DNA from: Thermoplasmatales archaeon
Lineage (GTDB): Archaea > Thermoplasmatota > E2 > DHVEG-1
Length of the DNA: 34,115 nucleotides
Assembly (NCBI GenBank): GCA_023128855.1
Contig: JAGMDE010000001.1
Span: forward strand, 1-34,115
Reading direction: 5' to 3'
Shown: positions 1-34,115 of the stretch, one piece after another
Numbering within the stretch: position 1 is the first letter of the stretch
Layout: each line of letters opens with the position of its first letter
Notes under the pieces: model-generated
What the model saw: the letters and a program-made list of their open reading frames with translations, nothing else
Database searches by the model: none
What the model was told of the DNA's origin: nothing
Position numbers and translations under genes: made by a program

Positions 1-253
1 CTCTTTCTGCAAGGGTTTCCCTAAGATCCTCAAGACCTTGTGTAGTTCCATATTGAAGAGCAGTTTTCCCATGATGCTTCATAACAGATTCTACTACTCC
101 ATATAAGTCATCAATAGGAAAAGAATCTGGATTAGGTAAACCGCCAGCAAAAGATATAATTTCAGGATCCTGAGTTACTTTAAGCAACTCTCGGATAACC
201 GATTTTCGCATTTTTCCGGCTCTATCTGAATATAATCTTTCTATATCTGTCAT
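1..253 (-). CDS. PLP-dependent class I/II aminotransferase (LysN/AspC-like), N-terminal fragment; gene runs off the window start
   Basis: Own minus-strand translation from the ATG at 253..251: MTDIERLYSDRAGKMRKSVIRELLKVTQDPEIISFAGGLPNPDSFPIDDLYGVVESVMKHHGKTALQYGTTQGLEDLRETLAER. The pattern S.IRELL..ISFAGG.P.P..FP...LQYG...G...LR is typical of this family. GAGGT lies ~7 nt upstream. The ORF is open at the window edge, so it is absent from the ORF track. Confidence 0.75.
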   Translation of the reverse strand, partial: MTDIERLYSDRAGKMRKSVIRELLKVTQDPEIISFAGGLPNPDSFPIDDLYGVVESVMKHHGKTALQYGTTQGLEDLRETLAER

Positions 254-337
254 AAAAACCTCAAGTCCCCAAATCAAATAATGTTTTAAATAAATTTTGT
301 AAAAAGGTTGAAATATCCCTAAAGCTATAGGGGAGCG

Positions 338-547
338 TTATTTTTTCCTTTCCTTCAAGAACAGGGGTCCTAAATGTTCTTCGAAGGCAGGCATTGTTTC
401 TAAGGTATCTTCACAGATATTAAAGCGATGAAATATTTCTAAAGCTAGTTGCTCATCTGTAGACAATGGACTGTTCTTTGCAGCAAACATCTTACTAATA
501 TTTTCTTTAGAGTTAAAGAGTTCATCCTCCATATTATCAGTGTCCAT
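338..547 (-). CDS. hypothetical small acidic protein (69 aa)
   Basis: ORF-track entry with non-repetitive composition. No recognisable motif and no clear SD. Confidence 0.3.
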   Translation of the reverse strand: MDTDNMEDELFNSKENISKMFAAKNSPLSTDEQLALEIFHRFNICEDTLETMPAFEEHLGPLFLKERKK

Positions 548-872
548 ACCATATTTAGTATTAATAAGCTTTTCTATTATAACAACAGTTTAACACTAGA
601 AAAACGAGGAGAATTTAGTGTAAGTTAATTTCTATAAAGCACCGGTTATTTGTATTACAAATAAAAGTACTAACACAATTGAGATAAAGCAAACGCTTAT
701 TATATCCTCTCTCTTTTTTTTGCTGATTTGCATCCCTTCCTAAACCAAATATAACATATTGTTTTATGTACCTTTTTTGTAGGTAGATATGCAGATGCAT
801 ATGCATGTTAATTCAAGCTAAAAAGACTAGAAAGACTTATTAGTGAAATTCAAACTCTACCCCAACAGTTAT

Positions 873-1916
873 ATGGAGAAACGTGAAATGGAAGCTATTA
901 TCCTAGCAGGAGGGTTCGGAACCCGGCTAAGACCCTTAACATATACAAAAGCCAAGTCATTATTACCAATACTAAACAAACCTATGATATTTCATCTTAT
1001 AGAAACTCTACCGGACGAAGTAAACAAGGTGGTTCTTGCTGTTAATTATAGGAAAGATCAAATTGAAAAATATTTCAAAGAAAATGATTGTGGAAAGGAA
1101 ACTATAGTTAATGATGAGCCAAAACCTCTTGGAACTGGTGGAGCTACAAAGTTTGCAGAAAGACATATTACAGGGCGTTTTCTCGTGTTAAATGCCGATG
1201 TTATATGTTCATTAAATCTTAGTGAAATGATCAAAATTCATAAAAAAAATAATGCCATGGCCACAATTTCTTTATGGCCAGTAGAGAATGTTTCAGAGTT
1301 TGGTGTCGTAGATGTAAAAGAAGATGGTAACATAGTAGGTTTTGTAGAAAAACCTAAACCTGAAGATGCACCATCTGAATTTATAAATGCTGGAGCATAC
1401 TGTTTAGAACCAGAAGTTTTAGATTATATAGAAACCGGTCGACTTATTTCGATGGAAAAAGAGATTTTTCCTAAGATAATCAAGGATACAGGAAGGTTTT
1501 TTGGCTTTAAATTTACAGGACATTGGATGGATATTGGCAGAATTAGCAGTTATCTTGAAGTTCATAGATTCTTAATGAGGGAAAAAAATATTCAAAACTT
1601 CCAAGGAGAAAACAACTCAATTAACGGATTTTTAAAACAATCATGTATCGGAAATAATGTGTCAATAGGTAAAAATTCCAATGTTGAATCATCAGTTGTA
1701 TATGATAATGCAATAATTGGTGAAAATGTAAATCTATCCGGTTGTGTTATCGGAGAAAACAGCAAAGTTAGCAATTTTTCTAATTTGAAGGATACAATAT
1801 TAGGGGACAATGAAACACTTGAAGAAGAAACCAGTTTAGATAATAAAGCAGTTTGGACTCAACCTAAACCTGAAGGGTATCCTGATAAACAGATTGGTAA
1901 TCCTATCGAGAAGTAA
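873..1916 (+). CDS. sugar-1-phosphate nucleotidylyltransferase with C-terminal left-handed beta-helix (archaeal GlmU/ManC-like)
   Basis: N-terminal ILAGGFGTRLRPLT (G-x-G-T-R-L nucleotide-binding signature), then LGTGGA. The C-terminal part has hexapeptide-like repeats (IGNNVSIGKNSNVESSVVYDNAIIGENVNLSGCVIGENSKV). I trimmed the start to the ATG at 873; the track uses a GTG at 843, and the ATG at 888 is also possible. Confidence 0.85.
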   Translation: MEKREMEAIILAGGFGTRLRPLTYTKAKSLLPILNKPMIFHLIETLPDEVNKVVLAVNYRKDQIEKYFKENDCGKETIVNDEPKPLGTGGATKFAERHITGRFLVLNADVICSLNLSEMIKIHKKNNAMATISLWPVENVSEFGVVDVKEDGNIVGFVEKPKPEDAPSEFINAGAYCLEPEVLDYIETGRLISMEKEIFPKIIKDTGRFFGFKFTGHWMDIGRISSYLEVHRFLMREKNIQNFQGENNSINGFLKQSCIGNNVSIGKNSNVESSVVYDNAIIGENVNLSGCVIGENSKVSNFSNLKDTILGDNETLEEETSLDNKAVWTQPKPEGYPDKQIGNPIEK

Positions 1917-1977
1917 AAAATGATAAGCTTCTGTAAATTAATGTAAAGTTTTGAATTTTTAACCTTCGATACATAAT

Positions 1978-2097
1978 TTATTTTTCATTTGCTTTACTCG
2001 CTAAAACTCGGGCGTGTTTTCCAACTAAACAAATTTTCCTAATATTTTCTATTTCCTTTGCCTCTTCAGCGGTTAAGATTTGGCCCACTATTATCAT
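1978..2097 (-). CDS. conserved micro-protein, 39 aa (paralog of 7393..7506)
   Basis: Own translation: MIIVGQILTAEEAKEIENIRKICLVGKHARVLASKANEK. AGGTGA lies ~7 nt upstream. It resembles the 37-aa ORF at 7393..7506 at the protein level (MxIVGQI..(A/P)EEAKE.E...K.L.VG..A(R/K)VLA.K). It is under 60 aa, so it is not in the track. Confidence 0.45.
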   Translation of the reverse strand: MIIVGQILTAEEAKEIENIRKICLVGKHARVLASKANEK

Positions 2098-2435
2098 TTT
2101 TCATTCACCTATTCTTTCTTTCAGTCCCCCGGTTTAATTGCATCAAAAAATATCTTAAAAAGGTCAATAGATTTTAGAGACAACCCGTTAAAATATTTAC
2201 AAAAAAACCGAGATATCTAATATAATCTACTGGTGCAAATGCAAGGCCCTAATAGGCCATTTACATATAATGGTATATATGTTTGCCATTTTACCACGCA
2301 AATTATATTATGTAATATTTATATTAGGTTATCATATAAATAATTTTCTAGAATTAAGCCGTTTTTTCAATAAAATTTTTCATAAAAACCTATTTATTGG
2401 TATTTTAGTTATCGCTCTTCAGCATACGTGGAGTA

Positions 2436-3830
2436 ATGGTGAAAGTTATGACCAAGTTATTTGGTACAAATGGAATAAGAGGTATTGTTAACGAAGATAT
2501 GAACTGTGATCTTGCCCTTGGTATAGGTAAAGCATGGGGAACATATCTCAGAAAAACAACTGATAGACCTAAAGTTGCAATTGGAACAGATGCAAGACTC
2601 TCCAATCATATGCTTAAAAACGCTATTTCAGCAGGATTTCTAGCAACAGGTTGTGATGTTGTAGATGTTGGTCTTGTTCCAACTCCCACTCTACAATATA
2701 CTGTAAAAGAGAAGGATTTTGATTCTGGTGTTATCATAACTTCTTCACATAATCCTCCCGAATTTAATGGAATTAAAGGTGTTGCTAGTGATGGTACCGA
2801 GTTTTCAAAAGACGTTGAAGAGGAAATAGAGAAAATATATTTTGCAGAAAATTATGGTCTTGCTTCTTGGAGTGATGTAGGAAAACTTACAACTTGGGAT
2901 GGTGCAATCGATCTATATATTAATGGAATTCTCAAAGCAGTTGATGCCGATTTAATTAAGGATAAAAAGTTCCATGTTGTTCTTGATTGTGGAAATGGAG
3001 CCGGATGTGTTTTAACCCCTATTCTTCTGAAGAAACTAGGCTGTAAAATCACTGAGCTTTATTGTGAACTTGATGGAATGTTTCCAGGTCATAATTCTGA
3101 GCCTTTACCTGAAAACCTCCAGGATTTAATTCATAAGGTTCCTGAAGTTGGAGCAGATGTTGGTGCTGCTCAAGACGGAGATGCCGATCGTGCAATATTT
3201 GTCGATGAAAAGGGAAACTACATATGGGGAGATAAATCTCTTGCACTGGGTGCAAAATATGCGACTAAAGAAAACAATGGTGGAATTAATGTAACACCCG
3301 TTACAACATCGAGTTGTTTTAAGGATGTTGTAGAGGAATACGGCGGATCTGTTATTGATACAATGGTTGGTTCTCCAGTTGTAGCTCGTGTTATGATGGA
3401 AAAAAACGCTGTTTTTGGTGGTGAAGAAAACGGCGGACTGATTTTTCCAGAAATGCAATACTGCCGTGATTCAGCAATGTCAATTGCAAAGATACTAGAG
3501 ATCATGGCAAAGGAAAACAAAAAATTATCAGAATTAATAGATGATATCCCGAAATATGAAGTATTTAAGACAAAAATGCCTTGTCCAAACGACAAGAAAG
3601 AAATAGTAATGAAAACACTTGCGAATCAAACAAAAGATGACAGCAGTGTTACAAAAGTAGATGAAACAGATGGTGTCAAACTCTATCTAAAGGACGGTTG
3701 GGTTCTTATGAGACCTTCTGGAACAGAGCCGATATTTAGAGTATACTCAGAATCAAAGGATAAAAACAGGGCAGAAGAGCTTGCAAGAACATATAAAAAA
3801 TTGGCAGAAAAAATAATTCAAAATCAATAA
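2436..3830 (+). CDS. phosphohexomutase (phosphoglucosamine mutase / phosphomannomutase family)
   Basis: FGTNGIRG N-terminus, phosphoserine loop TSSHNPPEFNGIK, metal-binding loop AQDGDADR, sugar-binding GEENGG, and phosphate-binding RPSGTEP near the C-terminus. Confidence 0.9.
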   Translation: MVKVMTKLFGTNGIRGIVNEDMNCDLALGIGKAWGTYLRKTTDRPKVAIGTDARLSNHMLKNAISAGFLATGCDVVDVGLVPTPTLQYTVKEKDFDSGVIITSSHNPPEFNGIKGVASDGTEFSKDVEEEIEKIYFAENYGLASWSDVGKLTTWDGAIDLYINGILKAVDADLIKDKKFHVVLDCGNGAGCVLTPILLKKLGCKITELYCELDGMFPGHNSEPLPENLQDLIHKVPEVGADVGAAQDGDADRAIFVDEKGNYIWGDKSLALGAKYATKENNGGINVTPVTTSSCFKDVVEEYGGSVIDTMVGSPVVARVMMEKNAVFGGEENGGLIFPEMQYCRDSAMSIAKILEIMAKENKKLSELIDDIPKYEVFKTKMPCPNDKKEIVMKTLANQTKDDSSVTKVDETDGVKLYLKDGWVLMRPSGTEPIFRVYSESKDKNRAEELARTYKKLAEKIIQNQ

Positions 3831-3947
3831 AGATAAAATAGGTTTGTGTGTATAAACTATCAAAACAGTGCTTTTCTCATTTTGACGTTTTAGCGCACTA
3901 AATTTATATAGGGTCAGCTTGAAAAAGATAGGTCATCGGGTGTGAGG

Positions 3948-4565
3948 ATGATGGAAAAAAAAGTAGGAATAGTTATTAGTATTACGCTAGTGTTGTTAAC
4001 CTCTGTTTTTTGTGGATGTATTGGAGAAAACAGCTCACCAGAAGCAGAATTTACCTATACACTTGCCCCAGACATAATATATCAAGCGGGGTATAATTTC
4101 ACTGATATGTCAACAGATGATGGAACAATAATCTCCTGGAATTGGTCATTTGGTGATGGAAACACTTCAGATGAACAAAATCCAATGTATTATTATACTG
4201 CAGATGGACTCTATGATGTGACACTTAATGTAACTGATGATAAAAATGCTGCAGGGGCTATTACAAAACAAATCCTTGTAGTAACATTACAGCCGTTACC
4301 TCTTCCTCCAGTTGCAAACTTTACATATGCTCCGATAGAAGGCATAACAAATGAGACAAATATTACATTTAATGCATCAAATTCAATTAATTACTCATCT
4401 ATTGTGTCTTATTACTGGGAATTCGGTGATGGAGTGAATATAACTGAAATAAATGTAACTACAATTCATAAATATGCTTCTGCTGGAGCATATAAAGTGA
4501 ATATGACAATAACAGATGAATATGACCAGGCAGACACTTATTCAAAGGACATTACTGTATCTTAA
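3948..4565 (+). CDS. secreted lipoprotein with two PKD domains
   Basis: Signal peptide plus lipobox (LLTSVFCGC). Two PKD-like units: WNWSFGDGNTSDEQNPMYYYTADGLYDVTLNVTDD and YWEFGDGVNITEINVTTIHKYASAGAYKVNMTITDE. I trimmed the start to the ATG at 3948; the track uses a GTG at 3942. Confidence 0.8.
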   Translation: MMEKKVGIVISITLVLLTSVFCGCIGENSSPEAEFTYTLAPDIIYQAGYNFTDMSTDDGTIISWNWSFGDGNTSDEQNPMYYYTADGLYDVTLNVTDDKNAAGAITKQILVVTLQPLPLPPVANFTYAPIEGITNETNITFNASNSINYSSIVSYYWEFGDGVNITEINVTTIHKYASAGAYKVNMTITDEYDQADTYSKDITVS

Positions 4566-4584
4566 AAAAACATAATGTAATGTT

Positions 4585-4618
4585 GGAAGGAAAACAGATT
4601 CCTTCCCAATCTTTTTTT
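4585..4618. terminator. hairpin plus T-tract between convergent genes
   Basis: GGAAGG (4585-4590), a 10-nt loop, CCTTCC (4601-4606), then TTTTTTT (4612-4618). It sits between the PKD gene (+) and the KaiC-like gene (-). Confidence 0.45.
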
Positions 4619-5351
4619 ATATATTCGACTTCAGCATTGGAGCTAGTTCTACTCCATTTTTAGAAGACATGGTAAGAACATATTTTGATCGCCCATGAGC
4701 AGTACCCCTCATTTTTACAACTTGAAAAGTACGTAATAAATCTCCTTTTCGTTCAATATCTCCTAAAAATAAAATGCCATCGGCAATAAATTCCTCTATA
4801 TCATATTGAGAATATTGGAAAACTCTGGGCGGAACTTCAGAAGTTAAAAAAGTAGTACACATTAATGCTGTTAGAGAAGAGCCAAGTTTAAAGATAAAAT
4901 CTCTGATCATTTCTTTTGTTTGTAAACGATAACATAGTGATGTTATTGAATCAATTACCAAGCGTTTAGCACCTAGTTCTTTTGTAATATCCCTAATAAC
5001 TTCAAAGAGTATGTTTGCTTCCTCTAGGTTGTATCGCTCAGGATGCAGACCAAGACGATCACTGATACTCCATAGATCAATTATGCTAAGTTCACCCGAT
5101 TTTATTAGTTTTTCATCAAAGAAATTATAGCCACCTTGAAATCTTTTTATCTTGTCAATAGTTTCAGTTGCTGTAAAAAATACTCCTTTTTCATTAAACT
5201 TAACTCCATTAGTTAAAAACTGCATACTTAAAGTGGTTTTACCTACTCCACTTCCACCAGACACTAGAACTATACTGCCCTGTGGAACCCCTCCACTAAG
5301 CTCTGAATCCAGAAGTTCAATACCAGTTTGACACCTTGGTCTTGTAGTCAT
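4617..5351 (-). CDS. KaiC/RadA-like RecA-superfamily ATPase
   Basis: Walker A GGSGVGKTT, Walker B-like RLVIDSITSL, and a KaiC-type N-terminus (TGIELLDSELSGGVPQGSIVLVSG). I trimmed the start to the ATG at 5351, which is preceded by GGAGAGGT; the track uses a GTG at 5363. Confidence 0.85.
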   Translation of the reverse strand: MTTRPRCQTGIELLDSELSGGVPQGSIVLVSGGSGVGKTTLSMQFLTNGVKFNEKGVFFTATETIDKIKRFQGGYNFFDEKLIKSGELSIIDLWSISDRLGLHPERYNLEEANILFEVIRDITKELGAKRLVIDSITSLCYRLQTKEMIRDFIFKLGSSLTALMCTTFLTSEVPPRVFQYSQYDIEEFIADGILFLGDIERKGDLLRTFQVVKMRGTAHGRSKYVLTMSSKNGVELAPMLKSNI

Positions 5352-5483
5352 TACCTCTCCCACATAACCTGAATATGAAATAGCATATCTATATTAAATT
5401 ATTTTTCTTTTCCTTAAAACCCAAGAAAACATTAATAATACATGTTTGATTAGTGGTTTGAAATCATCTTACAGAGGAATAAA

Positions 5484-5903
5484 ATGAATAAGGATGAAGA
5501 ATTGAACAGATATATGGTTCAAATCGAACAATATAAAGAACAAATGAGCCAATTGGAAATGCAATTTCAATATCTCCATGCATCACTTGCTGATTATAAC
5601 AAAGCCAAGATGACATTGGAAAACTTGAGTAACACAGATACTGGATCTGAAGTATTACTCCCTATCGGTGGAGGTGCTTTTATAAGTGCCACTGCAAAAA
5701 ATACATCTAAAGTACTTATGGATATAGGGGGAGATCTTGTAACAGAAAAAACTCCAGAGGATGTGATTAAGAAAATTGATGAGAGACTAGAAAATCTAGA
5801 AAAAACACAAGTAAAAATGAATGAAATGATGCAAAATTTACAAAACGAAGCAGCTGAAATCTCTGCTAATGCGCAAAAATTAATTTCAGAACAACAAGGA
5901 TAA
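5484..5903 (+). CDS. pfdA: prefoldin alpha subunit
   Basis: 139 aa. Coiled-coil N- and C-terminal arms flank a central beta-hairpin region (EVLLPIGGGAFISATAKNTSKVLMDIGGDLVTE). It lies immediately upstream of ftsY, a common archaeal arrangement. Confidence 0.8.
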   Translation: MNKDEELNRYMVQIEQYKEQMSQLEMQFQYLHASLADYNKAKMTLENLSNTDTGSEVLLPIGGGAFISATAKNTSKVLMDIGGDLVTEKTPEDVIKKIDERLENLEKTQVKMNEMMQNLQNEAAEISANAQKLISEQQG

Positions 5904-5918
5904 AATTGGGTATAAATA

Positions 5919-7271
5919 ATGTTTAAATTTTTAAAGAAGAAACTTAAAAAATTCGAAGATCAACTTGAAGCTGAGTTGGAGGCCGAGTTAGAAAAAGAAA
6001 TTAAACCTGAACTAGAAGAACCTAAACCAGAACCAATACCAACACCTCCAAAACCAGTAGTTGAGGAAAAACCTGTTGAAAAACCAAAGGAAATCCCAAA
6101 ACCAGTTGAAAAACCTCCTGAAAAAGAGATACCCAAACCCGTAACTATAAAACCAAAAGAAGTAAAGAAACCAATAGAACCAGTAAAGAAAGAAATTCCT
6201 GAGGAAAAACCAGAAGAAATCGATAAAAAAATAGATCAACTAATAAAAAAAGTAGAAAAACCTGATGAAAAAGAGCGGAAAGCAAGAATTGAAAGAGACA
6301 GACGTAAAAGACAAGAAGAAATCGATAAACAGATTGAAAAAAGCATTGAAACAGAATTGGAACACACTCTAAGAGCAAAGAGAAGCATTCAAGAAATTGT
6401 AAAAGTAGAGAAAAAACCAACTCGTGGAATTAGTGAGGAAAAACTTGATGATCTTCTTTGGGAACTTGAAGTCGGTCTTCTTGAATCCGATGTTGCATAT
6501 ACTGTTATTGAGTCAATAAAGAAGGATCTTAAAGAAGAACTTAGAAATATATCATTTGAAAAGGGGAAGGTCGGCGAAACTGTTGAAAAAGTTCTAAAAA
6601 ATGCTATATCCCATGTTTTGAAATCAAATGAGCTAGATTTTAATGAGTTTATTGAGAAAAACGAGAAGCCTGTTGTAATCATGTTTGTAGGTGTAAACGG
6701 TAGTGGTAAAACTTTGGCTATTGCAAAGATTGCAACCATGCTTAAAAAAATGGGGAAATCTTGTGTAATGGCCGCTGGTGATACCTTCCGAGCTGGAGCT
6801 ATCGAACAATTAACCATTCATGCAGAAAAAGTTGGTGTAAAAATAATTAAACATGGCCCTGGTGCTGATCCAGCGGCTGTAGCTTTTGATGCAATTGATC
6901 ATGCCAAGGCAAAACACAAAGATGTTGTTTTACTTGATACAGCAGGCAGGGTTCAGACAAATATTAACCTAATGGATGAAATGGCCAAGATTAAACGTGT
7001 GGCTAAACCTAGCATGATTATTTTTGTTGGAGATGCCCTTTCTGGTAACGATGCCGTTGAGCAGGCTAAGCGCTTCAATGAGGTTGTTGGAATTGATGGA
7101 GTTATTCTAACAAAGGTTGACACTGATGCTAAAGGTGGTAGTGCTTTATCTGTTGCGTATACTATTGGAAAACCCTTGCTTTACATAGGTGTAGGCCAAG
7201 GGTATGAGGATCATGTTGCTTTTGATCCAGAATGGATGATAGAGAACATTTTTGGCAAATCGGAGGGATAA
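5919..7271 (+). CDS. ftsY: signal recognition particle receptor FtsY
   Basis: NG domain with G1 GVNGSGKTL, GDTFRAGA, G3 DTAGR, G4 TKVDT and GVGQGYEDH. The N-terminal ~150 aa is a P/E/K-rich low-complexity extension. Confidence 0.95.
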   Translation: MFKFLKKKLKKFEDQLEAELEAELEKEIKPELEEPKPEPIPTPPKPVVEEKPVEKPKEIPKPVEKPPEKEIPKPVTIKPKEVKKPIEPVKKEIPEEKPEEIDKKIDQLIKKVEKPDEKERKARIERDRRKRQEEIDKQIEKSIETELEHTLRAKRSIQEIVKVEKKPTRGISEEKLDDLLWELEVGLLESDVAYTVIESIKKDLKEELRNISFEKGKVGETVEKVLKNAISHVLKSNELDFNEFIEKNEKPVVIMFVGVNGSGKTLAIAKIATMLKKMGKSCVMAAGDTFRAGAIEQLTIHAEKVGVKIIKHGPGADPAAVAFDAIDHAKAKHKDVVLLDTAGRVQTNINLMDEMAKIKRVAKPSMIIFVGDALSGNDAVEQAKRFNEVVGIDGVILTKVDTDAKGGSALSVAYTIGKPLLYIGVGQGYEDHVAFDPEWMIENIFGKSEG

Positions 7272-7392
7272 TTTTTCACTAGAATTTTGTTAAATTATCT
7301 TTTAGGATAGAGGTGTAAAGATAGAGGGTAACATTTGTACAATAATCCCTTTTAAAGGTGAGTTACAAAACAACATTTGAGGCGAGATAAAA

Positions 7393-7506
7393 ATGATGAT
7401 CGTAGGACAAATCTCATCACCTGAGGAAGCTAAAGAAATGGAACTAGCAGCAAAATGTTTAGTCGTTGGAATCAGAGCAAAAGTTTTAGCAAAAAAAATC
7501 AAATAA
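7393..7506 (+). CDS. conserved micro-protein, 37 aa (paralog of 1978..2097)
   Basis: Own translation: MMIVGQISSPEEAKEMELAAKCLVVGIRAKVLAKKIK. GAGGCGAG lies upstream. This supersedes the antisense track ORF 7302..7568(-). Confidence 0.45.
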   Translation: MMIVGQISSPEEAKEMELAAKCLVVGIRAKVLAKKIK

Positions 7507-7617
7507 GAGGTACAATAGCATGAAAAACGACAAAAAACAGAGTACTGATTTAAAAAAGAAAAAAACAATCCCTACTGAAATACCAATAATTTGGGTTAAT
7601 ATCTAAAATTGATTTTT

Positions 7618-8742
7618 TTAATTATCTATCTTGTAATTATCGATCATGTCCAATGAGTATTCTATATATTGATCTGTTGATCTATCCCAAATAATTTCTT
7701 CAATAGGTAATTCTGACTGATTAACGATAAAATTAATCATTTGTGGTTTTTGATTATTAATCTCTTCACTATATTCATCTAATCCAATTCTGATAGTATC
7801 ATCAACTATGAAAACAACTGTTAGGGAATTGTAAGGGTGATACGTTTTACCATCGTACAAAATTCGCCCATATTCATAATAAATATGATCAAAATCACCC
7901 CAAGAATAAAAATTCTCTCCAATTGAAAACCATGAGCTGTGATAAATACCATTTTCTTCAACAACTGTATAGTGATCAATACTAAGTGAGACTATTATTA
8001 AGAAAACAACTCCAAAAATCAACAATAAAAAACTAATGATTTTCAATACCTTTTTTCTTGATCTCAAGGATTTTTGTTTTCTTTTAGCCCAATAATTTTT
8101 TGTACCAAATTCGTTTTGATCTTTTTCATCATCTTTTGAAACGTCTATACTACTAATTGAATAATAAATCTCAGATCCATGTTCTTTACCCAACTTCGTT
8201 ATGTAGAACTTCTCATTAAAACAGGTAAGAGCTATTACAGCACAAAAAGTAATTGCAAAAATACCAACAGGTATTGCAAATGGGAGAAAGGATTCAATTA
8301 TCAAAAATTTTCCATCTCTTATGAGTGCATCTTGTATTACTCTGAAAAAAAAGTAAAAAAAAGCAAGTAAAGATAAAGTTAGAAAGCCGAAAATTGAAAG
8401 CCCAAATTTAAAACCAAGTCTCCAATGTACCCGACTCCAAACTATTTCTTCAGCTACTTCATTAACAGGCATAGTAAGATCTTTTTCAATAGACGTTAGC
8501 TGATTAAGAGGTGATGTTAATGCTAAATATTCTTCTGGATATCCGTCAACTTTGGAATAAGGGATTAATTCTACTAATAGTTTATTTCCTTCTTTGATAT
8601 CCAGCGTTGAAATGTTTTTAATTTTATAAATTAAGGTTTGAATTTCTTTGTCAACTTTTTCCTTTGTAGGAACTAGTCCTCTAAATATTATAATAATAAA
8701 AGCAACCGCAGGTGCTGATAATAAAAGCTCTACCAGCATCAT
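7618..8742 (-). CDS. polytopic membrane protein, unknown function
   Basis: 374 aa with several hydrophobic helices. Its start lies 1 nt after the stop of the upstream CBS gene, suggesting an operon. Confidence 0.7.
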   Translation of the reverse strand: MMLVELLLSAPAVAFIIIIFRGLVPTKEKVDKEIQTLIYKIKNISTLDIKEGNKLLVELIPYSKVDGYPEEYLALTSPLNQLTSIEKDLTMPVNEVAEEIVWSRVHWRLGFKFGLSIFGFLTLSLLAFFYFFFRVIQDALIRDGKFLIIESFLPFAIPVGIFAITFCAVIALTCFNEKFYITKLGKEHGSEIYYSISSIDVSKDDEKDQNEFGTKNYWAKRKQKSLRSRKKVLKIISFLLLIFGVVFLIIVSLSIDHYTVVEENGIYHSSWFSIGENFYSWGDFDHIYYEYGRILYDGKTYHPYNSLTVVFIVDDTIRIGLDEYSEEINNQKPQMINFIVNQSELPIEEIIWDRSTDQYIEYSLDMIDNYKIDN

Positions 8743-8743
8743 T

Positions 8744-9163
8744 TTAATCTTTCCATCTTGCCTTTACCCAGGTATCAACAAACCTATCTGATAAATCAGG
8801 TCGGGCTTTTGCAATATCTAAAGCAGTTATAATCCCAACAATCTCATCATTTACTAAAACTGGTAATTTTTTAATTTCGAAAAATTCCATGTATTCAATA
8901 GCAGTCTCAATTTTATCCAAAGCATGAACAGTAACCAGATCTGTGGACATAATATCACCGATTTTTGTTTCGTAAGGATCTATCCTTGAACATATAGTCC
9001 TTTCAATGATATTACGCTCTGTTGCTATACCTACACATCTTCCTTCATCTGTTACAAGTAAACAACCAATTTTTTTATCTTTATATAAGTTACACGCGTC
9101 AAAAATTGTTTTATTACGATCTATGGTAACTACATTTTTTGTCATAACTTCTTTTACCAGCAC
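8744..9163 (-). CDS. CBS-domain pair protein
   Basis: Tandem CBS motifs (VMTKNVVTIDRNKTIFDACNLYKDKKIGCLLV.. and IMSTDLVTVHALDKIETAIEYMEFFEIKKLPVLV..). I trimmed the start to the GTG at 9163; the ATG at 9145 is the alternative. The track's 186-aa version adds an implausible hydrophobic N-terminus that overlaps the divergent gene. Confidence 0.8.
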   Translation of the reverse strand: MLVKEVMTKNVVTIDRNKTIFDACNLYKDKKIGCLLVTDEGRCVGIATERNIIERTICSRIDPYETKIGDIMSTDLVTVHALDKIETAIEYMEFFEIKKLPVLVNDEIVGIITALDIAKARPDLSDRFVDTWVKARWKD

Positions 9164-9237
9164 CCATACCACCGTATTTATTCCAATATGATAACAGCTA
9201 ATATACTTAAATACCAAACGTATATAATTAAAAGGAA

Positions 9238-9753
9238 ATGGTAAAAATAAAGAAAAGAAATGAAATTTTAAACGATGTAATTCGGGATGGCAAGAAATAT
9301 CCAAAAGATTGGAAAGCAGTTTTTGGAAAGGATGATAAGAATTTATCTAAAGACTATTACATTTTCAATCCAAATACCGGTATTTATTTGTTGAAAGAGT
9401 ATGAAAAAAATCCTTACGAGATCAAGGGCATAGGTGGAAAGATAGCTAGACATGTTGACGAACACATTGAAGCAGAAGTATCAAAATATGCTGGTGACTT
9501 TGGTATTATCCAAGGAGATTTCAGAAGGATTTTAAAGAATTTAGAAAAAGGAGTTGAACCAAAAAAAATCTTTGATGCTGCAATTGAAGGCAAAAAAAAT
9601 CTAGGTCTTAGCATGCCTGTTAGAGGTCATGCTTCTTCATCAAAAGATGTTTTTGAGAATATTCATAGTAATTATTCAACTAAACAGAAAAAAGTAGATA
9701 AAAAATTTGAAGAAATGGCCACTGAAGATGGGCTTTATAACTCATATGGATAA
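9238..9753 (+). CDS. hypothetical Lys-rich protein (171 aa)
   Basis: ORF track, with AAGGAA upstream. No recognised motif. The 3' end overlaps the trpS 3' end by 12 nt. Confidence 0.5.
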   Translation: MVKIKKRNEILNDVIRDGKKYPKDWKAVFGKDDKNLSKDYYIFNPNTGIYLLKEYEKNPYEIKGIGGKIARHVDEHIEAEVSKYAGDFGIIQGDFRRILKNLEKGVEPKKIFDAAIEGKKNLGLSMPVRGHASSSKDVFENIHSNYSTKQKKVDKKFEEMATEDGLYNSYG

Positions 9754-11061
9754 GTATTTCTTTATTTTACCCTCTGCAGCTTTTCTTTTTTCTTGGATGT
9801 CCAAAAGTAGTTTTTCCATTAGTTGTGCGGCATATTTTTTACATTCACCACACATTTGTTTACCATTTTTACAAGATGTGTAAATATCATATAATTCTTT
9901 GTCATCTTCTATAAGATGGTATAAGAATAACTCATAAACTACGCATTCGTCTGGTTTCCCACCATGTTTCTTTTGTTCTTCTAGTGTTACTGCTCCTCCT
10001 GTCTTTGAATGCATGATTTTCTTTGTTGCATCTTTAGGTGTATCTGTCAGAAAGATTGCGCTTTCTGGTTTTGAAGAGGACATTTTATCGCCTGTAAGTC
10101 CTGTTATAAAACGATGAAACGTGGCTGATGGTGGTAAGAATCCATAGCCTCCCAATTTTGTCTCTGTTTTTGCCAACGCAATATCTATTTTTTGGATATC
10201 TTCTTTTGTAGCATCTTCGATGTAGATAGCTTTGTAATCAGTGATTCTTTTCAATTTGTTGAACTTAAGTGATTTCAATGTCTTTTCTGCGTTGTCTAAC
10301 AGTTTGCTAACATCTTTATCAACTTTTACAAAAACACCAATTTTTTTGTCTTTTGTAACTGTAACATTAAATAATCGATGCGCTTGTGAGATATCTCGAC
10401 TAAGTCTAATATGCGGGTCTTGATCGACTCCAACTGGAACTAATGTTGGTCGGTTTCCTCCATATTTTTTTAGTTGAACATGAAGTATATCTCCTGTTTG
10501 GATTAGTGGTGAAAAAACATGTGCCATGTTACACGATCCATTAAATCCATAGGTTGCCTGCATTTGTGACCAGTTAACCTTTTTACCTAAAATATAAGCC
10601 AAGTCTTTTACATCTTCATTTTTAGATTGAAAATATATTCTGCATTTTTCTGGTTTTAAACCTAATGCAATATAACTTGGAATGTACTCCTTTAATGCAT
10701 ATTCTTTTGTTTGTTCTAACGTATGGCCTCGTGTTGCAAATGCTTCTATGTCAGCTATGGCTATGTTTATATCTGCACCTATACTCTGATAGTAAATGAC
10801 TTCATCGATAACCATTTTATGTCCCAAATGCATCTTTCCAGAGGGCATTAATCCTGTAAGTATTGCCCATGGTTTCTTTTTAGCTACTGCATCTTGAATA
10901 AGTTGAAATCCTCTATGGCCAAAAACTATGCCTCTGCGTAATAGTTTATGTGGGTTTGGTAAATCTTTCCAGGTTTTATTTGAAAATTCTTCTATTCCAA
11001 ACTCATCTCGTAGTTTTGTATAATCTTGATAGGTTGTTGAACTCCAGGGATCAATTTTCAT
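9742..11061 (-). CDS. trpS: tryptophanyl-tRNA synthetase, archaeal/eukaryal type
   Basis: N-terminal DPWSS..YTKLRDEFGIEEF, class-I HIGH-like motif PSGKMHLGH, VGVDQDPHIRLSRD, and KMSKS-like KMSSSKP. See the findings for the apparent insertion and the C-terminal Cys cluster. Confidence 0.9.
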   Translation of the reverse strand: MKIDPWSSTTYQDYTKLRDEFGIEEFSNKTWKDLPNPHKLLRRGIVFGHRGFQLIQDAVAKKKPWAILTGLMPSGKMHLGHKMVIDEVIYYQSIGADINIAIADIEAFATRGHTLEQTKEYALKEYIPSYIALGLKPEKCRIYFQSKNEDVKDLAYILGKKVNWSQMQATYGFNGSCNMAHVFSPLIQTGDILHVQLKKYGGNRPTLVPVGVDQDPHIRLSRDISQAHRLFNVTVTKDKKIGVFVKVDKDVSKLLDNAEKTLKSLKFNKLKRITDYKAIYIEDATKEDIQKIDIALAKTETKLGGYGFLPPSATFHRFITGLTGDKMSSSKPESAIFLTDTPKDATKKIMHSKTGGAVTLEEQKKHGGKPDECVVYELFLYHLIEDDKELYDIYTSCKNGKQMCGECKKYAAQLMEKLLLDIQEKRKAAEGKIKKYLSI

Positions 11062-11120
11062 TAAAATCCACTATCTTAAAACAAACTTCGTTTCAAAAAC
11101 TTAACGTTATTTAAAATTTA

Positions 11121-11175
11121 GCGCTGAGGAGAAGATTTAGGCTCGTATTTACTAGTAAAAAATCTCCTTTTCACC
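11121..11175. repeat. partial copy (locus A) of the X repeat module seen at 29311-29469 and 33013-33174
   Basis: gcgctgaggagaagatttaggctcgtatttactagtaaaaaatctcctttt aligns with cgctgaggaggagatattagcgtgtatttaccggtaaaaaaataatgttttctcct. It includes the palindrome TTTACTAGTAAA (11148-11159). Confidence 0.6.
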
Positions 11176-11257
11176 TTAGATTTCTTTCTGTTCAATCATC
11201 CTTGCATATATCAGACAAAAGAGATTTGAAAGGTTCCTAAGGATTGTTGGCTCTTTA

Positions 11258-11283
11258 CCACTATATCAGGATTCGAACATAAA
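11258..11283 (-). other. tRNA T-arm/acceptor-like fragment (not an intact tRNA)
   Basis: The minus strand reads TTTATGTTCGAATCCTGATATAGTGG, with the GTTCGAATC T-loop signature. The T-stem has one mismatch, and I could not build an upstream D or anticodon arm. Confidence 0.5.
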
Positions 11284-11414
11284 TATATAATTGCTAAAAG
11301 ATATTTCAATCATGTGGCGTTATGAAAATAGATCCTACCTAAATTTGGAGAAGATTCAAATTTTTTTAAATTAACCAAAGTTACTTATCCTTTTTTTAAA
11401 TATCATGCTCGGAA

Positions 11415-12797
11415 ATGAAAGTTGTTCTAACAACATCCCCAACAAGAATTAAAGGAACAAAAGTTCAACCATTAGGTTTAGCTTATCTTGCAGCATCTGC
11501 TGAACAAGCTGGACATAAGATAAAAATAATTGATGCAATGATTATGAATTACAGTTTTGAAGACATCCATAAAGAAATCGCACATTTCGACCCGGATGTG
11601 CTTGGAGCAACCTCTTGGACACAAAATATTTACGATGTCCTAAAAATAATTAAAAGATCTAAGGAAAATAATCCTAATTGTATCAGCATTCTTGGTGGTT
11701 CGCATTCATCACTTATGGCAAAAGATATTCTAAACGAAAATGAATTTGTTGATATAATTGTCAGAGGGGAAGGTGAAAAAACATTTGTAGAAATTCTTGA
11801 AAAAATTGAAAAAAACCAAGATTATTCAGTTGTTGATGGAATCACCTTTAGAAATAATGGAAAAGTAATTGAAAATAAAAATAGAGAAAACATAAAAGAT
11901 TTAGATATTTTGCCTCTTCCAGCATATCATCTTCTCCCAATGAAAGAGTATACTGTTAAGTATAGGCCATTTGACTATGAAATGGTGGGTGATTTAGGGG
12001 ATCAATACTGTGCTATTTCTACATGTAGAGGATGCCCTTACAACTGTATTTTTTGCTCATCTCGAGCTTTATGGGGAAGAAATTGGAGGGCAAGAAGTGC
12101 ACAAAATGTCATTGAAGAAATCAAGATTTTAAATGATAAATACAAGGTAAAGGTAATTGACTTTATGGATGATACTGGTACGATAGACAAAAAACGGATT
12201 TTAAAAATATGCAAATTAATTAAAAAAGAAAATTTTGATGTTTTATGGACTGCAGGTACAAGAGTAGATCTTTTTGATAAAGAAATTGCAAAATCCTTTA
12301 AAACAGCAGGATGTAGCTTAGCAAGGCTCGCTCCTGAATCAGGAAATCAACGTTCCCTTGATTTTTTACAAAAAAGTTTCACAATAGAAGATGTTAAAAG
12401 AGCTATAAAAATCGCAAAAGATGCAGAATTGAATACTAGTGGAAATTTCATAATTGGAATTCCTGGTGAAAACAGAAAAATGATTAACCAAACAATCAGC
12501 TTTGCTAAAAAACTTAACCTAACTCATACAACTTTTTCAATTTTAGATCCACTTCCCGGAACAAAAATTTATGATATTGCCGTACAAAATAATCTCTTAT
12601 TAACAAAAGATTGGTCAAAATATACACCAATGCATTCTGTTTTAAAGCTAAAAAACTTCAACCCGAAAGAACTAGAAAAGCTTTTAATAAAAGCTTTTCT
12701 AATTTGCTGTTGGATCAATCCAAGAAAGTCCCCCAAAATATTGAAAAGAGATCTAATTCAGCTATTAAAATTCAAAAAACGTCATTTGAATGTTTGA
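11415..12797 (+). CDS. cobalamin(B12)-binding-domain radical SAM enzyme (class B)
   Basis: The N-terminal Rossmann-like B12-binding region (KVVLTTSP...LGLAYLAASAEQAGHKIKIID...ILGGSHSS) is followed by the radical SAM cluster motif CRGCPYNCIFC (CxxxCxxC). A TATA-like TTTTAAATAT lies ~15-20 nt upstream of the ATG. Confidence 0.9.
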   Translation: MKVVLTTSPTRIKGTKVQPLGLAYLAASAEQAGHKIKIIDAMIMNYSFEDIHKEIAHFDPDVLGATSWTQNIYDVLKIIKRSKENNPNCISILGGSHSSLMAKDILNENEFVDIIVRGEGEKTFVEILEKIEKNQDYSVVDGITFRNNGKVIENKNRENIKDLDILPLPAYHLLPMKEYTVKYRPFDYEMVGDLGDQYCAISTCRGCPYNCIFCSSRALWGRNWRARSAQNVIEEIKILNDKYKVKVIDFMDDTGTIDKKRILKICKLIKKENFDVLWTAGTRVDLFDKEIAKSFKTAGCSLARLAPESGNQRSLDFLQKSFTIEDVKRAIKIAKDAELNTSGNFIIGIPGENRKMINQTISFAKKLNLTHTTFSILDPLPGTKIYDIAVQNNLLLTKDWSKYTPMHSVLKLKNFNPKELEKLLIKAFLICCWINPRKSPKILKRDLIQLLKFKKRHLNV

Positions 12798-14599
12798 TCG
12801 ATATGATAAAATAAATCCTTATACATTTGTACAGCATGATATTCAGCATGTTCAATGTCAAATGGATTTTCTGATAAATCAAATCTTATCTTTGAATTAT
12901 TTTCAATAGATTTTTCTATAAGTTCAATAAACATTTTATAAAAGTTAGGATTATATTTTGTTAGAGATAAAGATTTGAAAAATGATGAGTCTATATTTGG
13001 TTTAAATTTTAAGTCTAACAAAGCCTGAAAATATTTTTTTGCATCTATAGGTTTGTTAATAGCCATATATAAGAATGGTAGAATGTGAAATAAATTTATT
13101 AGTTGACTACAATTTCCTCTATTCACATAAAAGTTATAGTAGTAAAGATCAGTTGATAAATATTTTTCTAGATTTTCAATTAAAGCTCTTATTTGATTTT
13201 TATTTTTAATCCAATTATCGTCTTTTATATAGTTGTAAAAGTCTTTTATGCCATAAAGATAGTTAATTCTTTCCTGAAAACCATTAATTTTTACAATTTT
13301 TTTAATAAAAAGATCAATATCAGTAGAAACAGAAGGAATAACTACTCTAACTGTAGGAAATTGTAAGATTTTATGAGTATAGTCTACCACCTGTAAATCC
13401 CATTTATTTTTTTTACAAATATCAGTAATTCTCTTAACATCATCAAAACTGTCGTTATTTTCCACACTATTTAAAGTATCAAAATCAATAATTTTCCCCT
13501 TCTCTAAAAAAGAAAGATTTCCATAGAAATCATAATATCTGGTAAAGTATTTGTAAGGTTTATCTACACCAAAATACTCTTTTCCAAGTTTTTTTACCCA
13601 AATATCATATAAAACTTTAGCGGCCTTTTGTTCAAAAACTTCTTTTCTATCTAAGTGAACAGTTTGAAAATATTCTACGAAACATCTCATTATAGCTTCA
13701 TGCAGATTGATATGAGCGCCTGCATTTACTCTTTTATAATTCCGTTCTTTTATCAATTTATTACTGCTATTTTTCAAGTTCTTATTTATAAATAAAACTC
13801 CTATAACAGGTAGACCTTTTGCTAAGGAAAAGTCCTTAATTATTACATCGATATTTAAAGAATCAAAAAGCTTAATGCAATCAAGTATTTGTTTGTTTTT
13901 TATGGATTCTGGATCGATAGTTGAGCTTTGAGTTTTTTCTGAAAATAATCTACTTGCAGCATAACGTTCAAAAATCTCAAAGGATGCTTGTGCGATGGCT
14001 TCTTCATGGGTATTACCTGCAGCTATACCATTTGATAAACTAATTAGTTCAACTAAATGTATCGGAAGTTTGATATATTTTTCATCCACAATTGAATAAG
14101 CATCTACTATGCAATCCATAAACCCTTCGTTTTTATATAATTCAAATGTTTCTTTAGTCAAATTCTCTTGAAAAAATGTATTAACGTATTGAAAATTAGT
14201 GCATAAACTATTGACCTCTTTTGAAAACCCTTTCAAAAAGTTTCTACTATTAACATTTTTTAATATTTTTTCATATTCCTCAGCATTTTCAGATAATGGA
14301 ATTTTTATCTCTAAAAAACATGCAGAAAACCTTTCAGCAAGCTCAGCATATGCACTTGCTTTAGCAAGATTGCTAGAAAAGCCTTTTCCATGTTGAGCCC
14401 ACCCCAATATATCTATTAAAGCACTTCCAACAAATATTTTAAAGTCTGAAGAGCTTATATTATCTTCTTTATAATTAATATCAAAACCAATTTTTTTAAA
14501 ACCATTTTTTATTCTTTTTATTGTATTTTTAGGAACATCACATTTATAATTTTGATATATTTTTGGAGACTGAGAAAGTTTCATTAAAACCATTATCAA
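12782..14599 (-). CDS. YcaO-domain protein (ATP-dependent amide backbone-activating enzyme family) with an uncharacterised ~270-aa C-terminal extension
   Basis: YcaO-type motifs GKGFSSNLAKASAYAELAERFSA and SNGIAAGNTHEEAIAQASFEIFERYA. Its 3' end overlaps the radical SAM gene by 16 nt (convergent). Confidence 0.85.
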   Translation of the reverse strand: MIMVLMKLSQSPKIYQNYKCDVPKNTIKRIKNGFKKIGFDINYKEDNISSSDFKIFVGSALIDILGWAQHGKGFSSNLAKASAYAELAERFSACFLEIKIPLSENAEEYEKILKNVNSRNFLKGFSKEVNSLCTNFQYVNTFFQENLTKETFELYKNEGFMDCIVDAYSIVDEKYIKLPIHLVELISLSNGIAAGNTHEEAIAQASFEIFERYAASRLFSEKTQSSTIDPESIKNKQILDCIKLFDSLNIDVIIKDFSLAKGLPVIGVLFINKNLKNSSNKLIKERNYKRVNAGAHINLHEAIMRCFVEYFQTVHLDRKEVFEQKAAKVLYDIWVKKLGKEYFGVDKPYKYFTRYYDFYGNLSFLEKGKIIDFDTLNSVENNDSFDDVKRITDICKKNKWDLQVVDYTHKILQFPTVRVVIPSVSTDIDLFIKKIVKINGFQERINYLYGIKDFYNYIKDDNWIKNKNQIRALIENLEKYLSTDLYYYNFYVNRGNCSQLINLFHILPFLYMAINKPIDAKKYFQALLDLKFKPNIDSSFFKSLSLTKYNPNFYKMFIELIEKSIENNSKIRFDLSENPFDIEHAEYHAVQMYKDLFYHIDQTFK

Positions 14600-14720
14600 G
14601 AATAAAATTCTGGGTTAAAAATGTTGATATTTTATTAAACCTTAATAAAATAATGATCGTTTTTCCAATTTCAATTGATATTAAGCTAGATTAAATAAAT
14701 ATTTAGAATTATATAAACAG

Positions 14721-14860
14721 TAGATGCTAAGGTAAAAAAATGAGAAAGAAACAACGTTCAACAGGAGGGAATTAGCCAAAAGGACTGAACGGTTTTTGAC
14801 ATGTTTGCAGATATAAATCTGAGAAAGAAAGAGATTTTGTTTTAATAAAATATTAATTTT
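14721..14860. repeat. orphan copy of the intergenic Q/P repeat module (compare 20061-20215)
   Basis: tagatgctaaggtaaaaaaatgagaaagaa...aaaaggactgaacggtttttgacatgtttgcagatataaatctgagaaagaaagag aligns closely by eye with gtagttgctaaggtaaaaaatgaggaagaa...aaaaggactaaacggtttttgacatgtttgcttatgtgaatctgcgaaggaatgatg. Here no plus-strand gene follows it. Confidence 0.6.
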
Positions 14861-14891
14861 AAAAAATAGAAAGAAAAAAAGAGATGAACTA

Positions 14892-17297
14892 CTAATATTG
14901 TAGTCCTAATCGTAGTAGTAAACGTTGTAGTATTGGGAACGCATTTGGAAACCGCTCTAAGAGTCTCATGAAGAATGTATAGGGTATTAGTTTACTTCTT
15001 GGCATTGTGACTTCTAATGGATTTGACCAAGGACTCTCTGCACCATAATCATCTTTAACTCTACAATATAAAGTATAAGTTCCTTCCTTCTCCCATTTAT
15101 GAGATGCACTAGCAGTTTCACCAGAAGGAATCGGACCAATATATGTATTTGACCCATCTTTCCAATTGAAATCATATGTTAATTCATCACTCTCAACATC
15201 AGTAGTACAACTGGTATAAGTATATGTTTCCCCAACCGTTCCCTTTGTTGGACCATCAAAAGAGGGTTTAAATGGAGGATTGCCCACGCTATTCACAATA
15301 ATGGATTTCGCATCAGAAATCGGACTTAAAGCGCCATGCTCATCTTGAGCTATCACACGACATTGATATGTTTTATGTTCATAATCATACCAATTCCAAA
15401 TAAGCTCATATGTCTCACCAGAATTATAGAGCGTACCAAATGGTTCCATATAATCTTTCCCAAAGACGATCACATAACATAATTTATCAGAATCAGGATC
15501 TGTTGCAGAAGTAGAATATGTATAATCATGCCATTCTCTAGCATAATTTGGAGCATTAAGTGTACTAGTTTTAGATGGAGCTGTATTTAAAACTCCCATA
15601 GAGGTAATAAGTTCTCCTTCATATTCATCCAAGAGGACAGGATGAAAATCATTATCTGTAAAATAATCGAGATAATCAAGCACCATTGGTTCAGCGTAAT
15701 TAAATAACTCTTCTGCGGTTATGTCATCATCAGCGTTATTATCAGCAGCTCCATATAATCCTGAACAGATATATTGTGTAAATAAGCCTCCATTGTACCC
15801 AAGAATGTTATGAGATATTGTTGTTTCATCTGATCGACATGCCATAAGTATTACCCTGTTATCGCCAGCAAGAGTTTGAGCAAACTTTTCAGCCCATTCA
15901 TCATGATACATACCATATCCATCAGGCATTCCACCACTATGACAACAATCAAGAATTACAATTAATGATCCCTCAAACCTCTCTAAATCTTCTGCAAATT
16001 CATAATCCCACCATTTTTCATCATTAAATAATACCATCCATTGATTTGTTCCATCATCACCACCATGGCCACTAAAATAAATCAAAGAGACATCATTAGA
16101 ATCCTCATTATCATCTAACCATCCAAGAGCATCATCGCGAATAGCAGATTTTGTACATTGACTTTTTTTCAAAATTTCCATCTGAGAATCAGAAAACCAG
16201 TTTGCTCCAAACATCAAGGCATCCTTAATATGATCAACATCAAGGTCAGAACCAAGGCTCTCGTCAACACCGATAAGGACACTATTATAATTTATATCCC
16301 CCATGTTATAAACATATACATTCACAGTATCGTTATCAGAATAAAGTTCTCTATCAAAACTTCTTGCATAGATAGTATATCGCCCATTTGGAAGACCTGT
16401 AGTATCCCATTCATATGTCCAAGATGTTGTACCAGTTGCTGTCTCCCAATTGCCAAGAAGATCTATTTTAACTTCAACATATTCAAGGTTTCCCTCAGGG
16501 TCATTAGCATTCCCAGTGATTGTTATTGTCCCACTTACTGTTTGTCCTTCCACGGGATAGGTTATTTCAACAGTTGGCAGTTGATTTCCATACTGGGTTA
16601 TCCAGAAATCATCAATATAAAAGTCTTGAGTGGCCAATCGAAAGGCCTCTATATGCCAAATTTCTATACCTATCTCCACCGGGTGTCTAAATCCTCCAAC
16701 AGCGTCAATAGAATCGTCATGAAATAAATGTACTTCATCTGCAGTTATCGTAAATTCCTCTTCAATCCACCTAGTTGTTGATGGATCAATATGTGGAACG
16801 AATTCTTGAAAAACATTACCATCGTGCCATCGAATCTGTCCAGTCCTTCTATGAATATTAACAACGCCACCGGTACCATGCTCCGTAAAGTCTTCATAAA
16901 TTGTTGCTTGCATACTTAAATCTGGTGAATATATTCTATAATGAATAACATAACTCCCAGGTGGTCCAAAATACATTTGACGCAAGCTGCAATATTTGTC
17001 TGGATCTGCACTTGAACCATGAATCTTCATTACCATATTATCTGGGTCTAAGGGATCAATACATGCCTCAATGTATTGATTTTCAGTTATCCCGTCTGTT
17101 GACCATCCTCTTTCTGCTTTAGGTGATTCACCAACATTGTAATCATCGAAATCATCATACCTTATGTAAGTTCTTAATTGGTTACTGGTGGTTGTAATTT
17201 TTCCAATATCCCCACTAATACTTGGTAAAATACTTGCTCCAAGGAATAGGATTATTATTCCTATTACCAATCCTTTTCTAAAAACATTTTTTGTCAT
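14892..17297 (-). CDS. large secreted clan-CD (caspase/legumain-like) cysteine peptidase with Ig-like and PKD-like domains
   Basis: N-terminal signal/anchor (GLVIGIIILFLGASILPSISG). His-Gly and Cys catalytic dyad context (LIYFSGHGGDDG ... LIVILDCCHSGGM). An Ig-like module (TVEITYPVEGQTVSGTITITGNANDPEGNLEYVEVKI) and two C-terminal PKD-like units (..CRVIAQDEHGALSPISD.., ..YCRVKDDYGAESPWSNPLEV). GGGAGAGGT SD upstream. Confidence 0.8.
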   Translation of the reverse strand: MTKNVFRKGLVIGIIILFLGASILPSISGDIGKITTTSNQLRTYIRYDDFDDYNVGESPKAERGWSTDGITENQYIEACIDPLDPDNMVMKIHGSSADPDKYCSLRQMYFGPPGSYVIHYRIYSPDLSMQATIYEDFTEHGTGGVVNIHRRTGQIRWHDGNVFQEFVPHIDPSTTRWIEEEFTITADEVHLFHDDSIDAVGGFRHPVEIGIEIWHIEAFRLATQDFYIDDFWITQYGNQLPTVEITYPVEGQTVSGTITITGNANDPEGNLEYVEVKIDLLGNWETATGTTSWTYEWDTTGLPNGRYTIYARSFDRELYSDNDTVNVYVYNMGDINYNSVLIGVDESLGSDLDVDHIKDALMFGANWFSDSQMEILKKSQCTKSAIRDDALGWLDDNEDSNDVSLIYFSGHGGDDGTNQWMVLFNDEKWWDYEFAEDLERFEGSLIVILDCCHSGGMPDGYGMYHDEWAEKFAQTLAGDNRVILMACRSDETTISHNILGYNGGLFTQYICSGLYGAADNNADDDITAEELFNYAEPMVLDYLDYFTDNDFHPVLLDEYEGELITSMGVLNTAPSKTSTLNAPNYAREWHDYTYSTSATDPDSDKLCYVIVFGKDYMEPFGTLYNSGETYELIWNWYDYEHKTYQCRVIAQDEHGALSPISDAKSIIVNSVGNPPFKPSFDGPTKGTVGETYTYTSCTTDVESDELTYDFNWKDGSNTYIGPIPSGETASASHKWEKEGTYTLYCRVKDDYGAESPWSNPLEVTMPRSKLIPYTFFMRLLERFPNAFPILQRLLLRLGLQY

Positions 17298-17515
17298 ATG
17301 TTTCTACCTCTCCCTAATTATAAAATTAGCGTGATTGTAATATATTATTCTGTTTTAAATGTATTCATAACAATTGTTAAACGTAACAAAATGTTATAAA
17401 AAACCCTGGGTTTTTTGCATTCTGATTTCATTTACTTCAGTTTAGGCATCAACCTAAAACTCTCTCCAAAAATGTTAATATTTAAACATAGATTATTTGG
17501 AATAAATGGTGTATT

Positions 17516-17680
17516 ATGGAAGTTCGTGCTTGTCCAAGTTGTGGGAGTAAAAATATTTTTAGTTATCTCTCTGTAATTGGTATGAATTATCTTTGTAAAG
17601 ATTGTGGATTTCAGGGTGTTCCTTTTATTTTTGATTCTGAGGAGGATTATCAGGTGTTTCTTGATGAATTGATAAAATAA
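17516..17680 (+). CDS. zinc-ribbon micro-protein (54 aa)
   Basis: Own translation: MEVRACPSCGSKNIFSYLSVIGMNYLCKDCGFQGVPFIFDSEEDYQVFLDELIK (CPxCG...CxxCG). It is the first ORF of cassette unit 1. It is under 60 aa, so it is not in the track. Confidence 0.5.
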   Translation: MEVRACPSCGSKNIFSYLSVIGMNYLCKDCGFQGVPFIFDSEEDYQVFLDELIK

Positions 17681-17809
17681 TCATGTGATTTTTTATACTG
17701 ATTTCATTTCAACTATTGAAATTTTTAAATGTTATAAATTATTTGTTATATAAAAAGAATTTTAAATGAACACATATTACAATTTTTAGTTGAGGGAGGT
17801 TAAAATCTT

Positions 17810-18538
17810 ATGGATAATTTGGAAAAAATTCAACAAACACAGAATTCTGGACAAAATATGCCAAATCAGCCACCAGGTTATGTTCAACAGGGTGATCAAC
17901 ATAGCTATTATCATGGTCCTTCAATTGGCAGTTTATTGGTAAAAAGCCGTTTATCCAAGATAGGACTTGTTCTAATTATATTATCAGTAATTGGGCTGAT
18001 AATATCATATGCGGTCCCATGGGGTTATGTAGACGCAGATGGCATAGATGAAAGAATGTTTGGTCATGATTTAGAAAATAAAGATGGACAAGATTTAGCA
18101 TCTATTTTAGGTTCTGGTAGCTCTTCTTCTTTTGAGGATACCACTTATGATGACTACATTGAAGGTACTCCTGTTTTAGCTGATATTGGATTTTTATTAT
18201 TGTTAGTCTTTGGGATTGTTATATTAATCCTTGGGCTTATGGAGTCAAACCAAAATATTATGAAATCATTGCTTTCATTCATTGGATTTATTATTGGTGT
18301 TATAGCTCTTATCCCTAGTCTATGGACTTTAATTGCTGGTATAAGATTTATTGGATATAATATATATATTGCATTAAATGGGGACATATATTCTGATAAG
18401 TTTATTGTTTTTCCAGCAGCCTATATAATTCTTACTTTCGGTTTTCTATGTTTTATTGCAGTGATATTATTAATAAAGGGAAAGAATAAATTGTTAAATA
18501 TGGGTATTTTTCAAAATCCTGTCTCTTCTCGGATGTGA
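17810..18538 (+). CDS. polytopic membrane protein with Q/P-rich N-terminus
   Basis: GAGGGAGG SD. A TM helix, a ~60-aa loop (VPWGYVDADG...), then three TM helices. Distant paralog of 18562..19314. Confidence 0.75.
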   Translation: MDNLEKIQQTQNSGQNMPNQPPGYVQQGDQHSYYHGPSIGSLLVKSRLSKIGLVLIILSVIGLIISYAVPWGYVDADGIDERMFGHDLENKDGQDLASILGSGSSSSFEDTTYDDYIEGTPVLADIGFLLLLVFGIVILILGLMESNQNIMKSLLSFIGFIIGVIALIPSLWTLIAGIRFIGYNIYIALNGDIYSDKFIVFPAAYIILTFGFLCFIAVILLIKGKNKLLNMGIFQNPVSSRM

Positions 18539-18561
18539 TATATTAAAGGAGGAAAAAAACA

Positions 18562-19314
18562 ATGAACGGGAATTTTATAGGAAGGGTTCAAAAACTTACA
18601 ATGATAATGTTATTAGTAAGCATTATCGCACTATTATTTATGCCTCTTCTACCATGGAGTTTTTATGAAAGTGATACGTCTTGGGGTTCTATTAAATATT
18701 ATTCCACTGAGGGAAATATTATGGTAGGTGGTGAGAGAGCAGAAGATGAAATAGATAATTATAATAAAGGGAGTGACTCATATGAATTATTAAAAGAAAC
18801 TATTTCAGCGAAGGATAATCTAAGTGGCATTGGTCTGTGTTTCTGGCTTTCACTAATCTTTACAATTATTCTTCTGGTTGGAATAAAAATATATAACATG
18901 GGGCAACAATACCAGTTGTTTTCAAATATAATCTTTCTAACTGGCATTATGATAATCATTTTTGCAATTTTCATTATTTTATATCACGTGTGGTTTATGG
19001 GAAACATCGGCGAACTTGCAGATATAGGTAATATTGATGTTGCTTTTAGTTTTAATTATCTGCCTTTAACTATGGGAATTATACTATTGATCGTATCAAT
19101 AATCTATGTGTTTAGTGTTGTTCCGATGGCAATATATGGAATTTCTTCTTCGTTACAGCATCGGATGATGGGCCATCAAGTTGGTATGCCACCACAACAG
19201 CCACCTCAGCAAACTCCGCAACCAACAGGTCATGGTTATTGCCTAGCATGCGGTGGAGCTAAATTAAGTGATACTCAGAAGTTTTGTCATAAATGTGGAA
19301 AGAAGCTAGTATAA
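18562..19314 (+). CDS. polytopic membrane protein with Q/P-rich linker and C-terminal zinc ribbon
   Basis: AAGGAGGA SD. Same architecture as the previous gene (LLPWSFYESDT loop). The C-terminus reads PPQQPPQQTPQPTGHGYCLACGGAKLSDTQKFCHKCGKKLV (CxxCG...CxxCG). Confidence 0.8.
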   Translation: MNGNFIGRVQKLTMIMLLVSIIALLFMPLLPWSFYESDTSWGSIKYYSTEGNIMVGGERAEDEIDNYNKGSDSYELLKETISAKDNLSGIGLCFWLSLIFTIILLVGIKIYNMGQQYQLFSNIIFLTGIMIIIFAIFIILYHVWFMGNIGELADIGNIDVAFSFNYLPLTMGIILLIVSIIYVFSVVPMAIYGISSSLQHRMMGHQVGMPPQQPPQQTPQPTGHGYCLACGGAKLSDTQKFCHKCGKKLV

Positions 19315-19354
19315 AAAGATGTTATGAAATTGTAATATTGGAGGAGGTATAGAT

Positions 19355-19921
19355 ATGAAAAAACAATTATTGATAGTTGGAATAACGTTGGTATTGTTAG
19401 CTGTTGGACTAAGTGGCTGTAACGAAAAAAGCACAGATACTGCAACAACGCTAGTTCAGTTTGTGAAGGATGATATTGCTAATACGCTGACTGTGGATGC
19501 TACTACTTCTAGTGATATTTTATGGAGTGATATTTATTTTGATGGTAATTGTGATACTAGAGGTCTTGGTCTTGGTACTTATGTTGTTGTTGGTGATGTG
19601 ATTCCTCATTGTTATGGTACGATTACTATTTATTATATGCCTGAGGAGGTGAAAGAGATTGTGTTGGATGTTTTTGAGTTTTCATCGGAACCTCGTCCTA
19701 GTATTGCGTGTGTTGAAGATAATAGCGCTAGGACTTTGACTGTGGTTAGTGCTTTTCCTTATGATCTTTTATGGAGTGATCTCAATATTATAGGTTCGTG
19801 TGATACTTCAGGTTTAAATGGCAATATTGAAGCAGGAGATCAAATTACAAATTGTTCTGGAAATATAATAATTGTGCTAATATCAACAGATTTAATACTC
19901 GGTAATTGGGATTTTACATAA
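19355..19921 (+). CDS. surface lipoprotein with two copies of a ~75-aa Cys-pair beta domain
   Basis: Lipobox signal MKKQLLIVGITLVLLAVGLSGC. Internal duplication: ..LTVDATTSSDILWSDIYFDGNCDTRGLGLGTYVVVGDVIPHCYGTITI.. and ..LTVVSAFPYDLLWSDLNIIGSCDTSGLNGNIEAGDQITNCSGNIII.. Conserved leader gttatgaaattgtaatattGGAGGAGG. Confidence 0.85.
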   Translation: MKKQLLIVGITLVLLAVGLSGCNEKSTDTATTLVQFVKDDIANTLTVDATTSSDILWSDIYFDGNCDTRGLGLGTYVVVGDVIPHCYGTITIYYMPEEVKEIVLDVFEFSSEPRPSIACVEDNSARTLTVVSAFPYDLLWSDLNIIGSCDTSGLNGNIEAGDQITNCSGNIIIVLISTDLILGNWDFT

Positions 19922-19923
19922 GT

Positions 19924-20067
19924 TTATAGTTTTGGCATCAACCTAAAACTAACCTCTGAAGGTTGAGGTTCATCAACCCAGTCATCTAAACAACGCTGAA
20001 TCAGCCTGCGTGATTGCCAATATGAGTCGTGTTTATTTTTATATTTTTCAAGAAGTTTCAGTAGTTG
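19924..20067 (-). pseudogene. C-terminal remnant of a second copy of the multi-HTH gene (compare 25061..25783)
   Basis: Own translation of the open minus frame: QLLKLLEKYKNKHDSYWQSRRLIQRCLDDWVDEPQPSEVSFRLMPKL*. The intact gene reads ..CKLLDRFNKKHEDYCSSRRLIQRSIDDWIDDEASDYVGESFRLMQKQ*. There is no start codon, and an in-frame stop lies at 20068-20070. Confidence 0.7.
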
Positions 20068-20277
20068 CTAAGGTAAAAAATGAGGAAGAACGAGTCTCTA
20101 ACAGGAGAGAAAATGGTAAAAGGACTAAACGGTTTTTGACATGTTTGCTTATGTGAATCTGCGAAGGAATGATGTTTTTCTGTCAAAACCTATGAAAATG
20201 TTAATATGTTCATAGTTAGATGTAATATTGTATATAAGAACAGATGTTATGAATTGTAGATCGGAGGAGGCATAGAT
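20061..20277 (+). promoter_or_regulatory. conserved Q/P module: promoter-like region and leader of cassette unit 2
   Basis: Repeated at 14721-14860 (Q part) and 21873-21987 (P part). Contains aaaacctatgaaaatgttaatatgttcatagtt (TATA-like) and the leader gttatgaattgtagatcGGAGGAGGcatagatATG. Confidence 0.6.
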
Positions 20278-20631
20278 ATGAAAAAACAAATCATAATTAT
20301 TGGAATAATGCTGATGTTGTTAGCTGTTGGATTAAGTGGTTGCACTGACCAAAGTGGAGAAAGCAAATTTGTTGGAACTTGGACATATACTGGGGGTGAT
20401 TTCTATTATGATACTCTTCATCTTTATTCGGATGGGGTATTAAGTGGAATTAGTCGCTTCAATCCTGATTATGCTCCTGCCGATCCAGGTACTTGGGAAG
20501 CTAATGATACTCATTTAATTCTCCATTTCACCGATTTCGATGATCTTATATATAGTTACAAATTTACCAGCAGCGACACACTTGTTTTAACTGCATCATG
20601 GGGAGATACAGGCATCTACAAGAAATCATAA
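20278..20631 (+). CDS. small surface lipoprotein, lipocalin-like domain
   Basis: Signal MKKQIIIIGIMLMLLAVGLSGC. The mature part (FVGTWTYTGG..LHLYSDGVL..GTWEANDTHLILHF..YSYKFTSSDTLVL) parallels the N-terminal domain of the 21988 product. Confidence 0.85.
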   Translation: MKKQIIIIGIMLMLLAVGLSGCTDQSGESKFVGTWTYTGGDFYYDTLHLYSDGVLSGISRFNPDYAPADPGTWEANDTHLILHFTDFDDLIYSYKFTSSDTLVLTASWGDTGIYKKS

Positions 20632-20677
20632 TCCAGAGAGTATGAGAGGTAAATTAAGTTTGAAGGAGGAAATAAAA

Positions 20678-21785
20678 ATGAGAAAGACCGCAATAGGACT
20701 AATTATGTTTTTGATAGGAATGTTTATCTTATCTACAATAAACATTAATTGCCTAGGGTATCAACACCCAGATGATGTAGTACACATAGAAATTCCACAA
20801 CAAGGTGAAATATGGCATAGGGGAGAAACCCATGAAATAAAATGGAGGTGCGTTGGTTCAAATGCTTTTCGTCCTACAAGATGGGATGTTTATCTGGTTT
20901 TTGCAGACACAAGGTCCCCACAATATGAACTTTATCAAAAAGAACGAATTAAGTTAGCAACTGTTGATTATGATTATAATTATGATGGAAACTACACATG
21001 GACAATACCATTGGACTTGCCTGAGTCGTCATCGGATGGGTATTCTTTTGATATTGAAGGAACTGATCGCTGGGATTTCTATGGATCTGGAGGCAGCATC
21101 TACATATTAGACCCAGGTGAAGAATTAGTCACTTCTCCCGATGATGAGTATTGGCTTTCAAGAGCAATTATGTCTGAAGCAAGTGTGGGAACACAACAGG
21201 AGCAAATAGCAGTTGGATGGTGTGTGCTAAATAGATTTAATGACGGACGGTTTGGAGATTCTTTGGAAGGAGTTATATATGACGGATTTGCATATAATCA
21301 ACAACCAACACAACAAATAAAAGAATTGGCAAACGAAATTCTTAAGGGATTACATCCTGATCCAACTGACGGAGCAGTATTTTTCTTTTCACCCAGGAGT
21401 ATGCCAAAAGAGGGAGAGAATACAACGGGTTATGATGTTGGCGGAGGACCTCATACTTACTGTGCCTGGAACATCAAATAGAGTCTATTTTCCATATTGG
21501 GCGAAACCGACTGAAGAAATAAACGAAAATACCCAATCATATCAAATCTTAACTGAATATGGTTATGGAGATATGGAATGGCGAGAATTAAATGGTATCA
21601 GAAATTGGTATTTCATGTTTTATCATCCAATATCGTCACAGTATGAATCTGAAGAGATCGGTGAGCCAAATGATGGTACAATCACAGGAACAAGTGCTGA
21701 CGGCACTCCTGGCTTTGAAATGATATTTGTTTTCTTGGCAGTAACATTGTTATTATTCTGGAAAAGAAAAAGTAAAAACCTATAG
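20678..21785 (+). pseudogene. SleB-like cell-wall hydrolase with Kre9/KNH-like N-domain and PGF-CTERM anchor, broken by a +1 frame change (ORFs 20678..21481 and 21432..21785)
   Basis: ORF1 has a signal peptide (MRKTAIGLIMFLIGMFIL), a beta-sandwich-like IEIPQQGEIWHRGETHEIKW, and a Hydrolase_2/SleB-like LSRAIMSEASVGTQQEQIAVGWCVLNRFNDGRFGDSLEGVIYDGFAYNQ. It stops at 21481. ORF2, in the next frame, has no signal peptide but ends in GTPGFEMIFVFLAVTLLLFWKRKSKNL (PGF-CTERM). Confidence 0.7.
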
Positions 21786-21987
21786 CTTTGGCATCAATCT
21801 AAAACTAGTGTCACCATTCTCCTTGCTTTGGTATCAACCTAAAACTCTCTCCAACATACTCGATTTAATAGAGAATCTGAGAAGGAAGGAGCTTTTACTG
21901 TTAAAACCTATAAAAAAATTAATATGTTCATAGTTCGATACAATATTGTCTATAAGAATAAATGTTGTAGATTGGGGAGGAAAAAAT
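21786..21987 (+). promoter_or_regulatory. two tandem boundary cores plus the conserved P module and leader of cassette unit 3
   Basis: GGCATCAATCTAAAACT (21790-21806) and GGTATCAACCTAAAACT (21830-21846). They are followed by gaatctgagaaggaagg...aaaacctataaaaaaattaatatgttcatagtt...GGGGAGGaaaaaatATG, which aligns with 20155-20277. Confidence 0.65.
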
Positions 21988-22926
21988 ATGAAGAAACAAT
22001 TATTAATAGTTGTAATAACGCTGATATTATTGGCTGTTGGGCTTAGCGGCTGTAACGAAAAAGGCATAGATATATTAGGAAAGTCAAATGAAGAAAAGAT
22101 TTTAGGAACGTGGGGTATAGTGGTGTCAGAAGATGAAGAAACACCAATATATAGTTTCTTTTCTAATGGAACGTTTTCTGTATCTGCTATGATGCCTGAT
22201 TTTTGGTCAAAGTCTGCCACTAGACAAACTATTTGGGGAACATATGTAATGACTGATGAAACATTAGCTATGAATCGAAAAGGGGATGCAAAGGCTTTTG
22301 AATATTCTTTTTCTGATAATGGTAAAAAACTTACATTAATAGATGTAGAGCAGGGGGGTCAATTCGCCGTTCTCACAAAATACGATTCACCACCACAAAT
22401 ACCATCAATACAGTTTATTAAAAATGATATAGGCTACATATTCACATTAACTGTTTCAGCCGTAGACCCATCAAATGTACCATGGAGCAATATCGAAATA
22501 ACAGGTACATGTGATACATCTGGTCTTGGCACCTATGTCGCTGTGGGCGATATGATAACAGATTGTTCAGGTACATTAACTATAAGAGATGTGTCAACAA
22601 ATATCTTGCTAGGTTCTTGGACATTATCAGGTTCTCTTGCTCCTAATCTTGCTTGGACGTTAAATGATGCAGAGGATACAATTACAATTACTTCTGGGTC
22701 TTCTTCGGATACTTATGGGGCTTCGTCTACTGATGGTAATCTAATGTTTAAGTCACCAGAAGGTACTTATTATGTAAAAGCTGATTTATCCCTTAGTACG
22801 TTAGAAACTGGATTGTCTACTGCACCTATTTCTGCAGGTGATATTATTTCAGGATTTTCACCAGGTACATGGCATATAATTTGGGTTCCAACTGATAAAT
22901 TACTTGGTACGTTGGATTTTAGTTGA
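21988..22926 (+). CDS. mosaic surface lipoprotein (lipocalin-like domain plus Cys-pair beta domain plus a degenerate third domain)
   Basis: Signal MKKQLLIVVITLILLAVGLSGCNEK, nearly the same nucleotides as the 19355 signal. A domain like the 20278 product (ILGTWGIV..FFSNGTF..WGTYVMTDETLAM..YSFSDNGKKLTL), then a domain like 19355 (..LTVSAVDPSNVPWSNIEITGTCDTSGLGTYVAVGDMITDCSGTLTI). I trimmed the start to the ATG at 21988; the track starts at 21946, inside the leader. Confidence 0.85.
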   Translation: MKKQLLIVVITLILLAVGLSGCNEKGIDILGKSNEEKILGTWGIVVSEDEETPIYSFFSNGTFSVSAMMPDFWSKSATRQTIWGTYVMTDETLAMNRKGDAKAFEYSFSDNGKKLTLIDVEQGGQFAVLTKYDSPPQIPSIQFIKNDIGYIFTLTVSAVDPSNVPWSNIEITGTCDTSGLGTYVAVGDMITDCSGTLTIRDVSTNILLGSWTLSGSLAPNLAWTLNDAEDTITITSGSSSDTYGASSTDGNLMFKSPEGTYYVKADLSLSTLETGLSTAPISAGDIISGFSPGTWHIIWVPTDKLLGTLDFS

Positions 22927-22962
22927 AAAGGTGGTTATGAAATTGTAGTTTGAGGGAGTAAA

Positions 22963-23871
22963 ATGAAAAAAAATGAATATGTAAGAGAAAAAGAGGTAAA
23001 AAAGTATAAAGGTAAGATTATCGGGAAGATATTTGCAATTTCTATTGCTTTTATAGTTGTTGGAAGTTGTCTAGCATTATATCTCTCGATGAATGGGTTA
23101 GAGACAAATAATCTAGAGGATTATGAAATCACTACTATTACGTCTCTGTCACCCCTCCCTATTGTAAGTGGAATTGATGGGAATACGTTTTTGGAAGACG
23201 AGGCTGGAATATCTGCATATACAAATGTTGAAGGCGAAATAAATCTTGGACTAGCAAAAACTGCATTCAGAACGATAGAATATGAAACCAATGAATACAT
23301 AATTGGGTCTATTCCACTTCCAGATTATTCAGAGACGGAGGACGTCCACTGCTATGTCCATAAGGACGGATGGGTGGTATCATATTACTTAAAGGAGGAA
23401 CCAGCAGCAAAGATAGTCGATTGGGAGAATTATGGTACAGATGAACAAATAACTGGAACGAAACTCGAACAAAGCATAGTTGTAGTTTGCGATGCTGCAG
23501 GTGTCATAAAAGGAGAGGTTCAGTATTATGATTATAGGTATCCAAATGCAAATAAACTTATGATTGTTGCAGAGGCATTGTGGGAGTCTACTGAAACAGA
23601 TACATTTGATATAATACTGCCAGATGATTTCGTATTTTATGAGCGGTCATATTCGCATTGTAATAGATATACATCCTCAAGTAGTTATTCTCGCATGTAT
23701 ATCGACGAAGAAGAGATTAGTCGGATATATGGTAGTGAGACAAACTATGATCTGCTTTCACCTTCGAAGCTTTCACCTGATGTATCACATTCTATAAAAA
23801 CCACTTCGTATCATTGTTACAATGAGATGGGTGTATTCAGTGCTATCGTGCTTGTGTATCAGGAGACATGA
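22963..23871 (+). CDS. N-terminally membrane-anchored extracellular protein, unknown function
   Basis: GAGGGAG SD, conserved leader ggttatgaaattgtag, and a single N-terminal TM (IFAISIAFIVVGSCLALYL). Confidence 0.75.
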   Translation: MKKNEYVREKEVKKYKGKIIGKIFAISIAFIVVGSCLALYLSMNGLETNNLEDYEITTITSLSPLPIVSGIDGNTFLEDEAGISAYTNVEGEINLGLAKTAFRTIEYETNEYIIGSIPLPDYSETEDVHCYVHKDGWVVSYYLKEEPAAKIVDWENYGTDEQITGTKLEQSIVVVCDAAGVIKGEVQYYDYRYPNANKLMIVAEALWESTETDTFDIILPDDFVFYERSYSHCNRYTSSSSYSRMYIDEEEISRIYGSETNYDLLSPSKLSPDVSHSIKTTSYHCYNEMGVFSAIVLVYQET

Positions 23872-23921
23872 GAGGAGAAGATGAGGAAACTGCTATGAGA
23901 AGATAATTTATAAGGTGAAAA

Positions 23922-25058
23922 ATGAAAATAAAAATAATGCTTTTAATTGTAATTTTTCTAATTGTCACTCAAATAACAGTAGTAAGTGCATCACGAATCA
24001 TTGTTCAGAATGCTGATACTGTTTGGGAGACAATTCCTAAATATTCATCAGGTTTAACCCATGCAGCTACGGGTGTAACACCAAGAGTAAAAGCAGAATA
24101 TGCAAACTCGTTATCTCAGCATAATTTACAAGATTCGGAGAGTTTAAATCAGTTAGCCAGTGGAATTTCTTCGAGGATAATAGTAGAATATGCGAACTCT
24201 GTTTCTGATTTTGACTTGTATCGACCTGATTTTATACAGGCACCATCGTCAGAACCTGAAACGCAACCCGAAAATATTATTCCAACTGAAGATCCGTTCA
24301 ATTATCAAAGTGAATATGAACTAAATGAGGAGAAGTTGAGAGCTGAAGAAATAGAAGCTCTTCCAATTGTTATGAACTATGCAAATGAATACCATATAAG
24401 TCCTGCTTTGATAATGGCTATTATTAGGCAGGAAAGCAATTTTATTGCAAATGCAAATGGTAATGATTATATCGGCTACATGCAAGTAAGCTGGGATGCA
24501 GCTACCCATCAAAGTATAGAGGATATGACAAGTGACGAATATAAAGGAACAAAGAGTGATTGGTTGAGCGAAGGAAAAGATCCTGACCTAAATATTATGT
24601 ATGGTACTCGCTACCTCAGAATTTTAAATATTATTTTTGAAGAGGGAAAATTTTTATACGACTCAGTATCTGCAACCAAAGTCTCTGATATACAGGAGCG
24701 TTTAAATTTTGTATTAGCAGCCTACAACGGAGGACAAGGGAGAATAGCCAACGCTCAAAAGATTGCTAAAGAAAATAATAAAGATCCTACCAAATGGGAT
24801 GAAGTAAAAGAATATTTAGAGGAAGCTGGCGCTAATACTGCCAAAGCAATAGAAATTAAAAACTATGTATATGGGGTAATAAAAGGTAGAGATATAATAG
24901 ATGATGAACAGAGAGGTTATGAGTTTTTCTTAACGATTCGAGTTTTTCCATCTGATAAAGCATCAGACAGTGAAGAAGGTACTCCTGGATTTGAATTATT
25001 ATTTTTCATTGTAGCAATTGCACCTATCCTGTTATTAAAACGAAAAAGAAAAATATAA
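23922..25058 (+). CDS. lytic transglycosylase (SLT/GH23-like) domain protein with PGF-CTERM anchor
   Basis: Signal peptide. Three copies of an SRIIV(E/Q)(Y/N)A(N/D)SV-like motif. SLT signature ISPALIMAIIRQESNFIANANGNDYIGYMQV (candidate catalytic Glu codon at 24432-24434) and LAAYNGGQGRI. The C-terminus is EEGTPGFELLFFIVAIAPILLLKRKRKI. Confidence 0.85.
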   Translation: MKIKIMLLIVIFLIVTQITVVSASRIIVQNADTVWETIPKYSSGLTHAATGVTPRVKAEYANSLSQHNLQDSESLNQLASGISSRIIVEYANSVSDFDLYRPDFIQAPSSEPETQPENIIPTEDPFNYQSEYELNEEKLRAEEIEALPIVMNYANEYHISPALIMAIIRQESNFIANANGNDYIGYMQVSWDAATHQSIEDMTSDEYKGTKSDWLSEGKDPDLNIMYGTRYLRILNIIFEEGKFLYDSVSATKVSDIQERLNFVLAAYNGGQGRIANAQKIAKENNKDPTKWDEVKEYLEEAGANTAKAIEIKNYVYGVIKGRDIIDDEQRGYEFFLTIRVFPSDKASDSEEGTPGFELLFFIVAIAPILLLKRKRKI

Positions 25059-25060
25059 AT

Positions 25061-25783
25061 CTATTGTTTTTGCATCAACCTAAAACTCTCTCCGACATAA
25101 TCTGATGCTTCATCATCTATCCAATCATCAATAGAACGCTGAATTAGACGTCTACTACTGCAATAATCCTCATGTTTCTTGTTGAATCTGTCAAGAAGTT
25201 TACATTGATCTTTATTTGAGATTTTAATACCAAGCAGATAACTAAGCTCTTCTATTGCACTGTAACTTATGATTCGGTCGGGTTTCTCCTTGAAAAAGGC
25301 CTCGATAGTTTGCTCTTCTCGCCCAGGGAGATAAAAAAATGTTTTGTTCTTGTATCTTGCTGTTCTTATTATTGGAAACTTATGCTGCAAGATTCTTACA
25401 ACTTGCACATTAAAATCAGAAATCAAATAACCATCAGACATAAGCCTACATAGAAGCTTAATTCCATTCTTTCTAATAATATGATTTCCTTGAGACCTAT
25501 ACCCTTCTATTCCTCTTGTAAGATTATACACAGTGCCAATGTTCAAACCACATAGTTGCGCTGCTTCTGCCTTTGTATGTCCTTCTTTTATTGCTTTAAC
25601 TACTTTGTTTCTAGTTTCTATTGGGATTTTCTTTGATTGATAGAGATATTTGCATCTGTTGTATATCGTACTTCGATGAACATTGTATTTATCTGCAAGG
25701 TCTTTGACTTCATGCCCTTCATTGATAAGTTTAGCAATATGCTCACAGTCTTCTTTTGTAAGCTTTTTTCTTCTTGTCATCAT
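25061..25783 (-). CDS. multi-HTH DNA-binding protein (two resolvase/IS630-type HTH motifs plus a winged-helix-like region); only intact copy of a repeated gene
   Basis: HTH1 LTKEDCEHIAKLINEGHEVKDLADKYNVHRSTIYNRCK; HTH2 TRNKVVKAIKEGHTKAEAAQLCGLNIGTVYNLTRG. I could not recognise a DDE or recombinase catalytic motif. I trimmed the start to the ATG at 25783; the track uses a GTG at 25801. TTTTAAATA lies ~25 nt upstream on the minus strand. Confidence 0.8.
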   Translation of the reverse strand: MMTRRKKLTKEDCEHIAKLINEGHEVKDLADKYNVHRSTIYNRCKYLYQSKKIPIETRNKVVKAIKEGHTKAEAAQLCGLNIGTVYNLTRGIEGYRSQGNHIIRKNGIKLLCRLMSDGYLISDFNVQVVRILQHKFPIIRTARYKNKTFFYLPGREEQTIEAFFKEKPDRIISYSAIEELSYLLGIKISNKDQCKLLDRFNKKHEDYCSSRRLIQRSIDDWIDDEASDYVGESFRLMQKQ

Positions 25784-25839
25784 TTGAAAAAGCGAAAGCA
25801 CTAGTATTTAAAAGTGTTGAAAAGGACTGGGAAACTCTA

Positions 25840-26589
25840 TTATTTTTTAAGTTGAGAAGCTTTTTCATTTTTTTCAGCTTGTTCTCTTAATTTTTTAAAA
25901 TCAATTGGCTGGTCAAAATCGGCCAATATCACTGTTTTTCCTTTTAGAAAATCAAGATTAACCTGCATTCTTTTTTTCCTTATGGTGTCTTTTCCAAATA
26001 TATCTAATGATGATGCTTTGTCGTACATCATCTGCAACTGTTTTTGATATTCGGGCATTATATCTATATCAAAATATCCTTTTCCCAATCCAAGATCAAT
26101 GAATAGACAGTCAATTTGATGAATTATTTGTTCTTTTTCTTTCTTACCAAACTGTTTTTTATAAAAAAAGGCTCTATCCAAATAAGTTAAAGATTTCCAA
26201 ATCGCAAAGGAATGATGATTTACATAGTCTTGAATTATAAATTTATCAGGTTTTTCTAATGTTCGCATGTTAAAAAATTTATTTCGTAAGTTAAGTCTCC
26301 AGTCCTCAATGTTACCTATGTTTTCATAAACTGAGGTAATTCCCAATCTTTTAATCATTTTTTGTGTGTTTTTTGTAAGCTTTACTATTTTCTTGCTTAG
26401 ATATTCTGACTTGATTGATAATGCCCATGTAAAGAATCCAATACCTATAGTAATAAACAGCATTCCTTCATTTACACGTCTTAAATAAAAGAAAAAAAAT
26501 AAACCATCCAATACCAGAAATAAACCCCAAATCCCAGGAACTTTTGCCTCTACCCCCAACATAATATTTAATTTTCTCCTTAAACGCAT
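25840..26589 (-). CDS. membrane protein (2 N-terminal TM helices plus a cytoplasmic domain), unknown function
   Basis: ORF track. I trimmed the start to the ATG at 26589; the track uses a TTG at 26601. TM helices: GIWGLFLVLDGLFFFFYL and MLFITIGIGFFTWAL. Confidence 0.65.
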   Translation of the reverse strand: MRLRRKLNIMLGVEAKVPGIWGLFLVLDGLFFFFYLRRVNEGMLFITIGIGFFTWALSIKSEYLSKKIVKLTKNTQKMIKRLGITSVYENIGNIEDWRLNLRNKFFNMRTLEKPDKFIIQDYVNHHSFAIWKSLTYLDRAFFYKKQFGKKEKEQIIHQIDCLFIDLGLGKGYFDIDIMPEYQKQLQMMYDKASSLDIFGKDTIRKKRMQVNLDFLKGKTVILADFDQPIDFKKLREQAEKNEKASQLKK

Positions 26590-26701
26590 ATAATAAATCA
26601 AATATTATAATGGAATTAATATTTATAATGTTAATCCCACTTTTAGCATATGATCATATGAAATTTCTTTAAAAAACCAATACTTTAGATGCAAAACTCA
26701 A

Positions 26702-26794
26702 TCAGAATAAATATTCAAGTTCTTTTCCACAATATGGGCATGTTTTATCACGAGGTGAAACAACACGCTTGCATCTAGGACAGCTTTTCATCAT
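26702..26794 (-). CDS. possible zinc-ribbon micro-protein (30 aa)
   Basis: Own translation: MMKSCPRCKRVVSPRDKTCPYCGKELEYLF (CPxC...CPxCG). GAGGGAGA lies just upstream. Confidence 0.3.
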   Translation of the reverse strand: MMKSCPRCKRVVSPRDKTCPYCGKELEYLF

Positions 26795-26908
26795 TGTCTC
26801 CCTCAAATCTACAGCTTCAATAACAGTTGTTTCTTTAAAAAACCAACCATTGGGCGAGACAAAAAATATAAGTTATATTGAATGTTTTGTGTTATTAGAG
26901 AGGAAAAT

Positions 26909-27022
26909 ATGGAAGGAAAAACATTAACGGTAATTGGATTGAGTGTATTGCTTGTCTTATCCGTATTTTCTGGATGTGTTGACAATGACTTCTTCTGGAA
27001 GAATGCGACTAACGATGATTAG
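26909..27022 (+). CDS. lipoprotein signal-peptide stub (37 aa), possibly a truncated gene remnant
   Basis: Own translation: MEGKTLTVIGLSVLLVLSVFSGCVDNDFFWKNATNDD. AGAGAGGAAAA SD. It overlaps the 3' end of the convergent gene 26957..28141 by 66 nt. Confidence 0.3.
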   Translation: MEGKTLTVIGLSVLLVLSVFSGCVDNDFFWKNATNDD

Positions 27023-28141
27023 CTGATGTAAATGCCATATCCACTCATATACTCTAAGAAAAACCACTCTAATTTTATGATAAAGCGGCACAATTATTGA
27101 GTGGGGTTCGAGAATTTCACCAGTTGCAGGGATTTTAAAGTTAACAGGAAGAGGACGCTCTCCATTGTTTCTATTTTCCGCATCGATAATCTCAATTCTA
27201 CAAAAAGGGCCTATTCTGTCGTCATGTGCATAAAACTCTTTTATTCTCAACCCTTTTAATGGATAATAAAAATCAGCTTTTGGAATCGTCTCTGTCTTGT
27301 TACAAATTTTATCTTCTATTCTGTATCCAGAAACCGTTATTGAGTGTAAACCGACTCCTACAACATCAACGTTTAATATTATAGGAATGCCCATTTTCAG
27401 ATATGAATATATGAAGCTTACAATAGGTAAAGGATTTGTTTTTGGTGCATATTTAATATTCCTTACATGGGGCTCCAATCCAACTTCATGAATTGCCTGG
27501 CACATCTGCATAATATTTAAACCGCCACTAGGGATTGGTCTTGAGCCGAACCAGTATTGTGTGGCAAATTTTGTTATTTCAATCGGAGTGGGGGACAAAC
27601 ATTGATCGAATATCTCTGACGTTTTGTGGAATGCAGACCAAAGTGCGCTTGTTGCACAAGCTGCCGCTACTGTATCCTGTTCTTGAAATGCAAGACTGTT
27701 TATTGAAAGAGGGATGCCGTATAGGTTAACATCGTATTTTCTATTGCAACAATATTGCCTTTTGTCACCATCAAGAAGATAGGTTTTTAATGCTGTTCTG
27801 CCAAAAATCGCTTCTGGCAATGGTTTAACAACGAGGAATCCTAAATAATTTTCTTGAAGGGTTGTTGTACTGATTTTTGTCTCCTTTCCACACAGAAGCG
27901 ATATAAATTCCTTTTTTTCAAAAGCAATATCCTTGAAGAAGTGAAGTCTTCTGCAAAATCTATCATAATCTGTCGAACATCGAACGTAATAATTTGAGAA
28001 ATCTATTAAAAAGTCTCTGTCGACATATTTGCGTTCGGCCAAAATCAATTTACAATTTATCTTATCAAGATAATCATGCATATATTTAAAGTGGGCGTCA
28101 GGATAGTTTTCATTTGGAGTTACTTTCCATTCAAAAATCAA
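26957..28141 (-). CDS. predicted papain-fold-like cysteine peptidase (tentative), 394 aa
   Basis: A long ORF with non-repetitive composition. Candidate nucleophile context FQEQDTVAAACATSALWSAF (Q-x6-C), downstream VGVGLHSITVSGY (His) and YAHDDRIG (Asp). The track start is a TTG with no SD; the first in-frame ATG is codon 21. The functional call is weak. Confidence 0.55.
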   Translation of the reverse strand: MIFEWKVTPNENYPDAHFKYMHDYLDKINCKLILAERKYVDRDFLIDFSNYYVRCSTDYDRFCRRLHFFKDIAFEKKEFISLLCGKETKISTTTLQENYLGFLVVKPLPEAIFGRTALKTYLLDGDKRQYCCNRKYDVNLYGIPLSINSLAFQEQDTVAAACATSALWSAFHKTSEIFDQCLSPTPIEITKFATQYWFGSRPIPSGGLNIMQMCQAIHEVGLEPHVRNIKYAPKTNPLPIVSFIYSYLKMGIPIILNVDVVGVGLHSITVSGYRIEDKICNKTETIPKADFYYPLKGLRIKEFYAHDDRIGPFCRIEIIDAENRNNGERPLPVNFKIPATGEILEPHSIIVPLYHKIRVVFLRVYEWIWHLHQLIIVSRILPEEVIVNTSRKYG

Positions 28142-28303
28142 GTTATTGTCTAGCTTAAGAGCGGTTTTGAAATTTTCCTCTGAAAAAGGAAAAATTACAA
28201 ATGGATTAATCTCAGCATTACCAAAATCTGGAATGGTTACTCCTCCTTAGCCAATGAAGAATTATTATACAGTAATTATTTGACGAAGCGTATTTTCGTC
28301 GAC

Positions 28304-29122
28304 ATGAAGAGAATCGTCTATGCTTTTTCTAACGATTCGTTTTGGTATTCAAAAAAAGTAGCTTTTTGGATAAGTTATCATGGTTTATTTATGGATTTTT
28401 TTAAAAGATTTATAGTGAAACACCCTTTGTGGCACAAATTTTTCCTGCCAGATTCATATTGGTATCCATTAGAGGATGCATTGTCAGGTTTACTATTTGG
28501 TGGAATATGTTCAGCACAGGCAAATCTACAAGTAGCTCTTTTTAGAGCGAGGGGAATACCTGCCAGAATATTAATTGCATCAACTCTGCACTTTGGAAAA
28601 GAAAAATGGATGGATTCGCAACATTATATTGTCGAATTCTATTCGATAAAAAACGGATGGATAAAAACTCAAGCCGGACGTATTCCAACCTTGGAAGAAA
28701 GAAACATAATTCTCAGAATTGTTGATACTGAAGAGGAAGAAATTGCAGGCAATGGACTTAGTAAATATGGTGGTATGCCAAGATGGTTTTGGTTTAGCAA
28801 TGAAAACGTTATTTTCTATGTCACAAAACAATATATGGATTTTAAACTTCCAAAAACAAAAAAGATAGGTTTTCCACTAATAAAAGCAGGAATTGAAGAA
28901 CAAATTGAAATACCTTCAGAAAAAGCGAATAAAATTATTAAAATAGCCAAAGAGAATTGGAATCTTTTTCTAAATGCTAATGGTGAGAGTAAACCAGATG
29001 ATGAAACAAAATTTAAACAAGTATCATCTTTACAAATGAAAGCTTTAGAAATGTTAATAAACTATAAATTTGAAGATTTTGTAAGAACAATGAATGATAT
29101 TAAAAAATGTTTGTCTTGTTGA
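28304..29122 (+). CDS. transglutaminase-like superfamily cysteine protease/acyltransferase
   Basis: Core motif GGICSAQANLQVALFRARGIPARILI (Cys), followed by QHYIVEFY (His). I trimmed the start to the ATG at 28304; the track uses a TTG at 28280. Confidence 0.75.
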   Translation: MKRIVYAFSNDSFWYSKKVAFWISYHGLFMDFFKRFIVKHPLWHKFFLPDSYWYPLEDALSGLLFGGICSAQANLQVALFRARGIPARILIASTLHFGKEKWMDSQHYIVEFYSIKNGWIKTQAGRIPTLEERNIILRIVDTEEEEIAGNGLSKYGGMPRWFWFSNENVIFYVTKQYMDFKLPKTKKIGFPLIKAGIEEQIEIPSEKANKIIKIAKENWNLFLNANGESKPDDETKFKQVSSLQMKALEMLINYKFEDFVRTMNDIKKCLSC

Positions 29123-29146
29123 TTATGATTTTATAAATCAAATATT

Positions 29147-29173
29147 GGCATATTTTTACCATATGCCTTTTTT
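29147..29173 (+). terminator. hairpin plus T-tract after the transglutaminase-like gene
   Basis: GGCATAT (29147-29153), loop ttttacc, ATATGCC (29161-29167), then TTTTTT (29168-29173). Confidence 0.5.
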
Positions 29174-29257
29174 AATGCGATGGCATTTCTTGTGTTTCCA
29201 GTTAAAGATGAATAAATAATGAAATATTTTTTATCTGTTTTTACAACCTAAAACTAT

Positions 29258-29282
29258 GCCTGTGTCGGGATTCGAACACAAT
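29258..29282 (-). other. tRNA T-arm/acceptor-like fragment (not an intact tRNA)
   Basis: The minus strand reads TTGTGTTCGAATCCCGACACAGGC. It lies 3 nt from a partial boundary core, ACAACCTAAAACT (29243-29255). Confidence 0.5.
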
Positions 29283-29310
29283 TTTACTAATAAATAGGAG
29301 CAGGGACCAT

Positions 29311-29536
29311 ATTTTACAAAAAGTTATGTTTTCTCCTGTTAAAATAATAAAAAAACGCTGAGGAGGAGATATTAGCGTGTATTTACCGGTAAAAAAATAA
29401 TGTTTTCTCCTGTTAGCAACTTTTTACAAAATTATACCAAAGATATTCTAGGTTGTGGTCAGATATACCTTTTTTCTAAATAAAATATAAAAAAATCCCG
29501 AGGCGGGCTCACCTTGCAAAAGTTAAGAGCCCGGCC
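29311..29536. repeat. composite repeat locus B: X module (29311-29469) plus GC-rich Y hairpin (29497-29536)
   Basis: X aligns along almost its full length with 33013-33174 (attttacaaaaagttatgttttctcctgt...cgctgaggaggagatatta..gtatttaccggtaaaaaaataatgttttctcctgt...). Y is cccgaggcgggctcaccttgcaaaagttaagagcccggcc, compared with 32969-33012. Confidence 0.75.
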
Positions 29537-29571
29537 TTATTTTCTCCTTAATAATTTATTTATTATCAAAG

Positions 29572-29598
29572 TTAATAGTTCATATGGTAAACTATTTA
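29572..29598. promoter_or_regulatory. inverted repeat, candidate MarR operator overlapping a TATA-like box
   Basis: AATAGTT (29574-29580), 9 nt, AACTATT (29590-29596). It extends to TTAATAGTT/AACTATTTA with one mismatch. It lies ~30 nt upstream of the marR-like ATG at 29625. Confidence 0.4.
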
Positions 29599-29624
29599 TA
29601 CATGCAACTGTTTTCGGGCGTCTT

Positions 29625-30065
29625 ATGGTATCTTATGTAAAAGAATTAATGGAAATATTTCAAACATTGCCACAAGATTTGAAAAAATTTGCACCTGACA
29701 GAACTAATGTTGGGAATAAGTTTGGTATTACAGGTGTTCAACTAATGACTCTGCATTTTGTTAAACATAATGATAATTGTAAAACTAGTGATATTGCAAA
29801 TTTCCTTTCAGTTTCTCCTCCAGACACAACAAGAATTGTAGAAACATTGGTAAAAAAAGGATTTGTTGAACGGATTAATGATGAGAAAGATCGCAGAATT
29901 ATACGGCTTAGAATAACAGGAGAGGGAAAAAAAGTTTTTGAGAACATAAGAAAAGAGTTAGCTTTATCTTTTTCAAAAATTTTGGAGAAAATTAACGAGC
30001 AAGATGCTAAAGCATTATTGAGAGGAATGAAAGCTTTATCTAATGCTTTAAAAGAACTGGATTAA
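29625..30065 (+). CDS. MarR-family transcriptional regulator
   Basis: 146 aa from the ATG at 29625. Winged-helix region LMTLHFVKHNDNCKTSDIANFLSVSPPDTTRIVETLVKKGFVERINDEKDRRIIRLRITGEGKKV. The track's TTG start at 29514 would read through the Y hairpin repeat. Confidence 0.85.
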   Translation: MVSYVKELMEIFQTLPQDLKKFAPDRTNVGNKFGITGVQLMTLHFVKHNDNCKTSDIANFLSVSPPDTTRIVETLVKKGFVERINDEKDRRIIRLRITGEGKKVFENIRKELALSFSKILEKINEQDAKALLRGMKALSNALKELD

Positions 30066-30100
30066 AAAAAAATTATAAATTATAACTAAGAGGCAAAAAT

Positions 30101-32863
30101 ATGATAATGGATCGATTTGGAAAAAAAGTCTCAAAATATCCAAAGGCAACAATTGCAATAGTTGTAGTAATAACTATGATTGCTATGATTTCTATGCAAA
30201 TATTTGGTAGTGAACAAGAGTTTTCAGAAGAATCATTTATGCCGGATATGGAAATTTCCCAAGCTTCTGATGCAATATCTGCAGATTTTACAACTACTGC
30301 TAGTGTTTCAATTCTTGTAAAATCAAGAAGTAATGATGTTTTAACTTCTAATAATCTTGTTGAAATGCTTCAAATTGAGAATGCTATCATTACCAATCCA
30401 GATATTATATCTGCTCTGAATATTCCTGAAATGCCGTCTGTTAATGTAATTTCTGTTGCAGATATAATTGCTCAAATGGCTTTGCTCCAGCAAGACATTA
30501 TTAATCCAACGATGGAACAGAAAATTTTTGCGATTCAAAGTATGAATGATAATCAAATAAAACTACTCATTAACGGCATATTAAGCTCAGATGAAACACC
30601 GATTGAAGTTAAAGGCATGTTTTCAATGATGCTAACAAAAGATTTTAATCTAGCTGATGACGAAGCAAAAGCAAAGGGTACAATGATTATAATTAGTCTA
30701 AATCCCTCGATAGTTGGAGGAAGCACCGGTATGTATTCATCAGGAGAATCCGGGCTTTCAAAAATAGAAAAAAGAATGGATGAAATCGTCAAGAACACTG
30801 AACTTGAGTTCACAGAGATGACTGTGATGGGATCAAGCATAATTATGGATGAGATAATGGATGCTGCCACTGAATCAATGGCAATATTATTACCGCTTGC
30901 TTTTACGTTGGTAATTATTATTTTAGCAATAATCTATAGAAGTGGAATAGATATGCTTTTCAGCCTTCTTGCATTAGTTTTTTCAATAATTTGGGTTTAT
31001 GGTTTTGGTTCTGCAATGGGTTATTCTTTTAATCCTATGACTACAGCTGTTCCTATTCTAATTGTTGGACTCGGAATTGACTATGGTATTCATATTACTA
31101 TGAGATATCGTGAAGAGATGAAGAGTAGTAAAAAGATTAACCAAGCAATAATTATTACTATTGCATCCGTGGGTATGGCATTACTGCTAGCTACAGTTAC
31201 AACTGTAGTATCGTTTCTTTCAAATTTAGCATCTCCAATAAGTACTATAGCAGAATTCGGGGTCTTATGTGCAGTTGGAATAATTGGTAGTTTTGTTACT
31301 ATGACTACATTTGTTCCAGCTTGTAAACAACTTAGAGATAATAGACGATTGAAAAAAGGTAAATTTGCAGAGATTGAATCTAGGAACAATAATTCAAATA
31401 ACAGAAAATCGAAGATAAAAAGTGCTGGTGTAGCGGTTCTTGATAAAACAATGGGTAGTGGTGCAGTTGCTGCTGAGCACCATCCAATTCCTGTTGTTAT
31501 TATTGTATCTTTAATTACAATAGGTGCTGTTTTTACAGCAATACAATTAGAAACAACTTTTAATTTTGAAGATTTTTTACCAGATGATTTGGATATATCA
31601 AAAGATCTAGATTATATGATGAATGAGTTTGGAATGAGTGGTGGGGGCGATGAAAAAGTCAATATTTTAGTAAAGGGTGATATCACTGACCCAGATATAT
31701 TGCGAGATATGGATGAAACGATAAATAACATGAAGGATGATAAATCAGTAATTAAAAACGCAGATGAACCAGATGTTCAATCAATATTGTCGGTTATGAA
31801 AGATTGGGCGACAAATACGACTCTTTATGGAATTCAAGATACAAGTTACGACCCAGAATTTGAAACTATATATTATAGTATTATGACAAGTGATGGTATA
31901 CCAAATCAAGATGCTACAAAAGAAGATATTGCTAATTTGTATAATTGGCTATATTCAAATCCACTATCTATAACGGCAGTTCAATATGTTTTACATCAAA
32001 CAGAGAACAACGATTATGATAGCACAGTTTTACGAATCTCTGTTAATGTAGATTCAAATGATAATGAAGCAATTGAAACACTTCACAATGATTTAAAAGA
32101 AGATAAAAAACCATTAGATAGTAGCGCAGATATTGCTATAGCTACGAGTGGCTCAATTTTAACAAAAGTTATCATGGATTCCTTAAACGAAAGTCAAATC
32201 CGCTCATTGATTATCACGATTATTTTATCTTTTATTGTTCTGACTATTGTATTTTGGTATAAATGGCGATCATTAATCCTTGGAATAATTACAATGACAC
32301 CTGTAATATTTTGTGTTGCATGGACCCTTGGAACAATGTATTTAGTAAACATCCCACTTAATATGATGACGATAACAATCGCATCTTTAACTATCGGTCT
32401 AGGAATCACATATGGGATACATATTACTCATAGGTTCCTTGAGGATCTTGAAAATAATAATTTAAAAAATAATCTTCTAATTCAAAAGAAAGTTCAATGC
32501 CCGAACTGTGGTAAAATTATAAGTGTTTCTGGTAAACCTGGGGAGGTTGTAAAAGTTACATGTCCATCATGTGCTACATTGGGAAAAGTCACATATAAAA
32601 AACCAACATCAACCACAGCATATATTGATGATGCATGTCGAAGTACAGTTACTCATACAGGCACTGCATTATTTGGAGCTGCTGCCACAACTATTTCTGG
32701 CTTTGGGTTACTTGTGTTTGCTACGATGCCACCCTTACAACAATTTGGAGGTATAACCGCGTTGACTATCTTATACAGCTTCTTAGCATCAGTGTTCATC
32801 CTTCCAACATTTCTAGTAGTATGGGCAAAATGGAAACAAAAAAATAATCGTATTAATTTTTAG
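30101..32863 (+). CDS. MMPL/RND-superfamily membrane transporter with an inserted zinc ribbon
   Basis: Two homologous halves, each with a large extracytoplasmic loop and a TM bundle. Paired motifs GLGIDYGIHITMRYREE and GLGITYGIHITHRFLED. A CPNCG...CPSC element (32498-32572) occurs only in the second half. Confidence 0.9.
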   Translation: MIMDRFGKKVSKYPKATIAIVVVITMIAMISMQIFGSEQEFSEESFMPDMEISQASDAISADFTTTASVSILVKSRSNDVLTSNNLVEMLQIENAIITNPDIISALNIPEMPSVNVISVADIIAQMALLQQDIINPTMEQKIFAIQSMNDNQIKLLINGILSSDETPIEVKGMFSMMLTKDFNLADDEAKAKGTMIIISLNPSIVGGSTGMYSSGESGLSKIEKRMDEIVKNTELEFTEMTVMGSSIIMDEIMDAATESMAILLPLAFTLVIIILAIIYRSGIDMLFSLLALVFSIIWVYGFGSAMGYSFNPMTTAVPILIVGLGIDYGIHITMRYREEMKSSKKINQAIIITIASVGMALLLATVTTVVSFLSNLASPISTIAEFGVLCAVGIIGSFVTMTTFVPACKQLRDNRRLKKGKFAEIESRNNNSNNRKSKIKSAGVAVLDKTMGSGAVAAEHHPIPVVIIVSLITIGAVFTAIQLETTFNFEDFLPDDLDISKDLDYMMNEFGMSGGGDEKVNILVKGDITDPDILRDMDETINNMKDDKSVIKNADEPDVQSILSVMKDWATNTTLYGIQDTSYDPEFETIYYSIMTSDGIPNQDATKEDIANLYNWLYSNPLSITAVQYVLHQTENNDYDSTVLRISVNVDSNDNEAIETLHNDLKEDKKPLDSSADIAIATSGSILTKVIMDSLNESQIRSLIITIILSFIVLTIVFWYKWRSLILGIITMTPVIFCVAWTLGTMYLVNIPLNMMTITIASLTIGLGITYGIHITHRFLEDLENNNLKNNLLIQKKVQCPNCGKIISVSGKPGEVVKVTCPSCATLGKVTYKKPTSTTAYIDDACRSTVTHTGTALFGAAATTISGFGLLVFATMPPLQQFGGITALTILYSFLASVFILPTFLVVWAKWKQKNNRINF

Positions 32864-32865
32864 CA

Positions 32866-32891
32866 CGCCTTTATCAGGATTCGAACCTAAG
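32866..32891 (-). other. tRNA T-arm/acceptor-like fragment (best-preserved of the three; not an intact tRNA)
   Basis: The minus strand reads CTTAGGTTCGAATCCTGATAAAGGCG. The T-stem TTAGG/CCTGA pairs, with one G-U. The required 5' acceptor strand GCCTTTA is absent ~48 nt upstream. Confidence 0.5.
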
Positions 32892-32968
32892 TTATTGCTT
32901 TCAAAGGTTGTTTAACCAATACTAGGTCGTTTCTCTCCTTAAAAACAAACTGTGCTAATTATTAACAA

Positions 32969-33174
32969 GGGGCCCGAGGCGGGCTTACCTTGCAAAAGTT
33001 AAAAGCCCGGCCATTTTTTACAAAAAGTTATGTTTTCTCCTGTAAAACAATAGTAAAATTACGCTGAGGGGGAGATATTAACCTGTATTTACCGGTAAAA
33101 AAATAATGTTTTCTCCTGTAAACTTGAATTGTAAAATTATAGCAGAGATATCCTGAGCTTTGGGAAGTGATACC
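32969..33174. repeat. composite repeat locus C: Y hairpin (32969-33012) directly followed by the X module (33013-33174)
   Basis: Same modules as locus B but in Y-X order. A degenerate X tail (tttctctccttaaaaacaaactgtgctaattat) precedes Y, suggesting tandem (Y-X)n ancestry. Confidence 0.75.
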
Positions 33175-33570
33175 TTACCATTTCATTTTCAATTTCTTTC
33201 GTTCAGCTCTTTCACTTTCTAATTCTGAAACTAGAGCATATAGTTGTTTCGTGATACTCTTAGATATATAAAATTTGTCTCTTTGTAGGCAATCTTTATC
33301 AAATACAGCATGTTTCTTATCCTTATCATAAATAATAGGATATAATTTACATCCGTCAGGTCTATTTTCATAAATCGTGCACATTATGCTACTATGAAAA
33401 ACACACCGTCCATCTTGATTTTTTAATTGCAACCATCCATCTCTTCCAGTAACAAAAAAATTAGTGTCAAACCCTAGTCGTTTTATTCGTTCTATATCTT
33501 GATATGATACGATCATGCTTGTATCTAAACAACATTGAATGCATTTATAATCTATGCAACAACTTTTCAT
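33175..33570 (-). CDS. YkgJ-family (UPF0153, CxxCxxCC) cysteine-cluster protein
   Basis: N-terminal CCIDYKCIQCC and the C-terminal signature GRCVFHSSIMCTIYENRPDGCKLYP. Confidence 0.8.
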   Translation of the reverse strand: MKSCCIDYKCIQCCLDTSMIVSYQDIERIKRLGFDTNFFVTGRDGWLQLKNQDGRCVFHSSIMCTIYENRPDGCKLYPIIYDKDKKHAVFDKDCLQRDKFYISKSITKQLYALVSELESERAERKKLKMKW

Positions 33571-33665
33571 ATTATCAATTTTCTACAATGTTTTCTAATT
33601 AAATATAATTATTGCGTTATATCTTTTTTCCACCTTTAAATTTATAAGTTTTTTAAAACGTAGCT

Positions 33666-33863
33666 TTATTTTGCTATTTCTTTTATTTTTATTGCTTTAA
33701 TTCCATTAACTGTTTTTTCTACGATGTATTCTACAGGGTCACCTGCATGAAGTAATGTTAAAAACGAAATGTCCTTTTCATAAACCATTACATTTTCACC
33801 ATTTTGCCCTTCAATTAAACCTTGCTTCTCTTTATCACTGTACCAATTAACAATTCCTTTCAT
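33666..33863 (-). CDS. cold-shock-domain-like small OB-fold protein
   Basis: MKGIVNWYSDKEKQGLIEGQNGENVMVYEKDI...GDPVEYIVEKTVNGIKAIKI follows the CspA spacing (G.V.W(F/Y)...K..G.I...G..V.V....I...G..V.(F/Y)......G..A..I). The RNP1 and RNP2 motifs are degenerate. Confidence 0.55.
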   Translation of the reverse strand: MKGIVNWYSDKEKQGLIEGQNGENVMVYEKDISFLTLLHAGDPVEYIVEKTVNGIKAIKIKEIAK

Positions 33864-33904
33864 TTAATTTCACCAATTTTAATTTTTTTTACAAAAAATA
33901 GACA

Positions 33905-34075
33905 TCAAAACGCATGTTTACAATTTTCACAACTGTTTTGACTATTAGAACTTACTTTTGAGCTAAATTTAGAGCAAACCTCATGTTCGAATACTGGTCG
34001 ATTTAAAGCTTTGCATCTAATTACTTTTTTTTGTATTTTATTTTCATTATCGCGTCTTCTTCTATTTTTATTCAT
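33905..34075 (-). CDS. possible basic Cys-containing micro-protein (56 aa)
   Basis: Own translation: MNKNRRRRDNENKIQKKVIRCKALNRPVFEHEVCSKFSSKVSSNSQNSCENCKHAF. Four Cys, ending in CxxC. No clear SD. Confidence 0.3.
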   Translation of the reverse strand: MNKNRRRRDNENKIQKKVIRCKALNRPVFEHEVCSKFSSKVSSNSQNSCENCKHAF

Positions 34076-34115
34076 TTCTAACTCACTATAGTTATATTCT
34101 TAGCTATATTCACTG

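Follow-up and report, generated by a model that had tools for sequence, protein, structure and literature searches.

An accessory-gene array beside a tandem helix-turn-helix gene in a Thermoplasmatales archaeon, with signs of recombination at gene-end repeats

The gene units and the anchor gene

The window, by which the whole analysed stretch of 34,115 nt from an uncultured sediment archaeon is meant, carries three blocks of plus-strand ORFs (17516-19921, 20278-21785 and 21988-25058), placed as in an earlier sequence-only reading. Unit 1 (17516-19921) encodes a 54-aa zinc-ribbon protein, two multi-pass membrane proteins (242 and 250 aa) and a 188-aa lipoprotein. Unit 2 (20278-21785) encodes a 117-aa lipoprotein and a split SleB-like cell-wall hydrolase in two pieces (20642-21481 and 21432-21785), the second with a PGF-type anchor at its end. 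Unit 3 consists of a 312-aa lipoprotein (21988-22926; LSGC lipobox) paralogous to the 188-aa lipoprotein of unit 1, a 302-aa membrane-anchored protein (22963-23871) for which a family match was looked for and none was found, and a protein (23922-25058) with a lytic transglycosylase (SLT) domain (7e-16), a signal peptide and a PGF-type C-terminal anchor that scores 22.9 bits with Heimdall-CTERM, under the cutoff of 24. Each unit includes a Sec or lipoprotein signal peptide, and the unit products are surface-anchored or secreted. Units 1-3 share one orientation; a fourth cargo gene, opposite to them (14892-17297, minus strand), encodes an 801-aa secreted caspase-like (Peptidase_C14) protein with Big_7 and PKD domains. 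The region was also assembled independently (DAOWJJ010000111.1), with 100% identity over 18.7 kb; this makes a misassembly unlikely but says nothing of population variation.

The array is anchored by an intact minus-strand gene, HTH-A (25061-25801; 239 aa when counted from the ATG at 25780, with the C-terminus …GESFRLMQKQ and a stop). The gene is conserved and multi-copy, and its product is a DNA-binding protein with tandem helix-turn-helix (HTH) domains. P0001 is 100% identical to it, and more than 240 homologues show 60-83% identity. Two copies of the gene occur on one contig; the window copy is a third and probably derives from the same MAG as that contig, because its accession number is nearby. 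Pfam matches are to HTH-type families alone (HTH_23, HTH_28, HTH_7 and others), and the protein divides into tandem HTH repeats, a winged-helix-like domain and a helical C-terminal part. By sequence, the nearest protein of solved structure is the CRISPR-repeat-binding protein 2lvs (E 3.9e-5), the match lying in the N-terminal tandem HTH repeats. The NCBIfam Cbp1 model gives the HTH-A protein 16.6 bits, where the cutoff is 140, a resemblance and not membership. The 'Hin recombinase' label found in databases is based solely on the HTH_7 match. PDB matches to Hin span only its 52-residue DNA-binding domain, and a serine recombinase was rejected, the N-terminal resolvase catalytic domain with the serine nucleophile being absent.

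Promoter-like heads and a TctA-like relic

Units 1-3 each have their own BRE/TATA-like box and Shine-Dalgarno leader, and the boxes may act as promoters. The plus-strand heads of unit 2 (20155-20277) and unit 3 (21873-21987) are copies of one repeat, D4, with 82% identity over 102 nt (20155-20256 and 21873-21974). The former comprises a box at 20194-20207, a leader variant one base shorter at 20246-20258 and the SD GGAGGAGG; the latter a box at 21912-21925, a second TATA-like sequence, TTGTCTATAAGAA, and the SD GGGGAGG. The shortened head described ahead of unit 1 (17462-17515, plus strand) is real: its box (17468-17481) is exactly AAAAATGTTAATAT, which recurs with one and two mismatches at 20194 and 21912, and it directly abuts a core repeat. 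The leader GTTATGAAATTGTA precedes internal genes as had been reported, with exact copies in unit 1 (19321-19334) and before the 302-aa protein gene (22934-22947). The signal-peptide regions at 19343, 20266 and 21976 (repeat D1) are 77-85% identical over 97 nt, as against 34-43% amino-acid identity, in one domain, for the mature lipoproteins. The picture of a modular array of surface and secreted proteins, with heads better conserved than bodies, therefore holds.

The 'orphan head' at 14721-14860, previously taken for a plus-strand head, is of another kind and points the opposite way. Together with a second minus-strand copy (20065-20196) it forms repeat D3, with 74% identity over 122 nt (14735-14856 and 20075-20196; BLASTN 75.5% over 139 nt, E 2e-25). 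D3 is a relic of a TctA-like membrane-protein gene and corresponds to its promoter and its first ~13 codons; the second copy has decayed, with loss of the start codon and a 1-nt deletion. The first copy stops at a breakpoint, CAGTAG, which recurs joined to many different partners, and this recurrence points to a second process beyond what the model proposed below explains.

The core repeat and the 3′ end of the HTH gene

A 17-nt core, GGCATCAACCTAAAACT, occurs with at most one mismatch at five sites between 17.4 and 25.1 kb, all on the plus strand (17445, 19934, 21790, 21830 and 25071). When up to three mismatches are allowed, 0.09 matches are expected by chance, and six were reached in 0 of 100 shuffles. 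The self-comparison and BLASTN proposed as a check thus bear out the repeats, both the cores and the heads (74-85% identity). Cores do stand at the block ends, beginning 12, 4 and 12 nt beyond the stop codons at 19921, 21785 and 25058; there are five of them, not three, two forming a 40-nt tandem at 21787-21846.

The core had been regarded as a tail motif of the plus-strand units. It is in fact the final codons (…SFRLMPK) of the convergent HTH gene in reverse complement, and within that gene it occupies 25068-25087 (minus strand) as the codons for SFRLMQK. At the C-terminus of the HTH family FRL[MIF]PK is near-universal, the residues that follow are variable, and the tails beyond FRLMPK are 0-6 residues long. 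The four cores outside the gene are relics of HTH gene ends, and tblastn finds HTH relics at 19930-20058 (E 1e-9), 21823-21861 and 17441-17476, all on the minus strand. The first, containing the core at 19934-19950, represents the last 45 codons of a different paralogue, HTH-B (KLLEKYKNKHDSYWQSRRLIQRCLDDWVDEPQPSEVSFRLMPKL and a stop; 53% identity; repeats D8 and D10). The second is a displaced 3′ end (…EYVGESFRLIPKQGEW and a stop), termed core1; core2 (21787-21806, minus strand) lies 40 nt past it. The third is a solo relic (…GESFRLMPKLK and a stop) with its core at 17445-17461; its downstream flank (17396-17440) is similar to core flanks in the related loci L001 and L166, and the caspase-like gene lies between this solo core and the first D3 copy, in the direction of the HTH gene. 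Unit 3 is bracketed by 39-nt direct repeats (D2; 21823-21861 and 25064-25102; 87% identical), with HTH-A intact. All repeats within the window are old (74-87% identical), so that recent activity at this locus itself is not indicated.

Related metagenomic loci

The canonical locus of related MAGs comprises the HTH gene, core1 (…KQGEW and a stop), core2 40 nt on, 0.2-1.5 kb of variable DNA, D3, the TctA-like gene, DUF2240 and PPDK, with the TctA-like gene as the first conserved one to follow the HTH gene in related genomes. The core1-core2 layout of the window is also found behind QGEW-type HTH genes in L007, L127, L133, L134, L136 and L147, and window positions 20065-21861 repeat the canonical interval, its ends being HTH codon ~227 and TctA codon ~13. 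Displaced 'core-QGEW' relics lie behind inserted cargo both in the window (21823-21861) and in L001 (~11685-11720).

Border modules are common to loci whose cargo differs. L136 and L007 are 85% identical; their homology ends exactly at the end of core2 and restarts inside D3. Between the blocks the two loci have unrelated cargo, 659 nt at one and 240 nt at the other. Further core arrays exist in L166 (10700, 11767 and 12146) and L168 (10700, 11081 and 11462), and L128, L142, L149 and L165 have one extra core each. All solo cores by an HTH gene or fragment share its orientation; the sole other such match is at window position 1852, distant from the array and with three mismatches. Two identical copies of a 381-nt cassette stand in L168 at the place where L169, L142 and L149 have a single one, with flanks 98.8-99.9% identical, a one-versus-two count that rests on short-read assemblies and may be an assembly effect. 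The comparison with related genomes suggested earlier thus yielded core arrays, cargo turnover at the core and a cassette of differing copy number, and the view that recombination has shaped the region is upheld by these and by the relic junctions.

Origin of the array

The array is best read as filling the variable spacer behind the tandem-HTH gene, which is conserved and multi-copy, in Thermoplasmatota allied to Marine Benthic Group D. Its three self-contained expression units run antisense to that gene, and the unit borders are relics of the gene ends on either side of the canonical spacer, namely the last 12-45 HTH codons and D3. In our judgement there is about an even chance that 14.7-25.8 kb represents an expanded array of accessory genes which recombination at gene-end repeats has remodelled. 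The data suggest a locus that gains, loses and duplicates gene units via recombination at leftover gene ends. New DNA would enter by recombination at the conserved HTH 3′ end, restoring an intact HTH reading frame with a new tail of 0-6 residues. The old gene end and older cargo would be displaced downstream, so that units pile up between co-oriented cores, and recombination of core with core could then duplicate or delete units. Short-homology recombination or an unlinked site-specific enzyme may be responsible. Several observations weigh against this model, among them the age of the window repeats, the recurrent CAGTAG breakpoint of D3 and the negative recombinase scans of the window and related loci described below. 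The HTH homology retained at solo cores also differs in length (about 6, 15 and 110 nt), and HTH fragments in public data begin at many points, about aa 153 to 227; random truncation fits this variation better than a single crossover point.

A family of paralogous operons, arisen by local duplication and divergence, in which heads and cores are selected as cis-regulatory DNA and recombination is incidental, is a possible but rather doubtful alternative. The palindromic core, with the promoter boxes and leader, would then serve as operator or upstream site for the adjacent HTH protein, if that protein has a regulatory role. A core does lie upstream of each unit promoter (7, about 66-106 and about 260 nt away), the box abuts the core in unit 1 as well as in L142, L149, L168 and L166, and other HTH loci have the leader ahead of unrelated genes. 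The core forms an imperfect palindrome (AGTTTTAGG-N6-CCAAAACT), solo cores are as conserved as in-gene ones, units 1 and 3 have truly paralogous lipoproteins, and the HTH protein, a three-domain DNA binder, has a CRISPR-repeat-binding protein as nearest solved relative. Yet the cargo genes of different units and loci are mostly unrelated, and the displaced QGEW tail and core2 have been copied intact; the 45-codon relic can still be translated as an HTH C-terminus uninterrupted by stops, something an operator would not need. In-gene cores differ at synonymous sites, which argues that the peptide is the entity under selection there, and solo copies keep the palindrome arms past about 5 bp no better.

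In an integron-like system, which we consider improbable, the core would be the attachment site for a recombinase encoded elsewhere or for the HTH protein itself, in a site-binding or catalytic capacity, and units would be excised as one-core circles and inserted at the HTH 3′ end. The sharp core junctions recurrent across MAGs, the uniform core orientation, the HTH gene always at one end with fixed polarity and the cassette duplication exactly from core to core accord with such a system, as does the 9-6-8 inverted-repeat layout of the core, which is comparable to that of tyrosine recombinase core sites. Against it, Pfam scans of the main window ORFs detected no recombinase, integrase or transposase, and the scanned or precomputed-annotation genes of related loci gave none bar one decayed DDE fragment in L001; nor did Pfam, NCBIfam, PHROGs, a PDB sequence search or Foldseek place a catalytic domain in the HTH protein. 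Folding the DNA of every core region, in both strands, gave no attC-like hairpin (9-bp stem at most, z-scores -2.6 to +0.6), and Rfam gave no match. Units carry their own boxes and leaders instead of being promoterless cassettes in one orientation under a common promoter, and the caspase-like gene is reversed. The varying length of the relics likewise speaks against such a system. A bolder form of capture is a long shot: together with the palindromic core located at the 3′ end of its gene, the tandem-HTH protein would constitute a hitherto unrecognised integrase-less archaeal platform, the protein binding the core and directing insertion and excision of promoter-bearing cassettes, with the D3 terminus as a second active end that moves a portable promoter module about the genome.

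The phase- or antigen-variable lipoprotein locus first envisaged, with one head or expression site switched among variable bodies, is most improbable: conserved 5′ regions and lipoprotein signal peptides (D1, D4) on differing mature parts, and the near-identical signal peptide of an unrelated lipoprotein in L152, fit it, but every unit has a complete head with its own promoter-like box, lipoproteins make up only 3 of 10 cargo genes, inverted repeats bracketing a promoter or unit do not exceed the chance level, and neither an invertase nor silent promoterless copies were found.

Comparison with known systems

Mycoplasma-type vsp, vlp and vsa loci contain several lipoprotein genes with a common conserved 5′ region and signal peptide. 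The present array resembles them in this feature and differs by having no switching device and cargo that is mostly not lipoprotein. The anchor protein is like Cbp1-type CRISPR-repeat-binding proteins in its tandem HTH and in the short direct-repeat array adjoining its gene, and unlike them in its extra winged-helix-like domain, its helical C-terminal part and a surrounding without a CRISPR array.

Tandem genomic islands inserted at the 3′ end of a tRNA or protein gene are flanked by direct repeats, regenerate their target and build repeat arrays by serial insertion. Here too the direct repeats correspond to a target 3′ end and the target gene is regenerated; the units, in contrast, are small (0.4-3.2 kb), an integrase was found in none of them, and a border is also formed by another gene end, that of the TctA-like gene at its 5′ side.

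Integron cassette arrays and CALINs have been reported in Archaea too, arrays without a linked integrase being common (PMC9668308). Like the HTH array, they combine one-directional variable genes, a short repeated site between them and an adjoining fixed anchor gene, and their cassette content differs between relatives. The HTH array differs from them in lacking IntI and an attC hairpin, in a repeat that is the relic of a protein-coding gene end, and in cassettes that have their own promoters, often hold several genes and converge on the anchor instead of diverging from it.

In polymorphic toxin genes (Rhs, CdiA), an intact main gene with a new end is accompanied by arrays of displaced pieces of its 3′ region, each such orphan module being an older gene end displaced by recombination at a conserved coding motif. 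HTH-A is likewise a main gene followed by displaced 3′ fragments. Orphan modules encode alternative C-terminal domains with cognate immunity; in the HTH array, by contrast, the swapped tail is 0-6 residues long without a toxin/immunity pair, the cargo consists of expression units that are independent and for the most part antisense, and a DNA-binding protein serves as anchor in an archaeal host.

Core repeats and the HTH gene

All repeats listed by the sequence-only reading were found in the window, well above chance, and the arrangement of conserved heads and tails that it described is real, although relics of neighbouring gene ends account for it. The 17-nt core occurs at 17445, 19934, 21790, 21830 and 25071, every time on the plus strand, against a chance expectation of 0.09. 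It had been taken for the tail of the three plus-strand units (unit 1, 17516-19921; unit 2, 20278-21785; unit 3, 21988-25058) but turns out to consist of the 3′ codons of an HTH gene and relics of them. On the minus strand, it reads AGT TTT AGG TTG ATG CAA AAA (S-F-R-L-M-Q-K), the last codons of the intact tandem-HTH gene HTH-A (25061-25801, minus strand). The four additional cores are, as judged from their sequences, relics of HTH gene ends. HTH-B (19930-20058) reads as the final 45 codons of a different HTH paralogue (E 1e-9), the displaced relic at 21823-21861 reads EYVGESFRLIPKQGEW and a stop, with a second core 40 nt further on, and the solo relic at 17441-17476 reads …GESFRLMPKLK and a stop. 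In-gene cores vary at synonymous sites (AGG/AGA/CGT, TTG/CTG/TTA); therefore, the peptide is under selection in the gene, and solo cores are gene-derived, not the reverse. The core is also a modest palindrome, AGTTTTAGG-TTGATG-CCAAAACT, for which DNA folding gave no attC-like fold.

After the terminal cores of three loci stands a conserved flank, GAAATCAGAATG(C/T)AAAAAAC(C)CAGGGTTTTTT, containing the palindrome (AAAAAACCC.GGGTTTTTT) (window 17396-17433 and, in related metagenomic loci, L001 ~2760-2800 and L166 ~12180-12210); a second, weaker copy lies within unit 1 at 17672-17709.

The HTH-A protein (239 aa; 100% identical to MCK4364440.1) has two N-terminal HTH domains, to which an AlphaFold model (pLDDT 76) would add a winged-helix-like middle domain and a helical C-terminal part. 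Its best solved relative by sequence is 2lvs, a CRISPR-repeat-binding tandem-HTH protein (E 3.9e-5). No catalytic domain was detected by Pfam, NCBIfam, PHROGs, PDB sequence search or Foldseek, and the label ‘Hin recombinase’ was rejected, its sole basis being HTH_7. Other enzymatic assignments were also discarded: Foldseek against the PDB gave nothing below E 0.07, multi-HTH matches in BFVD (labelled transposase or endonuclease) were weak, with TM below 0.3, and a LAGLIDADG-like middle domain (…LMTDGYLISDF) lacked statistical support. The family is highly uniform (60-83% identity, more than 240 members, including one in the Marine Benthic Group D single-cell genome SCGC AB-540-F20), and its C-terminus is nearly always FRL[MIF]PK plus 0-6 variable residues, a tail that is most frequently QGEW. 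Two full HTH genes occur on one contig; since its accession numbers are close to those of the window, the MAG of the window probably carries at least three HTH genes.

The D3 repeat

The segment 14721-14860, previously considered an orphan head, is one of two window copies of the repeat D3 (the other at 20065-20196). Read on the minus strand, D3 corresponds to the upstream region and the initial ~13 codons (M-x-VLSHFFAFGTTV…) of a gene for a membrane protein, to which precomputed annotation assigns Pfam TctA (PF01970); this reading frame is the coding frame, because inter-locus changes sit at third codon positions. The TctA-like gene is absent from the window, and both window copies of D3 have lost the start codon. 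At least 25 copies were counted among the collected HTH loci, all in the orientation of the HTH gene. In most copies, homology ends at CAGTAG (plus strand), past which the sequence differs per copy; three of the partners at this breakpoint are HTH genes cut at codon 194 (window), ~183 (L166) and ~176 (the HTH-family protein P0154). An indel between L155 and L157 has one boundary near a D3 terminus, at junctions that are heavily rearranged.

This common terminus, …CTACTGT on the HTH strand, adjoins many different neighbours (window 14721 and 20065; L166 5776, 7365 and 14136; many other loci), and D3 resembles, in its behaviour, the invariant end of a portable repeat carrying a promoter. A gene start often lies 80-300 nt past the terminus in L166 and the window (YcaO), and D3 copy 1 of the window is directed into the YcaO start. 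A structured RNA was rejected, as the consensus fold of 11 copies contained zero pairs.

Canonical locus and layout of the window

A canonical order is shared by loci L002, L007, L135, L136, L165 and L170: the HTH gene ends in core1 (…KQGEW and a stop), core2 follows 40 nt later, and 0.2-1.5 kb of variable DNA then precedes D3, the TctA-like gene, DUF2240 and PPDK. In the window, read along the minus strand, HTH-A is followed by unit 3 (antisense) and a head; next come HTH codons from ~227 to the end with core2, unit 2 (antisense), and a head with D3 up to TctA codon ~13; then HTH-B codons 194-238, unit 1 (antisense) and a promoter-like box; then the last 12 HTH codons, a caspase-like gene (sense) and D3 to TctA codon ~13; and finally unrelated chromosome (YcaO). 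Compared with the canonical locus, the unit borders are therefore all made from the two gene ends framing the canonical variable spacer.

Proposed recombination at the borders

Between loci L136 and L007, ~85% identical, homology breaks off exactly at the final base of core2 and begins again within D3, and the cargo between these modules is unrelated (659 versus 240 nt). More generally, cargo genes are mostly unrelated across loci and border modules are common to them. Relics of the core-QGEW type displaced behind inserted cargo are found at window 21823-21861 and, as a decayed copy after a 1-kb lipoprotein gene, at L001 ~11685-11720. Co-oriented core arrays also stand behind the HTH gene elsewhere (three cores and an upstream relic in L166, three in L168, one extra core each in L128, L142, L149 and L165). 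Solo cores beside an HTH gene or fragment are all in HTH orientation, the lone exception (window 1852) being a chance-level match with 3 mismatches. The junction between promoter box and GGAGAG-core at window 17462 recurs in L142, L149, L168 and L166; because one L166 copy reads GGAG-GTTTTAG, matching AAAACCTCC beside the box in D4-type heads (those of units 2 and 3), such heads seem to carry half a core. In L168, two identical 381-nt cassettes each comprise an 86-aa membrane-protein gene, box and core; the cassette is single in L169, L142 and L149, with flanks 98.8-99.9% identical, a one-versus-two difference that derives from short-read assemblies.

A viral origin has no support, as an IMG/VR search returned zero HTH homologues among viral contigs, and the repeats are neither tRNA-derived attachment sites nor known RNAs, the tRNA scan of the window giving zero genes and the Rfam scan zero matches. 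The proposal of a phase-variable lipoprotein locus gave negative membership tests. No recombinase linked to HTH loci was detected in the window or in the related loci scanned or annotated, and the HTH-gene neighbours in L140 and L161 include no integrase; they comprise restriction-modification genes, surface proteins and a protein with a ParB-N domain. One precise crossover fits less well: because the length of HTH sequence kept in relics varies, and public HTH C-terminal fragments begin at positions ranging between about residues 153 and 227, the relic pattern seems better matched by truncation and by short-homology recombination between paralogues. The window repeats are old (74-87% identity). 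The best-supported reading is an array of accessory genes that undergoes recombination behind a multi-copy HTH gene.

Expression signals and products of the units

The head pairs are 74-82% identical across 102-139 nt (BLASTN E about 1e-24 to 1e-25), and the three lipoprotein signal-peptide regions 77-85% across 97 nt. The A/T-rich box AAAAATGTTAATAT that opens each unit (17468, 20194 and 21912), 35-70 nt upstream of the initial start codon, probably fits an archaeal BRE/TATA element. T-runs, at which archaeal transcripts would be expected to end, lie between the last stop codon of each unit and the neighbouring core. A scan for sigma-70 promoters and hairpin terminators gave background level, these models not being applicable to archaea. 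Internal genes are preceded by the leader (AAAGAAAGAGAT)GTTATGAAATTGTAG-N-TGAGGGAG-N-ATG, whose 14-mer has exact copies at 19321 and 22934 and which is found ahead of unrelated genes in further HTH loci as well. The ~35-nt form (AAAGAAAGAGAT)GTTATGAAATTGTAG..TGAGGGAG (window 19310-19354, 20235-20277 and 22925-22962) occurs in several MAGs (L137, L161, L002 and L156) and may act as an internal promoter or translation leader specific to the lineage.

Unit products bear predicted Sec or lipoprotein signals. Two have bacterial cell-wall hydrolase domains (SLT and Hydrolase_2), and two end in a PGF-type anchor, for which the Heimdall-CTERM model gave 22.9 bits, below its cutoff of 24. The SLT lytic transglycosylase (23922-25058) and the SleB-type Hydrolase_2 protein (20642-21785) each combine a signal peptide with a PGF-type C-terminal anchor, which suggests surface enzymes targeting bacterial cell walls. 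The SleB-like gene is split into overlapping frames (20642-21481 and 21432-21785), the second piece anchored and without signal peptide; the split, also present in the second assembly, might stem from a frameshift or sequencing error, or mark a pseudogene. The N-terminal signal M..(N/K)xFRKGLV(I/L)GII(I/L)LF(V/L)G..(V/I)(I/L)P is common to many unrelated secreted proteins encoded near HTH genes (window 14892-17297; L001 5452; L126 10705; L128 5475; L130 3833; L157 2983), to all appearances a second conserved head family beside the lipoprotein head MKKQLLIVGI..LLAVGLSGC.

Genomic setting

Ordinary chromosomal genes flank the array, namely prefoldin, an FtsY/SRP54-type GTPase, a class Ib (Trp/Tyr-type) aminoacyl-tRNA synthetase, KaiC, YcaO, a B12-binding radical SAM protein and an MMPL transporter. 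The second public assembly of the region, 100% identical, was the sole contig found when seeking a close relative; in an exact 16-mer scan of the genome collection, nearly all matches were chance bacterial ones, only L007 and L017 being useful.

Several further features were observed. The B12-binding radical SAM and YcaO genes (11415-14599) are convergent with a 16-nt overlap and may form a peptide-modification pair. Outside the array, near MarR and MMPL genes, self-comparison revealed a ~165-nt repeat of 84% identity (29307-29471 versus 33011-33176). Upstream of HTH-A, 26957-28141 encodes a 394-aa protein without family match, whose 49%-identical homologue (L001 7821-9257) adjoins an inverted fragment of 28 N-terminal HTH codons; the gene is perhaps a conserved partner, and the L001 site perhaps an inversion breakpoint within an HTH gene. 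Elsewhere, restriction-modification genes are often upstream of HTH genes (L002 3709-6975, L140 5139-6898, L170 425-2203), and the HTH gene looks like a general marker of accessory or defence-rich regions.

Significance and comparison with known systems

Archaea of Marine Benthic Group D rank among the most abundant in sediments, and a detrital-protein lifestyle via secreted enzymes is proposed for them by metagenomic work (PMC6461988). If secreted and surface proteins sit in recombining arrays behind a multi-copy putative regulator, this would be a concrete mechanism for diversifying the extracellular toolkit of uncultured archaea, which here includes a caspase-like peptidase and a pair of enzymes with domains of the kind that degrade bacterial cell walls. 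The idea is directly testable using existing metagenomes and, if true, would add a cassette system in which recycled gene ends, not dedicated attC sites, serve for recombination. Membership tests separate the array from integrase-bearing islands and also from integron arrays, which it resembles in layout; it would work like orphan-module displacement arrays or additive islands.

Follow-up and report, generated by a model that had tools for sequence, protein, structure and literature searches.

Within the window, by which we mean the whole 34,115-nucleotide stretch analysed, we identified two genes for bacterial-type peptidoglycan-cutting enzymes that carry archaeal-type C-terminal sorting tails, one intact and one disrupted. 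We propose that these exported enzymes would be lipid-tethered to the archaeal membrane and would cut the glycan of exogenous bacterial peptidoglycan, with harvesting of wall material as the favoured role, a reading to which we give about an even chance. The initial annotation had described two enzymes of murein glycan-cleaving types; both domains are real, with profile scores above cut-off and the catalytic Glu in place, and only the SLT enzyme is intact in this genome. The relevant features are the following.

17440-17467: helix-turn-helix (HTH) gene relic, from a repeat search
19355..19921: lipoprotein paralog, from sequence repeat
19918-20058: HTH-gene relic, from a repeat search
20278..20631, plus strand: lipobox lipoprotein of 117 aa (MKKQ...LLAVGLSGC); the Hydrolase_2 gene follows directly
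20678..21481, plus strand: disrupted Hydrolase_2 gene, 5' part, 267-aa product (ORF call)
21176-21178, plus strand: codon of catalytic Glu167, by alignment to the SleB Glu
21197-21409, plus strand: Pfam Hydrolase_2 match, profile positions 5-81 of 100
21454-21461, plus strand: 4-bp tandem duplication TACT TACT, shifting the Hydrolase_2 gene into the +1 frame
21462..21785, plus strand: disrupted Hydrolase_2 gene, 3' part, in the +1 frame within ORF 21432..21785
21479-21481, plus strand: premature stop of the Hydrolase_2 gene, where the 20678 frame ends in GGGPHTYCAWNIK
From 21708, plus strand: Pro-Gly-Phe of the Hydrolase_2 tail (Heimdall-CTERM match)
21762..21861, plus strand: two short relics of the HTH-gene 3' end, directly after the Hydrolase_2 stop
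21988..22926: lipoprotein paralog, from sequence repeat
22963..23871, plus strand: 302-aa product with a membrane anchor at its N-terminus; 50 nt separate it from the SLT gene downstream
23922..25058, plus strand: intact lytic transglycosylase gene, 378 aa, predicted surface enzyme (ORF call)
24375..24785, plus strand: SLT (GH23-type) core, aa 152-288, motifs E-S, GYMQV and AAYNGG
24432-24434, plus strand: GAA codon of catalytic Glu171, by alignment to the MltC Glu
24984..25055, plus strand: tripartite sorting signal of the SLT protein, PGFELLFFIVAIAPILLLKRKRKI (Heimdall-CTERM match)
25061..25801, minus strand: convergent gene for a 246-aa HTH protein (Pfam HTH_23, HTH_28, HTH_7), its stop 2 nt past the SLT stop

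The intact gene encodes a family-1 lytic transglycosylase with the MltE/MltF/MltC fold. Pfam SLT (PF01464) scored 58.3 bits (E 7e-16; cut-off 21.3 bits), and the SLT/GH23 signature read in the initial annotation is present in the product as IIRQESNF, GYMQV at aa 185 and AAYNGG at aa 266. The AF2 model reached pLDDT >90 across aa 121-345, and its top Foldseek matches were MltF, MltC and MltE (TM 0.61-0.66 to MltE), with MltE carrying bound chitopentaose and goose-type lysozymes also among the fold matches. In the alignment, Glu171 falls on the Glu of the E. coli MltC motif 'IMQTESSF'; the MltC entry 4cfo has Gln at the position aligned to Glu171 and is identical over the rest of the aligned sequence. 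Across the 27-member SLT family, E171, S172, G185-Q188 and G271 are at least 90% conserved. An identical protein is on record as 'transglycosylase SLT domain-containing protein [Thermoplasmatales archaeon]', and an ortholog from another population shares 83% identity over the full length and keeps the catalytic motif. The predicted layout, comprising a signal peptide (aa 1-23, MKIKIMLLIVIFLIVTQITVVSA, by inspection only), a disordered region (aa 24-118), a fold that includes the SLT domain (aa 121-345), a short linker and a PGF-type tail with a transmembrane helix at aa 358-377, supports an exported, C-terminally tethered surface enzyme.

The second gene encodes, in its 5' part, a signal peptide (called by eye, as for the SLT product), a low-confidence Ig-like domain and the first ~3/4 of a SleB-like Hydrolase_2 domain. 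Pfam Hydrolase_2 (PF07486) scored 45.2 bits (E 1.5e-11; cut-off 27 bits), the SleB/Hydrolase_2 motifs quoted earlier are present, and Glu167 aligns with the Glu of SleB 'YGESRGE' (PDB 4f55, 4fet). The 3' part holds the conserved end of the catalytic domain (VYFPYWA..., W.EL.GIRNWYFMFYHP), followed by a linker and the PGF-type tail DGTPGFEMIFVFLAVTLLLFWKRKSKNL, encoded in the +1 frame. Both frames had been reported to end in G-T-P-G-F, which is so for the SLT frame (EGTPGF), whereas the 20678 frame stops at 21481 and leaves its tail in the +1 frame. Removing one TACT copy gives GGGPHTVPGTSNRVYFPYWAKP, matching GGGIHTVPGTTDKVYFPSWAKP in intact orthologs; at the duplication site the window reads CATACTTACTGTGCCTGGA, against CATACAGTGCCTGGA (L005) and CATGTGGTGCCTGGA (L008). 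These intact orthologs, of 382-385 aa, are without the duplication; two assemblies, the MAG contig at NCBI and a separate one made by Logan from run SRR13892594, show it with identical sequence. The 3' part shares 74% identity with the C-terminal end of P0029, an intact ortholog in whose AF2 model the matching region falls inside a high-confidence domain (aa 165-333), and the intact ortholog model matched a SleB structure with prob 1.0 and TM 0.56. Among the matches of a 5.8-billion-protein search, no intact allele was more than 53% identical. Since the duplication removes the last strands of the domain together with the anchor, the gene is most probably a pseudogene in this genome.

A six-frame scan found the combination of P-G-F, helix and basic tail just twice in the whole window, once per enzyme gene; the SLT protein ends in EGTPGF, 19 hydrophobic residues and KRKRKI. 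On isolated tails, NCBIfam Heimdall-CTERM (NF045529, cut-off 24 bits) scored 29.1 bits for the SLT protein and 27.7 bits for the Hydrolase_2 tail. The TIGR04126 PGF-CTERM model gave no match to the window tails, and Pfam PGF-CTERM (PF18204) reached 10.7 bits on the SLT tail, under its cut-off of 18.8. The PGF-CTERM anchors proposed at the outset therefore failed both named models but share their position with canonical PGF-CTERM, which Pfam detects at the equivalent site in 17 of the 27 SLT homologs. Because of this shared position, we read the tails as a lineage variant of the PGF-CTERM sorting signal; canonical homolog tails score ~40 bits on TIGR04126 and also match Heimdall-CTERM. The model scoring best on the window tails is named for Heimdallarchaeota, not Thermoplasmatota. 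Processing of PGF-CTERM by ArtA is summarised in PMC11980579.

The contig carries archaeal housekeeping genes (prefoldin, FtsY, KaiC-type), and its TrpRS shares 82% identity with the enzyme of SG8-52-3, a Thermoprofundales MAG, bearing out the archaeal placement assumed earlier. By these genes the host is an uncultured sediment archaeon of the Thermoplasmatota, probably of the Thermoprofundales/MBG-D lineage, for which we know of no cell wall of its own. Thermoprofundales encode many extracellular peptidases, and their documented lifestyle is extracellular detritus degradation. D-amino acids from bacterial walls build up in such sediments.

Both enzymes belong, as judged by database searches, to small families almost exclusively of uncultured archaea; the lytic transglycosylase family has 16 representatives at E<=1e-30 among 1.84 billion and occurs in 4 MAGs among 185,579 species genomes. 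Loci of distant homologs likewise lie within archaeal chromosomes, beside L15e, PheRS and Thi4. In the window, the enzyme genes are part of a variable array of cassettes for surface proteins. The 302-aa protein, which gave no match in Pfam, NCBIfam and PHROG searches and has no recognisable domain, has an 80% identical counterpart at the equivalent place in L003/L004, beside the SLT ortholog, and the two genes are conserved as a pair. Orthologs of the HTH gene (80% and 66% identity) follow the SLT ortholog in L003 and the intact Hydrolase_2 ortholog in L005/L006 in the same arrangement, a pairing that is not general across 50 further loci; the HTH relic occurs in 5 copies at <=1 mismatch, against 0.02 expected. 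The 117-aa lipoprotein shares 51% identity with the gene upstream of the intact Hydrolase_2 ortholog in L008/L009. The contig also encodes Peptidase_M28, a C14 peptidase and beta-helix surface proteins. Of the peptidase and lipoproteins that the initial annotation had set in the same locus, we could confirm the caspase-like C14 peptidase and three lipobox lipoproteins that are paralogs of one another; the C14 gene, however, is on the opposite strand and not part of the cassette array. Patchy spread and cassette-like context also match the arms-race pattern reported for antibacterial weapons (PMC12352652).

In the mechanism we propose, the precursors would carry an N-terminal Sec-type signal peptide and a C-terminal P-G-F, hydrophobic helix and Lys/Arg tail. 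After export, an archaeosortase-type enzyme would be expected to cut off the helix and add a lipid, which would hold the catalytic domain ~10 residues off the membrane surface. Going by family membership, the SLT domain would use Glu171 as single acid/base to cleave the MurNAc-beta-1,4-GlcNAc bond and leave 1,6-anhydro-MurNAc ends; the SleB-like partner, broken here by the 4-bp duplication, would make a similar cut. Since, to our knowledge, neither murein nor pseudomurein synthesis is known in Thermoplasmatota, the substrate should be foreign, namely wall fragments or cells of bacterial neighbours.

We favour the view that this sediment archaeon, a detritus degrader, harvests material from bacterial walls, with contact damage to live bacteria as the main rival. 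Homologs are fused to peptidase-type PD40/DPPIV_N propellers and to a Peptidase_C15 (pyroglutamyl-peptidase) domain, and these fusions and the detritus lifestyle fit harvesting at least as well as the antagonism or predation put forward initially, which stands as one possibility. Several points count against our main reading: genes for muropeptide uptake or catabolism were not seen on the contig, the decay of one of the two genes may mean weak selection on the murein-cutting function, and at ~10 residues from the membrane the catalytic domain might fail to reach intact sacculi, above all across an S-layer. On the antagonistic reading, which we consider unlikely, the tethered lytic transglycosylase, joined in relatives by the SleB-like enzyme, would weaken the walls of touching bacteria. 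Archaeal peptidoglycan hydrolases that kill bacteria have been demonstrated (PMC12352652), a predatory role has been ascribed to GH23 transglycosylases of DPANN MAGs (PMC9723730), and a paper entitled 'Antibacterial gene transfer across the tree of life' (PMC4241558) reports a horizontally acquired GH25 lysozyme in Aciduliprofundum. The lytic transglycosylase family has few members and a patchy distribution, an eCIS_core domain occurs in one Hydrolase_2 homolog (P0047), and Strock et al. (PMC12352652) read patterns like the variable cassette array and gene decay as arms-race turnover. However, a lytic transglycosylase alone could not pass a Gram-negative outer membrane, we found no toxin, pore-former, injection apparatus or immunity-like pairing in the window, and the shortness of the linker to the membrane restricts reach. 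The known ecology of the lineage also speaks against it, as does the lack of a cell-wall-binding domain, in contrast to the modular validated archaeal weapons (PMC12352652).

Three further explanations concern substrate and function. The resemblance to murein enzymes might mislead and the substrate be chitin, chito-oligosaccharides or another GlcNAc-rich polymer: the matches to MltE-chitopentaose and goose-type lysozymes indicate a groove that accepts GlcNAc chains, homolog N-terminal domains include beta-helix/NosD and propellers, which are general carbohydrate or protein binders, and Strock et al. (PMC12352652) caution that such domains can cut bonds outside peptidoglycan. Yet all close structure and sequence matches are murein lytic transglycosylases. 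SLT and SleB-like are different murein-specific folds, and their common tail type and locus suggest that murein is the substrate of both; we consider this alternative improbable. For SleB-type enzymes we know of no reported non-murein substrate. That both genes are decaying bacterial leftovers with no current role, the SLT gene simply unbroken yet, is quite improbable in our judgement. One of the two is already frameshifted, relics of a neighbouring gene are scattered through the locus, and outside the archaea the closest relatives are SLT proteins of bacteria (~30-41% identity); against this stand the full-length conservation of the SLT protein between populations, a native composition (GC 0.36 vs ~0.33 for the window) and the retention of catalytic module and tail over ~20 proteins with differing N-terminal domains, a sign of long-standing selection in archaea. 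For the idea that the host remodels a wall polymer of its own, be it pseudomurein or a similar one, nothing speaks beyond the presence of the domains. The pseudomurein backbone contains beta-1,3-linked N-acetyltalosaminuronic acid and is not a lytic transglycosylase substrate, and the contig showed no wall-synthesis genes. Pseudomurein is confined to Methanobacteria and Methanopyri (Strock et al., PMC12352652) and the host belongs to the Thermoplasmatota, which leaves this option of the initial annotation highly improbable.

Compared with known systems, the SLT protein is closest in sequence and structure to the Gram-negative family 1 GH23 enzymes MltC, MltE and MltF, sharing the catalytic Glu, the E-S, G-x-M-Q and A-Y-N-x-G motifs and, by prediction, a membrane lipid tether rather than release. 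The bacterial enzymes, however, sit on the outer membrane via an N-terminal lipobox and act on their own murein in growth and recycling, whereas the SLT protein, at ~20% identity and with an extra conserved C-terminal extension (aa 290-345), occurs in an archaeon without known murein and has a predicted outward-facing C-terminal PGF-type anchor. The second gene resembles the SleB/CwlJ spore-cortex lytic enzymes in its Hydrolase_2 profile, aligned Glu and, in the intact ortholog, the SleB catalytic fold. It is not a SleB equivalog (43 bits vs a cut-off of 236.5); its protein lacks the N-terminal PG-binding domain and has a ~40-residue insertion in the catalytic domain, an Ig-like N-terminal domain and a PGF-type anchor, and the gene lies in an archaeal host and is frameshifted. 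The tails share Pro-Gly-Phe, helix, basic tail and position with canonical PGF-CTERM, but their GTPGFE...KRK form (FWKRK in the Hydrolase_2 tail) falls below TIGR04126 and PF18204 and passes Heimdall-CTERM only, they are attached to a predicted murein hydrolase, not to an S-layer or binding protein, and the processing enzyme is putative.

Archaeal murein hydrolases have already been published, and attack on or feeding from bacterial walls by archaea is a known idea; in the searchable literature we found no archaeal murein hydrolases of this tethered kind. Woldo and Danwoldo of Halogranum salarium (Strock et al. 2025, PMC12352652) and the GH25 lysozyme of Aciduliprofundum (Metcalf et al. 2014, PMC4241558) likewise place bacterial-type murein-degrading domains in murein-free archaea, with export and a patchy spread suggesting horizontal acquisition. 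The survey of Strock et al. (PMC12352652) required a cell-wall-binding domain, and its domain list has SLT, not Hydrolase_2 or PGF-CTERM. The secreted archaeal hydrolases (PMC12352652) are soluble, exported by Tat or Sec, and carry PG_binding or LysM modules, whereas the window proteins, putative murein hydrolases, have a membrane-tethering signal in place of a binding module. The GH23 enzymes of DPANN (Woesearchaeota) MAGs (PMC9723730) also come from uncultured archaea and were read as acting on bacterial walls, but those hosts are host-dependent and no anchoring signal is described there, whereas the enzymes of the window, with their predicted tether, belong to free-living sediment Thermoplasmatota.

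We assigned the 378-aa product of the gene at 23922..25058 to a predicted surface lytic transglycosylase, in which profile search detected Pfam SLT (PF01464) at aa 152-288 (58.3 bits, E 7e-16; curated cut-off 21.3 bits). This gene lies in a region where all genes between 19.3 and 25.1 kb are on the + strand, and the features of the locus discussed here are:

19355-19921, 20278-20631 and 21988-22926, + strand: paralogous lipobox lipoproteins, recognised by a shared N-terminus
20678..21481, + strand: 5' ORF of the Hydrolase_2 gene, 267 aa (PF07486)
21432..21785, + strand: ORF with the 3' part of the Hydrolase_2 gene and its tail, +1 frame
21454-21461, + strand: tandem duplication TACT TACT, from comparison with ortholog DNA
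22963-23871, + strand: 302-aa protein with N-terminal membrane anchor, conserved with the SLT gene
23922..25058, + strand: SLT gene, ORF of 378 aa
25061..25801, - strand: helix-turn-helix (HTH) gene, 246 aa, convergent on the SLT gene; orthologs in related loci (L003 6690-7421, L005 1613-2386)
17440-17467, 19918-20058, 21762-21806 and 21823-21861: relics of the HTH-gene 3' end, degenerate copies relative to the reference 25061-25201

The SLT protein starts with a hydrophobic N-terminus, the end of the segment reading VSA|S, followed by about 100 residues that are disordered in the structure model, a compact domain at aa 121-345 (AF2 pLDDT >90), a 10-residue linker and the C-terminal sequence PGFELLFFIVAIAPILLLKRKRKI, which includes a modelled helix at aa 358-377. 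The disordered part (aa 24-120, encoded at 23991-24281) carries the motif repeats SRIIVQNA / PRVKAEYANS / SRIIVEYANS, which recur in the protein P0022, itself devoid of an SLT domain, at 62% identity across that part. Against NCBIfam, the protein resembled MltF, MltC and EmtA only in part and scored far under their equivalog cut-offs. In a phmmer comparison with PDB sequences, the IIRQESNF of the SLT protein paired with IMQTESSF of E. coli MltC, placing Glu171 at the position of the MltC Glu; another MltC entry, 4cfo, has Gln there, which is consistent with active-site engineering; the structure search also contained entries of the related MltE and Slt that are named as Glu-to-Gln inactive mutants. 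Further motifs are GYMQV at aa 185 and AAYNGG at aa 266, and across 27 SLT homologs at least 90% conservation was found at Glu171, Ser172, G185-Y-M-Q188 and G271. Foldseek aligned the model with MltF, MltC, MltE and Slt at probability 1.0, goose-type lysozymes coming next, with a TM of 0.61-0.66 to MltE (normalised to MltE). By profile score, motifs and modelled lysozyme-like alpha-helical fold, the protein is predicted to belong to the family 1 lytic transglycosylases (GH23). The SLT signature that the initial annotation had read from the sequence was therefore borne out by profile, by the alignment of Glu171 with the MltC Glu and by the Mlt/Slt fold match, and it agrees with the existing NCBI label, 'transglycosylase SLT domain-containing protein'.

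The second lytic gene, for which a SleB/Hydrolase_2-like domain had been proposed, is disrupted. PF07486 matched the 267-aa product at 45.2 bits (curated cut-off 27 bits), covering only profile positions 5-81 of 100, and it matched all 20 of 20 Hydrolase_2 homologs. The 5' frame ends at a stop codon at 21479-21481 and the G-T-P-G-F tail lies in the +1 frame relative to the 20678 start, so the claim that both reading frames end in G-T-P-G-F holds for the 23922 product and fails for the 20678 frame. The metagenome proteins P0029 and P0030 (382 and 385 aa) align over 100% of the fused query and read GYDVGGGIHTVPGTTDKVYFPSWAKPT across the junction, where ortholog DNA is CAT-ACA-GTG-CCT-GGA and CAT-GTG-GTG-CCT-GGA and window DNA is CAT-ACT-TACT-GTG-CCT-GGA; in silico removal of one TACT copy yields a 367-aa protein colinear with the orthologs. 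Because the segment past the shift is strongly conserved in alignments (VYFPxWA, W.EL..I.N.YFMF.HP) and forms part of the high-confidence domain at aa 165-333 of the P0029 AF2 model, the 267-aa product would lack several catalytic-domain strands as well as the anchor, and no single reading frame contains the complete catalytic domain. A sequencing or assembly error is disfavoured as the simplest reading, since the lesion is a 4-bp tandem duplication rather than a homopolymer slip and is identical in the NCBI MAG contig (GCA_030640375.1, DAOWJJ010000111.1) and the Logan assembly of SRR13892594, two assemblies that may share the same underlying reads. The matches of the protein search included no intact allele closer than 53% identity. 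The gene is probably a pseudogene in the sampled population, a lesson for annotation given that NCBI presently labels its 267-aa product an ordinary 'cell wall hydrolase'.

The domain call itself was upheld. The repaired protein aligned with the SleB catalytic domains 4f55 and 4fet (phmmer, E 0.002-0.007), and Glu167 (IMSEAS), invariant in homolog alignments, stands opposite the Glu of YGESRGE in both, which we take to be the SleB catalytic residue. The same two SleB domains were the best PDB matches of the P0029 model (probability 1.0, TM 0.56-0.57).

A six-frame scan of the 34 kb found only two P-G-F tails followed by a hydrophobic helix and a basic stretch, one per lytic gene, both with the three parts at the protein end. 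The PGF-CTERM label given to them initially was thus right in its tripartite architecture and missed the score cut-offs of the dedicated models: TIGR04126 gave no match on either tail even at E<=10 (cut-off 24.5), and PF18204 reached 10.7 bits on the SLT tail (cut-off 18.8) and left the Hydrolase_2 tail unmatched. Heimdall-CTERM (NF045529, cut-off 24) scored 29.1 and 27.7 bits when the tails were searched in isolation and 24.5 and 22.9 bits on the whole ORFs, and Loki-CTERM 18.5 and 15.6 bits (cut-off 19.9). As controls, we used the tails of more distant SLT homologs, EKGVPGFEVIFAIAGLLAVAYLLRRRK; those of P0019 and P0011 scored 40.3 and 39.6 bits on TIGR04126, and canonical PGF-CTERM tails also reached 25-27 bits on Heimdall-CTERM, which shows that the latter model is not specific. 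PF18204 matched 17 of the 27 SLT family members. The variant GTPGFE...FWKRK is common to the window and its closest relatives, whose tails likewise matched the Heimdall and Loki models alone. Given these control scores, the PF18204 matches and the retention of the variant in the closest relatives, the window tails are, as judged from alignment and profile scores, a lineage variant in the position of a bona fide PGF-CTERM. That a signal so short calls for lineage-specific profiles is already on record (PMC9723798). For ArtA of Haloferax volcanii, C-terminal cleavage and lipid attachment have been shown (summarised in PMC11980579). The ~45 kb of MAG sequence examined contained no archaeosortase gene.

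Placement of the contig by its housekeeping genes confirmed an archaeal host. The window encodes prefoldin, FtsY, a KaiC-type ATPase, TrpRS, YcaO and radical-SAM proteins; its TrpRS shares 82% identity with the enzyme of 'Thermoplasmatales archaeon SG8-52-3', and Thermoplasmatales or Thermoplasmatota supply the remaining named top matches. The MAG SG8-52-3 comes from White Oak River sediment and belongs to the Thermoprofundales (MBG-D; PMC6461988), a lineage with many extracellular peptidases that is regarded as a detritus degrader (PMC9585477, PMC6752024); neither the genome paper of the lineage (PMC6461988) nor the literature searched mentions peptidoglycan-degrading enzymes of Thermoprofundales. 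Bacterial contamination or a chimeric contig is ruled out by archaeal housekeeping genes on this contig and on those of distant homologs, and a Heimdallarchaeota host, which the Heimdall-CTERM match might suggest, by the TrpRS comparison and the cross-matches of that model to canonical PGF tails. A prophage or viral origin was likewise rejected, the window holding no PHROG hallmark and only generic HTH and endolysin-type SLT similarity. The window contains no tRNA or Rfam features.

The SLT module (aa 120-378), searched exhaustively by phmmer against 1.84 billion representatives, gave 525 matches at E<=1e-3, of which only 16 reached E<=1e-30. Among 185,579 species genomes, 40-55% identity occurred only in five loci of four archaeal MAGs, the next-best matches being bacterial SLT proteins at about 30-41%; two of the archaeal loci adjoin genes for ribosomal protein L15e, PheRS, Thi4 or ArsA/Get3-type proteins. 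The SLT module and tail are constant in the homologs and the N-terminal parts vary, consisting of PD40/DPPIV_N or PQQ-type propellers or of NosD/beta-helix regions. PGF-like tails also occur in many members of the Hydrolase_2 family, with an N-terminal lipobox in place of the tail in P0033. The distant homologs P0032 and P0034 combine the SleB-like domain with a pyroglutamyl-peptidase (Peptidase_C15) domain ahead of a PGF tail, and P0047, also distant, fuses it to an eCIS_core domain; the former fusions hint at catabolic use and the latter at antagonistic use.

The locus appears to be built from repeated units. The three lipoproteins have a nearly identical signal peptide and lipobox (MKKQ..LLAVGLSGC) and different mature parts, and their genes share an upstream element of ~100 nt (repeats 20155-20362 and 21873-22072); the same N-terminus heads P0033, a Hydrolase_2 + PD40 homolog elsewhere. 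Over the block 23089-25823, the DNA shares 84% identity with L003, which holds the SLT ortholog, and the flanks differ. In that related population the gene directly upstream of the SLT gene encodes a protein 80% identical to the 302-aa protein, a conservation that makes the latter a candidate functional partner of the transglycosylase; Pfam, NCBIfam and PHROG gave no match to it, and comparison with the longer homologs showed no similarity that would make it their detached N-terminal domain. An HTH ortholog at 80% identity comes after the SLT ortholog, and one at 66% identity comes, in L005, after the intact Hydrolase_2 ortholog. Members of this family (~245 aa) have two N-terminal HTH motifs (resolvase/IS630-like) and a C-terminal half without known match, and are numerous in sediment metagenomes, where 50 loci encode relatives at 52-78% identity, with highly variable neighbours that sometimes include IS66-type transposase genes or C14 peptidase paralogs. 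A specific pairing with lytic enzymes was rejected because across these 50 further loci the convergent neighbour differs from case to case and none is SLT or Hydrolase_2; the pairing is therefore local, and the HTH family may mark variable or mobile regions. Two of the HTH relics (19918-20058 and 21762-21806) lie directly 3' of the stop of a + strand gene, and the motif TTTGGCATCAACCTAAAACT occurs in the window in five copies with at most one mismatch, where 0.02 are expected. The simplest reading of these repeats is that 17.4-25.8 kb arose from modules of surface-protein genes plus HTH gene joined in tandem, whose inner HTH copies would then have been largely deleted.

Several neighbouring genes deserve description. 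An 801-aa exported protein (14892-17297, -) carries Big_7, caspase-like Peptidase_C14 and PKD domains and ends in an unusual hydrophobic and basic C-terminus (…FMRLLERFPNAFPILQRLLLRLGLQY) that is not a PGF tail; its paralogs lie near HTH-family genes in two metagenome loci (L134 and L135). At 11415-14599, a B12-binding radical SAM gene (+) meets a 605-aa YcaO gene (-) tail to tail with a 16-nt overlap; the two may serve together in peptide modification, here in a non-methanogenic archaeon. The 394-aa protein at 26957-28141 (-) has no Pfam match, and its Cys and His motifs (AACATSALWSA ... GLHSITVSGY) recall papain-fold cysteine peptidases; it adjoins the gene of a transglutaminase-core protein (28280..29122). 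Upstream of the window, the same contig (L140 1-2032) adds an 812-aa NosD/beta-helix surface protein and a Peptidase_M28, making the region rich in extracellular hydrolases. The window extends 318 nt beyond the end of the NCBI contig and so stems from a different assembly of that sample (ENA scaffold ZHAN22-2_SAMN18200505).

Starting from the established domain identities and catalytic residues, the tail architecture, the disruption of one gene and the archaeal host, we propose that the enzymes would be exported by Sec, have their tails processed by an archaeosortase and be tethered through a lipid, and that they would cleave MurNAc-GlcNAc bonds to 1,6-anhydro-MurNAc. The substrate would be foreign, bacterial murein, since synthesis of neither murein nor pseudomurein is known from Thermoplasmatota; pseudomurein is known only from Methanobacteria and Methanopyri (PMC12352652). 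As to the role of the enzymes, we favour harvesting of bacterial wall material, on account of the lifestyle of the lineage, the extracellular hydrolases encoded nearby (C14, M28, beta-helix), the fusion of homologs to peptidase-type domains and the logic of keeping enzyme and products at the cell surface. Contact antagonism against bacteria by the tethered enzymes is a serious rival: the families are rare, the genes sit in a cassette context, the locus shows gene decay, and bactericidal archaeal hydrolases offer a precedent. A stronger version takes 17.4-25.8 kb as a recombination hot-spot that swaps surface-enzyme cassettes beside a conserved HTH gene, a contact-dependent antibacterial weapon island of a free-living archaeon, with which Thermoprofundales-type archaea would breach bacteria on contact using tethered murein-cutting enzymes; we consider it improbable.

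Archaeal enzymes that attack bacterial walls, and their killing of bacteria, have been demonstrated only recently. Thermoprofundales-like archaea rank with the most widespread archaeal groups in anoxic sediments, a setting in which a large pool of carbon and nitrogen is stored as bacterial wall material. A murein-cleaving family with an archaeosortase-type tether would add surface-displayed enzymes to the archaeal picture and Thermoprofundales-like archaea to the known wall attackers. If active, it would offer a specific and testable means for sediment archaea to feed on or harm bacteria, and a cargo, new and simple to assay, for work on archaeosortase sorting signals beyond the haloarchaea. 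The finding is ecologically relevant and open to direct testing, and its biochemistry is unsurprising.

Murein hydrolases are already established in archaea (PMC4241558, PMC9723730, PMC12352652). The survey of Strock et al. 2025 (PMC12352652) required proteins to combine a catalytic domain with one or more cell-wall-binding domains, took in soluble, modular enzymes only, and has SLT on its domain list but neither Hydrolase_2 nor PGF-CTERM. Unlike those modular antibacterial hydrolases, the window enzymes have no cell-wall-binding domain, as profile searches of both at E<=0.1 detected nothing of the LysM, PG_binding or SH3 type or the like. The Hydrolase_2 protein shares profile and aligned Glu with SleB, but stays far below the SleB equivalog TIGR02869, a model of PG-binding plus catalytic domain (43.4 bits; cut-off 236.5). 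The tails score as Heimdall-CTERM, whereas the host by TrpRS is not of the Heimdallarchaeota. Since the published survey required a wall-binding domain, and the literature searched contained no paper joining 'PGF-CTERM' with 'transglycosylase' (and none on 'Heimdall-CTERM'), what is new here is not a category of enzyme but its tethered architecture in Thermoprofundales-like archaea.

Follow-up and report, generated by a model that had tools for sequence, protein, structure and literature searches.

Genomic islands and cis-mobilisable remnants (CIMEs) accrete in tandem at the 3' ends of tRNA, tmRNA or protein-coding genes, and an archaeal case of gene-3'-end targeting is found in the casposons at the 3' end of the aEF-2 gene. 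In Mycoplasma, variable surface lipoproteins are encoded by multigene families whose members have conserved 5' ends (vsa/vsp-type loci). The multi-HTH protein Cbp1 of the Sulfolobales (2lvs) binds to the DNA repeats of CRISPR and recognises a short DNA repeat recurring along an array. Clusters of attC sites without an integrase (CALINs) also occur in archaea (PMC9668308). A literature search for the type of locus presented here in Thermoprofundales returned nothing relevant.

The window, i.e., the whole stretch of 34,115 nucleotides analysed here, comprises a hypervariable island of genes for secreted and surface proteins, which is anchored on a regulator-like gene with three HTH modules (Table 1). 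The cargo comprises ten genes on the + strand, arranged in three blocks with a core repeat after each, and the HTH gene is convergent with the cargo operons. In eight or more genomes, the order is the HTH gene, one or more convergent (antisense) cargo genes with their own promoter, and a TctA-family gene on the strand of the HTH gene; this is the ancestral layout.

Table 1. Features of the island; cores and remnants are given on the strand of the HTH gene.
Feature	Position	Strand	Remarks
D3#1, second TctA-5' fragment	14717-14856	-	after caspase/PKD gene, before YcaO
Caspase/PKD gene	14892-17297	-	HTH gene strand
Core 1, solo, 'NIFGES' class	17445-17461	-	unit = core + CTCTCC + AAAAATGTTAATA
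Cargo module A	17462-19929	+	four ORFs, between cores 1 and 2
Module A promoter-like box	17469-17481		AAAATGTTAATAT
Module A Zn-ribbon ORF	17516-17680	+
Module A membrane proteins (two)	17810-18538, 18562-19314	+
Module A lipoprotein	19355-19921	+
Core 2 with 45-codon HTH C-terminal remnant	core 19934-19950, whole 19930-20058	-	EPQPSE tail lineage
D3#2, TctA-family promoter, 5'UTR and first ~12 codons	20059-20196	-	fused straight to HTH remnant
Module B promoter-like repeat	20195-20207		AAAATGTTAATAT
Cargo module B	20197-21789	+
Module B lipoprotein	20278-20631	+
Module B cell-wall hydrolase (Hydrolase_2)	20642-21481	+
Module B PGF-tail protein	21432-21785	+
Core 3	21790-21806	-	second half of composite core-CAAGGAGAATGGTGAyACT-core
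Core 4 with 13-codon HTH remnant	core 21830-21846, whole 21823-21861	-	EYVGESFRLIPKQ (GEW, stop)
Cargo module C	21847-25060	+
Module C lipoprotein	start about 21988, end 22926	+
Module C unknown protein	22963-23871	+
Module C SLT transglycosylase	23922-25058	+	PGF-CTERM-like tail; convergent with HTH gene
Intact multi-HTH gene	25061-25783	-	240 aa; island anchor gene (Pfam, AF2)
Core 5, end of intact HTH gene	25071-25087	-	codons SFRLMQ
HTH gene promoter block	25784-25823	-	TTTTCAACACTTTTAAATAC...TTTCGCTTTTTCAA, then ATG
Partial core	29243-29255	-	AGTTTTAGGTTGT (HTH sense); weak statistics

As in ICE/IME/CIME accretion, the 3' end of the resident HTH gene is intact, direct repeats of this end delimit each block, older ends are more distant from the gene, and blocks without mobility genes persist between the repeats. 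In contrast to these systems, no tyrosine or serine integrase and no Cas1 casposase was found in the window, in 10 neighbouring ORFs or among the best 25 of 102 neighbour families. Moreover, the repeats carry 0 to ~135 extra codons instead of a constant-length, identical crossover repeat, the targeted HTH gene is present in multiple copies and has a hypervariable linker, the blocks are small operons (0.04-3.3 kb) with promoters of their own, and the joints are chimeric with the TctA 5' end. The island resembles integrons and CALINs in its co-oriented short cargo units with a recurring site after each; ORFs can read into the site, and most arrays have no integrase gene nearby. It differs from them in that no IntI was detected in the window ORFs or among the best 25 of 102 neighbour families. 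The core also lacks the 50-150-nt imperfect palindrome with R''/L''/L'/R' boxes and folds no better than shuffled sequences, its site is the end of a coding gene, and the cassettes carry promoters. The HTH protein is small and has tandem HTH repeats like Cbp1, but no CRISPR array is present here, the match is weak and confined to the HTH repeats, and binding to the core is putative. Like the vsa/vsp genes, the three lipoprotein genes (19355, 20278, 21946) share a 5' region (promoter and signal-peptide/lipobox region, 78-85% identical) and have divergent mature parts; unlike in Mycoplasma, neither inverted repeats nor an invertase gene nor signs of switching were found, and the 3' boundary repeats are ends of a regulator-like gene. 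A serine invertase system of the Hin type would have a resolvase catalytic domain and inverted sites flanking a segment, whereas the cores are all direct. Insertion sequences and MITEs differ by their TIRs and the locus by its conserved TctA synteny, and in contrast to intrinsic terminators and REP elements, the core shows no conserved stem-loop and no compensating changes.

The 16-mer GCATCAACCTAAAACT of the core was found five times in the window with at most one mismatch, in all cases on the + strand (0 mismatches at 17446, 19935, and 25072; one each at 21791 and 21831). Together with the partial copy, this is the recurrence described in the first-pass annotation; shuffling gave a chance expectation of 0.46 matches at ≤3 mismatches, and none of 100 shuffles reached six. 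A further match with three mismatches (1856) is unrelated to the cores. The partial core, ACAACCTAAAACT, matches in 12 of 13 positions, which is too short for strong statistics, and adjoins a 20-nt T-arm-like fragment (29257-29276). Translation of ORF 25061-25783 confirmed the earlier statement that the core, in reverse complement, corresponds to the final codons of the HTH gene (..GESFRLMQKQ, stop). The minus-strand translations at the copies are SFRLMPKLK, SFRLMPKL, SFRLMPKL, and SFRLIPKQGEW, each ending in a stop. The five cores are repeated in direct orientation, on the same strand as the end of the HTH gene and downstream of it, and they do mark cassette boundaries as had been proposed. 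The better conservation of the core compared to its flank was also seen, and this contrast is partly due to the hypervariable linker which in this family lies right before the conserved FRLMPK motif. The core 1 unit is a 36-nt block common to six other genomes, where unrelated genes come after it. The tandem pair of cores 3 and 4 is a conserved composite, present also 3' of intact HTH genes in three related loci (L009, L012, L013).

Searching metagenomes, a check suggested in the first-pass annotation, tied the core to the HTH family and did not reveal a generic repeat. About 24 of 39 exact core matches were located in low-GC Thermoplasmatota-like contigs, ~17 of these ~24 being physically joined to HTH coding sequence, while the other ~15 look like chance matches.

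In the HTH protein, Pfam detected only HTH_23/HTH_28/HTH_7 (residues 10-100). The AF2 model contains two HTH units (9-43 and 54-87), a wHTH (99-150), helices (155-218) and a disordered tail (215-239, pLDDT<50). Profile searches, the AF2 model and the fold search agree with the earlier observation that a recombinase or transposase catalytic domain is lacking; the resolvase N-terminal catalytic domain with its active-site serine is absent from the model, which is all HTH/helical. The NCBI name 'Hin recombinase' is explained by the HTH_7 match only. Using the AF2 model, the fold search gave nothing at E<=0.001 and generic HTH regulators only. The best PDB sequence-profile match of the HTH repeats was Cbp1 (2lvs, E 7.6e-5), and NCBIfam HTH_Cbp1 scored 15.8 bits against a cut-off of 140, a weak match covering only the HTH repeats. 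The 244 homologues (60-83% identity) stem from Thermoplasmatales/Thermoplasmatota MAGs; many are located on ~1-kb contigs, and some were named 'transposase' by JGI. The promoter box is GTTTTCAACA, and the block GTTTTCAACAyCTTTATATAC..TTTCGCTTTTTCAAT precedes 23 homologous genes, its conservation ending 5' of TTTTCAAC. Conservation of the gene extends from the promoter block through the stop codon without TIRs. Synteny with TctA/DUF2240/PEP synthase is kept, the TctA-family transporter gene being the fixed downstream neighbour in eight or more genomes. In Thermoplasmatota, the HTH gene is resident on the chromosome and occurs in multiple copies. Its tails are mosaic relative to the bodies: body and tail identity among 30 homologues correlate with r=0.25 only. 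P0089 and P0091 have bodies 91% and tails 34% identical, whereas in P0001 and P0113 the identity is 60% for the bodies and 72% for the tails.

The remnant at core 2 had been described as a decayed piece of 47 residues. Its homology to the HTH C-terminus holds, the alignment covering 45 residues (HTH residues 195-239, 53% identity, E 5e-10). The remnant is in frame and stop-free and shares 81% identity with the C-termini of live members of the family, which contradicts decay; it is truncated and belongs to a tail lineage other than that of the resident gene. The D3 copies, i.e., the TctA-5' fragments, were traced by BLAST, and the fusion of D3#2 to this remnant is a duplication- or circle-type joint. 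The remnant of core 4 is joined, upstream in the HTH sense, to the distal TctA upstream region, from AATCTGAGAAGG. The junction partners derive from different parts of the region upstream of TctA: the whole of D3 with 45 codons, distal D3 with 13 codons, and the promoter with ~3 codons. Joints between the TctA end and a truncated HTH gene were also found in L035 and L037, and remnant lengths range from 0 to ~135 codons. The chimeric joints with the TctA 5' end indicate duplication- or Campbell-type events. All TctA-5' fragments break at one nucleotide position, GGTGCACC-proximal, within the first TctA codons, which is not explained by plain homologous recombination. On the HTH side, the break points cluster within 0-15 nt of the upstream edge of the core in at least eight distinct junction types, some of them with partners unrelated to TctA, such as the T-arm-like sequence at 29257 and those of the L051 and L033 joints. 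This clustering exceeds uniform illegitimate joining and hints at a discrete site.

Same-orientation solo cores downstream of the HTH gene were detected in L002 (+840 nt), L004 (+937), L007 (+520), L009, L012, and L013 (+17 to 40), L011 (two 381-nt units), and L061 (two). None of the loci examined had a solo core in inverted orientation. Since solo cores were found by similarity, decayed ones are under-counted. In L002, an 840-nt insert with Zn-ribbon and GIY-YIG-like ORFs separates the gene end from the solo core, whose region matches the gene end of L003 (88% over 33 nt) better than the recoded end of L002 itself. L003 was rejected as a clean empty site for L002 because it has different cargo, and the comparison of the displaced end alone holds. 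Resident and displaced gene ends often differ; in L002, there are four mismatches in one and one in the other. The solo core of L004 (position 4261) is orthologous to the gene end of L005 (81%), and 0.9 kb of cargo has been inserted. A single 381-nt unit in L031 and L034 corresponds to two in L011, and L051 lacks 2.5 kb present in L004, including the HTH body, with a break 16 nt from the core and flanks 90-95% identical. Solo cores mark joints at which related genomes differ in their cargo blocks. Within the window, modules B and C are paralogous (first genes 40%, third genes 30% amino acid identity), whereas the module boundaries are near-identical (cores 15-16/16, promoter and signal-peptide region 78-85%). 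The joints thus appear to be young or homogenised relative to the old paralogous cargo.

The explanation we favour, to which we give about an even chance, is that recombination, anchored in the conserved HTH gene end, has added and shuffled cargo modules and displaced the old ends. New or duplicated cargo blocks would be joined by recombination to the HTH gene at its 3' end, and each such block would bring along a further copy of the last 10-45 codons of the gene. Crossover would take place in either of two conserved parts, the gene body or, past the hypervariable linker, the end block of ~20-26 nt (AGTTTTAGRTTGATGCCAAA, codons SFRLMPK). Every event would restore an intact HTH gene and shift the prior end downstream, so that displaced ends would persist as same-orientation stubs, the solo cores, between the modules, and later deletions would trim some stubs to the core. 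We infer that the events are homologous or short-homology recombination (Campbell-type or unequal) without a dedicated enzyme, and that the core has no further role. The mosaic tails and the occupancy polymorphisms require recombination and not decay. Most likely, the repeat system reflects the growth of a variable gene island, and it does not look like a new mobile element.

Among the alternatives, a function of the core as a candidate operator or transcription roadblock for the multi-HTH protein, kept by selection while extra gene copies were deleted, is possible but would be somewhat surprising. In this scenario, HTH-cargo units would have been duplicated, most of each additional gene copy lost by deletion, and the site retained beside cargo promoters and at the 3' ends of cargo; binding of the core by the HTH protein was among the readings of the first-pass annotation. 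In one class of solo cores, at seven places in six genomes, the core lies 6-8 nt upstream of a BRE/TATA-like box (AAAAATGTTAAyA), with unrelated genes beginning 30-45 nt past the box. In addition, the 'NIFGES' 36-nt block of core and promoter is ~90-95% identical where the HTH genes are ~74% identical, an excess that suggests selection or recent spread. The halt of remnant trimming at the core edge and the match of the HTH repeats to Cbp1 point in the same direction. However, no promoter is found at that spacing at the intact gene or at cores 2 and 3, the second cores of L012 and L013 are decayed, and the promoter junction is explicable by microhomology with the genuine TctA-upstream flank. 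Furthermore, core codons differ among intact genes (AGG/AGA/CGN, TTG/TTA/CTA), with the lowest synonymous entropy at F, L, and P and average values at R and K; strong nucleotide constraint on the core in intact genes was rejected in favour of a modest one. It is less probable, and we regard it as unlikely, that the core is an att-like site for a dedicated recombinase encoded elsewhere and possibly guided by the HTH protein, with excisable cassettes on an integron- or CIME-like platform. Such a site would account for the direct-repeat arrays with cargo in between, the minimal 'empty' pair 40 nt apart kept in four genomes, and the gathering of break points at the core edge, and the precise TctA-5' breaks hint at site-specific cutting in the same locus. 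The core also carries an imperfect dyad (AGTTTTAGG-TTGATG-CC(A)AAAACT), but its 23-nt form is present in some copies only, and solo cores show no better conservation of its right arm than coding ends do. Single-stranded folds of 101-141 nt around each core were not significant on either strand (z from -1.8 to +1.5), a small stem forms in only two of the five window cores, and the AGG/AGA variation is uncompensated in the CC partner. An attC-like or terminator hairpin was therefore rejected. Variable remnant lengths and the non-identity of displaced and resident ends across a fixed crossover also argue against an att-like site. Pfam revealed no recombinase, including Phage_integrase, in the window ORFs; no integrase, resolvase or recombinase was found in 10 neighbouring ORFs checked individually, and for 145 neighbouring ORFs none among the best 25 of 102 families. 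The only transposases near the HTH gene are IS66-RecB fusions (908-935 aa; L004, L005, L007), which are unrelated to the cores; they were rejected as the recombinase of the system because the family has >2000 members in Archaea and Bacteria and the homology ends at the ORF borders. A more specific version is similarly unlikely, namely that the ~20-24-bp core (AGTTTTAGG-TTGATG-CCAAAAC) is the recombination site of an undescribed Thermoplasmatota cassette platform with a trans-acting, perhaps HTH-targeted recombinase, the TctA break being the work of the same machinery. If true, this recombinase would insert and excise promoter-bearing surface-protein cassettes at the HTH gene end, whose frame enters the site.

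The decay of extra regulator copies in place, with their ends kept as terminators of the convergent cargo operons, is improbable. Cores 2, 3, and 5 do begin 5-14 nt past a + strand stop codon, ~60% of the cores elsewhere have the end of an antisense ORF within 75 nt, and on the cargo strand the core comes after a short T-run that is the complement of the Lys codon. Nevertheless, the T-run sits before and thus outside the core, no conserved hairpin or terminator fold was found at the cores by fold z-scores, and core 1 (17446) lies in a divergent intergenic region with no + strand gene before it. The first-pass annotation had offered this reading in a form with a regulator divergent from a surface operon; the extra copies are real but truncated, whereas decay, a terminator fold and divergence did not hold (the gene is convergent), and the mosaic tails and occupancy polymorphisms call for recombination. 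It had also considered the core as the recombination or target site of an element carrying the HTH gene, of which a weaker form, the gene end as a recombination hot spot, stands; the element itself is not supported. A transposon end or a MITE carrying or targeting the HTH gene is very improbable and largely refuted. The ~1-kb contigs on which many homologues reside, the name 'transposase' given to some by JGI, and the IS66-type ORFs adjoining the gene in L004, L005, and L007 would fit it. Neither TIRs nor target-site duplications were present around the HTH gene, though, and the IS66-RecB family is huge and cross-domain; a transposon carrying the gene was rejected by the conserved promoter and synteny, the missing TIRs and the missing catalytic domain. 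Likewise, a viral or proviral origin was rejected, as neither the core pattern nor the HTH profile had a match in IMG/VR. A tRNA gene as the target was rejected because ARAGORN and Rfam found no tRNA in the window, including 29257-29276, or beside the cores of 24 loci; Rfam gave no match of any kind in the window.

Marine Benthic Group D archaea and their relatives among the Thermoplasmatota abound in sediments, have not been cultured, and are known for secreted degradative enzymes. The locus provides a concrete recurring architecture for the diversification of surface and secreted proteins in these archaea, in which the 3' end of the HTH gene would be the joint for the addition, duplication, and exchange of cargo operons. 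Among the cargo products are lipoproteins, PGF-tail proteins, and enzymes cutting bacterial cell walls. The core and the TctA-5' break point are testable sites for the question of whether archaea possess recombinase-independent or novel site-specific cassette systems. The locus also bears on the role of a widespread and unannotated HTH family, the members of which are now mislabelled 'Hin recombinase' or 'transposase'.

The 16-mer GCATCAACCTAAAACT occurs in the window without mismatch at 17446, 19935, and 25072 and with one mismatch at 21791 and 21831, in every case on the + strand. At up to three mismatches, 0.46 copies are expected by chance, and six were matched in none of 100 dinucleotide shuffles. 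The copy at 25072 (core 5) is the reverse complement of the closing codons (..GESFRLMQKQ*) of the minus-strand ORF 25061–25783, the HTH gene, and the minus-strand translations of the four other copies (cores 1–4) read SFRLMPKLK*, SFRLMPKL*, SFRLMPKL*, and SFRLIPKQGEW*. At 19930–20058, 45 residues align with residues 195–239 of the HTH gene (E 5e-10), and 13 residues at 21823–21861 align with its end. A partial core of 13 nt (29243–29255) adjoins a 20-nt T-arm-like fragment; no tRNA model fits at this site. Since core copies, coding match, remnants, and partial copy were all recovered, the first-pass annotation was correct in describing a gene end that recurs as cores. The two cores at 21790/21830, noted as a "tandem pair", form a conserved composite (core-CAAGGAGAATGGTGAyACT-core), which also lies 3′ of intact HTH genes in three HTH-family loci of other genomes (L009, L012, and L013); its second core is undergoing decay in L012 and L013.

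A metagenome-wide scan for AGTTTTAGRTTGATRCCAAR returned 39 loci. About 24 of these are low-GC contigs of this lineage, where ten copies end an HTH gene, six are solo, and five to seven are joined to remnants of 28–93 residues. The other ~15 differ in GC, lack flanking similarity, and correspond approximately to the chance expectation, which points to a core specific to the HTH gene family and not to the generic genome-wide repeat that had been named as a refuting outcome. Solo cores were found 3′ of the intact HTH gene in L002 (+840 nt), L004 (+937), L007 (+520), L009, L012, and L013 (+17 to 40), and L061 (two), and L011 carries two further copies 381 nt apart. In protein-anchored loci, solo cores share the orientation of the gene end, and none is inverted. 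The core finding is genuine and specific, and it is reproduced in other genomes.

The 34-kb window represents a chromosomal contig (~33% GC) of a "Thermoplasmatales archaeon" MAG, with housekeeping genes including FtsY, an aminoacyl-tRNA synthetase, and phosphoglucomutase. The 240-aa HTH gene product is matched by HTH models alone (HTH_23, HTH_28, and HTH_7; residues 10–100). Its AlphaFold2 model, built from 30 homologues, predicts two HTH modules, a winged helix (99–150), a helical domain (155–218), and a disordered tail (215–239, pLDDT <50). Foldseek gave no PDB match below E 0.03, and the top sequence-profile match was Cbp1, a multi-HTH CRISPR-repeat-binding protein (E 7.6e-5). Domain, profile, and structure-model searches found no catalytic domain, as anticipated from the sequence alone; the labels "Hin recombinase" and "transposase" given in databases derive solely from the HTH motif. 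The family comprises 244 members (60–83% identity) in Thermoplasmatota metagenomes, and 21 loci were retrieved from GTDB species representatives. Several genomes hold at least two copies: two are adjacent in L010, L018 and L023 belong to one MAG, and the homologous proteins P0006 and P0017 to one contig. Every full-length family gene is preceded by a promoter block, GTTTTCAACAyCTTTATATAC..TTTCGCTTTTTCAAT-ATG, 5′ of which conservation stops abruptly. A TctA-family transporter gene follows on the same strand in at least eight loci, and DUF2240 and PEP synthase come next in several of them. The shared promoter block and the TctA synteny mark the HTH gene as resident; neither core nor HTH protein was present in IMG/VR, and the proposal of an element carrying the gene was not borne out.

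Orthologous loci point to recombination at the gene end. In L002, an 840-nt insert separates a recoded gene end from a displaced solo end, and the latter matches the orthologous gene end of L003 (88% over 33 nt) better than the gene's own end does. The solo core of L004 is orthologous to the gene end of L005 (81%), with a 0.9-kb cargo block between it and the HTH gene of L004. A 381-nt unit is present in two identical copies in L011 versus one in L031 and L034, and L051, otherwise 90–95% identical to L004, is missing 2.5 kb that contain the HTH body, with the break point 16 nt from the core. The family C-terminus runs from a conserved ..LIQR through a length-variable linker to [SGT]FRL[MFI]PK and variable ends. 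Tail and body identities correlate poorly (r=0.25); mosaic pairs combine bodies of 91% with tails of 34% identity and, elsewhere, bodies of 60% with tails of 72%. The 45-codon remnant keeps its reading frame, shares 81% identity with live C-termini, and has a foreign tail type (EPQPSE versus DYVGES in the resident gene), which indicates that the joints are probably younger than the cargo and that the gene ends stem from different lineages. As a side observation, the L002 insert (2279–2943; L056 alike) carries two ORFs, one of 41 aa with a Zn ribbon and one of 160 aa that weakly matches GIY-YIG (E 9e-4), and is a possible free-standing cassette of homing-endonuclease-like type; the adjacent resident gene end is unusually diverged (four mismatches to the core consensus).

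Joints also involve TctA. The D3 repeat is the reverse complement of the TctA promoter, 5′UTR, and first ~12 codons, and at 20058/20059 this fragment directly abuts the HTH 3′ fragment. A tandem duplication of the HTH-to-TctA interval would produce such a joint, as would Campbell-type insertion of the circularised interval. Core 4 adjoins a shorter stretch of this TctA upstream region, core 1 adjoins its divergent promoter box and nothing more, and L035 and L037 carry TctA-end/truncated-HTH joints at other positions. At least 12 TctA-5′ fragments of different subtypes share one break nucleotide (..|ACAGTAG in cassette sense), 3–5 nt from a conserved GGTGCACC palindrome of the genuine TctA gene. 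Besides the window, fragments occur in L001, L004, L005, L006, L008, L009, L010, L014, L016–L019, L026, L038, L040, and L060. The DNA partnered at the break is unrelated, and L004 (~967–1023) has a head-to-head (fold-back) joint at the same spot. Together they suggest that TctA is broken in a site-specific manner.

The + strand cargo of the window forms three blocks, modules A, B, and C. Modules B and C are old paralogues (B1~C1 40%, B3~C3 30%, and A4~C1 34% amino acid identity), yet the DNA of their promoter plus signal-peptide regions is 78–85% identical, and their bounding cores are 15–16/16 identical. In the three lipoprotein genes, the ribosome-binding site and signal-peptide/lipobox region (MKKQ..LLAVGLSGC) is 77–85% identical, versus 34–40% identity of the mature parts, the pattern of a family of variable surface lipoproteins whose 5′ ends are concerted. 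Two secreted enzymes target bacterial peptidoglycan, which fits a diet of bacterial cell-wall debris. Core 1 and a TctA-5′ fragment flank the caspase/PKD gene. The T-arm/acceptor-like fragments TTCGAATCCCGACACAGGCA and TTCGAATCCTGATAAAGGCG, neither fitted by a tRNA model, are direct repeats (16/20 identical) flanking MarR and MMPL genes and could be what is left of the att sites of an integrated block. The MarR gene has upstream of it a direct repeat of 24 nt, AAAAAnTnATGTTTTCTCCTGTTA, at 74-nt spacing, which is partly complementary to the TctA-5′UTR fragment at 20093–20114.

Features of the window and of related loci, with the order of elements in the HTH sense (minus strand of the window)
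Feature	Position	Strand	Description
Module A		+	Zn-ribbon ORF, two membrane proteins, lipoprotein
Module B		+	lipoprotein, cell-wall hydrolase, PGF-tail protein
Module C		+	lipoprotein, unknown protein, SLT transglycosylase with PGF tail
Shared lipoprotein 5′ regions	19343–19439, 20266–20362, 21976–22072		three lipoprotein genes
SleB-type Hydrolase_2	20642–21481		secreted
SLT lytic transglycosylase	23922–25058		secreted, PGF-CTERM-like sorting tail
Caspase/PKD gene	14892–17297	HTH strand	801-aa secreted protein: Big_7, caspase (Peptidase_C14), PKD domains
D3 repeat	14717–14856, 20059–20196		TctA-5′ fragment
T-arm-like fragments	29257–29276, 32866–32885	−	direct repeats
24-nt repeat	29318–29341, 29392–29415		upstream of MarR gene
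MarR regulator	29514–30065
MMPL transporter	30101–32863
RecB-nuclease/IS66 fusion ORFs	L004 4322–7123, L005 2448–5252, L007 134–2860		908–935 aa
Order in HTH sense, 1			HTH gene, core 5
Order in HTH sense, 2			Module C, core 4, core 3
Order in HTH sense, 3			Module B, TctA-5′ fragment in direct fusion with HTH residues 195–239 and core 2
Order in HTH sense, 4			Module A, core 1
Order in HTH sense, 5			caspase/PKD gene, TctA-5′ fragment, YcaO

Serial recombination at a conserved gene end is the most likely origin of the core array. Incoming or duplicated DNA bearing an HTH 3′ segment would recombine with the resident HTH gene; the crossover could fall anywhere in the conserved gene body or, at the 3′ end, in the core as the sole well-conserved stretch past the hypervariable linker. 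The resident gene would be restored and its former end shifted downstream, repeated events would build a direct-repeat array, unequal core × core exchange would alter the unit number, and deletions would trim useless remnants. This mechanism accounts for the orientation, array order, variable remnant lengths, chimeric joints, mosaic tails, and lack of a recombinase gene; that the joints arose by homologous or short-homology recombination is an inference.

Some observations fit serial recombination poorly and keep two rivals alive, namely that the core may serve the HTH protein as an operator or roadblock, or may be a true att-like site whose recombinase would be encoded elsewhere. Break points cluster within 0–15 nt of the upstream core edge across eight or more junction types, including ones with unrelated partners, and the TctA-5′ fragments share a single break position. 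A further point is a 36-nt solo-core class (core+CTCTCC+AAAAATGTTAAyA), followed by unrelated genes, which is ~90–95% identical between genomes versus ~74% for their HTH genes. Recurrence of this joint could stem from microhomology with the genuine TctA-upstream flank; selection on a putative protein-binding site would explain its conservation equally well. Synonymous constraint on the core within intact HTH genes is modest only, and nucleic-acid structure tests around cores were negative. No recombinase gene was found in the window ORFs, in 10 neighbor ORFs, or among the families listed (25 of 102) for 145 neighbor ORFs. The fusion ORFs, which combine a TM0106-type RecB-like nuclease (Cas4-like and RNase H-like domains) with an IS66-family DDE transposase, were rejected as the system's recombinase: they form a cross-domain family (>2000 members, 53–69% identity, in Archaea and Bacteria including Methanoperedens, cyanobacteria, and Ignavibacteria), and homology is confined within the ORF borders.

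Among known systems, an invertase is ruled out because both catalytic domain and inverted sites are missing, and an IS or MITE is ruled out for the core/HTH unit. The window architecture works like island accretion at the 3′ end of tRNA or protein genes, and it bears a superficial likeness to an integron array. The defining tests of both gene-3′-end islands and integrons failed here, with no integrase, fixed crossover, or attC fold found; archaeal integrons retain the bacterial IntI/attC design (PMC9668308). An integron-like reading of the core arrays is improbable, though of high interest if shown. The core array is classed as a gene-end-anchored island hot spot, whose anchor is protein-coding and multi-copy and whose modules are small and recombinase-less.

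Follow-up and report, generated by a model that had tools for sequence, protein, structure and literature searches.

Composite repeats around a marR-MMPL gene pair in a Thermoplasmata archaeon read as probable integration scars at the T-loops of three tRNA genes

In Islander-type islands and integrative elements, one end carries a regenerated tRNA gene and the other the displaced 3' fragment of that gene (Reiter 1989, Williams 2002). The presence of both is a known mark of island ends (PMC4383910, PMC9897764), and the T-loop is a recognised integrase sublocation according to a preprint (bioRxiv 10.1101/2020.11.02.365908, citing Williams 2002). In archaea, integrase-driven recombination between tRNA genes has also been described (Cossu et al. 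2017, PMC5495485).

The window analysed here, a stretch of 34,115 nt, belongs to a cold-seep Thermoplasmata MAG, from an uncultured sediment archaeon, and carries a marR-MMPL gene pair with composite direct repeats on both sides. The relevant features are as follows; loci fetched from relatives for comparison are labelled L002, L003 and so on.

11121-11168, minus strand: decayed X core, with a tRNA-Ser(UGA)-type 3' end, CGCTGAGG, at 11122-11129
11258-11283, minus strand: first fragment, a decayed tRNA 3' end, probably of tRNA-Arg type, ATCAGGATTCGAAC
29258-29277, minus strand: second fragment, tRNA-Arg(GCG) 3' end, positions 72 to ~53, cut at the T-loop
29307-29354, minus strand: upstream Xa, copy of the tRNA-Ser(UGA) gene 3' flank
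29355-29413, minus strand: upstream X core, last 15-17 nt of tRNA-Ser(UGA), ACGCTGAGGAGGAGAT, then arm DNA
29414-29475: upstream tail, arm segment with conserved blocks CCAAAGATAT and ATACCTT
29497-29543, minus strand: upstream Y, 11 nt of the tRNA-His(GUG) 3' end, CCCGAGGCGGG (29497-29507), followed by a GC-rich hairpin arm and T-run
29625-30065, plus strand: marR, 146 aa, Pfam MarR
30101-32863, plus strand: MMPL/HAE3-family RND transporter gene, Pfam MMPL, NCBIfam TIGR00921 HAE3 (E 1.6e-83)
32866-32887, minus strand: third fragment, decayed tRNA-Arg(GCG) 3' end, 2 nt past the MMPL stop codon
32888-32969: arm between the third fragment and Y, kept with L025 and L026 at 83%
32970-33019, minus strand: downstream Y, last 14 nt of tRNA-His(GUG), GGGCCCGAGGCGGG (32970-32983), cut at the T-loop, then hairpin arm and T-run
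33011-33060, minus strand: downstream Xa, tRNA-Ser 3' flank copy, 90% over 69 nt to L003 3291-3358
33061-33119, minus strand: downstream X core, last 15-17 nt of tRNA-Ser(UGA), then arm DNA
33120-33177: downstream tail, arm segment abutting the CxxCxxCC gene and overlapping its stop codon
33175-33570, minus strand: CxxCxxCC (PF03692) Fe-S protein gene

The repeats in the window are real and far above chance. The X copies (29307-29471 and 33011-33176) are 82% identical over 169 nt (E 1.6e-42) and the Y copies (29497-29543 and 32973-33019) 91% over 47 nt, the T-arm motif GGATTCGAAC occurs exactly three times, always on the plus strand (11269, 29268 and 32877), and the 14-mer ATCRGGATTCGAAC is found twice compared to 0.00 expected from shuffles. 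All blocks share one orientation, with the order Y' (a remnant)-X-Y at the upstream locus and Y-X at the downstream one. The earlier note, made from the letters alone, had placed these blocks correctly, in a single orientation and in the orders X-Y and Y-X, together with a third, decayed X copy near 11.1 kb, which was recovered at 11122-11162. What it proposed to be an ancestral tandem (Y-X)n array is more plausibly a stack of junctions from three tRNA genes.

The locus resembles tRNA-gene islands in that its direct repeats are tRNA 3' ends, all fragments lie in tRNA orientation, the breaks share one fixed sublocation, the T-loop, there are tandem arrays (three tRNA-Arg ends in tandem orientation in L027) and the content differs between relatives. 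It departs from them in several respects, each of which counts against reading the repeats as integration scars: neither the window nor the DNA beside any junction in the fetched relative loci was found to encode an integrase or other recombinase domain; no intact tRNA is present in the window, so that no complete attL/attR pair is visible here; the bracketed segments, with ordinary genes inside, are unusually small (0.3-3.5 kb, apart from one of 18 kb); and three different tRNAs have their ends stacked within a single 310-nt block, which does not arise from simple serial integration at one tRNA. The earlier note had likewise seen neither an integrase nor a full cloverleaf in the window. As ARAGORN reported zero tRNAs over the whole window and the best score with the Rfam tRNA model was 14.4 bits (32866-32908; gathering score 29), intact tRNAs had not been misfolded in that first reading.

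Thermococcales and Sulfolobales elements (SSV-type and pNOB8-type integrases; pTN3, TKV, PYG1) also record their integration in tRNA 3' fragments, and with them the locus shares rearrangements bounded by tRNA genes. Low-specificity recombination between tRNA genes would explain the mixed Arg/Ser/His junctions found here. However, the att sites of those elements are of 40-50 nt and reach the anticodon loop, whereas ~14-21 nt of tRNA, up to the T-loop, are found here, and those elements carry a whole or split integrase gene, whereas neither an int(N) nor an int(C) remnant was detected. With casposons that target tRNA gene 3' ends the locus shares insertion at those ends and tandem arrays, but no Cas1 and no terminal inverted repeats were found and the repeat length is not fixed at 14-15 bp. 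Integron gene cassettes, reported in archaeal MAGs, are bounded by attC sites and depend on an integrase in trans. The locus likewise has recombinase-less segments of one to four genes with similar site-like repeats in one orientation, but its repeats are tRNA 3' ends where cassettes have attC hairpins with R''/L''-L'/R' boxes, neither IntI nor attI was seen, and the genes do not all point the same way.

The GGATTCGAAC fragments derive from the minus-strand 3' end of tRNA-Arg(GCG). In L027 an intact tRNA-Arg(GCG) gene abuts the MMPL stop, in the exact position of the third fragment, which is identical to it at 26 of 33 positions with the flank included. The second fragment matches it at 17 of 20 positions and is followed by the arm TTTTACTAATAAA and a Y-end remnant (~29297-29310); it is also 97% identical over 37 nt to the fragment found after the MMPL stop in L024. 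The first fragment is assigned to tRNA-Arg tentatively, on 13 of 14 positions identical to the T-arm region of the L027 gene. The site after the MMPL stop holds an intact tRNA-Arg in L027, truncated forms in L029, L028, L024 and L008 (intermediate ones in L024, L008 and L029) and decayed ones in the window, L025 and L016, and the identity of L028 with L027 is 100% for 5 kb as far as GACGCCCGCATCGGGATT and drops to ~30% beyond. Substitutions in the fragments are mostly from G/C to A/T; the acceptor-like heptamers TATAGTG, CACAGGC and TAAAGGC had been read correctly before, but instead of different tRNAs they represent AT-biased decay of one tRNA-Arg end. Tested against shuffles, the arm at 32888-32969 is not significantly similar to the remaining part of tRNA-Arg.

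X and Y had been taken as modules separate from any tRNA, and the tRNA ends within them had been missed. X consists of the tRNA-Ser(UGA) 3' flank, the last ~15-18 nt of that tRNA and foreign arm DNA. In the syntenic locus L003, an intact tRNA-Ser(UGA) gene is preceded by Xa, and the CxxCxxCC gene lies between an X core and that tRNA. The upstream Xa is 88% identical over 60 nt to L003 3293-3352, a stretch that leads into the intact tRNA-Ser, and X copies share Xa plus ACGCTGAGGGGGAGAT(TT) with L003 and then diverge. Compared to the tRNA-Ser 3' 17-mer, the upstream core (TATCTCCTCCTCAGCGT) has two mismatches and the downstream core (TATCTCCCCCTCAGCGT; nhmmer E 4e-15) has one; the upstream arm contains the palindrome TTTACCGGTAAA and a second Xa-like repeat. 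The decayed core at 11.1 kb matches the X-core profile (nhmmer E 2.6e-12) and is 80% identical over 41 nt to 29356-29396, with an arm palindrome, TTTACTAGTAAA, at 11148-11159 after its tRNA-Ser-type end. It marks the end of synteny with relatives beside trpS, the homology of L003 and L014 stopping at ~11108. The upstream tail is homologous to the downstream one and to arms in L005, L009, L014, L016 and L029, and the downstream tail is kept beside the CxxCxxCC gene in L003, L005, L016 and L020. The duplication of Xa, ~50 nt of flank, along with the tRNA-Ser end is a point against scars, since it could come about only through a long segment of identity or a segmental duplication.

Y begins with the last 14 nt of tRNA-His(GUG): the downstream copy is identical to the tRNA-His of L025 at 14/14 positions. 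In L025, a Y copy and the intact tRNA-His share a 7-nt flank as well (22/24 in all) and bracket four genes. The upstream Y hairpin (-19.2 kcal/mol, z = -2.6) differs from the downstream one by one compensatory change, C-G to U-A, and the hairpin with its T-run may act as a terminator.

The gene content between these sites varies among relatives. The interval from trpS to the CxxCxxCC gene is of 22 kb in the window vs. 1.6 kb in L003, an X core lies 247 nt from trpS in L014, and in L016 another 10 kb of DNA, with tRNA-like fragments at its bounds, separates MMPL from the CxxCxxCC gene. There is presence/absence polymorphism at strain level at the same sites in relatives. The variable region starts directly after trpS, and the junctions delimit segments of variable content, namely 11.1-29.3 kb, the marR-MMPL pair and the CxxCxxCC gene junction, and mark a highly variable stretch of the genome.

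With a probability of about 0.68, site-specific recombination at the T-loops of three tRNA genes on the minus strand left the composite repeats as junction scars, which are stacked and have partly decayed. Every module would consist of a displaced tRNA 3' end joined at the T-loop to the arm DNA of whatever inserted. Every break lies in or at the T-loop, and in two near-identical contig pairs identity is 100% up to it with unrelated sequence beyond (L028 and L027, above; L003 and L005, 100% over 580 nt up to the tRNA-Ser break and 23% after). Intact tRNA-Arg, tRNA-Ser and tRNA-His genes occupy the corresponding places in relatives, whereas the control tRNAs Asn, Val and Thr in the fetched loci have no such 3'-end fragments. 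These observations, with the variable content, bear out the suggestion of the earlier note that scars of integration at tRNA genes form island borders at ~11.1-11.3, 29.3 and 32.9 kb. As no integrase was seen, we infer rather than observe that one of the tyrosine type made the junctions; the conserved arms are putative att-arm binding sites, and any order of events is likewise inferred. The scars are most likely passive DNA today, and the pattern is a classical footprint, of a kind already known, of DNA inserting into tRNA genes.

Spread of X, Y and the arms as a tRNA-derived, non-autonomous mobile repeat family (MITE/SINE-like, or "miniature integrative elements") through intergenic sites of these Thermoplasmata, flanking the efflux operon by chance, is unlikely. 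In sediment metagenomes, pieces of X show an 8-27-fold over-representation and numerous distinct flanks, the upstream tail being the most over-represented (Logan depth 275-458 vs. a baseline of 14-17 in run X1), and part of X occurs in 20 runs from many studies, but metagenome depth pools many strains and species and does not equal copy number per genome. Copies in unrelated contexts, such as after the TBP gene in L002 or near transposases in L009, and the arm blocks GTATTTACYRGTAAAAA and CCAAAGATAT kept across diverged copies would also fit such a family; yet a tRNA 3' end marks the exact start of each copy, which matches a tRNA gene resident at the syntenic site. The strict X-core pattern was found in one contig among 185,579 species-representative genomes and the loose one in 13 JGI contigs. 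MITE features, including terminal inverted repeats and target duplications of fixed length, were not seen, and the SINE/MITE alternative of the earlier note is accordingly not supported.

It is improbable that the modules, or the arm and Y after MMPL, are functional RNA, be it minus-strand tRNA-like small RNAs or a plus-strand 3'-UTR or terminator of the operon. The arm and Y after MMPL are 83-86% identical between the window and L025 (the arm 83% also with L026), compared to 63% at the adjacent MMPL fourfold sites, which hints at function and is a further point against scars. The compensatory pair in Y, the T-run after it, the fold score of its upstream copy, and a 14-bp hairpin with G-U pairs that the plus strand of the X core can form are also compatible with an RNA role. 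However, no structured RNA was found: no Rfam family reaches threshold, the alignment fold consensus is weak with no pair changed on both sides on either strand, X fold z-scores range from -0.1 to -1.0, the acceptor stems are unable to form, and the stretch appears in no RNA runs.

Decay in place, without integration, of a segmentally duplicated ancestral Arg-His-Ser tRNA cluster is very improbable. It would account for three tRNA-derived pieces in one orientation within 310 nt, for the G/C to A/T bias expected of pseudogene decay and for the resemblance by eye of X copies in L014 and L009 to a tRNA-Ser anticodon arm, but tRNA similarity ends at the T-loop, scoring no better than shuffles beyond it, the clean breaks from 100% identity to random in near-identical contig pairs indicate recent replacement and not slow decay, and the genes between the copies differ among relatives. 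Least credible is mis-assembly of the metagenome contig across the repeats: in run X1 the Logan unitigs end within X (29341/29445 and 33038/33122), so that no single long independent contig bridges either X core, but exact unitigs of this run join unique DNA to each side at both loci while short ones tile the core, 18% of positions differ between the X copies, two separately deposited contigs share the arrangement, and the same junction types recur in many independent assemblies.

As for the gene pair itself, the marR start is ATG 29625 and not TTG 29514, inside Y, since the MarR of every relative is 146 aa long and the region preceding it is conserved; the inverted repeat AATAGTT-N-AACTATT at ~29574-29597 is conserved as well. 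The tRNA-Arg 3'-end repeats bracket marR-MMPL in three lineages (the window, L027 and L029), whereas more distant relatives have the pair without any such repeats around it. The direct copies, 82-91% identical, could still mediate the loss or duplication of marR-MMPL.

The repeat modules flanking the marR-MMPL pair were present as the earlier note had claimed. The two copies of X, a composite module made of Xa, an X core and a tail (29307-29471 vs. 33011-33176), were 82% identical over 169 nt (E 1.6e-42), and the two copies of the hairpin module Y (29497-29543 vs. 32973-33019) were 91% identical over 47 nt; together with a decayed X core at 11122-11162, this makes three X cores in 34 kb. GGATTCGAAC, the sequence of the three T-arm-like fragments frag1 (11258-11283), frag2 (29258-29277) and frag3 (32866-32887), occurred three times in the window, every time on the plus strand, and a 14-mer version of it twice, against 0.00 expected. 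The window has a G+C content of ~27-37%, with housekeeping genes (e.g. trpS) before 11.1 kb and accessory genes filling 11.4-29.1 kb, as follows:

9742-11061, minus strand: trpS
11.4-29.1 kb: accessory genes for a B12-radical SAM protein, a YcaO protein, a caspase-domain surface protein, paralogous lipoproteins, SleB-like and SLT-like hydrolases, a double-HTH protein and a transglutaminase-core protein
29625-30065: marR
30101-32863: MMPL/HAE3 transporter
33175-33570, convergent: CxxCxxCC gene

ARAGORN, run on the window without intron or permuted mode, returned 0 tRNAs, and on the window plus all fetched loci (relatives and metagenome contigs, numbered L002 to L029) it revealed no hidden tRNA at the modules. 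Rfam produced nothing for the window at the gathering threshold and, at E<=10, only sub-threshold chance matches, e.g. to tracrRNA, SpF41 and tRNA, the latter model reaching 14.4 bits (threshold 29). Inspection revealed no 5' acceptor strand that could pair with any of the fragments. Thus, the claim that none of the fragments forms a full cloverleaf held, and with neither cloverleaf nor complementary halves seen they give no sign of a functional, split, permuted or intron-bearing tRNA.

The origin of the GGATTCGAAC fragments was apparent when homologues of the MMPL protein were traced back to their contigs and compared past the stop codon, where the sequence forms a graded series across relatives. 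L027 carries an intact minus-strand tRNA-Arg(GCG) directly against the MMPL stop codon; all that remains of it there in L028, L029, L024 and L008 is CGCCCGCATCGGGATT(CGAAC), followed by unrelated arms (non-tRNA DNA joined to the tRNA 3' end at the T-loop break); and in the window (frag3), L025 and L016 the tRNA-Arg end is eroded further. L027 and L028, which are one sample assembled twice, show 100% identity along the 5 kb leading to GACGCCCGCATCGGGATT, past which it falls to ~30%. Upstream of marR, frag2 matched the tRNA-Arg end at 17/20 positions and its arm was 97% identical to the arm past MMPL in L024, while frag1 can be assigned tentatively to a tRNA-Arg end on a sequence match of 13/14. 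Therefore, the three acceptor arms, which do differ in the window as first described, are not three sequences but a single one, TGCGGGC, eroded mostly by G/C-to-A/T changes. A tRNA-Arg 3' fragment was also found upstream of marR in L027 and L029, so that marR-MMPL is bracketed by direct repeats of the tRNA-Arg end in three lineages. No tRNA and no fragments adjoin marR-MMPL in more distant relatives (79-80% MMPL identity).

Relatives of X were found by a pattern scan of JGI metagenomes, which yielded 13 loci. One of the 13, L003, is syntenic with the window and has the order trpS, one gene, X core plus tail, CxxCxxCC gene, Xa and an intact, minus-strand tRNA-Ser(UGA); thus, Xa naturally flanks tRNA-Ser on its 3' side. 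The X core opens with ACGCTGAGGGGGAGATTT, 17-18 nt that correspond to tRNA-Ser positions 73 to 57. L003 and L005 are 100% identical for 580 nt up to this last base but 23% identical beyond it, the break falling in the T-loop. A second X-core group (L006, L007, L010, L011, L012 and L015) has CGCTGAGGGAGGGATTCGAACCC, with the T-loop sequence intact, and then the same arm GTATTTACYGGTAAAAA. In this group, a small RHH ORF with a CcdA-like N-terminus (E 5e-7 and 3e-4) runs in frame into the tRNA-Ser-like unit and has the C-terminal end ...TLREGFEPVFTGKN in three independent loci; it could be the remnant of a gene once spanning an attachment site. Its positions are:

L006, ~1070-1240, minus strand: RHH ORF
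L007, 2431-2551, minus strand: RHH ORF
L011, ~330-495, and L015, ~5458-5620: RHH ORF

In Y, GGGCCCGAGGCGGG at 32970-32983 is the last 14 nt of the tRNA-His(GUG) of L025 and ends at the T-loop, the remainder being a GC-rich hairpin and then a T-run; the two window copies are one compensatory pair apart. L025 has an intact tRNA-His 2.9 kb beyond the Y copy downstream of MMPL; both share also the 7-nt flank TTAGTAT (22/24 in total) and enclose four hydrogenase-like genes. In addition, 3' fragments of tRNA-Leu(CAG) were detected in L025 (13006) and L028 (11094), and three tRNA-Arg ends in tandem orientation in L027, whereas tRNA-Asn, tRNA-Val and tRNA-Thr had no fragments in the fetched loci. The junctions for Arg, Ser, His and Leu all break between tRNA positions ~61 and 53, at the T-loop. 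The L027 ends are two 3' fragments sharing one arm (2322 and 4971) and the intact gene (8350-8426), and they mark off two segments, one of 2.6 and one of 3.4 kb; L028 has two tRNA-Arg fragments (8298-8315 and ~10960), each adjoining the palindrome ATGTGACGTCA(C/T)AT, on either side of a segment of 2.65 kb.

Integrated elements are classically recognised by a regenerated tRNA gene accompanied by a 3' fragment displaced from it (PMC4383910, PMC9897764), and the T-loop is named as one recognised crossover sublocation in a preprint citing Williams 2002 (bioRxiv 10.1101/2020.11.02.365908). Therefore, the window shows stacked, decayed junctions of the tRNA-integration type. The suggestion of integration scars at tRNA genes was largely right and becomes specific here, with Ser, Arg and His ends, breaks at the T-loop and variable content in relatives. 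Scars of this kind are known, here in a lineage that has been little studied, and an odd-looking repeat architecture is accounted for by ordinary tRNA-gene integration. An Islander-type island has a 3' fragment in direct orientation with the regenerated gene at its other end; the window has fragments but no intact tRNA, whereas the pairing is complete in L003 (Ser), L025 (His and Leu) and L027 (Arg), and the breakpoint lies, as in such islands, at a defined tRNA sublocation, the T-loop. Islander-type islands carry a tyrosine or serine recombinase gene, but no integrase was detected by Pfam scans of the window ORFs, as the earlier note had stated for the window, or of the junction neighbours in the fetched loci. 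The nearest things to one were the double-HTH protein and DDE transposases elsewhere, and the genes near the junctions were only transposases, a restriction-modification module, secreted proteins and the CcdA-like RHH. Since no integrase lies in the window or beside any junction, we only infer that a recombinase made them.

The modules could otherwise have been a mobile tRNA-derived repeat family of the MITE or SINE kind, as the earlier note had also proposed. The metagenome depth of X pieces, 8-27 times the baseline, would agree with this, but depth pools many populations, and a strict pattern matched one contig among 185,579 representative genomes. Moreover, the ends of the X and Y copies have no terminal inverted repeats or fixed-length target-site duplication, and the duplicated tRNA stretch is variable (11-24 nt, plus up to 50 nt of flank). 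Thus, a mobile family is not supported. Before new elements are named, intergenic "repeats" in such MAGs are best checked against the tRNA 3' ends of the lineage. In IMG/VR, searched for free elements, the X-core pattern had 0 matches, and 16-mers of the tRNA-Arg and tRNA-Ser ends had 19 each, all by chance in GC-rich unrelated contigs. A 35-nt high-depth piece (29434-29468) was considered as CRISPR-like, but its "different flanks" are mutually related (ACAATACATCAAAC), so that it belongs to a longer repeat variant.

Mis-assembly is unlikely: the X core is not spanned by any single independent contig, but two deposited contigs concur and unitigs link each flank. Scar loci are points where MAG assemblies break. 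The idea that the modules are a structured RNA lacks support, as the single-sequence fold z-scores of X and Y were mostly insignificant, alignment folds on both strands gave a weak consensus without compensatory pairs, Rfam had no above-threshold match and a look for RNA sequencing runs containing the stretch listed none, and an RNA gene was consequently rejected as the main explanation. Small peptides read from Y and X (MAGLLTFAR, MFSPV...) were discarded on inspection, with neither start nor frame conserved. A tRNA cluster decaying where it stands is at odds with the sharp breakpoints in contig pairs and the lack of similarity past the T-loop, where frag3 and the X core aligned to whole tRNAs no better than shuffles, so that full-length pseudo-tRNAs were dropped.

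Some features of the tRNA-integration junctions are odd: three tRNAs' ends lie within 310 nt, the long Xa flank was duplicated along with the end of tRNA-Ser, the bracketed pieces of DNA are very short, and the arm plus Y past MMPL is 83-86% conserved vs. 63% at fourfold sites. Low-specificity recombination between tRNA genes has been described for a Thermococcus integrase (PMC5495485), and by analogy the mixed tRNA ends could reflect this or a cassette-type mechanism. The latter, a system of recombinase-less modules of 1-4 genes moving among tRNA T-loops with the recombinase supplied in trans, is a long shot. Modules would enter and pass between the T-loops of tRNA-Arg, Ser, His and Leu, and the recombinase would recognise the conserved arms TTTACYRGTAAA, TGACGTCA and CCAAAGATAT; candidate modules would be marR-MMPL, the CxxCxxCC gene, the four-gene hydrogenase-like set, a 994-aa surface protein and a dehalogenase-like gene. 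If real, it would amount to an archaeal counterpart of integron cassettes built on tRNA genes and, if such small segments are actively mobile, a new archaeal route of gene exchange, including transporters like the MMPL efflux pair. An integron cassette array has attC sites (R''-L''...L'-R', GTTRRRY) and an IntI integrase with attI; inspection of the modules showed no GTTRRRY/RYYYAAC box pair, and no integrase was found. Casposons encode a Cas1 casposase, have terminal inverted repeats and duplicate 14-15 bp of their target, whereas repeat lengths here vary and the ORFs scanned contained no Cas1 domain.

The window is matched by contig DAOWJJ010000111.1 of a third-party cold-seep MAG (GCA_030640375.1). 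A near relative is recorded as "Thermoplasmata archaeon CSMAG_2056", the closest named MMPL homologue comes from Thermoplasmatales archaeon SG8-52-1, and the metagenome runs containing the repeat region are from cold seeps and marine sediment. Beside trpS, the homology between the window, L003 and L014 stops at ~11108, and the decayed X core starts at 11121. The distance from trpS to the CxxCxxCC gene is 22 kb in the window vs. 1.6 kb in L003, and in L016 (CxxCxxCC identity 88%) MMPL and CxxCxxCC are separated by 10 kb of transporter genes, an insert with tRNA-like fragments at its bounds, where the window has only the 310-nt composite. Relatives thus do not share identical flanks, whose sharing without indels would, by the earlier note, have spoken against integration, and presence/absence polymorphism of bracketed DNA was seen between L027 and L028, between L003 and L005, and between the window and L003, L014 and L016. 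These data delimit a hypervariable region in a group of sediment archaea that is uncultured and distributed worldwide. No "empty site" without marR-MMPL was found between transglutaminase-like and CxxCxxCC genes; L020 was considered, but its transglutaminase-domain gene is not an orthologue. One contig of sequencing run X5 points weakly (depth 3.4, 21-nt anchor) to a variant skipping 29170-29308 (frag2 plus arm), in which a terminator-like hairpin after the upstream gene is fused straight to Xa.

Gene callers place the marR start at TTG 29514, within the Y hairpin, whereas MarR has 146 aa in all relatives, starting at the equivalent of the ATG at 29625, and the start codon annotation is corrected here. 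A conserved inverted repeat upstream of this ATG, AATAGTT-N-AACTATT (29574-29597), is probably the autoregulatory operator and promoter.

The variable region opens on its left, directly within the border, with a convergent gene pair (11415-14599), one gene for a B12-binding radical SAM protein and the other with a YcaO domain; the pair may be a peptide-modification module. Among the ORFs at 20642-21481, 21432-21785 and 23922-25058, this archaeal window also codes for a cell-wall hydrolase of the SleB-like type and a lytic transglycosylase of the SLT type, which may be secreted enzymes against bacterial peptidoglycan; a PGF-type anchor ends the SLT protein and a small one encoded at 21432-21785, scoring about at the cut-off of the Heimdall-CTERM model (22.9 and 24.5 bits, cut-off 24). 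Finally, a second repeat family (17438-17476, 19927-20260, 21783-21975 and 25064-25201) consists of fragments that match the double-HTH gene (25061-25801, minus strand) at its 3' end and in the sequence downstream, and reappears behind successive lipoprotein genes. The signal-peptide regions of the lipoprotein genes at 19343, 20266 and 21976 are 77-85% identical, and the family looks like tandem duplication of a gene-plus-spacer unit.
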